Origin: Macrostomum lignano
Taxonomy: Eukaryota
Assembly: GCA_002269645.1 (NCBI GenBank)
Contig: NIVC01000001.1
Span: 868,001-932,000 of the forward strand
Reading direction: 5' to 3'
DNA length: 64,000 nucleotides
Shown one piece after another: positions 1-64,000 of this stretch. Below the pieces are notes generated by a model that was not told the DNA's origin, did not search any database, and worked only from the letters and a program-made list of their open reading frames with translations. A program made the position numbers and the translations under genes. Every line of letters starts with the position of its first letter. Position 1 is the first letter of the stretch.

Positions 1-61
1 TCTTGAATCGATTTTTATTCATATTTGAACTCACAAACTCATTAACCAATGATCTCGTGGA

Positions 62-1228
62 CTCATAACCTCATAAACTCATGAACTCACAGACTCATGA
101 ACTCATGAACTCACAGACTCATGAACTCATGAACTCACAGACTCATAAACTCATGATCTCATAAACTCATGATCTCATAAACTCATGAACTCACAGACTC
201 ATGAACTCATGAACTCCTGAATTCATGAACTCATAAACTCATAGACTCAAACTCCTGAACTCATGAACTCATGAACTCCTGAACTCATGAACTCATGAAC
301 TCATGAACTCCTGAACTCATGAACTCCTGAACTCATGAACTCCTGAACTCATGAACTCCTGAACTCATGAACTCCTGAACTCATGAACTCATAAACTCAT
401 AGACTCAAACTCATGAACTCCTGAACTCCTTAACTCATGAACTCATGAACTCCTGAACTCATGAACTCATGAACTCCTGAACTCATGAACTCATGAACTC
501 CTGAACTCATGAACTCATGAACTCCTGAACTCATGAACTCCTGAACTCCTGAACTCATGAACTCCTGAACTCATGAACTCATAAACTCATAGACTCAAAC
601 TCATAAACTCCTGATCTCATGAACTCCTGAACTCATGAACTCCTGAACTCATGAACTCCTGAACTCATGAACTCGTGAACTCATAAACTCATAGACTCAA
701 ACTCCTGAACTCCTGAACTCATGAACTCCTGAACTCATAAACTCCTGAACTCATGAACTCCTGAACTCATGAACTCCTGAACTCATGATCTCATAAACTC
801 CTGATCTCATGATCTCATAAACTCCTGATCTCATGAACTCCTGAACTCATAAACTCCTGAAGTCATAAACTCCTGAACTCATGAACTCCTGAACTCATGA
901 ACTCCTGAACTCATGATCTCATAAATGCATAAATTCATGAACTCATGATCTCATAAATGCATAAATCCATGAACTCATGATCTCATAAATGCATAAATCC
1001 ATGAACTCATGAACTCATAGACTCAAACTCATGAACTCATGATCTCATAAATGCATAAATCCATGAACTCATGAACTCATAGACTCAAACTCATGAACTC
1101 ATGATCTCATAAATGCATAAATCCATGAACTCATGATCTCATAAATGCATAAATCCATGAACTCATGAACTCATAGACTCAAACTCATGAACTCATGATC
1201 TCATAAATGCATAAATCCATGAACTCAT
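62..1228. repeat. Minisatellite of 8-bp GAACTCAT/GAACTCCT units with longer variants at the 3' end
   Basis: Direct inspection; contains many TCATGA palindromes. Confidence 0.97.
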
Positions 1229-2544
1229 TCATTCTCTTGTCATGCAATGAACAGCTAGTTAAGCTAAGACAGCACGGTTCGTATTTGTGTTTTCAGTTCT
1301 CCACGGATAGATTATCAAATGTACTTTTATATCGGCCGGCTATATAAGGAAGACTCCAGTAATGCTCAAACAGCCAAGAAGCCGTGCGAAAGACAGCGCG
1401 ATTCCTGACGCCTTCTTGCAAGCATTGATTAAAAGGGGCTTATAAGGGCGAGCGGGGGGAGAGGGGGTTGAGAACACTGCTAATGCAGAACGAAATAAGC
1501 GAAACCCCCAGCGAGGGCAGAGAAAGATAGAGAGTGAGAGTGAGTGAGAGATGAAGCGCCATGCTCAATTACCAAAGCCAAGTCTCTTTTAGTAAATAAA
1601 TGAAGTAGCGGCCTCTGGGCCAGCAGCCGAGCCGAAGGCAGCGAGTGATGAAGAGTCGGAGTAGGGGATGCTGCTCAGAGGCGCACACGCCCCATCTCAG
1701 CTTCGAACGCCAGAATCTCTATTGTCCAGAGGTGGAAGCTCAACTTTTTGAGGGCCGTTTCAAGCCAAGCAGCTCGGGTCTCAAAATATGGACGATTATT
1801 TATTTAGCTTTTTTCTCTCTCACTGACTGGCACAGCAAGTCTGTGTTGGGTTTCCAAAGCAATCTCAAACTGTGCAGAGGCTGCTTGTTGTCGGCTTGAG
1901 ATGACTGAGATTTAGGTTGGTAATGGAAGAGAAGGTCAACAGTTAGACTCGATGCATTAGTATATGATGCATTAATATAACTGATGCAGATCTCTCCGAC
2001 TTAAATCCTCACCTTCGATGGGATTGAACGGGGGGGGACATCCAGGCCTCCCTACAGGGGATAGAGGTGGATTTACCTGTTAAAGTTCTCCACTTCTAAA
2101 GGAGATCCGCTGATCAAGTCCGGTAAGCCTTGGTAGTTTTACGGTTTTACAGTTAATTAAAAGTACACCAATGAAGTCGGTACAGGTAAAAGATTTTGCT
2201 GTTTACTAGATTATTTTTAAAAAACAAGAATGGGACAATGATAAGCGCGGTCAGGGCTGCTCAGTGGTAAGCAAAATTGAAATCAAATATTTTTCTACAA
2301 CTTCAGATAAAGGGTTTTCGCATTTGTTAAGAAGTGCAACATTTTTATTGCAATGCTGATTGGTAGATAAAAACCAAAATGCTTCAGTATAGTTCGGGTT
2401 TTCATGTGTTGCCTTCTTTGCTGATTGGTTGATATTAAAATAATGAAATTTAGCCAGACTGCTCGGGGCTTCAGTTAAAGGGTTAGGGGAATGGTTTGTG
2501 GTTAGAGTTGAAAGGTAGGGTTAGGTTGAAGGGAATGGTTGGGA

Positions 2545-2846
2545 TTGGGTTTGGGTTGAAGGGTTTTGGTTGAAGGGTTTGGTTTAAAGGGTTTGGGTTG
2601 AAGGGTTTGGGTTGAAGGGTTTGGGTTGAAGGGTTTGGGTTGAAGGGTTTGGGTTCAAGGGTTTGGGTTCAAGGGTTTGGGTTGAAGGGTTTGGGTTCAA
2701 GGGTTTGGGTTGAAGGGTTTGGGTTGAAGGGTTTGGGTTGAAGGGTTTGGGTTGAAGGGTTTGGGTTCAAGGGTTTGGGTTCAAGGGTTTGGGTTCAAGG
2801 GTTTGGGTTCAAGGGTTTGGGTTCAAGGGTTTGGGTTCAAGGGTTT
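2545..2846 (+). repeat. G-rich 14-bp tandem repeat GGGTTTGGGTT(G/C)AA
   Basis: About 20 near-identical units; not canonical TTAGGG. Confidence 0.95.
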
Positions 2847-3400
2847 GCGTAAGGTTTTTGTTTCTATCATTGGAATATCCTCTTGTAGGAAACTAGAAGT
2901 TGAGCTGCCCGAATGCATCTACAAGAATATATTGTCATATTCTTGTATTCAGCATTGTTGAAAACTTTATAGATTAACTACAAGCAGCTTAGTAGTTAAA
3001 GAAAGTTTCTTAGAATCTTTTAGAAAAATATCTCCAGGTCCCCGTCTCAGCACGCAAACGCATTTGCTGGGGATTTCCGGGCATTGGGAAGAGGATTCAA
3101 TCGGGGATTCAGTGGAGTTCACGCGCACACAAAGCACGGCATAAATTGTAATCACCCTAGAAAAGCAGAAGATTTATCCAATGAAAAAAACGAAGCCGGA
3201 ACCACATTCTGTCATGAGCAGAAAATAACGGACCGCAAAAGGCGATGCAAGAAAATCAGTTATTTTTTGTAGGACGAGAAATTCTACGTGATAATAAAAT
3301 CGACACATTCCCCAAGTGCCAATGAGAATTGCAGAAACAAACTCATATAGAGGCAGCACTATCTTGAAGTTTTATCCGACATATTGAATCTTCATTGGGG

Positions 3401-3700
3401 GTCCAGCGCGGCACTCTGGTGCGCCAGCGGCCCAGGCTCGATTCCAAGTGCAGTCACATTAATTTGGGGCTGAATTGGAATCTCGGCTTGGCTCTGCTCG
3501 TGCAATTAACGGCCTTGAAGGCCAACCCCCCAAGGCACAGTGAAGTGTACATGCCTGTGTGAGTGTGCCTGTGCGTGTGACTGCGTACGTATCCGCGCGC
3601 TTGTGTGCCTGCTCAGGGGAGTCGGCGGAATGGGCAGCAATGCCTCTCGCCGGTTGTGTGACAATGTCGCTTAAAGTGCGCCAGGGTGCTCACAGCCAGA
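3401..3700 (+). mobile_element. tRNA-derived SINE family A, near full-length copy
   Basis: Shares sequence with 4283-4506, 11516-11772, 39405-39605 and 60991-61297. B-box-like GGCTCGATTCCA is here; the A-box TAGCCGAGTGG is visible in the 61 kb copy. Confidence 0.8.
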
Positions 3701-4282
3701 CCACAGCTGTTTCTAAAAAAATGTTTTATTTGTTTAAATTTTATAACCGTTGGAATTTTTAATATCGCAATTGACGTCACAAATCTGAGTAGCCAAGTTG
3801 AGAGACAAATGGACATGTCGCCAGAGCAGACAGAACTGCTCAATTATCTTTTTACAAGCTATTTTTAACTCGAAGTTTAATCGACAAGCGCGCAATGAGG
3901 GCGGCACAAGATTGAGAAAGTGATTGAGAGGTTGAGTGAGACGAAAGCCTTCGTGGCGACTCAAGTTTACCTGAGGCCTGGGGCATATCATATTTTTCGG
4001 TTTTTTCCCAGACCGTCAACCCGGCAAGCTAAAAGAGAGATAAAATGATAAAGCCACTGAAAACTGACTGACACAAGGCACGGGAGTAAATTTCGATTTC
4101 TTAGAAAAAATTGAGGAATATAAAAATAGAATTTGGTATTAGGCTGTGTGTATTTTGCTTAGCGTGTACAATCATTGTGGTTTTATATAGAAAGCTACTT
4201 ATAGTAACATAAAGCAGTTAGCGATCGTGAAATATCAATGTTTTAAAACAGCAAAACAATGTTGACAACTGCAAAAGGGGGC

Positions 4283-4506
4283 TGCCCATTCCGCCGACTC
4301 CCCTGAGCAGGCACACAAGCTCGCGGATGCGTACGCAGTCATACGCACAGGCACACACTCACACAGGCATGTACACTTCCCTGTGCCTTGGGGGTTGGCT
4401 CTCAAGGCCGTTAATTGCACGAGCAGAGCCAAGCCGAGATTCCAATTCAGCCCCAAATTAATGTGACTGCACTTGGAATCGAGCCTGGGCCGCTGGCGCA
4501 TCAGAG
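4283..4506 (-). mobile_element. SINE family A copy, inverted relative to 3401-3700
   Basis: Near-exact reverse complement of about 3415-3640. Confidence 0.85.
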
Positions 4507-4706
4507 CGTCAATAAATAAAGTTAATCTGTTCAGTGCATTCAACCGTGTCCCATCGGCCGAAATGGCAGCAGAAAATCTCTTTTTTGTAAGCAAAAGTCG
4601 CATAGAAATTCAAAGAGACGGTGCACAGTCGATCACGGATCAAAATTTATCAAAGTCTCAGCAGCTGGCGAACCAGTAAGTTTGAGATTTTCACCTTTCT
4701 TAGCCT

Positions 4707-9137
<4,431 letters not shown>

Positions 9138-11515
9138 CTGGATTTATTCAATTAGATGAAAACATACCTGTATGTTCTCGCAGCCATGGACACAATATAG
9201 AGAAGTCTTCAAAATTAATCACTTCTTACCAGTGTAGCCAGGTTTTCCCACTTCAGTTGTTACATGTAACATTTTTATGCCTGCAATTTCACGATTATTT
9301 AATAAGTTCTGGAAGCATAGAATCATAGATCATTTTAAAACGAGTGAAAATGTTTAAAAATATACATTTTTATGTATCTAAAATAGCGACGAAGCCTTGC
9401 AAACTAGCTCTTCATAACTGACTCATTTAATTAACTAAAAAAACAAATAGTTAATACGCTCGTATAGTTGCTGTACAAACCCAGCCCAGATTTCCCAAAC
9501 TCAATTAAACTTTAACCGGGTAATTTACCCTATTAAGTTTAATTTACCCTATCAAATAGTTTACTAATTTTATTCAGCTATATAGTTTTCTGGATTGCTC
9601 CAGGTAGTTTAATGATATCTAGGTAAAAAAGTGGGGTTAACACAAAAACAACTAGGTTAAGCATTGGGTAAGTCAGGAAAAATAACTGGATATCATAAAT
9701 TAAAAGTACTTAAATGCAAAGAGATACCTAGTTAACCGAATTAACACCACTAGTAGGGACTTTATGTAGGGAAACCTTCAGAAATAAAATAAGCCTCAGA
9801 GACAAAAATCAGCAAAGATCTCAATTCAAAGGTTTCAGTGTTGTATCTCTACGGCTTGAATAAACTGACTCTTAAATTATACTAGGTCGAAAGTCCTCCT
9901 ACTAGGTCCTTTCATTTCACCTTTTCAACGCTTAGAAGTAGAACAAGAACAAGTGTGTCTAACATATATAAGTACGTTGCTTTTGTTAGATAAGAAATAA
10001 AGCACACAAAGCTACTTATTGAAAAAGCATTAAGACGCCAAATTCATGATAACAATAGAGCTATAGAAAGTATTTTTAAAAATAAAACTTGCAAAAAACA
10101 TACCTTTTAAAGTTTTTTTACTTTAACACTTATTAAGCTAAAAACAAAACATAAGATTTGTTAAAACAACACAAATATTTAAATCTTCCTGCTGCAGCGT
10201 TGAATAAATTATATTAAGTCATTAAGTAAAGACTGAAGTCAGACTGAAGTAAAGAGTTCAGTTCAGATAGGTAAATCATAATACTTCTTCAGCATTATGC
10301 GTGCATGCGAGGCAAGGCATACCCTACATAGGATGCCTAATTAGCAAAAATTGAATGGCCAAAATGCCTAGAGTGATAATATTCTCGTTTCTATTTTATA
10401 TTGATGTTGTTAATTCTGACAGGATTAAAGCCTTTTATTAGGCCTACTAAGGCCTAAATGCAAATGCATGCCACAAAAAGAGAATAAGTGACCTAGATTG
10501 CCCTAGGCCTAGAATAGAATAAAATAATAATAGGTATATCTAGTAATCTACTAGGCCTATACTACGTCTAGAGGCATAATTATAATTGACAATTGAGTAA
10601 ACAATGATAAATGATTATATAGAATGAAGTATAAATAAAACTTTTAGCAAAGAAGTAAGTAATTAGGCCCTAGTCATTAAAAAGTTCTTCAACAAATGTT
10701 TGTATTTGTACTCTAGACATTTTTGTTTTATTTATTAATTTAAAAAAATTTCTATATCCAAAATATAGAAAAATACTTAGCAATCTAACAATCTTTTAGT
10801 TCTGTATGTTTAATTATTTTTTTGAAAAATAATTATTTTCTTAGTTACCTTAGTTATTTTCTTAGTTATTTTTGACAATCAGAAGAAATTAGATTGAAAA
10901 GTTTATATATAAGGTAGGCCTAATAAGCCTAGGCCTAGTTGCATAAATTTGCTATAAAAATTGCAATTAAGATTTTAATAAGAACTTTTTTATTTGAAAA
11001 TTAAACATTTCAGAAAAGCAGGGCTTAAACCAATGTACCAAAAATAATAAAGGAAGAGGAATGCAAATTTTCTTATGTATACTATTGCCAAAAATTTTCA
11101 GTGCAGTGAAAATGAAAAATAAAAAAATTTCTTTTTTGGGACATGTCAGATAATAATCATTTAATAACTTTGCTATTTTTAGACAGACCTATAAGCTATC
11201 CTAAATAATAAGTATATAATATATACTTAACAAATTAACTTATCTTTGTTAAAAAGTTTTTTATTGATCAAAAAACTGCTTAGACAAAAAATAATGGCAA
11301 AAAAATATCTAAGCTAGGCCTATAAGCTAGATATAGCAATATCTTTTAGTCTAGCTATTGCAACTGCTAAACTGCCATATTTAAATTTATAAAGCAAAAT
11401 AGTAAATTGTAAGTTTTTTTAGGATTTAGCTCATATCAATTAAATTGCTTGAATGTACTTTATGTACAGATTCTTGACCCTATTTTTATTTTTTTATTAG
11501 AGCAGGGGGGTTGTA

Positions 11516-11772
11516 TGCACCTTGGTGCACTTTAAGCAACATAGGCACAACCGGCGAGAGACATTACTGCCCATTCTACCGACTCCCTAGAGCAGGCATA
11601 TAAGCATGCGGACATGTATGCAGGCACATACTCATACAGGCATGTATAGTTACAGTGGCCCTAACTTTATATTATTGTTAAGCATGTACACTTCACTACG
11701 CCTTGGGGGGTTGGCTTTCAAAGCCATTAATTGCATAGACAGAGCCAAGCCGAGATTCCAATTTAGCCCCAA
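11516..11772 (-). mobile_element. SINE family A copy, 5'-truncated and diverged
   Basis: Similar to the reverse complement of 3465-3690. Confidence 0.8.
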
Positions 11773-12404
11773 ACAGTGTTGCCACCACTGCAATTTTTTA
11801 TTGCTCAGTGATTTTCAGTCACTCAGTGATAATTTTGTCTATTTTGCTCATCTCTTGTGATTTTTTGTGGACACCAGTCCTTTCAACTTTTTTCAAGTAT
11901 TGTGTTTCATTTTGTGCTCAATTTAAATGTTATGAATGTTATCAATATAGTGTGAGGCTGTGCAAGCCTCCAGTTTTGAAGCTTGGCAAAAGGAGATTGA
12001 GCATGCTGCGGTTGAGCGAGCACTGATGGAAGCTGCTGACAAAACGGCTTGGTAAAAGAGACAGCCAGAGTTGTGCGCTCAATCTGTCCTGCCAAAGGTT
12101 CCAAAGAAAAAATGAACATCCACTGAAGAGCCTGCAGTTTTGCCTGACTAACGTTTGACTAGCCAAACAAAGATTCACATAAAAGTATTTCTTCCCCTAC
12201 AGTAACCAACATTGATCAACAATTAAAATATTAAAAGAATTCATTTCAGCTATATAGAATTGAGAACAGATTCAGAAAACTGGAATATAGCACAAAATTT
12301 AGTTGTAAAATTGTTATTACTCATCAGTGGTTGTAGGTAGCGTCTTGTGTTTTAGTTGGTTGCTCAAGTCAGTTCTATAATGAATATCAGTAATTTATAT
12401 TATA

Positions 12405-13029
12405 CACTCAGCAACAGTCAAAACTGCCACCCTACCGAGAGAGGCGACTTCTCTCTCACCTCAACTGCAAGTGACGTAACTTGCGCCATGGCATGGCTAA
12501 AGCTGAGTGTGAGTGAATGTAGGAGAGAGCAATCAGGGGATGCAGGGGATGCCCCATCTGCTTTTTTCACCCCACATTAGATGGAGCAGGGTGGCTGGCA
12601 CAGTCAGAGTTCACCTAACAATCTGCAGCAGACGTCAATTTGCCCTGGCTGTTGAGCCGCAAAGATCATGGCGCTGGCTGCCTGTGGCTGCGTGCTGAAC
12701 ACTACCAGTATCTTGGGACTTTGTTAACAGCGCTCGAATTGTTGAACGTGATTGGCCAAATTGGCGAGCAACTGCGCTGATGGATGCACCAGCTTCTAGC
12801 ATGCCAACAGCGCACCATCGTTCAGCGTCTATCATATGCCTGACCATTGTCACGTGTACTGTTGCACCCCCAACCCCAACCCCAGTCCCTTTTGTACTCT
12901 CACCCTGGAATTCACTCTCACCCAGCTTTAGCCACACTGTGGTGCAAGTTATGTCACTTGCAGTTGAGGTGAGAGAAGAGTCCTCTCTCGGTAAGGTGGC
13001 AGTTTTGACTGTTGCTGAGTTGCTGAGTG
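12405..13029 (-). mobile_element. Tc1-like non-autonomous DNA transposon (internal deletion)
   Basis: Imperfect TIRs of about 130 bp (CACTCAGCAACAGTCAAAACTGCCACC...), flanking TA dinucleotides, and a transposase N-terminal HTH remnant MVRHMIDAERWCAVGMLEAGASISAVARQFGQSRSTI on the minus strand. Confidence 0.9.
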
Positions 13030-14362
13030 TAAAGGATGCCTGTCTTCCCTTAAGAAAATGCTTGTGTTGTATGACTACTTCACTGATTCAGCGTAAATGA
13101 GAGTTGCATGCAGTTATTGCAAATTGTAGTAGTTTTTTTAGTCAAATAGAAGATGGAATTAGAAATGGAAAGCTAAAAAAGAAAGTTGTTTTTGCATACT
13201 GGCACCTTTTTCTCTATGACCATACATGCGCAACCTCCAAAATTCGGTCGGCCATGCGACTTAGTTTTAACAAAATGCGACGTAGTTTTCAGCCAAAAAT
13301 GCGACTTACATGTAAAAAAAACCCTAAAGCAAAATTAATGCAACTTTAAGTAAACGGCAGGAGCAACTATGACTGTCTTATTAACCCAAAATGCCTCGTC
13401 AGCTACTTAGTACTACTACTTCCGTATTTTTTTGTCTGGGCATTTTTGCAACTTCCTTGGTTGGCTGCCATTGGTTGGTTGGCTGTAATAGTTATTCTTG
13501 CTATTTACCTTAAAGTTGTGTTAATTTTTTGCTTAAGTTTCTTTTATAAAATAGGCTACATTTTGGTGAAAGAACTTGCATGGCTTATAAATCAAGAAGT
13601 ATGCATATATGCTTATCATTTAAAAAAATAAGGTCTATTAATAAACTTTCATGATAATATAGTCATAGATATTGAGATAAAATTTATTATCAACAAAGAA
13701 TACCTAAATGGAGTTTAGGTATGGTCATCATTTAAGTATGATGAAAAAATTACAAATATTTGTTATATTTCTAATAAATCAATAGTATATTTTTGGTTTT
13801 AACTTATATTTTAGTAGTTATTAGCATTGTAACTAAAGTTTTTGCTTTGCTTTGTAAGTCTTGAAAAGTTTTAATGTCTTGTGAGACTACTAAAATTGTA
13901 TTTTTAAATAGAGATAATAAATCTAGTCAAGATAGTTTATTTAATGTTTTTTTTTGTAAAACTTCTAGTTTTATATATTATTCTATTCAACATCTCTAGA
14001 AAATAATTAAGTTTAAGTAATTCGATTTTACACATTTTTAGTATATTAGATTTCATCTTATCATAGGTTATGAAGTAAGATATTGGATATTTACATTTTT
14101 ATAGTTACATAAATTGATTAAGATGTTATTGTTACTTGTATTTAGAATTACACAACATTCAATTACAGCTAACAGTCCAGGTATATACAGAGTATTTTAA
14201 AGCATGTTTAATTTACTACTGTAAGTAGATGCACTACTCTATGCCAATAATTGTACTTAAAATGGTACTTTGAGTAGGAACATGAAAATCAAGACAGCAT
14301 TGCTTTCGATCAAGTAATAATGGTCTGCTGTAGGTAGTGTAGGCATTCCCTATAAAAATCTG

Positions 14363-16261
14363 TCAAATTACACAATAAGACATTGGTAATGATTTGCCAA
14401 TGGTTACTTTATTGTTTTTTAGTTCTTTATAGCTAGTGTGCATAAACCAGTGCACAGTGTAGGCCTCAGTTGGTATTGACTTGGTAGTGAAATTTCGTTT
14501 TGCCAACTGCCTACATAAGCGCCGTTTGATTGACGACCTGTTTTCAGGCTTCTCACAGGAAAAACGACTCTTTCTGGGCAAATACTTGGTGTCCCAGATT
14601 GGCTGGAACATGTCAGGCTCTGCCAATAGCAGCGAATTGTCTAATAATTCATCTTGCTTATTGCCCATCTTGGCAATGTACTCATCATAGAAATCATTGA
14701 GCATCATTGGTCCAGTTGTGAACACAGCTTCCATTGAGGTCCGCTTCCTATAGGCCCAGTTCCATTGAAACCAGGCTGGCCAGCGCTGCAGCACGTAGGT
14801 TAAAAATGCCTGACCTGGGCGGCTCATAATCAGTGCATTTGATATTAGCCGCGGCTTATTGTAGAGAAACAGAGCGTGCTCAACTGGCTCTTGGGACCAC
14901 ACGGCCGAGTAGTTGGTTAGCAGTGGCCTCAGATCGCGTCTCAGCTCAACATCGATGTCGGCGTACACCCCACCCACATGGTGCATCACAACTAGCCGGC
15001 CAATGTCGGAGCGCTTCAGTCCATTGGTTAGCTGTCTGTAGATTCGGTACAGTGTAGGATAGTATGTGCCTGAAATTTGTATTGGTATGCAGAGCCACAC
15101 AGAAATTTATATTTGTTTGCAAACTTAACAATGCAGAAAAGAAATGGCTTCAACTACATAATTCGTGGCTTTTGCACTTCTTTTTAAACTGTGCAGTATT
15201 GCGCAGTCAGTCTGGCTTTTTGAACTGTGAAATGCATCTTAAATGCCCGTTAAAAATAGCTAGAGTCATTGCAAACGCCTCACTAGTGACTCTAGCGCCT
15301 CTGGACCGACTCTTGTGACTCAGGCGACTCAGGCAACTGTAATGCGACAGAAAGACAACTGTTGAGTCACGAGCACATCACATGAAGTGTAAAAGAGTTG
15401 CGAAAAAGTCGCCCAAAAGTCGATGTGTTAGTGCTAAACTTTCTACTAACTAAAGTAGTATGAAAAGAGCTGTTAAAAACGCTGAATGCGATTATGATTC
15501 ATTAAGTGGCACAGATGCGCTATAGATGCAAATCGGCGAGTCTACAGCTAATTTAGCGCGCCTCAGATATGATTCCACGGTCTCAGAGTCATTATAAAAG
15601 CCTCAAGTTGACTCTTATGCGACTCTTTAACGACTGGTACCGTGACATTTCGTCGCTTTTAGAGTCGTTTCGAGTCACTTCTTTCCTATTTTACTTGTGT
15701 TACCTGCAACAACTTTTGGGGTGACACAAATGACCAACTTGGCCTAGATATCTTTTTCATTGGAATTAGCAATTTTAAATACTTACCAATCAACGTGTCC
15801 AACTGTTGGTCAGTCCAGTGCATGAATCGAAATCGTCTGGCACGTGTGTCTTTACTATTATTAAGCAGCCGGATCCAGGATTTTAAATATTGCACGTGCT
15901 TCTTCAAAGCGTTGCCTCGCTTGCTAGTAAAGTGCACAATTGGCGGTATTTCATCCAGGTAGACTTGACCAATGCGCCAGCATTGAATAGTGCCGTTCGC
16001 TAAGGCAGTTCGCAGTTTCGTAGCTTTATTAGCCTCCTGATAATCGCTCCATTCGGTTGTATTGGCTAACTTTGCTTCGTATTCCTCGGCGTTGAATAGG
16101 CCAGCCACTTCGGGCACGTCAACTAACGGCTGGCGTAGCCTGGACTCGCTGCTTCGGATTTGAGTCACAAACATTAGCAGAGTTACCGCCGCCGCTAGCA
16201 GGCATAAAGTGTAGGTTAGACCGCGAAGCGTGCACTTTCTGGTGCTTGTGTTCAGCATCAT
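14363..16261 (-). CDS. Glycosyltransferase family 32 (DXD sugar-binding) type II membrane protein; exons 15787-16261 and 14363-15069
   Basis: N-terminal TM helix, IPPIVHF..SW..FMHWTD motif, RSDIGRLVVMHHVGGVYADIDVE (DXD) and TTGP motif; phase-1 GT-AG intron. Confidence 0.9.
15270..15680. repeat. GACTC/GAGTC-rich dispersed repeat (family B) in the GT32 intron
   Basis: CCTCAAGTTGACTCTTATGCGACTCTTT...TTTTAGAGTCGT is shared with 17525-17720. Confidence 0.6.
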
Positions 16262-16917
16262 AGCGGCGATGTACGCGCGACTAGAAGATCTGCTATTTAA
16301 ATTCAAACGCTAACATCCGTTATTTCTCTTTGAAACGAAAATATGCTTATTTTGCCATTGACAAGTGATTTTCGGTTAGGATTGTCAGGATTTAGGAAGA
16401 ACGAGTTTTTTGTATTGCCGCTTGGCTGGAGTTGGGTTCGCTGCGGAAGGTCTGGCTTCCTTAATGTCTCCCGGGTTGGAAGGCTGTGGCTGGGAAAATT
16501 TTCCTATCCTCCTCGTCTGAGTTCAGTTCTCTAGCCTGGCTTCAGCTAACATTGAGCTGACTCTCACCCAGCCAGTATAAAAATTGAGAATGCATATTGG
16601 ACTCAGAAATATCGATATGACTAGCGGTCAGCGAACCCTATGCAGTAAACTGGTGCACAGTGCTAAGAATTTCACGCCATGTGTAGATTCCTGGCTATCA
16701 TTGGCTGTGTTGAAAGTATTTAATAAAATTCTTGCAGACTTTTGTTTTACCGAATAAAAAATTGTTACTTCTGTCTTAGTGTGGTCTTGACTCAATTTTC
16801 TATTACTAACATGTGGGGGGGGGGTGAGTTTCGATAGTGCCTTAAAAATTGCCTTGACTATTCATTAGCGTACACTGTGTACTTTTTATTCCAATCTATT
16901 ATCTGCCGCTCACTTTC

Positions 16918-18078
16918 ATGCAGTCCGCTAATCGAACGCCCACCCGTCAGCGGCGACCCGCAGCGGCGCAAGAACTCAAGCATCAACAACAGCAGCATCC
17001 GCGGCCTTCAGTGCAGCTGCACCGAATGCACCTGGAATTCTGTTACACCTGCGGCGCTATGCTGCCGGCCTATTGGGAGTCGCAGGTGGCCTGCTCAGCT
17101 TGCAAGAGAGTCACCTGCTTAGCCTGGTTCTCTGATTGTCCGCCTGCCCAGTTTCAGTTGCTGTTCGAGTCCAACTCTGCTGCTGAACAACAGGCCGATG
17201 ACGAGGCTGATGGTCCAGACTCTGATGCTGAAGGCTGCGATCAGGAGAGAGCTCCCGTAGATCCTAAGTGAGTGGCTGCTCAAGTAATGCTTGCCAGCAC
17301 CGTGTTAATTGAGTTGGTTGGGAAACAGCTGACTTAAGTATATGAGCGTGAAACCTCATTTCTTAGAAAAGGTTTGGTGGCTGGTTTTATGTAAGAGTTT
17401 CATTACCGCTTTAGGAATTTCTCCTATTCTTGACGTATCGGAATTGACTAATTTTGCATTGTATTTTTTAATGTAAAACCGGCCTTCAAATATTTTCCAA
17501 GAAACTGAAATTTACCATCTTTCACAAGTGACGCAGATGCGCTTTAGACGCAACTCAGTGATTCTGCAGCGAATCCAGCGCGACTCAGATACGGCTCAAC
17601 GGCCACAAAGTCGTTTCCGAGTCGCAGACAATAAAACGCCTCAAATTGACTCTTAGGCGACTCTTTGCCGACTTGACATCTCATCGTTTTAGAGTCGTCT
17701 AACAGTCTCTTCTAGTCACTTGCTCTGCCCCTCAGTGCCCTCTTCCCCATCCTACCCGGCAGATTCGCCAAGCTCGTAGCCAGCGTCCGTCGCGAACTGA
17801 TCGGCGGCGAGATGGAGGCGGACGACGACGCGGACGGCGGCAGCTCCCGGCACCGGCAGAAGCAGCAGCGCCGCAGGCTGCAAAAGCAGCAACAACAACA
17901 GCAGCAGGAGTCAGAGAATCAGGACGGTATCAGCTTGCCAACTGTGCGCAGAGAGTGCCAGCACTGCGGCTGCGACAGAATGTACTACAGAACTATGCAG
18001 ACCAGATCGGCTGACGAGGGCCAGACTGTGGTGTACACGTGTACCAGTTGCAGCAGGACCGAAGTGGAATTCTCCTGA
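16918..18078 (+). CDS. POLR1H: RNA polymerase I subunit RPA12 (ZNRD1); exons 16918 (or ATG 17026)-17267 and 17763-18078
   Basis: N-terminal Zn ribbon FCYTCGAMLP...CSAC and C-terminal TFIIS-like ribbon CQHCG...YYRTMQTRSADEGQTVVYTCTSC; phase-2 GT-AG intron. Confidence 0.92.
17525..17720. repeat. Family B GACTC-rich repeat in the POLR1H intron
   Basis: Similar to 15540-15680. Confidence 0.6.
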
Positions 18079-18251
18079 TTTTTGTCTCTTGTCTGTTGCG
18101 GATTGCCTGTCGAGTAACTGGTTGAAATTATTTAAAATTAGAATTTATTGCTTGTCTAGCGACTAATGAGGTTATTGGTTAAGATGGATTGCTAGACTAG
18201 GTAATCACATATTAATGATTAGAATGGATTGCTTGTTTAGCTAGGATGGAT

Positions 18252-18710
18252 CACAGTTACTAGAATAACCAGATGATGGGCCACTCAGCACATTTGCGTG
18301 CAAGCTACTTTCAGTTCAGTAGTAAGTTAAACTAAAGCATTTTAATGTATTTTTAAAGACAAGGCTCATTTATTGGCTCTTACCCACAAACTTAAACCCT
18401 CGAACTCCACACCGAACCTCCACCCCTGCCCTGCCACCCAGTTTTTATTACATTCTTCGGTTGTTCCAGCCTAAATCTGCCATGTACGTTTCAGTGGCCA
18501 ATGTACATTATGGCTGAACCAATTAGCAAGCTGTTTACGTCTGCAAACTCAGGCTTCTAATAAACTTATCAAAGTCATTTCAGCTGCCTTTATTCTTATA
18601 AAATAGCTTATGTATTCTTCATTGCTACTGAACTGAAAGTAGAAAGCTGTTTTACCAAGTATATTTACCAATATGCCTGAGTGGCCCATCTAATTATTTT
18701 AGTATCTGTG
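18252..18710. mobile_element. hAT-type MITE family C, full copy
   Basis: TIR CACAGATACTAGAATAACTAGATGGGCCACTCAG, subterminal inverted ACTTTCAGTTCAGTAG; related copies at 28.7, 32.0, 38.1 and 44.7 kb. Confidence 0.85.
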
Positions 18711-19134
18711 GATAGCATAGCACGTAACGCGCTAGTTTAGCTATCATGAATAGAAATTGTCATTCTTGGCAATTGAGAACACAAGATTTTAGATGCAGTG
18801 CTTTGCTGTAACGCGTGTTTATCATTGCCAGTGCATTTTTTCATATACTTGAGTACAAGTACAAGCATAATAAGACTCATTTAGAACAGGTCAAAAACAC
18901 GTGGCTGAAATCATGTGTGTCCTCTTGAGTGTGAAAGCTTAAAGTGTTGATAGGTTGCAACTCAATTCTGTGTCAATCGTGTATGACAATAAATGCTAAT
19001 AAACAAACACGCATCACTGCTCTAAATTGGAAATGTTTTTTGTCAGAATAATTTCTCTTTGTGAGTAGAACGATAAAATGTTCGAGAAGGTTTAGATTAG
19101 AGCAAATTTGTGAGCTTGGTTGCTGAATTTGCAT

Positions 19135-19345
19135 GCTTCAGTAGGGTGTGAATGCATGGTTTAGTAGGGTGTGAATGCATGCTTTAGTAGGGTGTGAATG
19201 CATGCTTTAGTAGGGTGTGAATGCATGCTTTAGTAGGTTGTGAATGCATGCTTTAGTAGGTTGTGAATGCATGCTTTAGTAGGTTGTGAATAGATTAAGT
19301 AGGTTGTGAATAGGTGTGAATAGATTAAGTAGGTTGTGAATAGAT
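19135..19345. repeat. 23-bp tandem repeat GTAGGGTGTGAATGCATGCTTTA
   Basis: About 6 full units plus degenerate units. Confidence 0.93.
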
Positions 19346-19404
19346 TAAGAAGGGTGTGAATACTCTGTTAGGTTGTGAATACGGCAGAAACAATTCTTCC
19401 TTAG

Positions 19405-19880
19405 ACTGCGCATTGAAGTCAGCCTTGACCCCATTTCTGCGCATCCGCCGCCAGATCCAGGTGCTAATCCAGTTGCTAGGCAAGCGCTCCGATCCCGGCA
19501 GGCCGCTCGCATCCGCCGTGCTCACCGCCTACCTGCGCCGGCGCCAGTTGCCGCCTTGGACGGCGTTTTTCCTGCACCGCGGTCAGGTGATCAACGATCA
19601 GTGGGGCCTGAGCCACTTCAACTGGCCAGTGGAGGGTGCCAACTATCAAGTACTGCGCACCGGCTGCTATCCATACGTGAAGTACCACTGCACCAGGGCG
19701 CCACCGGACCCCAGCCTGCTCAGCCAGGACTGGTTCTTCACCTGTTTGAAGGGGGCTAATTTTGGTCTGCCAACTCTGGCCTACGGCTTGGCGGCCAGGT
19801 TCCTAGCCAGGCACTCGGAGTCTATTAGCGTTGATAACCGCCAGGTCACTGTGTACTTTTGGATGGCTGAGACCTGGTAG
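19405..19880 (+). CDS. C15orf61: C15orf61 (DUF4528) homolog; start codon not in this exon
   Basis: ASAVLT..L..RQLPPWTAF..NDQWGLSHFNWPVEGANYQVLRTGCYPYVKYHCT..LPTLAYG..VTVYF closely matches recalled C15orf61. Candidate acceptor AG at 19403-19404. Confidence 0.9.
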
Positions 19881-19907
19881 CGGCCAATCTCTGCACTCAT
19901 ATCAGCC

Positions 19908-20183
19908 ATGGCCAATTTCGGTGCATTCAATTATTGGCCAACATTCTGGGGCTATCTGCTCATCTTCCTGTGTCTGTGGGGCCTGGCAACTCTGCTCAGA
20001 CTTATTCTGATGCTGCTCTACAGCTGCCTCAGCAGCCTATGGAATCTAATTCGGTCACAGAGGAAGCCAGCTAGCCAAGAGATGAGCAGTACTCCTGCTA
20101 CTACTAATAGTAACTCGATTAGTCAGGTAGAAGAGCTGCCGACTGACTCGCATTCAGACGAATCCGGTATTAAAGATGACTGA
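19908..20183 (+). CDS. Small 91-aa putative single-pass membrane protein of unknown function
   Basis: Good start context (CAGCCATGG), a hydrophobic stretch FWGYLLIFLCLWGLATLLRLILMLLY and an acidic tail; no family recognised. Confidence 0.45.
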   Translation: MANFGAFNYWPTFWGYLLIFLCLWGLATLLRLILMLLYSCLSSLWNLIRSQRKPASQEMSSTPATTNSNSISQVEELPTDSHSDESGIKDD

Positions 20184-20334
20184 GTTATTAGTCTGTAATT
20201 ACTTTGTGTCTGTACTGAGGTTTGATCTCGTGAGTTCAGTTAATTTTAAACAGCGGTTGAGCCGTCACTTGCTTATATTGCCATTTTTAACTGATTGTAC
20301 TTTTTTAACAGTATTGCATTTTCTGTGCTTCTGA

Positions 20335-20535
20335 CGGGTGCCATTTGTGTCTGAGGGGTGCCATTTCTGTATCTTTAGGGTGCCATTTCTGTATCTTTAG
20401 GGTGCCATTTCTGTGTCTTTAGGGAGCCATTTCTGTCTTTAGGGAGCCATTTCTGTGTCTTTAGGGAGCCATTTCTGTGTCTAAGGGGTGCCATTTCTGT
20501 GTCTAAGGGGTGCTATTTCTGTGTCTAAGGGGAAT
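20335..20535. repeat. About 22-bp tandem repeat GGTGCCATTTCTGTGTCT(TT/AA)AG
   Basis: About 9 degenerate units; only remnants occur in the duplicate region near 25720-25780. Confidence 0.85.
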
Positions 20536-20962
20536 AAAAATAATCCCAATTTGACGTCAACTTGTCTTGTTGATTTTGCATTTTGTTTATAGCATGTTGT
20601 GTAGAACAGAATAGGTCAAATTTAGTGATATTGAAATTTAAAGTTTATTATTTTTGTAGCGCAAAAATGGAAGCATGCGTCATATTTCAACTGCGAGCTC
20701 TTCTGCTTTAGTTGTCTGCTATGTGTAGAAATTGTCGGACAGCATATCGTCACTACTTTTGCGTTTGAATACAACTGTACTTTGGAATTTTTTAGTTTGT
20801 GTCTGTTTATTTATTTGCCTGATTGGTCAGGCTAGAATGTACAGGTGATTATGTGATTGTTCAAGCTAGAATGTACAGGTGATTATCTGATTTGTCAGGC
20901 TAGAACAAGAGGCGCTTAATTGATTAATGAGCTGTTGCACTCCCTCCAAAGCTCACCCGGAC

Positions 20963-23900
20963 ATGCCTAAGTACAAGTGCCAGCCGGAGGATGCGCTCAA
21001 GCGCGCCCAGGAATTCCTGGAGGAGGACAACAAAGAATCGGCTCTGGATATCTTAGCCGAGGTGATGAAATACAAGCAGCATAGGCAGTGGAACAAAGTA
21101 CACGAGGACATCATGCTGATGTTCCTGGATCTCTGCGTCGAATTGCGTCGCAACCAGATATTCAAGGAGGTCATCCACCAGTACAAGAACATGACGCTGA
21201 ACGTGAGCCCCAACTCGCTGATTGACATTGTTCGCAAATACCTGGAACAGGCCGATCGCAAGACCGAGGAGGCTCGCCAAAAATCCAAAGACGCCGTGTC
21301 AGCCGAACAAGACGAAGTAGACGATCTGAACGTGATTGAGACGCCCGAGAGCCTGATGATGTCGGCGGTGAGTAGTGAGACTACTCAGGACCGCTCAGAT
21401 CGGGACATCCTGAACCCTTGGCTCAAGTTCATGTGGGAGAGCTACAGGCAGTGCCTGGACCTGTTGCGCAACAATAACAAGCTAGAACGGTTGTACCACG
21501 ACGTGGCCCAGATGGCCTTCCGATTCTGCGAGAAATACGGCAGGAAAACCGAATTCCGCAAGCTGAACGACATCCTGCGCAGCCATCTGCTCAAGTTCCA
21601 GGCTCAGCTGGCCTCCGGACAGCCGGTGCCACCTACAGGGGTGAATCTGAATAACCCGGACACTCAGGGCTACCATCTGGAGACCCGGCTGTCCCAGCTG
21701 GAGTTCTCTATGAATCTGGAGTTGTACAACGAAGCCTACAAGTCTATTGAGGACATCTGGAATCTGGTCACGCTGTCTAAGAAATCACCGAAGCCTAGCA
21801 TTATGGCAAACTACTACACCAAGGTTGCTCTTGTGTTCTGGAAGTGCGGCAGTCACCTGTTTCATGCGGCCGCCCTACACAAGCTGTTTAATTTGCACCG
21901 GGAGCACAAGAAAAATATGGCTAGCGATGAGCTGCAGGTGAGACTGAGGGAGGGTCTCTAGGATGAATCAGTGTGATTTTGCTGAGGCTAGTAGGATTTG
22001 ATCTGAATTAGAAAGGACAAGCTTTTGATGAGGTAAATCAGATTTTAGTGAGACTTCGACAGGGGAGATTGTATTGAGACAAGGGCATTCTAGTAAGAAT
22101 TTTTTTCTGAAATCATAGATACCTAGATAGATACCTACCGACAAACCATTTTTAGTACATGGAATGGAGATTTAGATGGACAACCAAGATTTTTAGTAGA
22201 CAGATAAGAGTTACATTATCCAGGTGAGAGTTTGATATATAATATGGGTGAGATTTCAATGAGCCAGGGGAGATTTCGATGAGACATTGAAGAGTTTAGG
22301 AGTGATCAGTCAGTCGAAAACTCTCACTTCTAGACACTGTGGATTAAGTACCTGCAAAAGGTATATGCAAAATCAAATAACTTTTACTGGAGCGGCTCCT
22401 CTTGTAACTTGTTCGTAGGCTTGCCTTGTGTTGTAGTGACGGCTACCTTCAGTGAATTGTTGTCTCCGGCAGTCCTTAACTTTATCTGTGGGTCGATCAA
22501 AAGCGACAGCGAATCAGAAGTCTTGACGGTGTCCTCGAGCTCGGAATTAACAATAGAACGTGCACCCTTATCAACAATTGAATTCTCTGAGTTTCTGTAA
22601 TACAAGGGGTGTCCGGAAATTTCTGACACTTTTAACCTCAGAGCAAAAACAATAACAACTACAAGCACAACTTTGGTGTCGTATACTTGCGTGCTGCTGT
22701 TTTGATTTCTGTGATTATTGACACCATCATGAGCGTGCAATCGAAAGAAGGCCAAAGACATGGAATATTTACGCTTTGGAGCATCGGAAAGACGGGTGCA
22801 GAGATCCATTCTTATTCGACATCAATTCCTGGGTCAGATGCAGTGAGCCGGCGTACCGTCTACCGCTTGGTAGAGTAGTTCAAGTCAGGACTTACCGATG
22901 TCGTTGATCGACCAAGATCAGGTCGTCCATGCCATCCTGGGTTCGAAGACTTGACTAATCGAATACTCGATGTTCTGGAGGATGACAATCGTTTCAAAGT
23001 TGGAGAGCTGGCTGAGAGGCTGCAGATTCCACGGATGATGATGAATAGCTGCAATTCGTTTCTTTGAGGAGAAAACATCGCTTTGTATATTTTCTAAACT
23101 TATGCTGTAAGACCATCAGTGACGTTGAGGTGCTTTTTCACACAAATTTCGAATGAAAGATTCAAAATACACGCGACTGAATTCATTGGAAAGAAAAGAT
23201 GTGCCGCTGTAAATTGTCACCAAAGTTGTGCTTGCAGCTGCTACTGCTTTTGCTCTGAAGTTAAGTGTCATAACTCTCCGGACACCCCTCTTAGGTCCTC
23301 TTGAAGGGCGTCTTCTTCGTTACGTCCGAAACGTAACGGATAACTCAAATCGATCAATAGATCCTCTAGGAACATATCCTAGGAAACAAGAAGGCCTTTC
23401 TCAAATGTGTCGACAATAAACGGCTCTCATAAACTTAATCAATCAACTTATTAACTCTAACTATAAAGAACTAAATCCGGTAAGCACTTACCAATAGGAC
23501 AGAATTTCGTTCCTCAGAGATGGTCCTTTGTCTTCTTCTCGAGTCTTTGAGACCACTTCGAGTCTGAAGTTTTTACTCGGATTTTCACTTCTGTTTAATT
23601 TATCGTAAAGTTTTGGTAAAACAGGTTTAAAATCGGATATTTACTTAGGTCATATGTACTGATTAAGGGTTTGAGCAATACCATATATGGAGTTAATCAA
23701 ACACAGCTGCTGAAATCTGGTTCCTTGATCAAACAAACGTTGGTCCTACGTAGAGTTCTGAGTCACCCTGTTTGCATGACTCATTTCAATAAATAGGTTG
23801 CAGTTTTAAATTCATTAAGTGTTACTTTAAGTAGCATATTACGGTATGGTTTATCAGCTCTCTGCAACAGAATCAGTGCGCCAGGTAAGATTTTGATAAT

Positions 23901-25542
23901 AAGATGGGTGAGATTTTAATCAGCCAGGTGAGATTTTAATGAGTCATGATGAGATTATAAATGAGCCTACTTACATAGGTCACTCAGTCAGGCAGCTTAC
24001 ACAGCATACCCCACGAAAAATGCAGACCATGGCCAGCACTGTACTGTGCGCCACCCTGGCCATCCCGCTGCCATTCGTCCGCGATCGCCGCGCCGACTCG
24101 CTGCTGGAATCCGGCGAGATCGCCAGCAGCGCCAAGCAGAAGATGCTGTGCAGCCTCCTCGGCATGCCCATCCCGCCCAGCCGCCGCTCACTCTGCGCCG
24201 ATCTGGTCCGCGGCGGCATCGTTGAGCTGGCCCACCCGGAGCTGGCCTCGCTGCACGCTCAGCTGGAGCAGCGGTTCCAGCCTTTGAAACTGGCCGACCG
24301 CTGCGCCCCTGGTCTGCAGAACATCCGCTCCAATGACCGGCTGGCCCATTACGCCCGGCCAATTGAAGACATGCTGATCTGCCGCACCCTGATCCAGACC
24401 GCACAGGTGTACGCCAGCATCACCCTGCCGCGGTTTGCCACCCTGTTCCCGTTCTGCGACCGGCTCCGCCTGGAGACCACTGTGGTTGAGGCTGCCCGCA
24501 ATCTGGAGATTCCAGTTCGGATTGATCACAGGCGCGGTAGTCTGCTGTTTGGCGGCTTCTCCCAGCTGGGCATTTCACAGCGCGAGGAGGGTGTGGTTAG
24601 CGACGGACCAAGCGTGAAGACTGCCGACCAGCTCAGCAAACAGCTGTTGCTGCTGGGAAGCGCTCTGCAGGTGCGTCAAAGATATGAGCTGAAACTTAAG
24701 ATCAAGTAATAAAACTTACTATAAGTACTAAAAATTTAACAAAATCTATTTTGGGTGTCTATAGTCAGGGTTTTGGTTTGTTGAAGGTCCCGACGGCATT
24801 TGAGTGATGAAGGACTGCTTGAGAGACTAGCTGAGGATGTCCAGCAGTTGAGGTTTGCCACTGTCGAGGCTTGTTGATCAGCAAAACTAGAATACACTAG
24901 CGATTATGGAAAAAATCCGACCTTCTGGCAAAGTTGTTGAATATCCCGACAGTCCGGAAGTTAAGTTAGCCCGTGTTCTTGAATTCCATGTCCCAGCGTT
25001 GCTCCGTTCCGGCGCAGCAAAGAATTGTCAGGGGGTCCCCCTTATACTCCTGTTAAACTACTTACATCGCCTACTGAACAGTAGAATATTATTGTTAAAT
25101 TATAGAATTTCAAAGAGTGTCTATGGTTTTTGAAGGAAGGTCCTGGCGCCTATCGCGAGTTCAGATCCCATTTTTAGAAGCTCACAGTACTAGGCTACTT
25201 GCAATAGTAGTATTAATTTTCTTATTTGGCATAAAAGACACGCTATTTTTAAAACATTGCCAGGGTGTGCTCATAATCATTCCATCGGTGAAGGACGCGA
25301 AGCTTGAGCAGCGCAAAGCTCTGGCTCACAAGTACGGCCAGACAGCGGCTCTCGATCACCAGAAACTGCTGCAGCGCAAGGAGCTGATCGAGGAGCGCAA
25401 GGAATACCTGGAACAGCTGCAGCAGCACCGCAGGCTGCCAAAGCAGCAGGAGCAGCAGGAGCCAGAGACTCCCGCCGCTAAACTAACACCGAAGAAGAAT
25501 AAGAAGAAAAGAAGAAAGAATAAGAAGGAGTCAGAGATTTAG
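20963..25542 (+). CDS. EIF3A: Truncated eIF3a paralog (632 aa); exons 20963-21937, 24026-24670, 25264-25542
   Basis: Intact ATG, GT-AG sites and frame. Matches the downstream copy up to ...YLEQLQQ (about 25426), then has a novel tail ending KKNKKKRRKNKKESEI*. Confidence 0.85.
22603..23291 (+). mobile_element. Mariner-like deletion derivative in intron 1 of the truncated eIF3A
   Basis: Imperfect TIRs of about 75 bp (CAAGGGGTGTCCGGA...), TA at both ends, and transposase remnant ...AVSRRTVYRLVE*FKSGLTDVVDRPRSGRP with an in-frame stop. Confidence 0.9.
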
Positions 25543-26086
25543 GACGGCAGCATGTACCGAGTACCACGAGTATTACTTTGTGTCTCTACTGAGCTAATTT
25601 ATTTATATAATTAATTGATAATAAATTTTCAACAGCGGTTGAGCCGTCACTTGCTTATATTGCCATTTTAAACTGATTGTGCTTTTTTAACAGTATTGAA
25701 TTTTCTCTAATTTTCTCTAGGAGTGTCATTTCTCTGTATCTGGTGGCGCCATTTTTGTGTCAGAGAGGGGTGCCATGTTTCTAAGAGGAAATCACAATGA
25801 TGACCAAATTTATCGCCTATTTGTGTTCCTATCGACTTTGCATTTTATATTGCCTTTTGTGTAGAACAGAGTAGGTCGAACTTGGTGATATTGCAATTTC
25901 AAACGTTTATTGCTTTTTTTGTAGCGCAAAAATGCAAACATTTGGCATATTTTAACTGCTGCTATTCAGCTTTATATAGTTGCTTTCCATGCGTAGAAAT
26001 TGTCTGCCAGTATATCGTCACTACTTTTTGCTTTTAAATACAGCTGTACTTTAGAATGTTATAAGTTGTGTTTGTTTCTTTATTTA

Positions 26087-26425
26087 CCTGATTGGTCAGG
26101 CTAGAATGTACAATGATTATCTGATTGGCCAGGCTAGAATGTACAATGATTATCTGATTGCTCAGGCTAGAATGTACAATGATTATCTGATTCGTCAGGC
26201 TAGAATGTACAGGTGATTATCTGATTGGTCAGGCTAGAATGTACAGGTGATTATCTGATTGGTCAGGCTAGAATGTACAGGTGATTATCTGATTGGTCAG
26301 GCTAGAATGTACAGGTGATTATCTGATTCGTCAGGCTAGAATGTACAGGTGATTATCTGATTCGTCAGGCTAGAATGTACAGGTGATTATCTGATCGGTC
26401 AGGCAGAATGTACAGGTGATGTATG
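26087..26425. repeat. 33/34-bp tandem repeat CTGATTGGTCAGGCTAGAATGTACAGGTGATTAT upstream of eIF3A copy 2
   Basis: About 10 units; about 3 units at 20818-20905 upstream of copy 1. Confidence 0.93.
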
Positions 26426-26472
26426 ATGAATGTACAGCTGTTGCACTCCCTGCCTCCGCAGCTCGCCGGGAC

Positions 26473-29400
26473 ATGCCCCAGTACTTCAACAAGCCGGAGA
26501 ATGCGCTCAAGCGCGCCCAGGAATTCCTGGAAGTGGACAAGAAAGAATCGGCTCTGGACATCTTAGCCGAGGTGATGAAGTCCAAGCGGCATAGGCAGTG
26601 GAACAAAGTACACGAGGACATCATGCTGATGTTCCTGGATCTCTGCGTCGAACTGCGTCGCAACCAGATATTCAAGGAGGTCATCCACCAGTACAAGAAC
26701 ATGACGCTGAACGTGAGCCCCAGCTCGCTGATTGACATTGTTCGCAAATACCTGGAACAGGCCGATCGCAAGACCGAGGAGGCTCGCCAAAAATCCAAAG
26801 ACGCCGTGTCAGCCGAACAAGACGAAGTAGACGATCTGGACGTGATTGAGACGCCCGAGAGTCTGATGATGTCGGCAGTGAGCGGTGAGACTACTCAGGA
26901 CCGCTCAGATCGGGCCATTCTGGTCCCTTGGCTCAAGTTCATGTGGGAGAGCTACAGGCAGTGCCTGGACCTGTTGCGCAACAATAACAAGCTAGAACGG
27001 TTGTACCACGACGTGGCCCAGATGGCCTTCCGATTCTGCGAGAAATACGGCAGGAAAACCGAATTCCGCAAGCTGAACGACATCCTGCGCAGCCATCTGC
27101 TCAAGTTCCAGGCTCAGCTGGCCTCCGGACAGCCGGTGCCACCTACAGGGGTGAATCTGAATAACCCGGACACTCAGGGCTACCATCTGGAGACCCGGCT
27201 GTCCCAGCTGGAGTTCTCTATGAATCTGGAGCTGTACAACGAGGCCTACAAGTCTATTGAGGACATCTGGAATCTGGTCACGCTGTCTAAGAAATCGCCG
27301 AAGCCTAGCATTATGGCCAACTACTACACCAAGGTTGCTCTTGTGTTCTGGAAGTGCGGCAGTCACCTGTTTCACGCGGCCGCCCTACACAAGCTGTTTA
27401 ATTTGCACCGGGAGCACAAGAAAAATATGGCTAGCGATGAGCTGCAGGTGAGACTGAGGGAGGGTCTTTAGGATGAATCAAAGTGTGATTTTGCTGAGGC
27501 TAATAGGATTTTGATTAGACAAGTGAGAAATAAATCAGAAATGACTAGATTTGGATGTGATAGATGAGTTTTTAATAAAACGTGACATTTTAGTGAGATA
27601 TGTCACGATGTGAATCATGTGATATTTCAATGAAAAATTTAGGATTTCAATGAGACGTGTGAGATTTCAATAAAAAATGTAAGATCTCAATGAGACATGT
27701 GAGATTTCAATGAGAAATGTGAGATCTTAATGAGACGTGTAAGATTGCAATGAGACGTGAGATGTCAAAGAGAAATGTAGAATATGAGATGAGAAATGTT
27801 AGATGTCAATGAGAAATGGGAGATGTCAATGAGCTTACCGAATAAGCTCAGTCAGGCAGCTTACACAGCATACCCCACGAAAAATGCAGACCATGGCCAG
27901 CACTGTGCTGTGCGCCACCCTGGCCATCCCGCTGCCATTCGTCCGCGATCGCCACGCCGACTCGCTGCTGGAATCTGGCGAGATCGCCAGCAGCGCCAAG
28001 CAGAAGATGCTGTGCAGCCTCCTCGGCATGCCCATCCCGCCCAGCCGCCGCTCACTCTGCGCCGATCTGGTCCGCGGCGGCATCGTTGAGCTGGCCCACC
28101 CGGAGCTGGCCTCGCTGCACGCTCAGCTGGAGCAGCGGTTCCAGCCTTTGAAACTGGCCGACCGCTGCGCCCCCGGTCTGCAGAACATCCGCTCCAATGA
28201 CCGGCTGGCCCATTACGCCCGGCCAATTGAGGACATGCTGATCTGCCGCACCCTGATCCAGACCGCACAGGTGTACGCCAGCATCACCCTGCCGCGGTTT
28301 GCCACCCTGTTCCCGTTCTGCGACCGGCTCCGCCTGGAGACCACTGTGGTTGAGGCTGCCCGCAATCTGGAGATTCCAGTTCGGATTGATCACAGGCGCG
28401 GTAGTCTGCTGTTTGGCGGCTTCTCCCAGCTGGGCATTTCACAGCGCGAGGAGGGTGTGCTTAGCGACGGGCCAAGCGTGAAGACTGCCGACCAGCTCAG
28501 CAAACAGCTGGTGCTGCTGGGAAGCGCTCTGCAGGTACGGTGGAGATTGGATGGGGTTTTGTGCAGTTGGGTGTACACCTGACAGCTCTCGATGTGCAGA
28601 TAGAACGCTAACCGCACCCAGATCTGCTTAACTTTAAGACGCTTTATAGAGGGGGTCGGCAAACTTATATGTAGCCACAGATACTAGAATAACTAGACGG
28701 GCCACTCAGGCATATATACTTAGTAAAACATCTTTCTACTTTCAGTTCAGTAGCAAAGAATACATAAGCTATTTTATAAACATTTTTCTCTATTAAGTAT
28801 TTTTGTCAGCGTTAGCCTACTGAACAGTAGCAAGAGAAGGATATGATGGTTAAATTACAAAGCTTCAAACGTCTGTCACTCTATGGTGTTCGAGTCCCAT
28901 TTTGAGCACACAAATTAAGCAGCTCACGCTTGGCTACTTACAGTAGTAATATTAATGGCTCATTAGCATAAAGAAAAGGCCAATTTGAAACATCTCCAGG
29001 GCGTGCTGACAATCATTCAACCGGAGAAAGATGCCCAGATTGAGCAGCGCAAAGCTCTGGCTCACAAGTACGGCCAGACAGCTTCTCGCGATCACCAGAA
29101 ACTGCTGCAGCGCAAGGAGCTGATCGAGGAGCGCAAAGAATACCTGGAACAGCTGCAGCAGCGCCGTGAAGAGGAGGAACACATGAAGCAGCGCCAGCAG
29201 CAGGAGCGAATCCAGCAGCTGGAGAGCGAGCGGATGGAGCAGGACGTCAAGCGTAGGCAGCTTGAGCGAAAGGAGATTGAGCAGCGCAATATTCAGCTGA
29301 AGGTAAGTAGCGGCTGTGTGATTCAATAAGTGGCAGCTGTGTGATTCAATGATTGGCAGCTGTGTGATTCAATGAGTGACAGCTGTGTGATTCAATGATT

Positions 29401-31705
29401 GACAGCTGTGTGATTCAATGATTGGCAGCTGTGTGATTCAATGATTGACAGCTGTGTGATTCAATGATTGGCAGCTGTGTGATTCAATAATTTGCAGCTG
29501 TGTGATTCAATGAGTGACAGCTGTGTGATTCAATGATTGGCAGCTGTGTGATTCAATGATTGACAGCTGTGTGATTCAATGATTGGCAGCTGTGTGATTC
29601 AATGATTGACAGCTGTGTGATTCAATGATTGGCAGCTGTGTGATTCAATAATTTTCAGCTGTGTGATTCAATGAGTGACAGCTGTGTGATTCAATGATTG
29701 GCAGCTGTGTGATTCAATAATTTTCAGCTGTGTGATTCAATGATTGGCAGCTGTGTGATTCAATAATTTGCAGCTGTGTGATTCAATGAGTGACAGCTGT
29801 GTGATTCAATGATTGACAGCTGTGTGATTCAATGATTGGCAGCTGTGTGATTCAATGATTGGCAGCTGTGTGATTCAATGATTGGCAGCTGTGTGATTCA
29901 ATGAGTGACAGCTGTGTGATTCAATTAGCAGTGCTTCTCAAATAGTGACACAGCGACAAATAGTGACACAATGAGTGACCCAAAGAGTATCACAGTTAGT
30001 GACTCAGTGAGTACCATAATAAGTGACGATAGTGACGATAAGGTAGTTATTAATGTCGCGGGTGAAAGACAGTAATTGGGCTCAATTAGCAGTTAATAGC
30101 AGAATTCACAACACAAAGCCGTTCACGCCATCGCCCATGCCAAATTCCCTGCAGGTAAAGAAGGAGCGCATCGAAGTGCTGAAGGGCACGGAGGCCGGCC
30201 GGCGCGCCTTCGCCAACCTGGACGACGCCAACATCGAAGACATCAACGCCGACGAGGTTTTCGCTCGGCACGTTGAAAAAGAGCGCCGAGAGCTGATGGA
30301 GCGCATCAAGACCCAGGAGAAGAAGCTGGATCATCTGGCCCGGGCTAAGCGCCTGGAAGAGATCCCACTGCTCACTGCCGAGTATGAGAAGCGGGCTGAG
30401 GAGGCACGTCAGCGCCACGAACAGGCGGAGGCCGAGCGGCTGCGCACGCTGAAAGAGCAGCACGCCAGGCTGCTGCAGCTGAAGCAGGAGGCCCAGAAGA
30501 TCATGCCATTCAAGGCCGAGTTCGAAGACGAGATTCTGTCCGAGCGTCGGTCCGAGTTCGATCGCCGCATGGACGAATGGCGCCAGCGTTTAGAGACGGC
30601 GCGCAAGGAGCGCCTCGCCGAGCGCAAGCTGCAGCGCGAGCAGGATAGGCGCGAAGAGTTTGTGCGCCAGCGCCTGGCCGAGCTGGCCGCCCAGCGGGAG
30701 GCGAAGGAGCGCGCGGCCCGCGAGGAAAAGGAGCGCCAGATGCAGGAGGAGAACAAGAAGAAGCAGCAGCACTATGAGCAGCAGAAGGCTAAGCTAGATG
30801 AGCAGGCCAAGGCTCAGGCGCAGAAGGAGGCCGAGATTGAAGAAAGGCTCAAAGCTCAGCGCGAAGGCGGCGGCACCAGTGCCGCTTCCGGTCCCGGTGA
30901 AAAATGGCGCCCAGCCGGCGGCTCAAAGTGGCGCGAGCGCGAGAAGGAAAAAGAGGACAGCTTCAAGCGGCCAAGCGACAATGCCGGCAGTTGGCGCGCT
31001 GGTGGAGGGGAGCGAACTCGCGACGATAAGCCACTCCGACGGGAGGAGCGGCCGGATCGCTCTGACCGTACTGACCGGTTAGATCGTGATCGCCGAGATG
31101 ACCGCCGCGATGACCGCCGCGTTGACCGACTTCGTGATGACCGCCGCGAGGACCGTCGAGAAGACCGTCAGGAAGACCGTCGGGAGGACCGTCGCGATGA
31201 CCGCCGGGAAGACCGTCGGGAGGACCGCCGTGATGACCGCCGTGATGACCGACGCGATGACCGACGTCGCGATGACCGCCGTGATGACCATCGCGATGAC
31301 CGCCGTGATGACCGTCGCGATGACCGTCGTGATGACCGTCGCGATGACCGTCGTGATGACCGTCGCGATGACCGCCGTGATGACCGACGCCGCGAGGACC
31401 GTCCGTCAATCCAACGCCGAGACGAAGGCCGACGCGACTTGACGGAGGGCTCTTGGCGCAGCAGCGGCGCCAGCTCAGCTTTCGGATCATCGCGCAAGTC
31501 GATTCCGCCTCGTCGGGGCGACGACTCCAGCCGTGGCGCCGCCGACGCTAGCGGCACGCCGTCCAGGCGCCAAGACGAGCGCGGCGAGTCCGGTGGGGCC
31601 TGGCGCTCTCAGCCGGCGGCGCCGAGGGCTCAGCAGGCCGCGCCGGCAGCCGCTGCCAGCTCTGGCGAAGCGGACGGCTGGACAACCGTCAGCAAGAAGA
31701 AGTGA
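26473..31705 (+). CDS. EIF3A: Eukaryotic translation initiation factor 3 subunit A, full length (1157 aa); exons 26473-27447, 27890-28534, 29000-29302, 30155-31705
   Basis: MPQYFNKPENALKRAQEFLEV..., PCI region, RAKRLEEIPL motif and C-terminal DDRR repeats; all introns are phase 0 and GT-AG. Confidence 0.96.
27600..27830. repeat. Degenerate about 20-bp repeat GAGATTTCAATGAGACATGT in eIF3A intron 1
   Basis: Direct inspection. Confidence 0.75.
28677..28790. mobile_element. MITE family C, one-ended fragment
   Basis: CACAGATACTAGAATAACTAGACGGGCCACTCAG terminus only. Confidence 0.75.
29310..29925. repeat. 23-bp tandem repeat GCAGCTGTGTGATTCAATGATTG in eIF3A intron 3
   Basis: About 26 units, starting just after the donor site. 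Confidence 0.97.
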
Positions 31706-32001
31706 AGCCCGGACCTCCGCCGTTGCTTGCGGTTCTGTTCGATCGCCGGATTGTGAGGCAAGATAAAGAACTGAAAAAACAAGTTTATTGATTGAAGCTT
31801 GGATTTAGTCCCCTACTATTAGTAATCTGTTGCTGTTGTTTGTTCGCGAAAATTGTCCGGTCTCTCGTTCCGTTTTGTGCTGCTAGCGTGCAACTCTCAT
31901 TCGCATTGTTCCACTCAGTTACTAACCTTTTCCCATTCTCTTTTCTGATCCTCATTTCTCCCTTCCCTAATTGTAATCGTCCCTTATTCGTTGGTATTGG
32001 G

Positions 32002-32445
32002 CAAAGATACTAGAATAACTAGATGGGCCACTCAGGCATATAATTAGTAAAACAGCTTTCTACTTTTAGTTCAGTAGCAAAGAAGAATACGTAAGCTATT
32101 TTATAAAATAAAGGCAGCTGAAATGACTGAAAGTTTAGACGCCAGCTTGCAGGCGTAAACAGCTTGCTAATTAGTTCACCCATAATGTACATTTAGCCAG
32201 TCCACTGAAATGTACATGGCAGCTTTAGGTTGGAATTCCGCGAAAGGCAATAAAAATAGGGGCGGGTTGGGGGTGGTGTGGAAAGGCGCGGTTGGAGGGT
32301 TTCAGCTGGGGGGGATGGTAAGAGACAAAAGTGAGCCTTGGCTTTAAAAATACATTAAAATGCTTCAGTTTAACTTGCTACTGAACTGAAAGTAGCTTAC
32401 ACGCAAATGTGCTGAGTGGCCCATCTGGTTATTCCAGTATCTGCG
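32002..32445. mobile_element. hAT-type MITE family C, full copy with 8-bp TSD
   Basis: TIRs are flanked on both sides by GTATTGGG (31994-32001 and 32446-32453). Confidence 0.88.
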
Positions 32446-33199
32446 GTATTGGGTCGCATTTTAAATCCAGTTCAAACAATTGTCCCGTCTTCGTGTTTTT
32501 CTCTCCGTCTGAATTGTGTTTTCTTTGCTTGTTATTTTTGTCCCGAGCAGAGCTGGCGGGCTTGTTGGGTTGAGCAGCGGCACGCAAACAGTTGCTAAGT
32601 GGAATTTAATTGAATTCAAGAAAAATAAAATGACAATTTTAGTCAGCGCTTGATTCTATTTTAGGCTGGCCTGTCATCTCTTGTTAAATGCGCTGCTGTC
32701 TGAGCATGACTTTGTTTATTTTTTGCTACTTGTGTACTTTATTCGGCAATGACTGAGACAGATATGAGATAACCGACGTGACAACAGAGCAGCTTAGCGG
32801 TAACATGGACCAGTCCCCAAAACACAAAGTGTGTACAATTGCCTGACAATAGGAGAGCCTCCCTGCGAACTTTCGCGGATAAACAGGCAGAAGTACATAA
32901 GCCAGCCTGCATAAAGCACAAAATGGTCATCTTCTCTGGAACCGTGGCTTCCTTCTATGTTCAGAGGGATGTTTGGGCGTGACACCTGTCTTTTTCTAGG
33001 CGCAACTTTCTGTGTGCTTTAGATTTTTATCAACATTCATTCCCGATCATGTCTTTAAATTATTCCCAGGACTTGACGCCAATACTTTATAAGAACGCCA
33101 ATATCTACTCTTAAAAATCGAGCCTTTTTATACCCGTGAACTTCATTCCTAGCCTAAGCATTTCCCTAAGCTCGAACTACTAACAGTAGCGTAAAAGCT

Positions 33200-33415
33200 T
33201 TTTTCTCTTAAAACTGGGACTACTATATACGATTGTTTCTCGGAAAATTTTAGAATGAAGGTTGTACTGAAAAAATGAAAATTTTATTGCTTTTGATAGT
33301 AGGCAGACTAAATGTTCATCTTTTGATCTGCTTTAGCATTTCTTACAGCTCTATTGATATTTATAGGGCTTTTCGTTTAGAAAATTAGGATTCTTTGTTA
33401 ATTTTATATCCTACG
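33200..33415 (+). repeat. Dispersed repeat family E, the target of the gypsy insertion
   Basis: TTATTGCTTTTGATAG..GGCAGAC..AATGTTCATCTTTTGA..TTACAGCTC.ATTGATATTTATA is shared with 58340-58475. Confidence 0.7.
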
Positions 33416-36400
33416 TGTCGTATCGCGTGACTCAGCGGGTGTACATTGAGTACACTCGCTGTTTTATTTTATCGATTGACTGACAATGCTTCATTGAGCG
33501 TGACTAGTGTGTGTTCTTTTAAAACCCTTGTGCTTTTATGCATCAATTATTCTTACGTTCGCTTGTATCAAAAATATAAAAGTCGTCTAGTGAGCTCAGA
33601 GCTCAATACTTTTTTATTTCTCGCACTAACCACTATAGAGTTGTTTTAGTGGCGACGAGGATTGTGGCTGAGCAATGCCTAACCACGCAATCGGAGAATA
33701 TGAGGACTCCTGGAGGAAACCTGGGATGAGTACCAGGAGCGTCTGGAGCAACATTTCCTGGCACAGGACATCACCGACGAAAGTAAAAAGAGGGCCACCC
33801 TGCTGAGCGTCTGCGGTAGGAAAACCTTCCAGTTGGCCAGAAGCCTCTGCTCTCCAGCCAAAGTCGCGGACAAATCCTATGCCGAAATATGCGAGCTGCT
33901 GAGCGCTCATTTCAACCCAAGGCCGAGCGAGATCATTCAGAGGTTCCACTTCAATAACCGAGTTCAGCGCCCTGGAGAGTCGGTGGCAGAGTTCCTTGCG
34001 GAGCTGCGGAAGCTGGCGGAGTTCTGCAATTACGGCGGGAGCCTGTCTGACATGCTACGCGACAGGCTGGTGTGCGGCATCGCGGACCAGCAAATCCAGC
34101 GCCGGCTCCTGATGGAGGCCGAGCTGACCCTCGATACTGCCAAACAGATCGCGCAAGCGGGCGAGTCAGCAGCCAAAAACTTTCAATCGCTGGGCTCAGC
34201 AAAACCTGCGGCAGTGACATCGGCATCGTCAGCGACAGAGAGCGACTCCGTGCTTCGAATGGAACGACAGCGACCGCAAGACAGCCGTCAGTCTGGAACA
34301 GAAGGCCGGCGGCGCTGTTTCCGCTGCTTGTCGACTCGCCATCCGGCAGCCAAATGTCCCTTCGCGGACAAACGCTGTTTCAACTGCAGCAAAACCGGGC
34401 ACACCGCGAAGGCATGCAAGGCGGTGACACAGCACCAGCAAATGCACCAGCTGATTGACCAGCAGCCTTCAGACAGCAGCTCAGCTCAGGCCGCCGAGCC
34501 GCCCAGCCCAGCCGAGGTCGCTTATCCCTTCTACCATCTGGGTGCTGACCGATCGCAGGCCAGGTTTCCTCCAATCGTGACCTCTGTCTTCATCGAGGAG
34601 AAGCGATTCGAGATGGAGGTGGACACGGGGGCATCCGTATCGCTGATGTCCGAACGTACGTTCAAGGAAAACCTGGGAAGCCGGATGTCTCTGCGCAACG
34701 GTTCAGCTCAGTACGTACACCGGTCAAACCGTCCAGATTGGCTACACCGCCTGCGGCTGGACTGGCAATCTATCAAGCGGATGGAAGAAGCTGATGCAGC
34801 CAAGGAGTTGCTACAGGAGTTCTCAGAAGTCTTCCAAGGTCTGGGCGAGCTCAGCGGCAAGCCGGTGTCCATCAGTCTGAAGGAGAACGCCAGTCCAAGG
34901 TTCTATAAGGCGCGGCCGGTGCCGTTTGCGCTGCGCGAGAAGGTTGAGCAGCAGCTACAGAAGGAAATCGACCAAGGAATCCTGGTGCCGGTCAAAAACT
35001 CCGACTGGGCGTCCCCGATCGTGCCGGTAATGAAGTCCGACGGCAGCGTGCGCATCTGCGCTGATTTCAAGCAGACGGTCAACGCAGCTATCCGGCCTGA
35101 GGCTTACCCGCTGCCGAACATCGACGAGCTATTTTCACGCTTGGCTGGCGGTAAGAAGTTCTCAAAACTTGATCTGAGCCAGGCATTTTCGCAGCTTCCC
35201 CTGGATGAGGATGCTCAAGAGCTCTGTACCATCAACACCTCGCTGGGACTTCTTCGCTACACCCGTCTGCCTTTCGGCGTGTCGATCGCCCCCAGCGTGT
35301 TTCAGCGGGTGATGGACAGCTTACTGCGAGGAATTCCGCACTCTGCATCCTTCATCGATGATGTCATCATCACAGGCGAAGACGACGCCAGTCACCTCCG
35401 CAACCTGAGAGCAGTTCTGAAGGTCTTCAAGGAGTCCGGGCTGACCTGCAAGCTTGAGAAGTGCACCTTTTTCAAGGACGAAGTCACATACCTAGGCCAC
35501 CGCATCGACGCCGAAGGGCTGCACCCGCTGGACGATAAGGTTCCAGCTGTGCTGGACGCGCCTGCACCGACTAACACGACTCAACTGAGGAGCTTCTTGG
35601 GCCTCATCAACTACTACGGCAAGTTTTTGCCAAATCTCTCTAGTGTTCTGGCCCCGCTGCACAGGCTCTTGGAGAAGAACTCAAGGTGGCAGTGGGATCG
35701 CAGCGAGGCGGACGCGTTCAGCGCGGCAAAGCAGCTGCTCACGCACCCCAGCGTCCTAGTCCACTATAACGCTGCAGAAGAGCTCTACCTGGAGTGCGAC
35801 GCATCGCAGTACGGGCTCGGTGCCGTCATATTCCACCGTCGGGACGGCATGGACAAGCCGATCGCGTACGCTTCGCGCAGCCTCAGCTCAGCAGAGAAAA
35901 ATTACTGCCAGCTGGAGAAGGAGGCCTTGGCGCTGGTTTTCGGTGTGAAAAAATTTCATCACTATCTGTTTGGTCGGGAGTTCAACCTGTTGACCGACCA
36001 CCGGCCGCTTCTCGGCCTTCTAGGACAAGAGCGACCGCTTCCAGCCCTGGCTTCCGGCCGAGTCCAACGATGGGCGTTGCTGCTGACCGCGTACCGGTAC
36101 CGTCTTGTACACCGCAGCGGGGTCTCCATGCTCCGAGCAGACGCCTTAAGCCGCCTTCCTGCATCAGCTGGCCCTAAGGAAGTTCCGGTGCCTCCAGAAG
36201 TCGTGCAAGTGATGGACTGCCTGGACGCCGGGCCGGTGACTTCATCAGACGTGCGCACCTGGTCCCGCCGCGACCCTACATTGTCACGCGTAATTCTTTA
36301 CTGTCTCTCGGCCTGGTCAGACCGGGATTCCTGGACTTCCGATTTGGTGCCCTTCGGGAAACGGCACTAGGAATTGTCAGTTCAAGACGGCTGCGTTCTC

Positions 36401-37874
36401 TGGGGCAGTCGTGTCGTCATTCCTGAAGTCGGCCAAAGCCGCTTGCTCGACTGCCTGCGTGTTGGACACCCTGGAGCATCCCGGATGAAGTCGCTTGCCA
36501 GAAGTTACATATGGTGGCCGGGCATGGATCGTGACATTGAGGCCAAGGCAGCAAGCTGCACGGACTGCCAGAAGCACCAGCGAGCCGGACCAGAAGCTCC
36601 GCTGCAGCCATGGCCGCTAACGGCAAGGCCTTGGTCGAGAATCCACGTCGATTTTGCCGGTCCCGTCCAAGGTCGGATGCTGCTGGTGGTGGTCGACTCC
36701 TTCTCAAAGTGGCTCGATGTGTACGTGACGACAGCGACGAAGACCTTCGCAACAGTGGAAAAGCTGCGACAGAGCTTCAGCACTCATGGCCTACCGGAGA
36801 CCATCGTCTCGGACAATGGGCCCTGCTTTGCCAGCTTCGAGTTCGACGCCTTTTGTGCCAAGAACGGAATTCGGCACATCCGCACGCCACCCTACCACCC
36901 GGCTTCCAATGGCCAAGCTGAGCGAGCAGTGCAAACTGTTAAGAACTCCCTGAAGAAGCAGGCCAATGACGGCAGCTCCCTGGAGACCCAGCTGGCCAGA
37001 TTCCTGCTCAGCTACCGTACTACACCGCATCCAACGACGGGAGTGGCACCGTGTGAGCTGCTGATGCACCGGACGCTGCGTAGCCTGCTCGACGTACCGA
37101 GGCCAGACATCGCCAAGCGAGTTCTCGAGAGCCAGGAAAAGCAGAAGCAGCAGCACGACTCGGGCGCACAAAGACGAGTCTTCGAGAAGGGCGAGGCGGT
37201 GTTCGTTCAAGACTTTAGCCGCGGGAACGAGCGAACCTGGACATCGGCTATGGTGGTCGGCAAGGAGGGCAGCAACTGGTACAAGTGCATTCTGCCGAAC
37301 AACCGGATGGTGCGGCGGCACACAGAACAGATGCGAATCGACAAGACTTCCCAGCGGCCTGGGCCGCTGCAGACGAATCCGGAATCCAGCGGTGAGCTCA
37401 GGCCTCCACTACCGCAACCGTTGGTTCCGCCGCCACCGCCGCTGCAGCTGCCGCCGCCACCGCCACCGTCGCCGCCGCCGCCGCCGCCAACGCCGCCGCC
37501 GCCGCCAACGCCGCCGCCAACGCCGCCGCCACCGTCGCAGCCTCGACGGCTGCAACTTCCAGATCAAGGACCAGCACAAGCTCTCAGAAGATCAAGCAGA
37601 GCTCGATCGATTCCCGTCCGCCTAAACTACGATGGGAGAGGTGTCGTATCGCGTGGCTCAGCGGGTGTACATTGAGTACACTCGCTGTTTTATTTTATCG
37701 ATTGACTGACAATGCTTCTTTGAGCGTGACTAGTGTGTGTTCTTTTAAAACCCTTGTGCTTTTATGCATCAATTATTCTTACGTTCGCTTGTATCAAAAA
37801 TATAAAAGTCGTCTAGTGAGCTCAGAGCTCAATACTTTTTTATTTCTCGCACTAACCACTATAGAGTTGTTTTA
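33416..37874 (+). mobile_element. Ty3/gypsy LTR retrotransposon (probably Mag-like), full length but defective
   Basis: 233-bp LTRs at 33416-33648 and 37642-37874 with 2 differences seen, 5-bp TSD CTACG, PBS TGGCGACGAGG and PPT GATGGGAGAGG. Domain order is gag (CCHC knuckles)-PR (VDTGAS)-RT (FIDD)-RNase H-IN (HHCC, DDE). Confidence 0.97.
33675..37675 (+). pseudogene. Gypsy gag-pol with a frameshift near 33705, a deletion in the protease (about 34700-34745) and an in-frame TAG at 36368-36370
   Basis: The ATG frame at 33675 is out of frame with ETWDEYQERLEQHF. The LSTYTGQTVQI motif is in a shifted frame and the LLGRD motif is absent. CAC TAG GAA lies between RNase H and integrase. Confidence 0.85.
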
Positions 37875-38121
37875 CTACGTAAAATTGTACAAGTTTTGTA
37901 CGAGTTGGAAAATGAAGACCTATCTTCGTAATGTTATTTTTTCGGTCAAAACTGCCACCTAAAGTTTTCCAAGAAACGGATAGTTTCCTGTCCTTCTCGA
38001 GAAGTCATTGGTTCGACACTGAATTTCACTCCTGCACCATGAGAGCTGACTCAGTCTTGTGCAGGAACGATTAGTATAACAAAGCAATCATCAAATTAGA
38101 TTCAAACCACTAAAATAGCCA

Positions 38122-38558
38122 TATGGGCCCACTCAGGCATATACTTAGCAAAACAGCTGTCTACTTTCAGTTCAGTAGCAAAAAGAATACAGAAGCTATT
38201 TTATAAAAATCAGGCAGCTGAAATGACTTTTGATAATTTTAGAAGCCCAAGCTTGCAGGCGTAAACAGCTTGCTAATTGCCTAATTGGTTTAGCAATAAT
38301 GTACATGGCCAGTCCACTGAAATGTACATGACAGATTTAGGCTGGAATTTGGAGAAAGTCAATAAAAATTGGGGCGCGCCGCGTGGTGTGGAAATTCGCG
38401 GTTGGAGGGTTTCAGCTGGGTGGAAGAGCCAATAAATGAGCCGTGGCTTTAAAAATACGCTCGTACATTAAAATGCTTCTGCTTAACTTACTACTGAACT
38501 GAAAGTAGCTTACACGCAAATGTGCTGAGTGGCCCATCTAGTTATTCCAGTATCTGCG
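38122..38558. mobile_element. MITE family C copy (one terminus eroded)
   Basis: Colinear with 32002-32445. Confidence 0.85.
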
Positions 38559-38783
38559 ATTCAAACTGACAAAGGCCTCCGTCGTGTTATCCTCATTGGC
38601 TGAAAGCTGATTGTGTAAAAGTACTCGAATTTGCCAACGCCTTGTAGCCATAGACAGTTCGCCTCTGCTTGCAAAGAATTAGCTAAAAATGCCTTCCGTA
38701 GAGTCATGAGCGTAGCCCCCCCCCCCACTCGTGACGCAGGGGAGCAGATTCGGTGAAGTATAAACTAGGATTTTTGTACAAAG

Positions 38784-39091
38784 CGACCACAGCCAGGGCA
38801 AAGCGGAGCGCAGACAGCTGCGAACTCGATCATCCCGATGCCTTCGGACTCGAGGCGCAGACGCTCCTCCAGAATTGGCCGATGGCTCGGCGAGCTCAGC
38901 GAGTCCGATCGTCAGGCTCTGCCTGTCGACTTTGCGGAGATCGCCTCGCTGATTGGCTCTTCCGTGCGAGCCCCGGCTCCCTGCAGTGCTCCGAGTTCCG
39001 GCGAAGGCCTTCTGCAGCAGCAGCAACCGGCTCAGTTCTCACTTCCGCTGCAGCCGCCTCCGCCGCCGCCACTGCCACCACCACCACCACC

Positions 39092-39137
<46 letters not shown>

Positions 39138-42100
39138 CAACAACTACTACAGCAGCCTCAACCAAAGCAGCAACAAAGGCCAACATCGGTCTCTTCATCT
39201 CAATCGTCAAAACAGCAGCTGCAGCTGCAGCAGCATCATCATTCTGTAGAAACACCGGCTGTCGTTTTGGCCAGCGATTCACCATTGGGCTCCTGGGCCA
39301 GCGAGGAGTCCGCGTCAAACAGTGCGTTATTGTTTGACCTTTTATTTTTCTCGTATCTGCCAGCACCTGTCCTGAGGAGTTATTCTGACCTGTGCCAACG
39401 GCCCAGGCTGGATTCCAATTGCAGTCGCATTCATTTGAGGCTAAATTGGAATCTCGGCTTGGCTCTGCTCGTTTAGGGTCGCTGTACACTCCTGTGTGAG
39501 TGTGTGCCTGTGCATATGACTGCGTACGTATCCGCGCGTGGAGTCGGCGGAATGGGCAGTAATGCCTATCGCCGGTTGTTTGACAATGTCGCTTAAAGTG
39601 CACCAAACTTTTAAAACTCTAACTTTAAAGCATAAAACTCCGATCTCAAATCTGTAAACTCCGTTCCCAAATCTGTAAACTCCGATCTCTAATCTGTAAA
39701 CTCCGTTCCCAAATCTGTAAACTCCGATCTCTAATCTGTAAACTCCGATCTCTAATCTGTAAACTCCGGTCCCAAATCTGTAAACTCCGATAGCACCGAA
39801 CGAACTAAATAACAATGCAGCAAACACCCGTTCCATAAAGGCATCGCATCCGCATCCACCGAGTCCAACACCGAGCTCAAGCAGTCCAGCGCAAATTCAT
39901 CTTCCTTGGCTTCATCCTTGGATAGCAACAAGCTGAAGGTAGTGCGCAGGGAGCACCTGCAGCAGTACGCGCAGCAGCAGCCTCTGCCTCAGGCTCAGCA
40001 GCGGGCGTCGATGCGAGGCTCGGGTGCCGAGCACGCCCAGGCCGCCGCATCTGGCGACACCGTTATCCATCAGCATCAACACCGCAATCACAGCCAGCAG
40101 CACCAGCACCAGCAGCAGCTGCAGACATCGCAGCCGGGCAACACCATTCACAAGTCATCATCTTCGGCGGCTGTTGCCGCTGCCACCGCCGCGGCCGCGG
40201 CAGCTGCTGCCGCCGGTGCTGCCAACGGCTCTTCGTCAGACGTGGCGGGAGTTACCTATTATTTTCACCTGAGCCGAAGCGCTACCAGCGCAAATGGACA
40301 GGTGTGTAGAATTCTTTTTTTATGTGCTGCATCTATCCTATTGAATCACCCTGAATCACCCTGAATCACCCTGAATCACATTGAATCACCCTGAATCACA
40401 TCGAATCACCCTGAATCACATTGAATCACTCTGAATCACCCTGAATCACCCTGAATCACATTGAATCACTCTGAATCACCCTGAATCACCCTGAATCACA
40501 TTGAATCACTCTGAATCACCCTGAATCACCCTGAATCACATTGAATCACTCTGAATCACCCTGAATCACATTGAATCACATTGAATCACTCTGAATCACC
40601 CTGAATCACCCTGAATCACATTGAATCACTCTGAATCACCCTGAATCACCCTGAATCACATTGAATCACTCTGAATCACCCTGAATCACCCTGAATCACA
40701 TTGAATCACTCTGAATCACCCTGAATCGCCCTGAATCACATTGAATCACTCTGAATCACCCTGAATCACCCTGAATCACATTGAATCACTCTGAATCACC
40801 CTGAATCACCCTGAATCACATTGAATCACTCTGAATCACCCTGAATCACCCTGAATCACATTGAATCACTCTGAATCACCCTGAATCACATTGAATCACT
40901 CTGAATCACTCTGAATCACTCTGAATCACCCTGAATCACCCTGAAACGCTTAGCATCACACTGAAGCGTTATAAATCACACAGCACAATTTTGACTGGTT
41001 GTGCTACAACGTCACTTAAAATGCGCCAGGGTGCACACTGCCCCTTGCCTCTAATAAAAAATAAAGAAGCCACACTGATCCACACTGATCCACACTGATC
41101 CACACTGATCCACACTGAGCCACACTGATCCACACTGATCCACACTGATCCACACTGATCCACACTGATCCACACTGATCCACACTGAGCCACACTGATC
41201 CACACTGATCCACACTGATCCACACTGAGCCACACTGAGCCACACTGATCCACACTGATCCACACTGAGCCACACTGAGCCACACCCTACCATCCCGAAG
41301 GAGCCGCTAGCCCAGCTGAAGTCCCTCCGCGAGACCGACCGGCCGCTGCAGCAGATCGCGGCCAACCGGTCGGTCAGCATCGCCCTCGGCCGAGTTGTCG
41401 AATCAACTCCGCCGGGTTCGGCCGGCGCTCCCGGCTACCAGCGCAAGGTGGTGATCCAGGGGGCCAACTGGCGCAGTGTCATCAACTCGGTGAACGACCT
41501 GAGCCGGCTGTACCCGGACCTCATGACCCAGGCTACCGGCAGCGGCGGGGGCGCCGGGCAAGCGGAGCAGACGGGTGAGCGGCCAATCCATCATAGTGCA
41601 ATTATTTTTAATTAGTATTTGTCAGTTGACCAAGTAAATTTCTCACGTCACACACTTTACTTTCTACTTTCTTTAGTAGACAAATTCTACTTAATTCTAA
41701 AAATTAATTTCAACTACAATAAAATCTCCTTCCAGACTCGAAGAACTCCTCGCTGCACAAGAGGCACGAGCCGCAGAAGCAGCAGCAGCAGCAGCACCGG
41801 ACGAAGAGTTCAGCGCAGCCGAACGCGTCATCCAGCAAGTCGATGTCGCACAAGTCCAGGGCGTCCGGCAGGCAGCAGTCGCAGCCGCCGCAGCCACAGC
41901 AGCCGCCGCCGCCGCCCCCGCCGCCGCCGATGCCGCCGCCTCCATCCTCGTCATCGTCGAAGGCGAAGCTGGCCCAGAATGTTCGCTTTCAGCTCACAAC
42001 ACCCCAGAGGGAGAGCCTGTTCACCCAGGATGAGCTCGGCAGGCCGAGCCACCCCAGGCTGAAGAACCTGCTGGCGTCGCTGCAGATGGACATGAACTTC

Positions 42101-42223
42101 CTCGAGCGCAGTGTCACCGAGGACAACGTGCCCTCCGTGAAGGTGCGCTTCTTTTTTGAAGCCTTCGACCAGCTGACCGCCCTGTGCAAGGCCATTGACT
42201 ACCAGCTGCCCACTCAGGCCTGA
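38784..42223 (+). CDS. Unknown Q/P/A-rich protein; exons about 38784-39321 (frame uncertain), 39821-40301, 41301-41574, 41736-42223
   Basis: The last three exons are GT-AG, phase-consistent and open. They contain two ordered segments (EPLAQLK...YPDLM and VRFQLTT...IDYQLP) between low-complexity tracts; no family recognised. Confidence 0.65.
39405..39605 (+). mobile_element. SINE family A copy with internal deletions
   Basis: Matches 3430-3690 in pieces. Confidence 0.8.
39640..39792. repeat. 21-bp tandem repeat AAATCTGTAAACTCCG(TTCCC/ATCTC)
   Basis: About 7 units, intronic. Confidence 0.92.
40345..40945. repeat. 10-bp (C/T)TGAATCAC(C/A/T) array with a 40-bp higher-order unit
   Basis: Direct inspection; intronic. 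Confidence 0.97.
41071..41283. repeat. 10-bp CACACTGA(T/G)C array ending just before an acceptor
   Basis: About 21 units. Confidence 0.97.
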
Positions 42224-42799
42224 GTCGTCACTGTTAGCTGAGTTTCATTTTTTAAGTTCTAGTTTTCTATACGCGTGTGCGTGAAATAGGGCTCAGGGCC
42301 AGCTGTGCATTTTGAAAACTATCGCTGTATTGACAGCTAATTTTTTCATGTAGGTGAAACATTAGTTATTCATTTTTAATTTTAATTTTTAACTTTGTAG
42401 TGCCATTTTGTATCCGGTGTGCATTTTTTAGTCAAAAGTGCAACCTTGGTGTTTGCCCCGCGCTTGCTATTGGCGGCATTTGCTGAGTTTTAAAGAGTTG
42501 TTGTTTTGGTTTGAACTTACTTAGCGCAGAGGAAGCGTCTTTTACTTTCGCTAGCAGGAGCCAAAAGCAGACAGGCAAATAACAATCTGCTCAGAAGCCA
42601 GCAGCTTGTTGTGTACGGCATATAGCTTTCACTCACGTAACTAAATACACTATTTACTCTGAAGCAGACTTTTTGTTCCACCGAGGTCAGAATAACTCAA
42701 GCAGATGCCTAGCTTCACGCTTTTTCTTTTACAGGCCTCCATTTTTTGACACAAGTTTTTGTTTTTTGCTTTTGCTGACAGCTATGTTGCATCTGGAGG

Positions 42800-44030
42800 G
42801 GCTAGATTAGCAATCCATTCTATTCCTGCATCCTTGTGGGCTAGTTTAGCAATCCATTCTATGTCTGCATCCTTGTGGGCTAGATTAGCAATCCATTGTA
42901 TTCCTGCATCCTTGTGGGCTAGATTAGCAATCAATTCTATTCCTGCATCCTTGTGGGCTAGATTAGCAATCCATTGTATTCCTGCATCCTTGTGGGCTAG
43001 ATTAGCAATCCATTCTATTCCTGCATCCTTGTGGGCTAGATTAGCAATCCATTGTATTCCTGCATCATTGTGGGCTAGATTAGCAATCCATTCTATTCCT
43101 GCATCCTTGTGGGCTAGATTAGCAATCCATTCTATTCCTGCATCCTTGTGGGCTAGATTAGCAATCCATTGTATTCCTGCATCCTTGTGGGCTAGATTAG
43201 CAATCCATTCTATTCCTGCATCCTTGTGGACTAGATTAGCAAAACATTCTATTCCTGCATCCTTGTGGGCTAGATTAGCAATCCATTCTATTCCTGCATC
43301 CTTGTGGGCTAGATTAGCAATCCATTCTATTCCTGCATCCTTGTGGGCTAGATTAGCAATCCATTGTATTCCTGCATCCTTGTGGGCTAGATTAGCAATC
43401 CATTGTATTCCTGCATCCTTGTGGGCTAGATTAGCAATCCATTCTATTCCTGCATCCTCATTGGCTAGATTAGCAATCCATTCTATTCCTGCATCCTTGT
43501 GGGCTAGATTAGCAATCCATTCTATTCCTGCATCCTCATTGGCTAGATTAGCAATCCATTCTATTCCTGCATCCTTGTGGGCTAGATTAGCAATCCATTG
43601 TATTCCTGCATCCTTGTGGGCTAGATTAGCAATCCATTGTATTCCTGCATCCTTGTGGGCTAGATTAGCAATCCATTCTATTCCTGCATCCTTGTGGACT
43701 AGATTAGCAAAACATTCTATTCCTGCATCCTTGTGGGCTAGATTAGCAATCCATTGTATTCCTGCATCCTTGTGGGCTAGATTAGCAATCCATTCTATTC
43801 CTGCATCCTTGTGGGCTAGATTAGCAATCCATTGTATTCCTGCATCCTTGTGGGCTAGATTAGCAATCCATTGTATTCCTGCATCCTTGTGGGCTAGATT
43901 AGCAATCCATTGTATTCCTGCATCCTTGTGGGCTAGATTAGCAATCCATTCTATTCCTGCATCCTTGTGGGCTAGATTAGCAATCCATTCTATTCCTGCA
44001 TCCTTGTGGGCTAGATTAGCAATCCATTAT
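42800..44030. repeat. 39-bp tandem repeat CTAGATTAGCAATCCATTCTATTCCTGCATCCTTGTGGG between two convergent genes
   Basis: About 31 near-identical units. Confidence 0.98.
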
Positions 44031-44182
44031 CAGTGCAACATCAGCATCCTCTGGCAGGAAGTCATTCAGTGTGAAATGACTGCAGTCACGTGGAACAGAT
44101 ATAGCAGTTAATAACCTGACGGCCCGAGCAACGCCGGGCTAGTATATTTCTTAACGGAATTTAGCACAGTTGCGCCACCATT

Positions 44183-47100
44183 TTAAACGGCTCGCAGGAA
44201 GGCGGCCAGGCCGGCCAGGGTCTCCCTGCCAACGGAGACGATCTGGGCGGGCGGCAGGACAAAGCCGTAGCGCCCGGTGTCGGGCAGCTCCAGGGTGTAG
44301 GCGTAGCGAATTCCGATCGAGATCGCCCAGTCGTCGGAGCCGCCGGCGGCCGGGTCTGACGATGGCGTGAGGCGGGTTTTTTGGAGGCATCAATATTGTG
44401 TCACGTGACGCGATTTTTTGTCCTGAATAGGAACTTTGCGATTTCGTCAATTAGTGGTTTGGTGATTAGCGCGGCGCATCTGAAGGCTGCGTACGGGGGG
44501 TCGCCACACACACCCTCAATTACCCCAGCTAATGCTGGCACCCATTTTACAGCTGGGTGAACTGAAGCAATGCAGAGCTAAGTTCAGTGTCTTGCGCAAG
44601 TGATACAAATTGTAATTCCTAGTGGGTCAAGAATCGAACCCAAACCTTTCAGTAGTGAGTCCGACGCTCTAACCACTAAGCTACTCGAGTAGATGCCACA
44701 GATACTAGAGTAACTAGATGGGCCACTCAGCACATTTGCGCACAAGCTACTTTCAGTTCAGTAGCAAGATAAACTGGAGCATTTTAATGTATTTTTAAAG
44801 CCAAGGCTCATTTATTGTCTCTTTAGTATCTGTGGTTGATGCTAGCTGGATTTCAAACCGACATTTCACTGCCGACAATTTCAACTGCTGACCCTAACCC
44901 TATTCGAATAACTTCTTGGGTCTATTAATAGTGGTCCTTGTCCCTAACCTTAGCCCAATAACACTAATCCTAACTCTTTAGCCCTAAGCCTAAGTTAAAA
45001 TCGGAGGTTCAAATGTTGTGGGCCCCCCCAAATGACTCACAGAGCAGGTCGGCCGAGTGGCCAACCGTATAGCGCCTGCCGTTGACGCTCTGCAGTGCCC
45101 GGGCGCCGGTCTGAGCGGCAGAAAGCTGAAAAATACGGAGCCAGTGAGTAGTACATGCTGCATGTTGAAGCTTGGCTTTACTGCCCTGGGATAATGCTGA
45201 GGATACCGGGCTCAAAAGCTGCTTACCAGCTCCGCAACGTTGTTGGGGTTCACGCCGAACGCATAGCCAAATGGATGAAGCCAGTACTGCCCGTATGAGT
45301 GCACAGACCAGAAGGCCTTGATGGCTGATTTGTTTCGCAGAACGAAGTTCCTGATGGCCTGGGTCTCCGGCTCGGAGAAAGCGGAGACTCCTCTGTACAC
45401 GTCGGAGCACTGGGAGCCGCTGCTACCCGTGCCGCCGAATTTGAACTCGAAGTTGCGGTTCAAATCCACGCCGTAGCAGGCCCTGCCGGGGCGTCGGTTC
45501 TTGCGCCACATACGGTTCTGGATTTGGAGGTTTAATTAATTAATAATTCATCGTAGGAGCGCTGCGGGCAGCCTGGCTCAACGCCCTCTTCCCATTCCGC
45601 TGAATCCTGTGTAGTGCATTCTGCACTTGTTTTTATTTTTCTCCCCTTGTCTGGGTCGGCCACCCCCAGTGACCATGTTCTGTCTGGTTTCGGGGTGGGT
45701 GGTCCAGGCCTTGGCTTTGCGCGCGGCCTGATTGGTTGTGCAGTTGTTTTAACTGTGATGGACGGCTCCTATTGGCTGGGTGAGGCCCCCTCTCTGTCGC
45801 TCACCCTTTCTCTCTGCCCAAGCCGGTTTGGCGGTATATATAAGTCTCTTCGTCCCGAGCTGCCCCAAACGCTCGCCTCATCCCTTTTTCGTGTCTGCCG
45901 GTTCTGTTTTGGTTTTGCTAAATTACCACGAATTAGAACTAGACGGAGAAGTTTCACAGCGATTGTAGCTACAAGCGTACAGTTACTCAGAGAATAGAGC
46001 AAACGACTACAGGGCTATCCAGAGATTAGAGATCAGCTGAAAAATTCAAGGATATATACAGTAGTATAAACATCCTGTTTGAGACTTCTGTCGCACAGAA
46101 TAAGCAAACCTCCCAATTAATTTTTATTTACACTGGTGTGGGTGTACTCGTATCCGTCAGGATTGGCCAGCGGCACAAAGACCAGGTTCCAGGAGTCCAG
46201 CAGGCTGCGGTATTGAGGATCGCTGATCACCTACGAATTGAGTCGGGGTTAGTGGGGATAAGTAAATATGAAAAACTGAAGGATGACAACTTAAAAGGAC
46301 GAGCTTTACCTGGTCCATAATGTACAGCAGGGTGGCCGGGCTGATCCACTCGCGGGCGTGAATGCCGCCGTCCATGAAAATCATCGGGTTGGCGGAGTTG
46401 CTGCCCAGCTGAAAAATAGGAGTTCGATGGGAGTGCCAGGGAGCGTCACGGAGTATCAGGGTGTATCGGGAGCGCAATGAGAGAGTGTCCGGGGGTTGTG
46501 GAGTGTTGTGGAGTGTTTTGGAGGATTCTGGAGTGTTGTTGAGGGTTGTGGAGTGTCATGGAGTGTTGTGGAGGATTCTGGAGTGTTTTTGAGGGTTGTG
46601 GAGTGTCATGGAGTGTTGTGGAGGACTGAGGTGTCAGTGAATGTTGCGTAGGGTTGTGGAGTGTTGTGGAGTGTTTTTGAGGGTTATGGAGTGTTGTGAA
46701 ATGTTTTTGAGGGTTGTGGAGTGTTGTGGAGGGTTTTGGAGTGTCATGGAGTGTTGTGGAGTGTTGTGGAGGACTGAGGTGTCAGTGAATGTTGTGTAGG
46801 GTTGTGGAGTGTTGTGGAGTGTTGTTGAGGGTTATGGAGTGTTGTGGAATGTTGTTGAGGGTTGTGGAGTGTTGTGGAGGGTTTTGGAGTGTCATGGAGT
46901 GTTGTGGAGTGTTGTGGAGGACTGAGGTGTCAGTGAATGTTGTGTAGGGTTGTGGAGTGTTGTGGAGTGTTGTGGAGTGTTGTTGAGGGTTGTGGAGTGC
47001 TGTGGAGGGTTTTGGAGTGTCATGGAGTTTGTTGTGGAGTGTTGTGGAGGATTGCGGTGTAAGGGAGTGCCAGGGAGTGTTGTCTGGGTTTGTGGAATGT

Positions 47101-48573
47101 TATTTAGTGTTTTGGAGTATTTTTAGGGTTGTGGAGAGTCATGGAGTGTCAGGGAGTGTTACTGTGAGTTACGGAATATTAGGTGTGAAGTGAGCATTCA
47201 TCACGCAGTCTCACCTTGTACGCGATGATGTCGCGGTTCTCGATGCTCTTGCCGATGACCTCCTTGGAGCACTGGCTGCCGCACTTGCTGATCAGTGCGT
47301 TGGCGATGGCGTGGAACTGGCAGTAGAAAAGTACGGTAAGTCAGTGGGATAGAGACATCATGTACTTCAGAAGCTGATGACCAGATCACCCGGGCCGCAC
47401 TTACCTCAGCATAGCGGTGGTACTTGCTGTGATCGTCAAAGGCAGCCCGGTTCATGTCGTTTTCCTGGATAAAAAGGCTGAATGAAAAAAATTGTCAATT
47501 AATTTATCTATTGAAACCACTCATTATCATGCTGTCAGTCGGTAATCAGTAATCAGTAAGATAAGTATCCAGTGTACCATGTGCTCGGGGCCTAGCTCCC
47601 AGTGACTTTAAATACTAGCTCCCAGTGACTCTAAAAAGTAGCTCCCAGTGACTCTAAATACTAGCTCCCAGTGACTCTAAATACTAGCTCCCAGTGATTC
47701 TAAATACTAGCTCCTAGTGCTCGATGCTTAGCACCCAGTGGCCCCACAACCAGTGCTCCTCACCGTCCCAGATCGGGATTCGAGACGCGGTACTGGATGC
47801 GTTGCTGCGCGAGCGCCGCCTTGACGTCCTGCAGCTGCTTGCGGGTGACTCGAACCTGCACCGAGCGGCCGGGGGCGCTGGGCCCCGACCAGAAGTCCAG
47901 GAAGTCCGTCTGTGTTTGGAGACATTTTTGTGAGCAAGTTAAAACTTTTAATAATAATATAATAATTGATTGCACCTGCCCTAATGGCCAAATATGCAAC
48001 CGACAGCTCAGCCGCAGCTATTTGCGCGGCGCATCTGGAGGCTGCATACGGCTGTTCAGTCCAAGGACGTGGGGGTTGTCAAACAGACCCTCAATTACCC
48101 CAGCTAATGCAGGCAGCCATTTTACAACTGGGTGAACTGAAGCAATGCAGAGTCTTGCTCAAGGACACAGATTGTTCCGAGTAGATCAGAATCGAACCAA
48201 CGACCTTTCAGTTTTGAGTCCAACGCTCTAACCACGAGGCTACAGTTGTAGCCTTAAAACTCAGTCACGAACGTGTCTTTAGTTCATGGCAGCATTTTTT
48301 GACTGAAGAGTCGCTTGTAAAGTTTTCGCCCACGGGACAGAGTTTTCACAGTGCCTTCAATCTGTTAGGGGTGCTAAGGAGTCGCTGGCTAAACAATTCA
48401 CAGTCACACAGTCAAACCTCTTTGCCTTGCAGTCCGAGCTCGCGCCACTGTTCCAGGATGTCCACCTGTTCCTGGGTGCTGGGCGTCAGAGTCAGCAGCT
48501 GGTCGCCCATGTACTGCAGTGGACTGTAGGCAGCCGCAGCCGCTATGCACAGCAGCAAAACTAATTGTCTCAT
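44183..48573 (-). CDS. Secreted M14A metallocarboxypeptidase, carboxypeptidase B-like (407 aa); exons 48418-48573, 47764-47909, 47405-47477, 47215-47316, 46310-46408, 46132-46230, 45227-45517, 45041-45125, 44183-44355
   Basis: Signal peptide and propeptide, then DGGIHAREWI, NPDGYEY, WRKNR, GVDLNRNF, SVHSY and YTLELPD. GGSDDW places Asp at the S1' position, which indicates B-type specificity. All 8 introns are phase-consistent. Confidence 0.96.
44470..44686 (-). mobile_element. tRNA-derived SINE family D
   Basis: Minus-strand head GTAGCTTAGTGGTTAGAGCGTCGGACTC...GGGTTCGATTC (A/B boxes) and body CACCCAGCTGTAAAATGGGT; second copy at 48022-48243. Confidence 0.85.
44697..44834. mobile_element. MITE family C, internally deleted copy
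   Basis: Both TIR ends are present; flanks GTAGATGC and GTTGATGC (7/8 match) are consistent with an 8-bp TSD. Confidence 0.8.
46495..47060. repeat. GAGTGTTGTG-based degenerate array with longer repeated blocks in a carboxypeptidase intron
   Basis: Direct inspection. Confidence 0.92.
47593..47718. repeat. 23-bp tandem repeat TAGCTCCCAGTGACTCTAAATAC
   Basis: About 5 units, intronic. Confidence 0.92.
48022..48243 (-). mobile_element. tRNA-derived SINE family D, second copy
   Basis: Colinear with 44470-44686. Confidence 0.85.
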
Positions 48574-49044
48574 AGCGCAAAGTAAGGCTTTTTTGTTACT
48601 AGGGTATTATTAGGGAGTTATTTAATTCTCGGCTCATGGTCAGCAGGGGCTGGCGACAATTTATGCAAAACTTGCCGAACGAAATCTCTTATCAAAAAGG
48701 CGGTTTTCCGTCGAACCGACCAACACAAAAAAGCAGTCTGCCAGATGCTGCTTTCCCTGAAAGCACGAGGACGGCATTAACCGGTGACGGTTGCAATTAT
48801 CTTATATATTGAGCTCAATAAATAACTCAACCAACTCAACCAAGCTCAAGGTCCAACTTTATCTGTATGTCGCCCACGCTCCCATGCGTTGCGTTAATGC
48901 TTCGATTTCTGCCAGTATCAGTTGCCGAGTCTTTCTCTCTGCGGAAGCCTGGGGAGTTGCGGTGCAGATCCGGGTGCAGTTTGGGTCGGTTTCATAAGCT
49001 GTATTGATCCAATATACTGGGAATAATGAAGGAACATTATTAGC

Positions 49045-49349
49045 AAGTTAGAGGCCAAAGCACCGCAGTCCAGTCTGGGTGAACCCGACGCCAGCTGCTC
49101 AACTGCTTGGAGAAATAAGCGGACACGGTTTCATTTTTCCATAACAGGTGTCCAATAGGAGGAATGGGATGGCCATCTGCCCGATGTGAACTGCTGGCCA
49201 GCGGCAGATGCTTGAGGTAGGCAGCCTTGCAGTTGAGATCCTGGCACACTATGGGCAGCTGTACATCCTTGCTGATCATCTTCAGCAGCGAAGTGGAGTT
49301 GTTGCTGCAGTAAACTGATACAGACGACGAAAAAAGCTCAGTTCCTGCT
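49045..49349 (-). pseudogene. GT32 glycosyltransferase-like N-terminal fragment
   Basis: IPPIGHLLWKNETVSAYFSKQLSSWRRVHPDWTAVLW resembles the GT32 IP..IH..WK....SW...HPDW...LW motif; no DXD exon found downstream. Confidence 0.55.
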
Positions 49350-49414
49350 CTATTAGAAAAGCAAAACAACCAAAAAATAGTGGACAGGTGAGGCTTGTGA
49401 CAGTTGCTAGTTGC

Positions 49415-49590
<176 letters not shown>

Positions 49591-51043
49591 TCAGCGCCCC
49601 CCCCCGTTGGGGAGCCAAAAAAATGCAGTACAAGTTGTTTTAATAAAGTACATATAGCATCTCTCTGCATTTTACCCCAGCAGTCCCTTGTAAGCCTTGA
49701 CATGCATGTCAGCAATTCCCCCCACAAGCCTTAATATATCAACTCCCTCCCCCTTGACATCTCAGTGATGCCCCGATAAGCCTTGAAATCTTAAAAAATC
49801 TGTCTACTTTCTAACCCTAACCCTAGCCTAACCCTAACCCTAACGATTCCCTCCAAGCCTTGACATCGTAGCAATTCCCAAATGAATCTTTTAACTTTTA
49901 ACTTCGACATGACTTTTCTTTTATGTATACATAGTGCTTCTTTTCTTTTTTACATGACTCTTCTTCTATCTAGCACTGGGCAACCCGCCCTTTTTTACCT
50001 TGCAAAACGCTTTATCCAACAACCACCTGTTTAACTGGCAAAACGACCTTTTTTGTCCAAAACAAAATTAGTTAATACGAAAAAATAGTTCGATAAAACA
50101 AATTCAGTCAAACAAATTACTTCGATGAAACAAACTGACGTATTAAAACAACGAAACATGTTTCTAGCATTTGGCGGGAATTAAATTTTAGCATAAACTA
50201 ATAATTTTCTATCACCCTTACATACATATATGTACTTGAATTAGCTTGGTAGATAGGAAATGTAAGAATTTTATTATGTTTAAAATAAAAATATGATTAA
50301 TTTTGCATTCGCAGTCCATTTGCGCAATATTTGTTTATACTCACAAAATCGCTGCTTTCACGTATGTTTTAAAAATAAAACGGAATGAAGTCGAGCAGTG
50401 CTATGAGAGTATTTAAACAAAAATCAAACCCTTTTCTATGATTTTTACAGCGTTGAAAAAAGTTGATTATTGGGAAAAAAACTGCCTAGTAATCCAAATA
50501 ACAATTTAGCAGATGAAGTTTGTTTAAATTTCAACAGAAATTCTACACGATTTTAATAAGCCATTATTAGCTACATTCATGTAATATTAAAATTATAAAA
50601 AGTGCCCAGGAAAAATATGTCATTACATAAATATTACGCATTCATTTAGCTCAAGTACTGTTTAAACGGAAATGAAATTTAAATATTTCTTTGTCTAGAC
50701 CGTTTCTAGGCGAATGGACAACTGAAGCAAGACGCTAGTATACATTCGGTTTTGTTAGAAATGAGCTGGAGGCCAAAGAACGTATATCTGTTGTATTGCC
50801 ATATAGTGCATTCAGCTTGTATGCTTTAATGAGTTCCCGCTAAATAGGGTTTTGCCATCAAAAAATGGGTCGAGAAAAATCCAGTTCCTCGAGAGTACAT
50901 GAAAGCAATAGCAGTAGGGTAAGTATACGTTCCTTACCAGCATTCAGTTCATCTCTAAGAAACCTGAGTGTATCGTCCTTGAACTTAGTTTTTTATGTTA
51001 GGGCTAGTTCTGTCTCACCTTTAAAAACGTTGATTTCCTCAAT

Positions 51044-51300
51044 CAGGGGTCGGCAAACTCCGGCCCGCGGGTCACATATGAGGCTCTCTAACCGGCCCTC
51101 GAGTCCTTTAAAACTTCACAAAAGCAATCTGGCCTGCTCAAGGTTTGCCCTTCTCGGCTCTCTTTTCATTAATAATCTGTTCTCTTTTCTCTCCTCTCCT
51201 CTGACTTCTCTCCTCTCCCTTCGCTCCTCTCATCTCCTCTCTTCACTCTCCTCTCCTATTTCGTCTTGCGTTGCGCGGTAAAAAAGTTTGCCAACCCCTG
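51044..51300. mobile_element. Small hAT-like MITE
   Basis: TIRs CAGGGGTCGGCAAACT / AGTTTGCCAACCCCTG; no clear TSD. Confidence 0.65.
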
Positions 51301-51703
51301 ACTTAAACTAAAAAAACTGTTTTCTCCCTGAGCACGTCACAAATTGAGTCGAAAAATACCATACATGTATACATGTACCGCATACTTCTGAACTTTATGC
51401 ATAAGTTTTCAGCATACTACAATTAAGGCCGTAGTTTTCTAGAACTAATACATAACAAATATTATACGGTAGTGAATTCATTAAAATAAGAATATACCGA
51501 TTAATCCAACGTTCGTACTGTATACGCATAGACAACTGAAGTAGGGTTAGGGATGGTCATGGGTGTCACCATAGGCACACATGTTACCACTAAGAGCGTC
51601 CTTCTACTTCAGTTGCCCATGACTGTAAAGGTACATATACCATACTTATTAAAAAAAAGTTCGTAGCAAATAAATTATTCAATAAAAGGTTGCAGTGAAT
51701 CTG

Positions 51704-54700
51704 CTACGGGTTCATTCGCGCCATCAGTCTGGCGCGCAAGCTTGGCAGGAAGTAAGCAAGGCCAACAACCAGTGCTCCGACTCCAGCGGCGCCGCCAATA
51801 ATGGGGGCACTGACCGGGGCAGAGTGAATGACGGCTCCAACAATGATTAACCCAATCATTGGAACCAAAGTGCGACACAAGATGTCACGTCTTCTGCCGA
51901 GGAACTCCTGCTGAGGCATATTGAATTTCGCTTTGCGATGCTGCAAAAGCAGATGTGATGCAAGTCCCACAACGCCAATTAAAAGCACCGAGCCGCCCTC
52001 TGCAATTAGGGAACCGGCAACGGTGGTGATCAAAGCTTCCCTCTGCATCAAGGTGTAGACTAATCGTAGGATTCGAACTGCGGCAGTAGCAATGGTTTGC
52101 ACCGCGTTGGGCAAAAAGTGGCTAAAACGCCAGGCTAGATTATTCAACTGAGTACTGCTCACCCGGCCATAAATTAAATAGTTGACAAAGTGTTCGCAGT
52201 TGTTAGATAGTAAACTGTAACTCCTACTGCCACACAGTTGATTGAATTTGGCGTCGATCTGATTCCAGTCTAAATCGGAGTTGTGCACGACCTTCTGGAT
52301 TTGATTGTCTGCAACTCGAAGAAATCCTTGAAACTTGACGACTCCCATGGCTCCGGAACCTTGCGGCAATGCGTACGTGACCCCAACGCCGGAACAAGTG
52401 GCAGCATCCCACTCGGTTAAAATGAAATCAACCTCAGAAACTACTCCGTTGACCATCCGATTTAGAATAATGTGATCGTATTGCCTGAGACTGCGTCTAT
52501 CAACTCTGTCTTCGAGTTCAACTTTTCGATTCATTTCCAAAACTTCCAGTGATTTTTCTTTGGTCAGTTTCTTCATTTTGTCCTGAATTTCGGCGAGTTC
52601 AGTACCGAACAGGCTTTGAATGCCGCACATCCGACCGGCATCAGGATTATTTCTCAGCCAGAAGCAAAAGTCCCGACTGCAAACCTTGCAGCCAAACTTC
52701 TTGGCCTTCGCAGTCCATCCCTTCCTGTCGTCGTCGGCATTCAAAAACGTGCAGTCTGTCAGCTCCTCCAGAATAGCAAAACCAGTGGCTTCTTCAAAGC
52801 CATAATAGTTGACGCGTCGAATCGAGCTCTCACCCGGACCAATGACGAGCTTTTCAAATCGCACCCGTTTCTGGTCGTGATTATTTTCGTACAACTCGAC
52901 CCGAACAATATCTCTGCAGCCATCTACTGCAGAGCAGCTGCGCATAATTGCTTCGTGCTTGTAAAAGCAAGGCGACTTGTAGAACTTTATGTGGCCTCTC
53001 TCGAACTCAACAAGGTCTTGCACTGAGTGCACGGGAACTGTGCACTGCTCCCTGTTGCTACTGTGCTTGATGCTGCACCAGCGAGCAAAGTCGCGACTGC
53101 TGTTCCACTGGAAGTTGTGCTGCTTCTCTTTGAGTCGGTCGTTGGCTCTTTTAATCACCTCTTCTGGGGTGAGAACGCAGCCTTCCAGTACGTTGTACTT
53201 AATCGTGTAAATTTTCTGCTTCTTTAAGTCTACTGATAAAGTTTGCCTCTCAATCTGACCTCTCCACGAATCTCTGTAAAAAATGAGATCGATTGTAGCG
53301 CAGTGGGGATTGTTCCCATCCGGTAGCACCGGGTTGCCGACCACCACTGCGTGCTGGTACAGAGAATACCAATTGTCTCTCCAAGAAATGACCGAACCAG
53401 CTGAAATGCTTTGCATATCATATACTTCTTCAGCTATATGTGCTGGTGACTGGCTACCACCGCCATACAACTGGCAGTTCAAGCTGGGATCATTGTGTAC
53501 GCACAGCTTGGCGTCCTTCTCTTCAGCATCAATGATGTACTTTAGTTGTGAAACACACAAATTTTGTTTTTGAGAGCCGTACTGGAGCGTTTTAATGCTG
53601 AATTGTCCGGATGACTGACCGCTGCCGGTACTGATGCCCGCAACAACCCGATAGACACCATTCACGTGTAAGATGTCGCCAACTCTTAGGCCATCACAAG
53701 CCACGGGCAACTCACGGTCATGATTGGGAGTAACACTCTCAAGCAATACGCGCCGATTGCTTTGCACTTCATTTTGAGTCAGTGCATCCCAAATGCTGTC
53801 TTTCCAATCATCAAATCTTCTATCGCTGTTCGTCACCAGGCGACAAATTTTGAATGAACTTTCACTGTGGTTCAAGGCCAGATTTTCTATGAACTCAATG
53901 CGTCGGGTTAATTCCGCTTCACTGATGACACGAGACTGATATTGAATGACTCGAGTCACTGCCTTGTCCGTTTTGAGCACTAGTTCACTTGTGTGAACGT
54001 AATGCAATTCATGGGGCTTGATTACTTGCAATTCGAGCAAAAGTTTTCGCCCATTATTCAGTTTAGTTACTTTGGTCACTTCTCCGTGAAGTCTGTTTTT
54101 TAGACAGCAGTTAAATTCAAGATGATCACCTTCTTTAATTTCGTGAGTATGAAAGCCACCTAGAAATATGGGCACCGAATTGTCAGCTCTGTGGCTGATG
54201 GACTTGGTCTTACACCACACGACAAACAGAGTGCCACAGTTAGCAATCAGAGAGTATTCCCGCTCGTTGAGGCGGCTTCGAGCTCTTTCAACCACAACAT
54301 CGGGCTCGTGGCACCAGAGATCCGAGAAGTGACAGAGAAAGCAGTTCGGATGCACTTGCTTAGTTCCCTGTCTGTCATATTTGAAAACAAAGTCCTCTCT
54401 GATCACAGTTTTAGCGTCAAGCCACGATTTCAATCCGTAATGAATAGCAGTGACAATGTATTTTTCATTTTCACGTGCCAGTTTTTCCACGATAACCCTG
54501 TGCCACTTGCCAGTGTACCACAGGCGCATGACGTCACCTTTCTTTAGCTGTTGAAGCAACTGGAGGGTTACCGGTTCCTCTGAGTAGATGCCTGCGAGAT
54601 TTACCGGAGATGATTCTTCTAAGTCTAAAGGACAATCAGCGGTGTTGTCATTGTGCACGCACAGTGTTGTTTCCGTCTCTTTCTTTCTTATCAGATACTT

Positions 54701-55852
54701 TAGCGTGCAAGTCTTGCGATTTTCGTAGTCGACTTCACTGTAGTTGACTAATCCAACGCTGACTTCATCCGCATCGCGAACTACACTGCAGACTACTCTG
54801 TAGGCATCGTCAACAAAAATGATGTCGCCTCTTTGAAGATTTTTCGCTTTCACCCTCTGGGTCAATGGTCGAATCGGTCTACTCTGATTCGTCATCTGTG
54901 CGGCTTGCTGCCTCCAGTCCTGCCCGTGGCGACTCGCGTCGGTGAGAAGTAGGCAAAACCGCAGAGTCAAAATGCGCCTCGGATACGCGAGGCCGCGCAT
55001 CAAGTCGATCCTGTGGAGAAATTCCTCAGTCTCCACGCACTTCGATACCGATTTCACTACTAGAACGCGCTCTTTCGATTCTTTCGATTGTCGAAATTTT
55101 CGCTCAGAAATGTTCATAAAGGAAATTCGATCTTTCATCAAGTCCTGCGTGGAAACACTCAATGATAGTAAATAAATGTCCTTGCACATCTCTTCGCTAC
55201 TTCGTACGACTGCATGAATTGATCCAGAGTCGTGTTTAAGACTCAAATGATCTCCAACTTTCACTTGGTGGGTTTCAAAATTCCCAGGCAGATAAATTGG
55301 CACGGTACAATGTTTTCTGTGAGATTGGTCCTTGGTCTTGCACCAAAGTACGAAACCTGAATCACCAAACCATTTGATTTTCTCGTTCAAGCAACTTTGG
55401 GCTCTCCTGACGACTTCGTTGAGAGGATGGCAGTACGATTTTGGAAAGTGTCGAAGTTGGCAACTGGGTTTCAGATATTTTGATCTTCTAGAATTTATAA
55501 TATTAACTTTTAACACATCTTTGCTTACTCGTCTCTCAATTTGGCCGGAAAAACTGCATACTTTGGAATAAATTGTCCAAAATATAAAGAATCCGTCTTT
55601 GACTTCAACTTCAACAACGATTGCTTCAGAACGTCCTGACGCTTGGATGACATCCCCTGGCCTTACATTTCGAATCGATTCCGGCGTTAAAGTTTCGTAG
55701 CTCTGAATTGAGCCTGTAATCGGTGAAGGTCTCTCAGCTTGCAGAGCTGCAGCCTCGGCAGTGCCGGGCGGCTGGGCGGACACCACAGCTGCTGCAGCCT
55801 CTTGTTGAAGGGGCAGCTGCTGTGCACTCTGCGAGCCTGCGAGTGCCTGCAT
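51704..55852 (-). CDS. 1382-aa protein with tandem LRAT/H-box-NC (permuted NlpC/P60)-like domains and C-terminal hydrophobic helices; coding region uninterrupted
   Basis: 4.1-kb ORF. Repeated GD(V/H)I...H/E.V...E.V..RA...L.E...Y....N(C/S)..F..WC units, a canonical YSLLSNNCEHFVNY near 52190, and terminal TM-like segments. Confidence 0.85.
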   Translation of the reverse strand: MQALAGSQSAQQLPLQQEAAAAVVSAQPPGTAEAAALQAERPSPITGSIQSYETLTPESIRNVRPGDVIQASGRSEAIVVEVEVKDGFFIFWTIYSKVCSFSGQIERRVSKDVLKVNIINSRRSKYLKPSCQLRHFPKSYCHPLNEVVRRAQSCLNEKIKWFGDSGFVLWCKTKDQSHRKHCTVPIYLPGNFETHQVKVGDHLSLKHDSGSIHAVVRSSEEMCKDIYLLSLSVSTQDLMKDRISFMNISERKFRQSKESKERVLVVKSVSKCVETEEFLHRIDLMRGLAYPRRILTLRFCLLLTDASRHGQDWRQQAAQMTNQSRPIRPLTQRVKAKNLQRGDIIFVDDAYRVVCSVVRDADEVSVGLVNYSEVDYENRKTCTLKYLIRKKETETTLCVHNDNTADCPLDLEESSPVNLAGIYSEEPVTLQLLQQLKKGDVMRLWYTGKWHRVIVEKLARENEKYIVTAIHYGLKSWLDAKTVIREDFVFKYDRQGTKQVHPNCFLCHFSDLWCHEPDVVVERARSRLNEREYSLIANCGTLFVVWCKTKSISHRADNSVPIFLGGFHTHEIKEGDHLEFNCCLKNRLHGEVTKVTKLNNGRKLLLELQVIKPHELHYVHTSELVLKTDKAVTRVIQYQSRVISEAELTRRIEFIENLALNHSESSFKICRLVTNSDRRFDDWKDSIWDALTQNEVQSNRRVLLESVTPNHDRELPVACDGLRVGDILHVNGVYRVVAGISTGSGQSSGQFSIKTLQYGSQKQNLCVSQLKYIIDAEEKDAKLCVHNDPSLNCQLYGGGSQSPAHIAEEVYDMQSISAGSVISWRDNWYSLYQHAVVVGNPVLPDGNNPHCATIDLIFYRDSWRGQIERQTLSVDLKKQKIYTIKYNVLEGCVLTPEEVIKRANDRLKEKQHNFQWNSSRDFARWCSIKHSSNREQCTVPVHSVQDLVEFERGHIKFYKSPCFYKHEAIMRSCSAVDGCRDIVRVELYENNHDQKRVRFEKLVIGPGESSIRRVNYYGFEEATGFAILEELTDCTFLNADDDRKGWTAKAKKFGCKVCSRDFCFWLRNNPDAGRMCGIQSLFGTELAEIQDKMKKLTKEKSLEVLEMNRKVELEDRVDRRSLRQYDHIILNRMVNGVVSEVDFILTEWDAATCSGVGVTYALPQGSGAMGVVKFQGFLRVADNQIQKVVHNSDLDWNQIDAKFNQLCGSRSYSLLSNNCEHFVNYLIYGRVSSTQLNNLAWRFSHFLPNAVQTIATAAVRILRLVYTLMQREALITTVAGSLIAEGGSVLLIGVVGLASHLLLQHRKAKFNMPQQEFLGRRRDILCRTLVPMIGLIIVGAVIHSAPVSAPIIGGAAGVGALVVGLAYFLPSLRARLMARMNP

Positions 55853-57859
55853 CTGAAATTTTCCGGGTTTTTTAGAAAGCTAATTTCGGCAATTAGTGAT
55901 CCTTGAGCATGGCTGTAACACATTGCCAAGGAGAACTAATGTAGAAGGTCAGATTTTAGATTTTGCTAGAGACCGGTTTTCGATGCACAAATACGAAATG
56001 TTTTTAATATACGACTCCAGAGAAAGGCATATTTCATCTCATAAAGATAGAGTTAAGCGATTTTCGGTATAATAATAAATATTACCTAGTAAAGTGTCAG
56101 GAGACGTAAATAGTTTATTGGAAGTCGCTATATTCATGTATTATCGCATTTTTTGCTAGCATAGAATTTTCATAACTGAATTTCGTCCTTGTCGAAGCCA
56201 TTTTTACGATTAGCTCAATGAAATAAACAAATATCTTCGCAAAACCAGTTTAGAAAACAAAAAAGTATTTGGAGCCTTGCCACTGTCCTGCGACTTAACG
56301 ATTTTTCTTAATAAACTTATTAGTGCACCTGGGACGAACCATGTGCTTGCTACATGTGGAATTTGAAAATCCAGAACGTTAGATTGTGGATCAGATGCTA
56401 AAATTACTTGACGTGATTTCATTTGCATATGTTTTATTTTGACAACCAGTCGTAAAAATGGAAATTACTGTAGGAAAGAATAAGTAGCTTGATATTTCAA
56501 TGAGTTTCTATTTCAACAACTCTACTGAGGCTCACAGCAACTATTTACGGGTTTCAAGCAACTTGTCAATTTGAATACTATTTTAATTAAGAATGAATTA
56601 TATATCAGCAGACTCATCAGTCTTAGAGTCAGTATCGTCACTTCCACAAAATTGAAACTTTACATCATTAGAAAACTCTTGCTAGTCATGAGTTCGACTC
56701 GTGAACTTCTGAGACTTTTTGACGATGTTCTCATATAAAGCTTAGAGTTTCGAGTTTTTGAAGTTTTTCGATCTTCGACAATGTGAAATTGCTTGTAAAA
56801 GTAAAGCTCAGAGCAATTAAGAAATGCAGTAATAGTAGCAACAGTAATTAAAGACATCTTACCTGCTTACCAATGCAGAAGTTTGTAGAAGGCAAATCAA
56901 TAAGCAGTTACAAAATTAAATGTATTTTTTTAGGTTAGGAATCTCAAAACACTGGTTTTAGAACTGTCTGCTAGTTTGACGCATGCAAACTTTTATTAAC
57001 ACGCGCTTATAATTGCGTATGGCAGCAAAACAGTTTCTGCAAGAATGCACTTCTTTTCTGTCTATCTTATTTCTGATAGTATAACCATGGCGTATAGAGA
57101 TGCACAAGGCAGTGCATACTGCAGCACCGAGTCTGAGTCTGCCCCCCCCCCCAAACAACTTAGTTGAATAATGAATAGCATGCGTTCTGCGTCCTTTTCT
57201 TTTAGGTATCTCTTTATCTCTCTCTCTCTCTCTCTCTCTCGACTGTCTTTAAGAGCTACTTAGATGTTGGAGCGAATGATGCATTGTTCAAGCTTCATCA
57301 TCTAGAACGGCCTTACACACGGCTCAGCGCTCGACATACACTTTTAGGGTCTTAGACTGTCTCTGACCATCAAAAGCAAGCAGAATTCAATGAATTCAAA
57401 GGCAGACCCGGTAACATCAAAATGCGAAAATGGCCTCCGTAGAAATTTAGGATAATAGGCTGCCATTTCGACATAAAAATAAACAAATTACACCCATCAC
57501 CTGACGTAAAAAATAAACAGAGATGCCATCTATACTACTACAGAAGATTATTATTTTATCATTGCTACTTATTGATAGACAAATCATGAAGTAAGACGTC
57601 ATTTGAACCGGGTCGTTCAGCCACCACCAGTTTGTACCTGTTTTACAGTAGCGAATATTTAAGGCTAATATAAGTCAAACTTACATACTTGTACATCTTT
57701 TTAAACAGCTTTTCTGTTCTCCACGTGTTCTGGGAGAAGATTTGAGAGAGAATTAGAAGATGGCAGAGGGTGTGAGAGTGGGTACTGTGAGATATGAGAC
57801 TATGAGATATTAGAATGTGAGGTAAACAGTAATACATGAGGTTTGAGATATGAGACTGT

Positions 57860-58135
57860 AAGATATGAGATTGTGAGGGATAAGCTGTAAGATATGAGAT
57901 CGTGACGGATAAGCTGTAAGATATGAGATTGTGAGGGATAAGCTGTAAGATATGAGATTGTGAGGGATAAGCTGTAAGATATGAGATTGTGACGGATAAG
58001 CTGTAAGATATGAGACTGTGAGGGATAAGCTGTAAGATATGAGATTGTGACGGATAAGCTGTAAGATATGAGACTGTGAGGGATAAGCTGTAAGATATGA
58101 GATCGTGACGGATAAGCTGTAAGATATGAGAATGT
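57860..58135. repeat. 30-bp tandem repeat GATAAGCTGTAAGATATGAGATTGTGA(G/C)GG
   Basis: About 9 units. Confidence 0.95.
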
Positions 58136-58289
58136 GGGGTATGAGACTGGTAGATATGAGGATGTGAGATACATGTATGAGGCTGAGAAGTTTCCCTTCG
58201 TGTTGGTTAAACGCAAGGACAACTAAAGCAACGTAAATAAAGGACGCGACATTCGAAATCTATGGAAAATGCTTTGTAGGCCACTTTTC

Positions 58290-58480
58290 GCCGAAAAATA
58301 CACTACGGAGATGGGAAGTTTTCATTTAAGGACAAAAATTGTTATTGCTTTTGATAGGAGGCAGACCCAATGTTCATCTTTTGAAATCATGTGCCTCTTT
58401 TACAGCTCCATTGATATTTATAAAGCTTTTCGTTCAGAAAATTCAGGTTTTATGTTATTTTTTTATTCTACGTACATTTG
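58290..58480 (+). repeat. Dispersed repeat family E, uninterrupted copy
   Basis: Similar to 33240-33415. Confidence 0.7.
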
Positions 58481-58863
58481 CAGACGTCCTGTGCCTGAAA
58501 ACCATTGAGATGGCACGGCTCAGCTCATTGATTTTATGAATCCATTTTATCATTCTTAGCTGACTGAGCAACAATATGTGTAACAGAGATTATAAAATAG
58601 ATTCACAAAACCAATGATTCGAGCTGTGCCATGCATTTTTATGATTTTTAGGAACAGGATGTTTAATGTATAGAAAATTCTCTGACAGTTTGATTTTGTC
58701 AGGCTCCCAGTTTCGCAGCAAAGCTCACACTGGCATGTTTATATTGGTTTATAATTACAGGTGAGGGTAGAGAGTATATTGAAAAACTGAAATATATGCA
58801 TATTGCTTCGATCTGGACTGGTGTCAAATTAGTTCATTTTCATATTCAGTGTCGTCCTGTTCA

Positions 58864-60052
58864 TTAGCAGCTGCCAAGTAGTTCAAATCTTGTTGAAGCG
58901 ATCAAATCCAATCTACTCCAATCTGTAGCTTGGAACCAAACACCTTTCTGAGATGCGTCGGATCCTCTGTGTAGAATATTTTCTTCCTCCCGGTGTCCCG
59001 TGAGCACCCAATGTTTTCCCCTTTTCTTTGTTATTTTTTAATTGGGTACCCCGGTGTTATTCGTCACCAACCGGGTGTACCCATTTTTTCATCCCATATA
59101 TGTTTTTCTCTCTTCCACGGGACACAAGCTTTCCTCCCGGTGTCCCATGAGAGCATATTTAAGAGTCTGCATCCCGCTCCCTCCAACGAGACTCTCGACT
59201 TGGATTCACCCTTCTCGGACTCCCAGTTCCAGACTTCGAGTAGTGGACCCTACGTGTAAGCCCGGTACTCCAGACCCGACCATATCATGCAGCTCCTCTC
59301 CCAAACAATCTGATAATTTATTCTCGATTTAATTAGATACGCCTCTAGAGTACGAACCGATTGTCAGCTGTTTAGAGACGACAGTGTCCCTGTTCGACGA
59401 GATGTCTCTTCATTGCTTTTCTCCTGTTAAACTTATATATCCTGATTTCGTGGATTAACAAAGACACGATTTTTAACATCTTCATAGATTTAAGAAGTTA
59501 CCCTCTCTACGGATCGGCGTGTAAAAATATTCATCCCCAAACCAGACTGAAGGATCGGAGTCTTCAAGAGGAGTCTTCAAATGCAAGAGGATTGTTGGCT
59601 CACTGTACGCAGGCAAGCAATCATACACACGCTTGTACGGTGTGTACAGCAGCTTTGACTTTCTTTCTAATCGTCAGACATATACATGTACACTCTCAGT
59701 GCCTTGGGGGTTGGGCCACACGGGTGTGAATCGCAAGAGAACCTCTCGACAAATTTTTTGGTTCGTTCAAGGAATCAAACCGGAGGGTCGTGGCGCTAGA
59801 GTAGGACGCATTTACTGTACCCCACTCGGCTGCCTAAAGCAGCTCCATTCTCCGCTACATCGCGTCGTCATTTAATGAGCCGCTTGTTGTTTTGCGACGT
59901 CGGGACAATGATCTACCCTCGACTGATTTTCTTTTACCAATCGTCTTCGGCTTGGTGAGCAATGACGTTTTTCAAGCGATCTTTGTGTTCAAGACTGTAC
60001 AGTGTCCTGCATCCCTGCAGAAGCCAGTGACCTATATCATTTTTGACGAGAT
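58864..60052 (-). CDS. Unknown small-exon gene; exons 59938-60052, 59502-59602, 59210-59309, 58864-58966 (5' end not resolved)
   Basis: Four AG/GT-bounded exons with matching phases (1-2, 2-1, 1-2, 2-stop) give one continuous reading frame; no homolog recognised. Confidence 0.5.
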
Positions 60053-60771
60053 CTAAACAAACAACACCTGCCACTTAGACCTTTTAAGAGTCGTGGGAGA
60101 GCCAGCTAGATGCAAAAATAGCAACAGAAACCGAGAAATTATTGTAGCAGAGCAGCACAGAGCTGTGTCGGCGTCTCACTGTAGTTTCCATCACGTTTGC
60201 TCAAGAGGCAGTGACGAATCTCACTTGATAATTTAGAGAGTAGAGACTGCAGCTCTGCATGCTAAGAAAAAAGATGCCAAAGTGAGGTTAAACATGGTTA
60301 GAACTGTGTCGAGTGCTTGCAGAGCGTCAGAACTGGAGTGCCTGCAAAATAGAAAAATCTGCAGCATTATGGGCCTGGCCTGACAATGCTGTAAATTTAG
60401 CAACACATCTCAGGCCCCCACCTTTTTTCAAACTGGACTTCCATTTTTGTCATTCTTTTCTTCTCTAGGGGCAGACTGTAGATTAAACTACTGTCTCCAA
60501 TACCCAAAAAAAACTTTAAGCTTTCTCGCACGGCACGCAGGGCCAAAGGACAGGCAGAATGTGGGTGGAAACGGGCTGGATCTCAGAGCAGCCACTAACC
60601 GCTCGCAGTAGCACCACCAGGCTTTACCAATTAAAAGGCCCGATGTTCTCGGCTGTGCAACGCCATACAGACGGGAGCGCTGAGTCTATTGTTATATGAA
60701 ACTGCAATGCGCACTGTGCAGCTGTAAGAATAGCAAAGAAAGCCTGCTGAGAGCGACAACTTTCGGAGGAA

Positions 60772-61822
60772 ATGTCCGCTGAAGGAGATCAATCTGTCAG
60801 TGCCAGCCATCTCAGCACGGTGATCGAAGAGGAAGATCTATACGACAACCACCTGTTGTACTCATCCGGCGTCAACAATAGCGGCGGCACCACCGCGTCT
60901 CAAACGCCAACTGACGACGAGTCCACTTCGAGACGGTCATCTCAGGTCAGTGGAGTTATTGCGGTGCTGGGTCTTGTTATTAGAGGCAGGTGGCTGTGTG
61001 CACCCTGGTGCAACTTAAGCTACATTGTCACGCAACCGGCGAGAGGCATCGCTGCCCATTCCGCCGACGTACGCAGTCACACGCAGAGGCACACACTCAC
61101 ACAGGAGTGTACAGCGGCCCAGACTTTATTTATCGTTAGGCATGTACACTTCACTGTGCCTTGGGGTTTGGCCTTTATAGGGCGTTAATTGCACGAGCAG
61201 AGCCAATCCGAGGTTCCAATTCAGCCCCAGGCTGCACGTGGAATCGAGCCAGGGCCGCTGGCACATCAGAGCGCCGCGCCAGACCACTCGGCTACAACCC
61301 CATTCGCTACAGGATGACAATGTCGCAAAATTATACCAATCACTATAAATGCTTGCTTAAGGTACAATAATTGAAGACACCTTGACAATGCAGCTATTCC
61401 TGTGGTGAAACATATGATGAAAATGATGCATATCGGAGATAGACTCACTGAGAATGTTGACTACGCTGGCACACCCAACGGACGTGCGGCTCCAGGAACT
61501 TCTCAGCAGTCACAATAAGGCGCATACCCGTGTATGACAGAGGTCAATTCAATTAGTTTGGGGCATCATTTGATGAAGACTTGACAAGCGCAATAAAATC
61601 TCCCCGCAGATATCGGAGTCCTCCGCAGCAGAGACCGCCACCTCTGGCCCATCTACCGTGCCGAAGAAATCGTCGCTTCGTCGACCAATCGAAACCGGCG
61701 CTTCGTCCGGCGCTCGCCAGCTGGTTGAGAAGCGTCGCAACAAGGCCCCGTCTGCCCCCGCCGCGAAAGCAGAGAAAAAATCCATATTCACTTTAGGCCA
61801 CGTGCGCAAGATTTTCGGTTCT

Positions 61823-61855
<33 letters not shown>

Positions 61856-62107
61856 GGCTCAAACTCGAGACGATCCAGCGATGGCTCCGGCGGTGGCTCC
61901 GAAGAGACCGAGTTGACTCAGCGTCGGCTGTCCCAGATAAAGGTGGACAGCCTGCCCGCGGTTTTCCTTGTCAAGTATCTGGGCCTGGCGTCTGCTGCGG
62001 GCCTCTTTGGTGTTGACAGCATTAAAAGGCCGGTGGACGAGCTGGTCAAAGCGGCTGGTAAAAGGCGAGCAAAAACTGGCCGACCGCTGCCCATTGCTCA
62101 GCTGACG
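60772..62107 (+). CDS. PTB/PID-domain protein, 5' part; exons 60772-60945 and 61610-about 62107, probably continuing beyond the repeat or window
   Basis: Phase-0 GT-AG intron. LPAVFLVKYLG...GLFG...KRPVDELV...LPIAQLTV is typical of the start of a PTB domain. Confidence 0.7.
60991..61297 (-). mobile_element. SINE family A, full-length copy with tRNA-like head, in the PTB gene intron
   Basis: Minus strand GTAGCCGAGTGGTCTGGCGCGG...GGCTCGATTCCA (A and B boxes). Confidence 0.85.
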
Positions 62108-62249
62108 GTAAATGATGCCGAACTCTGGATGGTGCTGCGAGTTTTTGTGAATTTATTAGCATTGTCTTGACCAGCTCAAATTTTATACTAACATCTAATT
62201 GTCTGCCAATTGTCCCGACTCATTAGTTCCCACACACTATTTATGACCC

Positions 62250-64000
62250 GAGATTGTTCATGATCCGAGAGATTGTTCATGATCCAAAATTGTATATGAT
62301 TCGAGATTGTTCATGATCCGAGAGATTGTTCATGATCCAAGATTGTTCATGATCCGAGAGATTGTTCATGATCCGAGAGATTGTTCATGATCCGAGAGAT
62401 TGTTCATGATCCGAGAGATTGTTCATGATCCGAGATTGTTCATGATCCGAGATTGTTCATGATCCGAGAGATTGTTCATGATCCGAGAGATTGTTCATGA
62501 TCCGAGAGATTGTTCATGATCCGAGAGATTGTTCATGATCCGAGATTGTTCATGATCCGAGAGATTGTTCATGATCCGAGAGATTGTTCATGATCCGAGA
62601 TTGTTCATGATCCGAGAGATTGTTCATGATCCGAGAGATTGTTCATGATCCGAGAGATTGTTCATGATCCGAGAGATTGTTCATGATCCGAGATTGTTCA
62701 TGATCCGAGAGATTGTTCATGATCCGAGAGATTGTTCATGATCCGAGAGATTGTTCATGATCCGAGATTGTTCATGATCCGAGATTGTTCATGATCCGAG
62801 AGATTGTTCATGATCCGAGAGATTGTTCATGATCCGAGAGATTGTTCATGATCCGAGAGATTGTTCATGATCCGAGATTGTTCATGATCCGAGAGATTGT
62901 TCATGATCCGAGAGATTGTTCATGATCCGAGATTGTTCATGATCCGAGAGATTGTTCATGATCCGAGAGATTGTTCATGATCCGAGAGATTGTTCATGAT
63001 CCGAGAGATTGTTCATGATCCGAGATTGTTCATGATCCGAGAGATTGTTCATGATCCGAGAGATTGTTCATGATCCGAGAGATTGTTCATGATCCGAGAT
63101 TGTTCATGATCCGAGATTGTTCATGATCCGAGATTGTTCATGATCCGAGAGATTGTTCATGATCCGAGAGATTGTTCATGATCCGAGATTGTTCATGATC
63201 CGAGAGATTGTTAATGATCCGAGAGATTGTTCATGATCCGAGAGATTGTTCATGATCCGAGAGATTGTTCATGATCCGAGAGATTGTTCATGATCCGAGA
63301 GATTGTTCATGATCCGAGAGATTGTTCATGATCCGAGATTGTTCATGATCCGAGATTGTTCATGATCCGAGATTGTTCATGATCCGAGATTGTTCATGAT
63401 CCGAGATTGTTCATGATCCTTTGTTCATGATCCGAGAGATTGTTCATGATCCGAGATTGTTCATGATCCGAGAGATTGTTAATGATCCGAGAGATTGTTC
63501 ATGATCCGAGAGATTGTTCATGATCCGAGAGATTGTTCATGATCCGAGAGATTGTTCATGATCCGAGATTGTTCATGATCCGAGATTGTTCATAATCCTT
63601 TGTTCATGATCCGAGAGATTGTTCATGATCCGAGATTGTTCATGATCCGAGATTGTTCATGATCCGAGATTGTTCATGATCCTTTGTTCATGATCCGAGA
63701 GATTGTTCATGATCCGAGAGATTGTTCATGATCCGAGAGATTGTTAATGATCCGAGAGATTGTTAATGATCCGAGAGATTGTTCATGATCCGAGAGATTG
63801 TTCATGATCCGAGAGATTGTTCATGATCCGAGAGATTGTTCATGATCCTTTGTTCATGATCCGAGAGATTGTTCATGATCCAAGATTGTTCATGATCCGA
63901 GAGATTGTTCATGATCCGAGAGATTGTTCATGATCCGAGAGATTGTTCATGATCCGAGATTGTTCATGATCCGAGATTGTTCATGATCCGAGATTGTTCA
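62250..64000. repeat. 17/19-bp tandem repeat (GA)GAGATTGTTCATGATCC running off the window end
   Basis: More than 90 units. Confidence 0.98.

Follow-up and report, generated by a model that had tools for sequence, protein, structure and literature searches.

The window analysed here is a stretch of 64,000 nucleotides from Macrostomum lignano (contig NIVC01000001.1 of assembly GCA_002269645.1, positions 868,001 to 932,000 of the forward strand), and all positions below refer to it. It carries two eIF3a genes on the plus strand, arranged head-to-tail. The downstream gene, copy 2 (26473-31705), is a full-length eIF3a of 1157 aa with exons at 26473-27447 (975 nt), 27890-28534 (645 nt), 29000-29302, and 30155-31705. 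The upstream gene, copy 1, has this exon structure in common with copy 2 and is an intact GT-AG gene with a product of 632 aa. Its ATG lies at 20963, and (I) exon 1 (20963-21937; 975 nt, codons 1-325), (II) exon 2 (24026-24670; 645 nt, codons 326-540), and (III) exon 3 (25264-25542; 279 nt including the TAG), with AG and GT at every exon boundary, lead to a C-terminus that reads HRRLPKQQEQQEPETPAAKLTPKKNKKKRRKNKKESEI. Approximately 561 C-terminal residues of copy 2 are absent. We thus reproduce the ATG, the exon lengths of 975 and 645 nt, the splice sites, the 632-aa product (with a loss then put at about 560 residues), and the tandem with the full-length gene that a preliminary description had read from this DNA.

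The ATG, splice sites, and poly(A) signal of copy 1 are all kept, and its stop lies in the last exon, so that a trigger for nonsense-mediated decay is absent. Both introns sit at the parental positions, which rules out an origin as a processed retrocopy or retropseudogene. The introns of the two copies have diverged and copy 1 has gained a transposon, as the preliminary description also held: the sequences become unalignable beyond approximately 60-100 nt from the exons, and intron 1 of copy 1 contains a 685-bp DNA-transposon remnant (22605-23289) bounded by terminal inverted repeats of approximately 74 nt (22605-22678 and 23218-23289). This remnant retains weak transposase-type helix-turn-helix traces with scores under the Pfam cut-offs. 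Rfam and tRNA scans gave no matches.

Both copies encode the eIF3a PCI/TPR-like domain (PF22591) and a PCI domain. In copy 1, PF22591 spans residues 9-412 and 389 of 390 model positions (Pfam, E = 2.8e-124), and the PCI winged helix (PF01399) is borderline, at 22.8 bits against a cut-off of 22. The predicted structure shows a full PCI fold with a pLDDT of 80, and the PCI helix and strand elements in residues 456-500 are modelled with pLDDT values of 78-89 in ten-residue blocks. Copy 1 aligns with the solved human and yeast eIF3a structures, covering human residues 1-618, and shares 46-48% identity with animal eIF3a. The homology that it has to copy 2 and human eIF3a stops at residue 596 (approximately human residue 588); the TPR-like/PCI region is kept in full, as is the first long helix after it. 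Copy 1 has no counterpart to the helical spectrin/HLD region at the C-terminus, where the eIF3b RRM docks, and the nearly invariant columns of this domain in the eIF3a alignment, the RAKRLEEIPLL block, are unmatched.

The breakpoint of the duplication lies inside the parental coding sequence, after codon 596. The duplicated unit of approximately 5.4 kb (20198-25430, matching 25572-29166) comprises the upstream region, exons 1 and 2, and exon 3 up to its nucleotide 168. Within exon 3 of copy 1, the eIF3a-derived part (25264-25430, codons 541-596) ends where homology to exon 3 of copy 2 ends, at a 12-nt microhomology (25419-25430; GCAGCAGC(A)CCG) that is found both in eIF3a exon 3 (29155-29166) and in an exon of a TFIIS-type gene (17862-17873). 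Beyond it lies a foreign tail of 36 residues. Using short-word BLAST, we located the parent of this tail in the linker-coding part (17862-17926) of the last exon of a TFIIS-zinc-ribbon gene (CDS 16921-18078, plus strand), two genes upstream of copy 1. The local alignment scores 23, compared with 9.9 +/- 1.5 for shuffled sequences, of which none in 300 reaches 23. A small ORF just upstream (20050-20190), whose 3' end was also considered as the parent, was rejected with a score of 7 versus 8.6 +/- 1.4 for shuffles.

The eIF3a exon is joined in frame, at the microhomology, to approximately 60 nt of the TFIIS-type gene. The first part of the captured fragment (25431-25468; parent 17874-17916) is read in the parent's frame and encodes RLPKQQEQQEPE. 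A 58-nt insertion with an A/G-rich 3' half follows (25469-25526), and the K/R cluster of the tail, TPAAKLTPKKNKKKRRKNK(K), is encoded within it. The second part of the fragment (25527-25547; parent 17906-17926) encodes ESEI and the TAG stop (25540-25542), which arose by point mutation where the parent reads AAT CAG and copy 1 ATT TAG. An 11-nt direct repeat, GGAG[C/T]CAGAGA, brackets the insertion (25458-25468 and 25527-25537), and both of its copies align to one single site in the parent. The putative 3' UTR (25565-25706, with AATAAA at 25620) is the duplicated 3' flank of the small upstream ORF, homologous from 20197. MMBIR/FoSTeS-like template switching may have formed the junction, or else a larger duplication from which 2.3 kb were later deleted; the insertion could represent a small retroposed fragment, and the captured piece may have gained it later or have arrived with it.

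The preliminary description had proposed that the K/R cluster is a nuclear localization signal (NLS) or an RNA-binding patch. KKNKKKRRKNKK matches the K-K/R-x-K/R monopartite NLS pattern at the level of sequence. Against the proposal, the cluster derives from the A/G-rich insertion and its codons are atypical: AGA encodes both Arg residues of the tail and none of the 165 Arg codons in copy 2, and GC3 is 0.62 in the tail versus 0.75 in copy 2. The basic tail looks accidental in origin rather than shaped as an NLS or RNA-binding patch. A homology search with the last 139 aa of copy 1 found no match in an index that is insensitive here, since it misses the protein P0001 despite long identical stretches. 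An HMMER scan of 1.84 billion representatives returned P0001 as the sole close relative, and no further carrier of the tail turned up among the proteins of two very large libraries.

Divergence between the two copies is markedly uneven. The encoded proteins are 95.4% identical across exon 1, 97.7% across exon 2, and 84% across the 58 shared residues of exon 3; at the nucleotide level, exons 1 and 2 are 97-99% identical. Exon 1 has 32 nucleotide differences, with all 14 replaced residues confined to codons 3-151, exon 2 has 8 (5 synonymous, 3 replacement), and the eIF3a part of exon 3 has 17 in 168 nt. Accordingly, dS rises from 0.03 in exon 2 and 0.07 in exon 1 to 0.24 in exon 3 (Fisher p = 0.0015), and the longest identical run, in exon 1, extends over 307 nt (p = 0.008). 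Alignable non-coding DNA differs by approximately 20%. In intron 1, high identity persists for approximately 60 nt and is then lost; in the 50 nt preceding exon 2 it is raised only modestly. The 1788 shared coding nucleotides contain no indels, whereas the flanking non-coding DNA is indel-rich. As read from these alignments, repeated gene conversion has homogenised exons 1 and 2 of copy 1 with those of copy 2.

The dS of exon 3 and the flank divergence of approximately 20% reflect how old the duplication really is, and conversion therefore explains the open frame of copy 1. The probability that no stop arises on the copy 1 lineage is 0.36 at the approximately 28 substitutions of that lineage, and 0.001 at the approximately 180 expected without conversion. 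Selection is therefore not needed to explain the frame. The age itself can be set against a homeologous locus on contig NIVC01003574.1. The M. lignano assembly contains 180 Mb of duplicated blocks, and trans-splicing and operons are widespread in this species (PMC5730564, PMC8629364). Upstream regions group as ((copy 1, homeologous locus L001), copy 2), with distances of 0.095, 0.197, and 0.201, and on these distances eIF3a was duplicated before the homeologous locus split off. Both homeologous loci (L001 and L002) end in a repeat array ahead of any eIF3a exon, and contig NIVC01003574.1 is interrupted within the repeat array that lies upstream of its eIF3a.

Analysis of the substitutions on each lineage reveals that nearly all residue changes belong to copy 1. 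The copies differ at 27 residues, and copy 2 has the outgroup state at 18 of these and copy 1 at 2. Changes on the copy 1 lineage include several at invariant N-terminal positions (F5K, N10D, V21E, K23N, and D123N). The conserved motif M-P-x-Y-F-Q-R-P-E-N-A-L-K-R-A and the invariant K23 are not kept in copy 1, which reads MPKYKCQPEDALKRA, while copy 2 retains the outgroup states in this motif. The overall dN/dS of the copy 1 lineage is approximately 0.5 to 0.6, and neutrality of copy 1 as a whole is not rejected (p = 0.08 to 0.4). Codons 152-540 carry 3 replacement versus 10 synonymous changes (p = 0.006 to 0.026 under neutrality of copy 1, for a post hoc partition with small counts), a hint that the PCI core is under purifying selection. 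This weak, post hoc constraint keeps a protein function for copy 1 possible; over the protein as a whole, constraint would be largely relaxed.

Copy 1 is probably transcribed, since it sits in a same-strand, trans-spliced gene array. An acceptor AG (20950-20951) and an 11-nt leader precede its ATG (20950-20962 in all), and form a putative spliced-leader trans-splice or cis acceptor. The context is ctccctccaaag before and CTCACCCGGACATG after the junction in copy 1, and ctgcctccgcag and CTCGCCGGGACATG at the equivalent position in copy 2; the spliced-leader acceptor motif of M. lignano is [T/C]TNCAG (PMC8629364). The same AG is used by a gene model of the ML2 assembly, and the CDS deposited in GenBank begins at 20954, nine nt 5' of the ATG and 2 nt past the AG. 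We note that each of the two public annotations of M. lignano fuses copy 1 with copy 2. The GenBank annotation, which was made from RNA-seq with StringTie, TACO, and TBONE (PMC5730564), gives one gene from 20954 to past 29880 with a product of 1160 aa (3 + 1157). By exact look-up in a protein collection, copy 1, copy 2, their HPD- and RRD-prefixed versions, and three copy 1/copy 2 chimeras were all absent. A literature search found no mention of eIF3a in M. lignano, and two supplementary sets contained no eIF3a entry.

Taken together, we lean, by a modest degree, towards the reading that copy 1, a chimeric partial tandem duplicate, is a long-lived by-product whose frame has been maintained mainly by conversion from the essential copy, and not a specialised eIF3 subunit. 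The alternative is that copy 1 is a functional, PCI-only eIF3a under selection, which binds or sequesters eIF3c and the octamer subunits without recruiting eIF3b-g-i and acts as a specialised or dominant-negative subunit, with the tail as an NLS or RNA-binding patch. In favour of such a role are the intact ORF, splice sites, and poly(A) signal, the confidently predicted PCI fold (Pfam E of 1e-124), the replacement deficit in codons 152-540 and the lack of indels in the coding sequence, an age beyond the homeolog split, and the NLS pattern in the tail. The CDS start 2 nt past the acceptor AG is likewise compatible with the 5' end of a trans-spliced mRNA. However, the replacements of copy 1 strike invariant residues in the most conserved N-terminal motif, its dN/dS does not reject neutrality, conversion alone accounts for the open frame, and the tail stems from an A/G-rich insertion with atypical codons and has no second carrier in the two libraries searched.

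What is known of eIF3 assembly bears on this alternative from both sides. Copy 1 resembles canonical eIF3a (human EIF3A/p170, yeast TIF32, and copy 2) in the TPR-like/PCI make-up of the N-terminal 500 residues and in the first helix after the PCI, but differs in lacking the C-terminal region of approximately 560 residues (spectrin/HLD eIF3b-RRM docking, RAKRLEEIPLL block, and D/E-R repeats) and in the radical changes to the conserved N-terminal motif. Octamer work in vitro reportedly used an eIF3a truncated at about residue 654, close to the end of copy 1. The C-terminal region of eIF3a binds the eIF3b RRM and connects to the b-g-i module (PMC5737393), in agreement with the preliminary description, which had named the missing region as the link to eIF3b/i/g. 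The octamer can assemble in vitro from recombinant subunits, in the absence of the eIF3a-eIF3b core (PMC5737393); copy 1, unlike that system, is a naturally occurring gene, ends in 36 foreign residues, and carries N-terminal replacements. In human cells in vivo, by contrast, a nucleation core of eIF3a and eIF3b appears to be strictly required for the octamer to assemble (PMC5737393), which makes a b-less octamer less likely. Integration of MMTV yields a truncated eIF3e (PMC5737393), which, similarly to copy 1, is a C-terminally truncated PCI subunit that might still enter eIF3 and alter its properties; that truncation is somatic and insertional, affects another subunit, and has a documented phenotype, whereas that of copy 1 is germline and evolutionary.

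On this evidence, the specialised or dominant-negative role that the preliminary description had suggested for copy 1 finds no support in the sequence and is not favoured, and we regard a functional PCI-only variant as possible but doubtful. Its fuller form, an expressed, trans-spliced PCI-only eIF3a kept since before the genome duplication that joins or titrates eIF3c and the octamer subunits without eIF3b-g-i, appears unlikely to us.

A further alternative holds that exons 1 and 2 of copy 1 serve as a 5' cassette, spliced from the donor at 24670 to exon 3 of copy 2 (29000), which would put a variant N-terminus on an eIF3a of 1157 aa and leave the truncated ORF minor or unused. The RNA-seq-built GenBank gene has just such an extent, and the exons concerned are all in phase 0 and of equal length in both copies. 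However, this splice must skip a nearer good acceptor (25263), the poly(A) signal, and the acceptor and exons of copy 2, and the ML2 model reads through copy 1 exon 3 instead. Two obvious chimeric products are missing from the protein collection, and the near-identical exons make chimeras of transcript-to-genome mapping likely. We consider a cassette improbable.

The tandem order and the tail recur in the ML2 gene model (UniRef A0A1I8G4D3), which comes from a different assembler, although ML2 and Mlig_3_7 rest on one shared set of PacBio reads. An artefact of assembly, or a merging of haplotypes or of homeologs, conceivable given these shared reads, the repeat-rich, partly polyploid DV1 genome with its known assembly redundancy and errors (PMC5730564), and the break in NIVC01003574.1, is scarcely credible: a haplotype merge predicts two full-length, near-identical units, not an exon-internal truncation with a diverged third-gene fragment and an insertion; divergence in exon 3, the introns, and the upstream regions amounts to 10 to 20% or more, far above read error; the flanks are unique and continuous with syntenic genes; and the junction peptide is identical from two different assemblers. 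Copy 1 is a real chimeric partial tandem duplicate of M. lignano eIF3a.

As such, copy 1 can be compared with a known class of genes. Chimeric genes from partial tandem duplication have been catalogued in Drosophila, with head-to-tail units, a breakpoint in a coding exon, a 3' coding end taken from neighbouring DNA, and flanks carried along. Copy 1 shares the head-to-tail units, the exon-internal breakpoint, the recruited 3' coding end, and the regulatory flanks, but differs in the templated third-gene fragment and insertion at its junction, and in duplicated exons that remain near-identical to the parent through conversion.

In copy 1, the birth of a chimeric gene is thus legible in sequence, from the microhomology junction and the captured in-frame fragment of a third gene to the insertion that made the basic cluster and the borrowed 3' end. 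The favoured reading, a by-product held open by conversion, also means that intact does not equal selected: a truncated copy can long retain its open frame through conversion from an essential parent, a caution for scans that count intact paralogs as functional. The fused public annotations matter for the design of eIF3a RNAi or knockout experiments in M. lignano. If the protein is made, copy 1 would be a naturally C-terminally truncated eIF3a and could offer an in vivo test of whether the PCI core forms without the eIF3a-eIF3b nucleus. Should the fuller, trans-spliced form of the PCI-only alternative be true, copy 1 would naturally regulate the stoichiometry of eIF3 or form a specialised version of it, for instance in germline cells or neoblasts.

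The truncated upstream eIF3a duplicate (copy 1) is intact, as the preliminary description had claimed: exons 20963-21937, 24026-24670 and 25264-25542 splice into a 1899-nt ORF of 632 aa, all exon borders are canonical AG/GT, and the tail matches the sequence originally read exactly. The full-length gene (copy 2; 26473-27447, 27890-28534, 29000-29302 and 30155-31705; 1157 aa) adjoins it 3', and the transposon placed in copy 1 intron 1 is borne out as an element of 685 bp that is bounded by TIRs and retains faint HTH remnants of a transposase. Among protein matches to the region, eIF3a of Macrostomum lignano ranks first (96% identity), and the others are eIF3a orthologues of other animals (42-52% identical). 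A domain search places PF22591 and the PCI domain in both proteins. The span aligned with copy 1 in solved structures is human eIF3a residues 1-618, and true homology to copy 2 stops at residue 596 (approximately human residue 588). The AlphaFold model of copy 1 (pLDDT 80) predicts a confident PCI fold up to about residue 500, helices at 524-545 and 550-605, and then a low-confidence tail. Compared with the eIF3a family, copy 1 is a member by its PCI region but lacks two hallmarks: the region at the C-terminus that docks eIF3b, and the conserved motif at the N-terminus.

Self-comparison of the window reveals that 20198-25430 is collinear with 25572-29166, the exons forming islands of 97-100% identity. 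Identity is ~94% over the 60 nt at the start of intron 1 and 88% over the last 50 nt 5' of exon 2, falls to random level just past the exon 2 donor, and is only 90% in the common part of exon 3. Nei-Gojobori estimates put dS between the copies at 0.07 in exon 1 (0.10 in codons 1-151; 0.05 in the remainder), 0.03 in exon 2 and 0.24 in exon 3, which differs significantly from exons 1-2 (Fisher p = 0.0015). An identical run of 307 nt exceeds the expectation for evenly spread differences (p = 0.008), and alignable DNA upstream of the copies is ~20% different. Selection is unable to erase synonymous and intron-edge differences, and gene conversion has therefore homogenised exons 1-2; the real age of the duplication is seen in exon 3 and the flanks. 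A locus homeologous to the upstream part of the region occurs at both ends of contig NIVC01003574.1 (L001 and L002). Over 294 shared upstream columns, copy 1 lies at a distance of 0.095 from this locus, while copy 2 is ~0.20 from each of them, and the tandem duplication is therefore older than the split of the two loci.

The homeologous contig ends in a 34-nt repeat array upstream of eIF3a, and L001 and L002 both break off in it. At either end, this 90-kb contig bears the same pair of TFIIS-type and DUF4528 genes, the two pairs being inverted and 0.3% apart, which may reflect an assembly problem or a palindromic duplication. The same 34-nt tandem repeat, TGATTGGTCAGGCTAGAATGTACAGGTGATTATC, lies directly 5' of the acceptor and ATG in both eIF3a copies (20819-20905, 2.6 copies; 26084-26420, 10 copies). 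The homeologous locus has >13 copies (L001 12231-12684 and 17226-17494), with a 1356-aa minus-strand ORF (12944-17014) inserted within the L001 array. The repeat might act as a promoter or outron element, or be no more than a satellite. Within copy 2, a 23-nt tandem array (29313-29925; 26.7 copies, 92% matches) fills most of intron 3, and the D/E-R repeat region (31087-31390) is built at the DNA level from a 12/24/36-nt tandem array, removed as a false intron in both models based on the other assembly, ML2 (P0001 and P0124). A ~450 bp dispersed repeat family, 75-90% identical and present in both orientations (18247-18710, 28668-28783, 32002-32449, 38109-38563 and 44693-44823), is probably a MITE-like element; copy 2 intron 2 contains one fragment of it, and another is located in the 3' flank of eIF3a. 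Further 3' of eIF3a, 33833-37675 (+) holds two long ORFs with reverse transcriptase, RNase H and integrase-like sequence, and looks like an LTR-retrotransposon-like element.

A short-word search matches the tail of copy 1 to 17862-17926, and to the same site in L001 and L002; local alignment to 17862-17926 scores 23, against 9.9 +/- 1.5 for shuffles, 0 of 300 of which reach this value. The matched segment lies within the last coding exon of a 220-aa TFIIS-type zinc ribbon gene (CDS 16921-18078) and encodes a low-complexity linker, ...QQRRRLQKQQQQQQQESENQDG..., just N-terminal of the zinc ribbon. The 12-mer GCAGCAGCGCCG is common to eIF3a exon 3 (...CTGCAGCAGCGCCG / TGAAG) and the TFIIS-type exon (...AAGCAGCAGCGCCG / CAGGCTGC), and it is exactly at this 12-mer (25419-25430) that copy 1 changes from one to the other, reading frame kept. 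The captured fragment is split by a 58-nt insertion (25469-25526), whose 3' half is A/G-rich (GAAGAAGAATAAGAAGAAAAGAAGAAAGAATAAGAA) and for which no parent sequence was found. GGAG[C/T]CAGAGA occurs once on each side of the insertion, both occurrences aligning to one parental site; the arrangement resembles a target-site duplication and would fit a tiny retroposed fragment. The K/R cluster, in which the preliminary description saw a possible NLS or RNA-binding patch, is encoded wholly inside this insertion: both Arg codons of the tail are AGA, a codon used for 0 of 165 Arg in copy 2, and both Asn codons of the insert are AAT. The stop (TAG, 25540) arose where the parental AAT CAG now reads ATT TAG, and from 25565 onward the 3' flank of a small ORF ending at 20183 recurs in diverged form, with an AATAAA at 25620. 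Given this layout of junction, insertion, stop and 3' flank, we read the basic tail as a mosaic of accidents. Two routes could have produced it: a single complex template-switching event, or a larger duplication that reached from the TFIIS-type exon into eIF3a exon 3 and then lost 2.3 kb by deletion. As a source of the 140 nt between the homology blocks, the DNA immediately 5' of 20198 was rejected, its alignment score being no better than shuffles. The small ORF itself (19908-20183, +; 91 aa) begins 30 nt after the DUF4528 ORF (19440-19877), has a hydrophobic N-terminal half and no Pfam match, and is conserved in L001; the deposited annotation does not list it as a gene of its own.

We somewhat favor a reading in which copy 1 is a by-product largely free of constraint that conversion has maintained. 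When ancestral states are polarised by outgroups (16 animal eIF3a sequences), 18 of the 27 differing residues show the outgroup state in copy 2 and 2 show it in copy 1, with 7 ties; changes on the copy 1 lineage include F5, N10, V21, the invariant K23 and D123. Assuming synonymous changes split equally between lineages, dN/dS is ~0.5-0.6 for copy 1 and ~0.07 for copy 2. A conditional binomial test on the whole of copy 1 does not reject neutrality (p = 0.08; 0.4 when transition bias is allowed for), and codons 1-151 and exon 3 are consistent with it. The open frame is no evidence for selection, since P(no stop) is 0.36 with the ~28 substitutions on this lineage; it would be 0.001 without conversion (~180 substitutions).

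That copy 1 instead encodes a functional truncated eIF3a seems to us rather unlikely. The only hint of constraint in the substitution tests comes from codons 152-540, with 3 replacement against 10 synonymous differences (p = 0.006 to 0.026; 13 differences in a post hoc partition), and the absence of coding indels mildly favors constraint. The preliminary description proposed an octamer uncoupled from the b-i-g module, and its domain background agrees with a published review: eIF3a pairs with eIF3c through its PCI domain, which nucleates the octamer, and its C-terminal spectrin/HLD region provides the docking site for the eIF3b RRM, linking the octamer to eIF3b-g-i (PMC5737393). In vivo, octamer assembly seems to depend strictly on the eIF3a-eIF3b core, whereas in vitro it does not (PMC5737393); lacking the C-terminal region, copy 1 protein may therefore fail to assemble altogether.

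We consider it improbable that copy 1 exons serve as an alternative 5' cassette. The RNA-seq-based GenBank annotation has one CDS, starting at 20954, three codons 5' of the copy 1 ATG and 2 nt past an AG, a position fitting a trans-spliced or spliced 5' end. It extends beyond 29880 and its product is 1160 aa (3 + 1157), which suggests a model starting in copy 1 and finishing in copy 2; sequences predicted for this product had no exact match in the protein collection. The ML2/UniProt model A0A1I8G4D3 (1815 aa) is a fusion of three genes, DUF4528, copy 1 (whose tail is kept up to ...NKKE) and copy 2, and has part of the 91-aa ORF spliced in. Both public annotations merge the copies into a single gene. 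The acceptor is AAAG at copy 1 and the preferred CAG at copy 2. All five genes from 16921 to 31705 lie on the same strand, and co-transcription is therefore plausible; M. lignano has SL trans-splicing and operons (PMC5730564, PMC8629364). Its genome (PacBio/Canu, DV1 line) contains 180 Mb of duplicated blocks and abundant repeats (PMC5730564, PMC8629364). In the Mlig_3_7 assembly, a locus on contig NIVC01000001.1 matches window 9440-29880 at 100% identity, which puts the window at about 868,001-932,000 of that contig. We give hardly any credence to copy 1 being an assembly artefact.

In mechanism, copy 1 falls among the chimeric genes that arise by partial tandem duplication, with interlocus gene conversion superimposed. 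This mechanism class is already well known, and copy 1 is not annotated as a separate gene. Its protein, if assembled, could titrate partners, and copy 1 would gain interest if copy-1-specific mRNA and peptides exist, candidate diagnostic peptides being GVLIIIPSVK, ALAHKYGQTAALDHQK and LPKQQEQQEPETPAAK.

Follow-up and report, generated by a model that had tools for sequence, protein, structure and literature searches.

A single-exon gene of Macrostomum lignano encoding a predicted array of LRAT-like domains with a C-terminal membrane region

Results and Discussion

We found that a single-exon gene of Macrostomum lignano encodes a long protein predicted to consist almost wholly of a chain of LRAT/PLAAT-type domains, which would be held in the membrane by C-terminal helices. 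LRAT/PLAAT-type domains are circularly permuted NlpC/P60 domains that act as Cys-His-His acyltransferases and phospholipases A1/2, and to our knowledge all characterized proteins of the LRAT family have a single such domain. On balance, the analysis favors a cytosol-facing, PLAAT-like binder or remodeler of membrane lipids that uses the C-terminal helices as its anchor and whose domains are mostly non-catalytic.

Organization of the gene and its product

The window (the whole stretch of 64,000 nucleotides analyzed) came from M. lignano scaffold NIVC01000001.1, on which this gene, hereafter the array gene, is already annotated. Exactly as the initial annotation had claimed, its ORF (51704..55852, minus strand) runs from an ATG through 1382 codons (1382 amino acids) with no interruption; by our own estimate, a stop-free run of this length would occur by chance with a probability of ~(61/64)^1382, or roughly 1e-29. 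The layout of the array protein is L1-H1-I1-L2-H2-I2-L3-H3-linker-L4-TM, and its parts, in window coordinates, are as follows.

55706..55852 (-): N-terminal Ala/Gln-rich leader, residues 1-49, without a hydrophobic signal-like segment (translation, hydropathy)
55268..55705 (-): L1, degenerate LRAT-like domain, residues 50-195 (L-type HMM match at residues 56-194; repeat with L2)
54854..55267 (-): H1, GDH-type unit, probably a strongly diverged LRAT domain, residues 196-333 (H-I HMM, hhalign)
54569..54853 (-): I1, GDI-type small beta-barrel with LCVHND motif, residues 334-428 (H-I HMM)
54140..54568 (-): L2, LRAT-like domain, residues 429-571 (Pfam LRAT, hhalign)
53699..54139 (-): H2, GDH-type unit, residues 572-718 (AF2 model, hhalign)
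53423..53698 (-): I2, GDI-type five-strand small barrel, residues 719-810 (AF2 model, motif)
53012..53422 (-): L3, LRAT-like domain, residues 811-947 (Pfam LRAT, triad columns)
52628..53011 (-): H3, diverged LRAT-like unit, residues 948-1075 (hhalign)
52496..52627 (-): charged helical linker, residues 1076-1119 (sequence; AF2 helices of low confidence)
52118..52495 (-): L4, the sole canonical NCEHF LRAT domain, residues 1120-1245 (Pfam, PLAAT2/3 PDB matches, hhalign)
51707..52117 (-): C-terminal membrane region, an amphipathic helix and three hydrophobic segments, residues 1246-1382 (hydropathy)
51704..51706 (-): stop codon TAG (sequence)

When segments of the protein were compared with each other by BLASTP, residues 15-324 matched residues 388-694 (26% identity, E 9e-27), residues 334-562 matched 717-941 (E 8e-17) and residues 100-249 matched 862-1005 (E 1e-8), which confirmed the internal repeat modules proposed at first reading. 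The motifs quoted for these modules were present in all three, namely GDVIQ...EAIVV and EVVRRAQ...GDSGFVLWCKTK in module 1, GDVMRL...HRVIV and VVVERAR...NCGTLFVVWCKTK in module 2, and GSVISW...HAVVV and EVIKRAN...NSSRDFARWCSIK in module 3, except that N-x-x-x-F was without its N in module 1. Sub-repeats of the GDH type (H) and the GDI type (I) also proved real, an HMM built on H2-I2 detecting H1-I1 at residues 197-412 with an E-value of 2e-38. Further motifs were LCVHND..C.LYGGG..P, conserved and carried by I2, TFLNADDDR in an insert of H3, and WNSxRDFARWCSIKHxSNREQ in L3, which was near-invariant across paralogues. Hydrophobic helices had been placed at the C-terminal end, and Kyte-Doolittle analysis located three segments there (residues ~1273-1305, 1323-1346 and 1352-1375; window ~51728-52036), beginning ~55 residues past Cys1219, and detected no hydrophobic signal-like segment at the N-terminus. 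An equivalent C-terminal membrane region exists in full-length paralogues. The AF2 helices in this region were of low confidence.

LRAT homology and predicted fold

The whole array protein matched Pfam LRAT (PF04970) in three stretches with 61.3 bits (E 1.4e-16), over the curated cut-off of 24.3 bits. Taken individually, L4 exceeded this cut-off (33.7 bits), L2 (18.9 bits, E 0.0019) and L3 (19.7 bits, E 0.0011) fell under it, and L1 gave no match; 11 of 14 Macrostomum L-type domains matched the family on their own at E<=0.1. In hhalign comparisons, L-type domains scored 99.6-99.9% against canonical NCEHF domains and L2 scored 99.3% against L3, while the alignment of L4 with the canonical domains (99.8%) also yielded a residue mapping. 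The C-terminal half of L4 matched PLAAT2/3 structures (PDB E 1e-6 with a profile); the Macrostomum L-type profile did not reach PLAAT structures in HMMER. The serial LRAT/H-NC-type domains with a C-terminal anchor that had been read from the DNA were thus borne out, and L1-L3, which aligned with canonical NCEHF domains at 99.6% in hhalign, are, judged from sequence, clear LRAT homologues. H1-H3 are probably more diverged LRAT derivatives: the H profile aligned with the canonical LRAT profile at 90.5% (E 1.4e-6), and H3 did so at 92% (E 5.7e-7) across 105 columns. Because the GDH-type units are probably diverged LRAT domains, the array would be richer in LRAT domains than first proposed. The I unit scored only 75% against the first strands of the canonical domain, and I1 and I2 are small beta-barrels whose origin is uncertain.

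An AF2 model of residues 406-1382 (977 residues), examined for the permuted papain-like alpha+beta fold of the family, had a mean pLDDT of 53.7 and gave no significant Foldseek match in the PDB; by domain, pLDDT was 65-88 for L2 and L3 (75-84 for L2) and <50 for L4. A separate model of H2-I2 (residues 572-812) reached a pLDDT of 80 and a pTM of 0.79, with H2 forming 5 strands followed by 3 helices. Foldseek found no significant fold match for it in the PDB or BFVD, and I2 matched just ~40-residue SH3/Sm/CAP-Gly-like pieces with E >0.1.

Catalytic positions

The first catalytic His lies on the N-terminal strand and corresponds to His23 of PLAAT3 and His60 of LRAT, and the second His of the Cys-His-His triad is equivalent to His35 of PLAAT3. 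In these columns and that of the nucleophile, we found Glu76, Ser and Asp164 in L1, His451, His471 and Gly540 in L2, His834, Phe (in place of the second His) and Ser919 in L3, and Asp1142, Thr/Tyr and Cys1219 (NNCEHF) in L4. H3 retained His966 and had Ser1059 (CSRDFCFW) in the nucleophile column. Therefore, the catalytic Cys in NCEHF occurred in L4 only and was missing from L1, L2, L3 and H3, whereas the first His was kept in L2, L3 and H3, each without the Cys. In L4, Cys1219 and the NCEHF motif were invariant, the second His column was Thr/Tyr (VTY) in all Macrostomum paralogues, and Asp1142 (codon GAT, 52427-52429) aligned with the catalytic His in a profile-profile alignment rather than in coordinates; four paralogue lineages have His at this place. 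Other invariant His residues of L4 (His1127 in DHI, His1190 in VVHN) might stand in for the catalytic one. Across 227 L-type domains, the nucleophile column was Ser in 127 and Cys in 60. By sequence, then, a complete triad appears to be missing from most or all domains, the NCEHF domain included, and so phospholipase/acyltransferase activity cannot simply be assumed.

These columns also bear on a different reading, an active enzyme with several working acyl-transfer or hydrolase sites, in which the Cys of L4 would pair either with Asp in a dyad or with a different His, and/or Ser-His-His chemistry would operate in the Ser-type domains. The invariance of Cys1219 and NCEHF in L4, the most conserved unit, is in keeping with it. 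Moreover, most Ser-type domains of the wider family keep both His columns, and the combination (H, H, x) dominates the 227 domains to an extent exceeding the expectation for dead sites; L2 has both His residues and a Cys (Cys539) one residue upstream of the nucleophile column. However, this Cys is out of register and was found in no paralogue, no unit of the array protein has all three positions, and PLAAT3 with the Cys-to-Ser change is catalytically inactive (PMC12017856). We consider such a multi-site enzyme unlikely.

Gene structure, relatives and origin

The absence of introns had suggested retroposition or a foreign origin, for example from a viral H-NC gene, into an intron-rich region. 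The CDS indeed has no introns, and M. lignano genes have 4.9 on average (PMC5730564). The nearest called genes, a PID-domain gene and a peptidase M14 gene, are multi-exon, since their 338-407 aa are spread across 3.6-4.4 kb. However, all examined M. lignano paralogues were likewise single uninterrupted ORFs, located in a tandem cluster, and a bivalve homologue has almost its entire CDS in one exon. A poly(A) tract was looked for 3' of the stop codon and none was present, and the GC content of the gene (0.45-0.47) was inside the range of the window. An exhaustive protein search, which covered 1.84 billion representatives, returned Macrostomum paralogues, bivalve arrays of 4-10 domains, one three-domain protein of amphioxus (Branchiostoma) and nothing else; every named relative was metazoan and labeled hypothetical or uncharacterized, and no named viral or bacterial relative was among them. 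These results support neither a processed retrogene, for which no poly(A) remnant and no intron-containing parent were found, nor a horizontally acquired viral H-NC gene, and we regard either origin as very improbable. The array gene is neither unique nor foreign, because relatives occur in Macrostomum and bivalves, and the serial-LRAT design, rightly described at the outset as poorly characterized, is uncharacterized yet not unique in architecture.

The gene had also been taken for the only long intron-free coding region in its neighborhood. This held with regard to the neighboring genes but not to the window, where a Ty3/gypsy-type pol (845 + 433 aa) was located at 33833-37675. Several further long ORFs of the window were tandem-repeat artefacts.

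Selection and the duplicate copy

A duplicate of the array gene, 87% identical, is also an intact 4.1-kb ORF, with 5 gap columns between the copies. We counted 107 synonymous and 201 nonsynonymous differences, giving a dN/dS of 0.51, which is significantly below 1 (binomial p 2e-7); the array gene as a whole is under purifying selection. Most units had values of 0.32-0.49. In contrast, the N-terminal leader (1.3 against the L001 copy), L1 (1.0) and the TM region (0.8) were higher, and parts of the protein, L1 and the TM region among them, are under relaxed constraint. Conservation among paralogues was highest in L4 and second highest in H3.

If the gene were a decaying duplicate on its way to becoming a pseudogene within a redundant, repeat-rich genome, this would account for the dN/dS values of about 1 at the N-terminus and in L1 and for the loss of the aligned catalytic His in L4; the assembly is highly redundant (PMC5730564), and at the sister locus there is an incomplete tandem duplicate whose frame is broken. 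This explanation appears quite improbable given that both ORFs are intact, that dN/dS is below 1 overall and in most units, and that the gene was called in an assembly whose GenBank gene models derive from a genome-guided transcriptome (PMC5730564), a call that we used as a proxy for expression.

Proposed function

We propose that a PLAAT-type membrane phospholipid enzyme was elaborated into an array. The array would face the cytosol, as the missing signal peptide suggests, and the C-terminal anchor would position L4 on the surface of the bilayer, an arrangement known from PLAAT3 and LRAT. The L, H and I units that precede L4, their nucleophile lost, may serve as non-catalytic modules for binding or spacing, whether of acyl chains, of membrane lipid or of partner proteins. 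A precedent for such units is PLAAT3 C113S, which translocates to damaged organelles despite its inactivity (PMC12017856). Since the catalytic-His column of L4 is Asp both here and in the 87% duplicate, this copy is less likely to be a robust phospholipase than a binder or regulator of weak or no activity, and paralogues having His plus Cys would be the likelier enzymes.

A more speculative role is that of an effector in innate defense or organelle clearance, with Ser-type LRAT domains sensing damaged or foreign membranes, the NCEHF domain acting as executioner lipase, and a lineage-specific expansion driven by host-pathogen pressure. The family has expanded and its members differ in how many domains they have, with tandem clusters in M. 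lignano and 4-10 domains in bivalves, and it evolves fast (dN/dS 0.51 overall, about 1 in L1). Besides, vertebrate PLAATs break down organelle membranes, and damaged ones continue to recruit the C113S form despite its inactivity (PMC12017856). On the other hand, lineage-specific expansion is not peculiar to immunity, the Pfam search of the array protein showed no immune-type domains (TIR, DEATH, lectin), and the would-be executioner, L4, lacks the aligned His in this copy. A defense role therefore seems doubtful to us, and the anchored, mostly non-catalytic lipid binder remains our preferred reading.

Comparison with known systems

Among the closest relatives, the M. lignano paralogues (Mlig011640, Mlig027402, L001 ORFs 2671-5640 and 19046-21856, and others) have the layout L-H-I-L-H-L4-TM, with 35-41% identity over residues ~406-1382 and common motifs. 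They differ in having two L-H modules rather than three and in keeping the aligned catalytic His of L4 (EVHF), which is Asp in the array protein and its 87% duplicate. The bivalve arrays (Sinanodonta P0003/P0004, Potamilus P0011, Mytilus P0013/P0018, Mercenaria P0015), annotated as 'LRAT domain-containing' and uncharacterized, are nearly single-exon and similarly combine 4-10 LRAT-like domains, Ser at the Cys position and an F-x-x-W-[CA]-K motif with one canonical NCEH domain beside a multi-TM region. However, their order is reversed (canonical domain, TM helices, array), both His residues are retained in most of their Ser-type domains, unlike in those of the array protein, and they have no H/I units, the H-I HMM matching Macrostomum only.

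The 2A H-NC proteins of picornaviruses and avian viruses, an H-box/NC motif family of the same Pfam LRAT superfamily, each consist of one small domain within the polyprotein of a virus; neither the exhaustive protein search nor the BFVD fold search of H2-I2 revealed viral relatives. LRATD1/LRATD2 (FAM84A/B), regarded as uncharacterized or non-enzymatic and with their active site lost, apparently use an LRAT-type domain without the canonical catalytic machinery, as may L1-L3 and H1-H3, but each of them consists of one domain and lacks a multi-helix anchor, and the searches run here showed no specific sequence relationship to them. These two proteins are uncharacterized (PMC5133064).

Characterized counterparts are PLAAT/HRASLS1-5 and LRAT. 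In LRAT and HRASLS proteins, whose topology is bitopic with one helix at the C-terminus, NCEHF contains the catalytic Cys (PMC5133064). Similarly, the array protein carries NCEHF with Cys1219 in a membrane-proximal L4 followed by a C-terminal membrane anchor, and its L1-L3 are homologous to the PLAAT/LRAT domain. In contrast to the single domain and single TM helix of these enzymes, it has seven full or probable LRAT-type units, two partial-looking units and three hydrophobic segments, and its units are without a complete Cys-His-His triad, with Asp in the catalytic-His column of L4.

A single-exon gene for a serial LRAT array

The minus strand contained one ATG-initiated ORF of 1382 codons (51704..55852), uninterrupted as described in the initial annotation. 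Since the chance of no stop across 1382 codons is (61/64)^1382, or ~1e-29 by our own estimate, its length cannot be ascribed to chance. The protein is already deposited as a hypothetical protein, and the record (GCA_002269645.1, NIVC01000001.1) matched exactly as a single-exon 1382-aa product. GenBank gene models of this assembly were derived from a genome-guided transcriptome (RPKM ≥0.5 or de novo transcript) (PMC5730564); thus, the annotation of this gene provides indirect evidence of transcription. M. lignano genes contain 4.9 introns on average, and trans-splicing affects 38.8% of them (PMC5730564). The sequence ttttcag immediately 5' of the ATG (55853-55859) could be an acceptor for splicing or trans-splicing. 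The nearest called genes were multi-exon:

~60772-64000 (+): PID-domain gene, 338 aa over 3.6 kb, nearest upstream
~44183-48573 (-): peptidase M14 gene (carboxypeptidase with propeptide), 407 aa over 4.4 kb, nearest downstream

When the protein was split into four pieces and these were compared by BLASTP, three pairs of segments supported the proposed long internal repeats: residues 15-324 and 388-694 (26% identity, E 9e-27), 334-562 and 717-941 (E 8e-17), and 100-249 and 862-1005 (E 1e-8). The motifs assigned to the start and end of each module were also present, except that module 1 lacked the Asn of N-x-x-x-F. Hydropathy analysis agreed with the predicted closing hydrophobic helices, placing three segments at residues ~1273-1305, 1323-1346 and 1352-1375 (window ~51728-52036), and found no N-terminal hydrophobic segment.

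Domain layout of the window protein, with residues at the first His / second His / nucleophile columns where assigned (L, LRAT-type; H, GDH-type; I, GDI-type units)
Leader: 1-49
L1: 50-195; Glu76 / Ser / Asp164
H1: 196-333
I1: 334-428 (window 54569-54853)
L2: 429-571; His451 / His471 / Gly540
H2: 572-718
I2: 719-810 (window 53423-53698)
L3: 811-947; His834 / Phe / Ser919
H3: 948-1075; His966 / Tyr/Glu / Ser1059
Linker: 1076-1119
L4: 1120-1245; Asp1142 / Thr/Tyr / Cys1219
Membrane region: 1246-1382

LRAT identity of the units

Pfam LRAT (PF04970) matched the whole protein in three stretches (61.3 bits, E 1.4e-16). Against a cut-off of 24.3 bits, L4 alone scored 33.7, L2 and L3 fell below it (18.9 and 19.7), and L1 scanned alone gave no match. 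The PLAAT2/PLAAT3 crystal structures aligned with the C-terminal half of L4, a stretch that contains NNCEHFVNYLIYGR (E 4.5e-4 for the sequence by itself, 1.1e-6 for a profile of four paralogues). A search with an HMM of Macrostomum L2/L3 units identified 227 domains in 112 collected proteins, among them the N-terminal canonical, NCEHF-bearing domains of bivalves. Pfam LRAT individually matched 11 of the 14 non-canonical Macrostomum L domains; a HMMER profile of these 14 L-type domains found no PLAAT match among PDB sequences.

Profile-profile comparisons (hhalign; Ser-type, LRAT-like domains with Ser at the nucleophile column)
Ser-type L domains and canonical NCEHF domains: 99.9%, E 8e-31
Macrostomum L units and canonical: 99.6%, E 2e-23
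L4 and canonical: 99.8%, E 1e-29
Macrostomum L units and L4: 94%, E 1e-7
H1/H2 and canonical: 90.5%, E 1.4e-6, 89 columns
H3 and canonical: 92%, E 5.7e-7, 105 columns, reaching the F-x-x-W motif
I units and canonical: 75%, E 2.6e-5, first strands only

Based on these comparisons and the individual Pfam matches, we classify L1-L4 as LRAT homologues and H1-H3 as probable diverged LRAT domains; an LRAT derivation of I1/I2 is uncertain. The serial LRAT array that had been proposed is thus borne out at the level of sequence by the Pfam score and the values for L units (99.6-99.9%). With shallow 7-row profiles, the hhalign match between H units and LRAT was not significant. I1 and I2 shared a motif, L-C-V-H-N-D-x3-[DN]-C-x-L-Y-G-G-G-x3-P, which was strongly kept in Macrostomum paralogues only and was similar to the K-V-V-H-N-S strand of L4.

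Structure predictions were of uneven quality. An AF2 model of residues 406-1382 (977 residues, seven sequences) was of low overall quality (mean pLDDT 53.7): L2/H2/I2/L3 reached 65-88 and H3/L4/TM stayed below 50; Foldseek against PDB returned nothing at E <0.05 for this model, only weak Tudor/SH3-like matches and one CHAP-like match. The H2-I2 model from ten sequences was good (pLDDT 80.1, pTM 0.79), showing H2 as a five-stranded part with three helices after it, and I2 as a small five-stranded barrel. It had no significant match in PDB or BFVD, only SH3/Sm/CAP-Gly-like pieces of ~40 residues, so that the LRAT likeness of the H units is that seen by hhalign (90-92%) only. The assignment of units to LRAT is one of sequence profiles.

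Catalytic residues

LRAT and PLAAT have a Cys-His-His triad with the Cys located within NCEHF (PMC5133064). In the family-wide alignment of 227 domains, the nucleophile column was most often Ser (127 domains), followed by Cys (60), Ala (10), Gly (3) and Asp (3), and both His columns were His in the majority. By these criteria, none of the units of the window protein appears to have a complete canonical site. The NCGTLF of L2 was considered as a retained catalytic Cys and rejected, because Gly540 occupies the nucleophile column, one position downstream of Cys539, and this Cys was missing in all paralogues.

In the M. lignano paralogues P0005-P0008 and both shorter paralogues of the sister locus (L001, on NIVC01001606.1), L4 had His in the aligned catalytic-His column; the window protein (GAT, 52427-52429) and its 87%-identical duplicate P0002 had Asp. 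Because of this Asp, the window copy is less likely to be a robust lipase than a binder or regulator with weak or no activity, and the His-bearing paralogues would be better enzyme candidates. A precedent for function without catalysis is the C113S form of PLAAT3, which lacks catalytic activity yet moves to damaged organelles (PMC12017856). It is possible that several units are in fact catalytic, by a Ser-His-His arrangement or by Cys with another base.

Relatives, sister locus and selection

A word-indexed search recovered only P0002 (hypothetical BOX15_Mlig000580g1, M. lignano) and two LRAT-domain proteins of Sinanodonta woodiana. An exhaustive HMMER search with residues 406-1382 against 1.84 billion representatives identified 102 proteins at E≤1e-3, of which 25 reached E≤1e-10 and 6 reached E≤1e-30. 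The named matches were all M. lignano paralogues (35-41% identity over nearly the whole query), bivalve proteins (Potamilus, Mytilus, Mercenaria and Sinanodonta; the longest 1391 aa, and as many as 9 matched stretches), or a protein of Branchiostoma bearing three NCEH motifs; an unnamed protein of 1683 aa had 10 matched stretches. All named matches were labelled hypothetical, uncharacterised or 'LRAT domain-containing'. The H-I segment was not found outside Macrostomum by HMM search, and full-text literature searches (Macrostomum with LRAT, 'LRAT domain-containing', tandem LRAT/NlpC-P60 arrays) yielded no description of such proteins. Besides, five bivalve arrays (P0003, P0011, P0013, P0015 and P0030) had a C-x2-C pair directly before the canonical domain and a second, [IV]-C-x2-C-[YC], inside the TM region (e.g. 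CSYCS...ICKNCY). Both pairs were missing in the Macrostomum proteins and may represent a metal-binding or palmitoylation feature.

The sister locus carried a copy of the window gene with 1379 uninterrupted codons (92% nt identity) and two shorter uninterrupted paralogues (989 and 936 codons), which have two L-H modules where the window gene has three. The 3' part of the sister gene was also present as a partial tandem duplicate at 14848-17101 of this locus, in two pieces separated by a frame break, one with 91% aa identity to residues 635-1131 and the other with 78% to residues 1106-1382. Deposited P0002 differed from the uninterrupted ORF in 7 residues at the C-terminus, apparently the result of a gene model that runs on into this duplicate.

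It had been suggested that the intron-free gene was retroposed or foreign. This origin is disfavoured: its paralogues are arranged in tandem and are single ORFs too, a bivalve homologue is nearly single-exon, no poly(A) remnant was found at the window gene, its GC content is ordinary, and the named relatives are metazoan only. Decay of the window gene as a duplicate or pseudogene is likewise disfavoured, being at odds with the intact ORF and with dN/dS. Compared with the L001 copy, dN was 0.065 and dS 0.128 (dN/dS 0.51; 201 nonsynonymous and 107 synonymous differences), a ratio below 1 by binomial test (p 2e-7). By unit, dN/dS was 1.3 in the leader, ~1.0 in L1, 0.81 in the TM region and 0.32-0.49 in the others. 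Among paralogues, conservation was highest in L4 (pairwise identity 51%, with 30% of columns invariant) and in H3 (47%). The gene is constrained yet fast-evolving.

Other features of the window

20927-21961, 23939-24709, 26416-27471 (+): eIF3a N-terminal PCI/TPR-like region, twice in tandem (E 4e-109, 1e-113), and the following PCI-domain exon
20819-20905, 26084-26420: 34-nt tandem repeat upstream of both eIF3a copies
33833-37675 (+): Ty3/gypsy-type retrotransposon pol, 845-aa ORF (RT, RNase H)
14363-15100 (-): ORF with a Gly_transf_sug match (glycosyltransferase sugar-binding, DXD region; E 7e-9)
26-1228, 6840-8257, 42799-44028, 46495-47049, 62250-64000 and others: many long tandem arrays

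The two copies suggest a local duplication of the eIF3a gene or of its 5' part, and the Gly_transf_sug ORF probably represents a single exon within a longer gene. The pol region was GC-rich (0.57-0.58) and continued past one stop codon, without a change of frame, into a second ORF of 433 aa with integrase zinc-binding and core domains. Units of the tandem arrays included (TGAACTCA)n, (AGAT)355, 39-nt x31 and 19-nt x96, the last reaching the window end. Long ORFs at 6558-8324 and 42759-44111 were rejected as genes, being artefacts of tandem repeats; the ORF at 30053-31705 overlaps an array of a 12-nt repeat and is possibly another. No tRNAs were found within the 64-kb window.

Possible function and comparison with known LRAT proteins

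In the best-supported reading, the window protein would face the cytosol, anchored at its C-terminus, and the anchor would hold the single PLAAT-like NCEHF domain (L4) at the membrane. The upstream array would then consist of nucleophile-less LRAT-derived modules that bind and do not catalyse. A role as a putative effector of defence or organelle clearance is plausible, and the lineage-specific expansion of the family is consistent with it. A more specific proposal, to which we give little credence, is that poly-LRAT proteins are undescribed spiralian membrane-surveillance effectors, in which Cys-to-Ser arrays would sense damaged or foreign membranes, the tethered PLAAT-like domain would hydrolyse phospholipid, and copies with His-to-Asp in L4, such as the window protein, would have become pure sensors or decoys.

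The window gene and its Macrostomum and bivalve relatives indicate that the LRAT domain also serves as a repeat unit, in up to 10 copies per chain, and that most array domains have lost the nucleophile with other positions conserved. The family thus lends itself to asking what LRAT domains do once they are catalytically silent (e.g. binding membrane, acyl chains or partner proteins). Transgenesis and RNAi exist for M. lignano, which opens this question to experiment. The importance of the family is limited at present, as it is taxonomically narrow and its proteins are already in databases as hypothetical.

LRAT/PLAAT proteins are known to act in, among others, vitamin A storage, N-acyl-PE synthesis, lens organelle degradation and picornavirus entry, and to our knowledge every member so far studied is a single-domain enzyme. 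The window protein contains domains of this family and may work like it; however, it differs from characterised members in its 7(+2)-unit array, three-segment anchor and incomplete triads. Its nearest counterparts are the uncharacterised Macrostomum paralogues and the bivalve arrays; the latter use the same kit in reverse order, from the canonical domain through TM helices to the Ser-type array, and, unlike the window protein, are built without H and I units.
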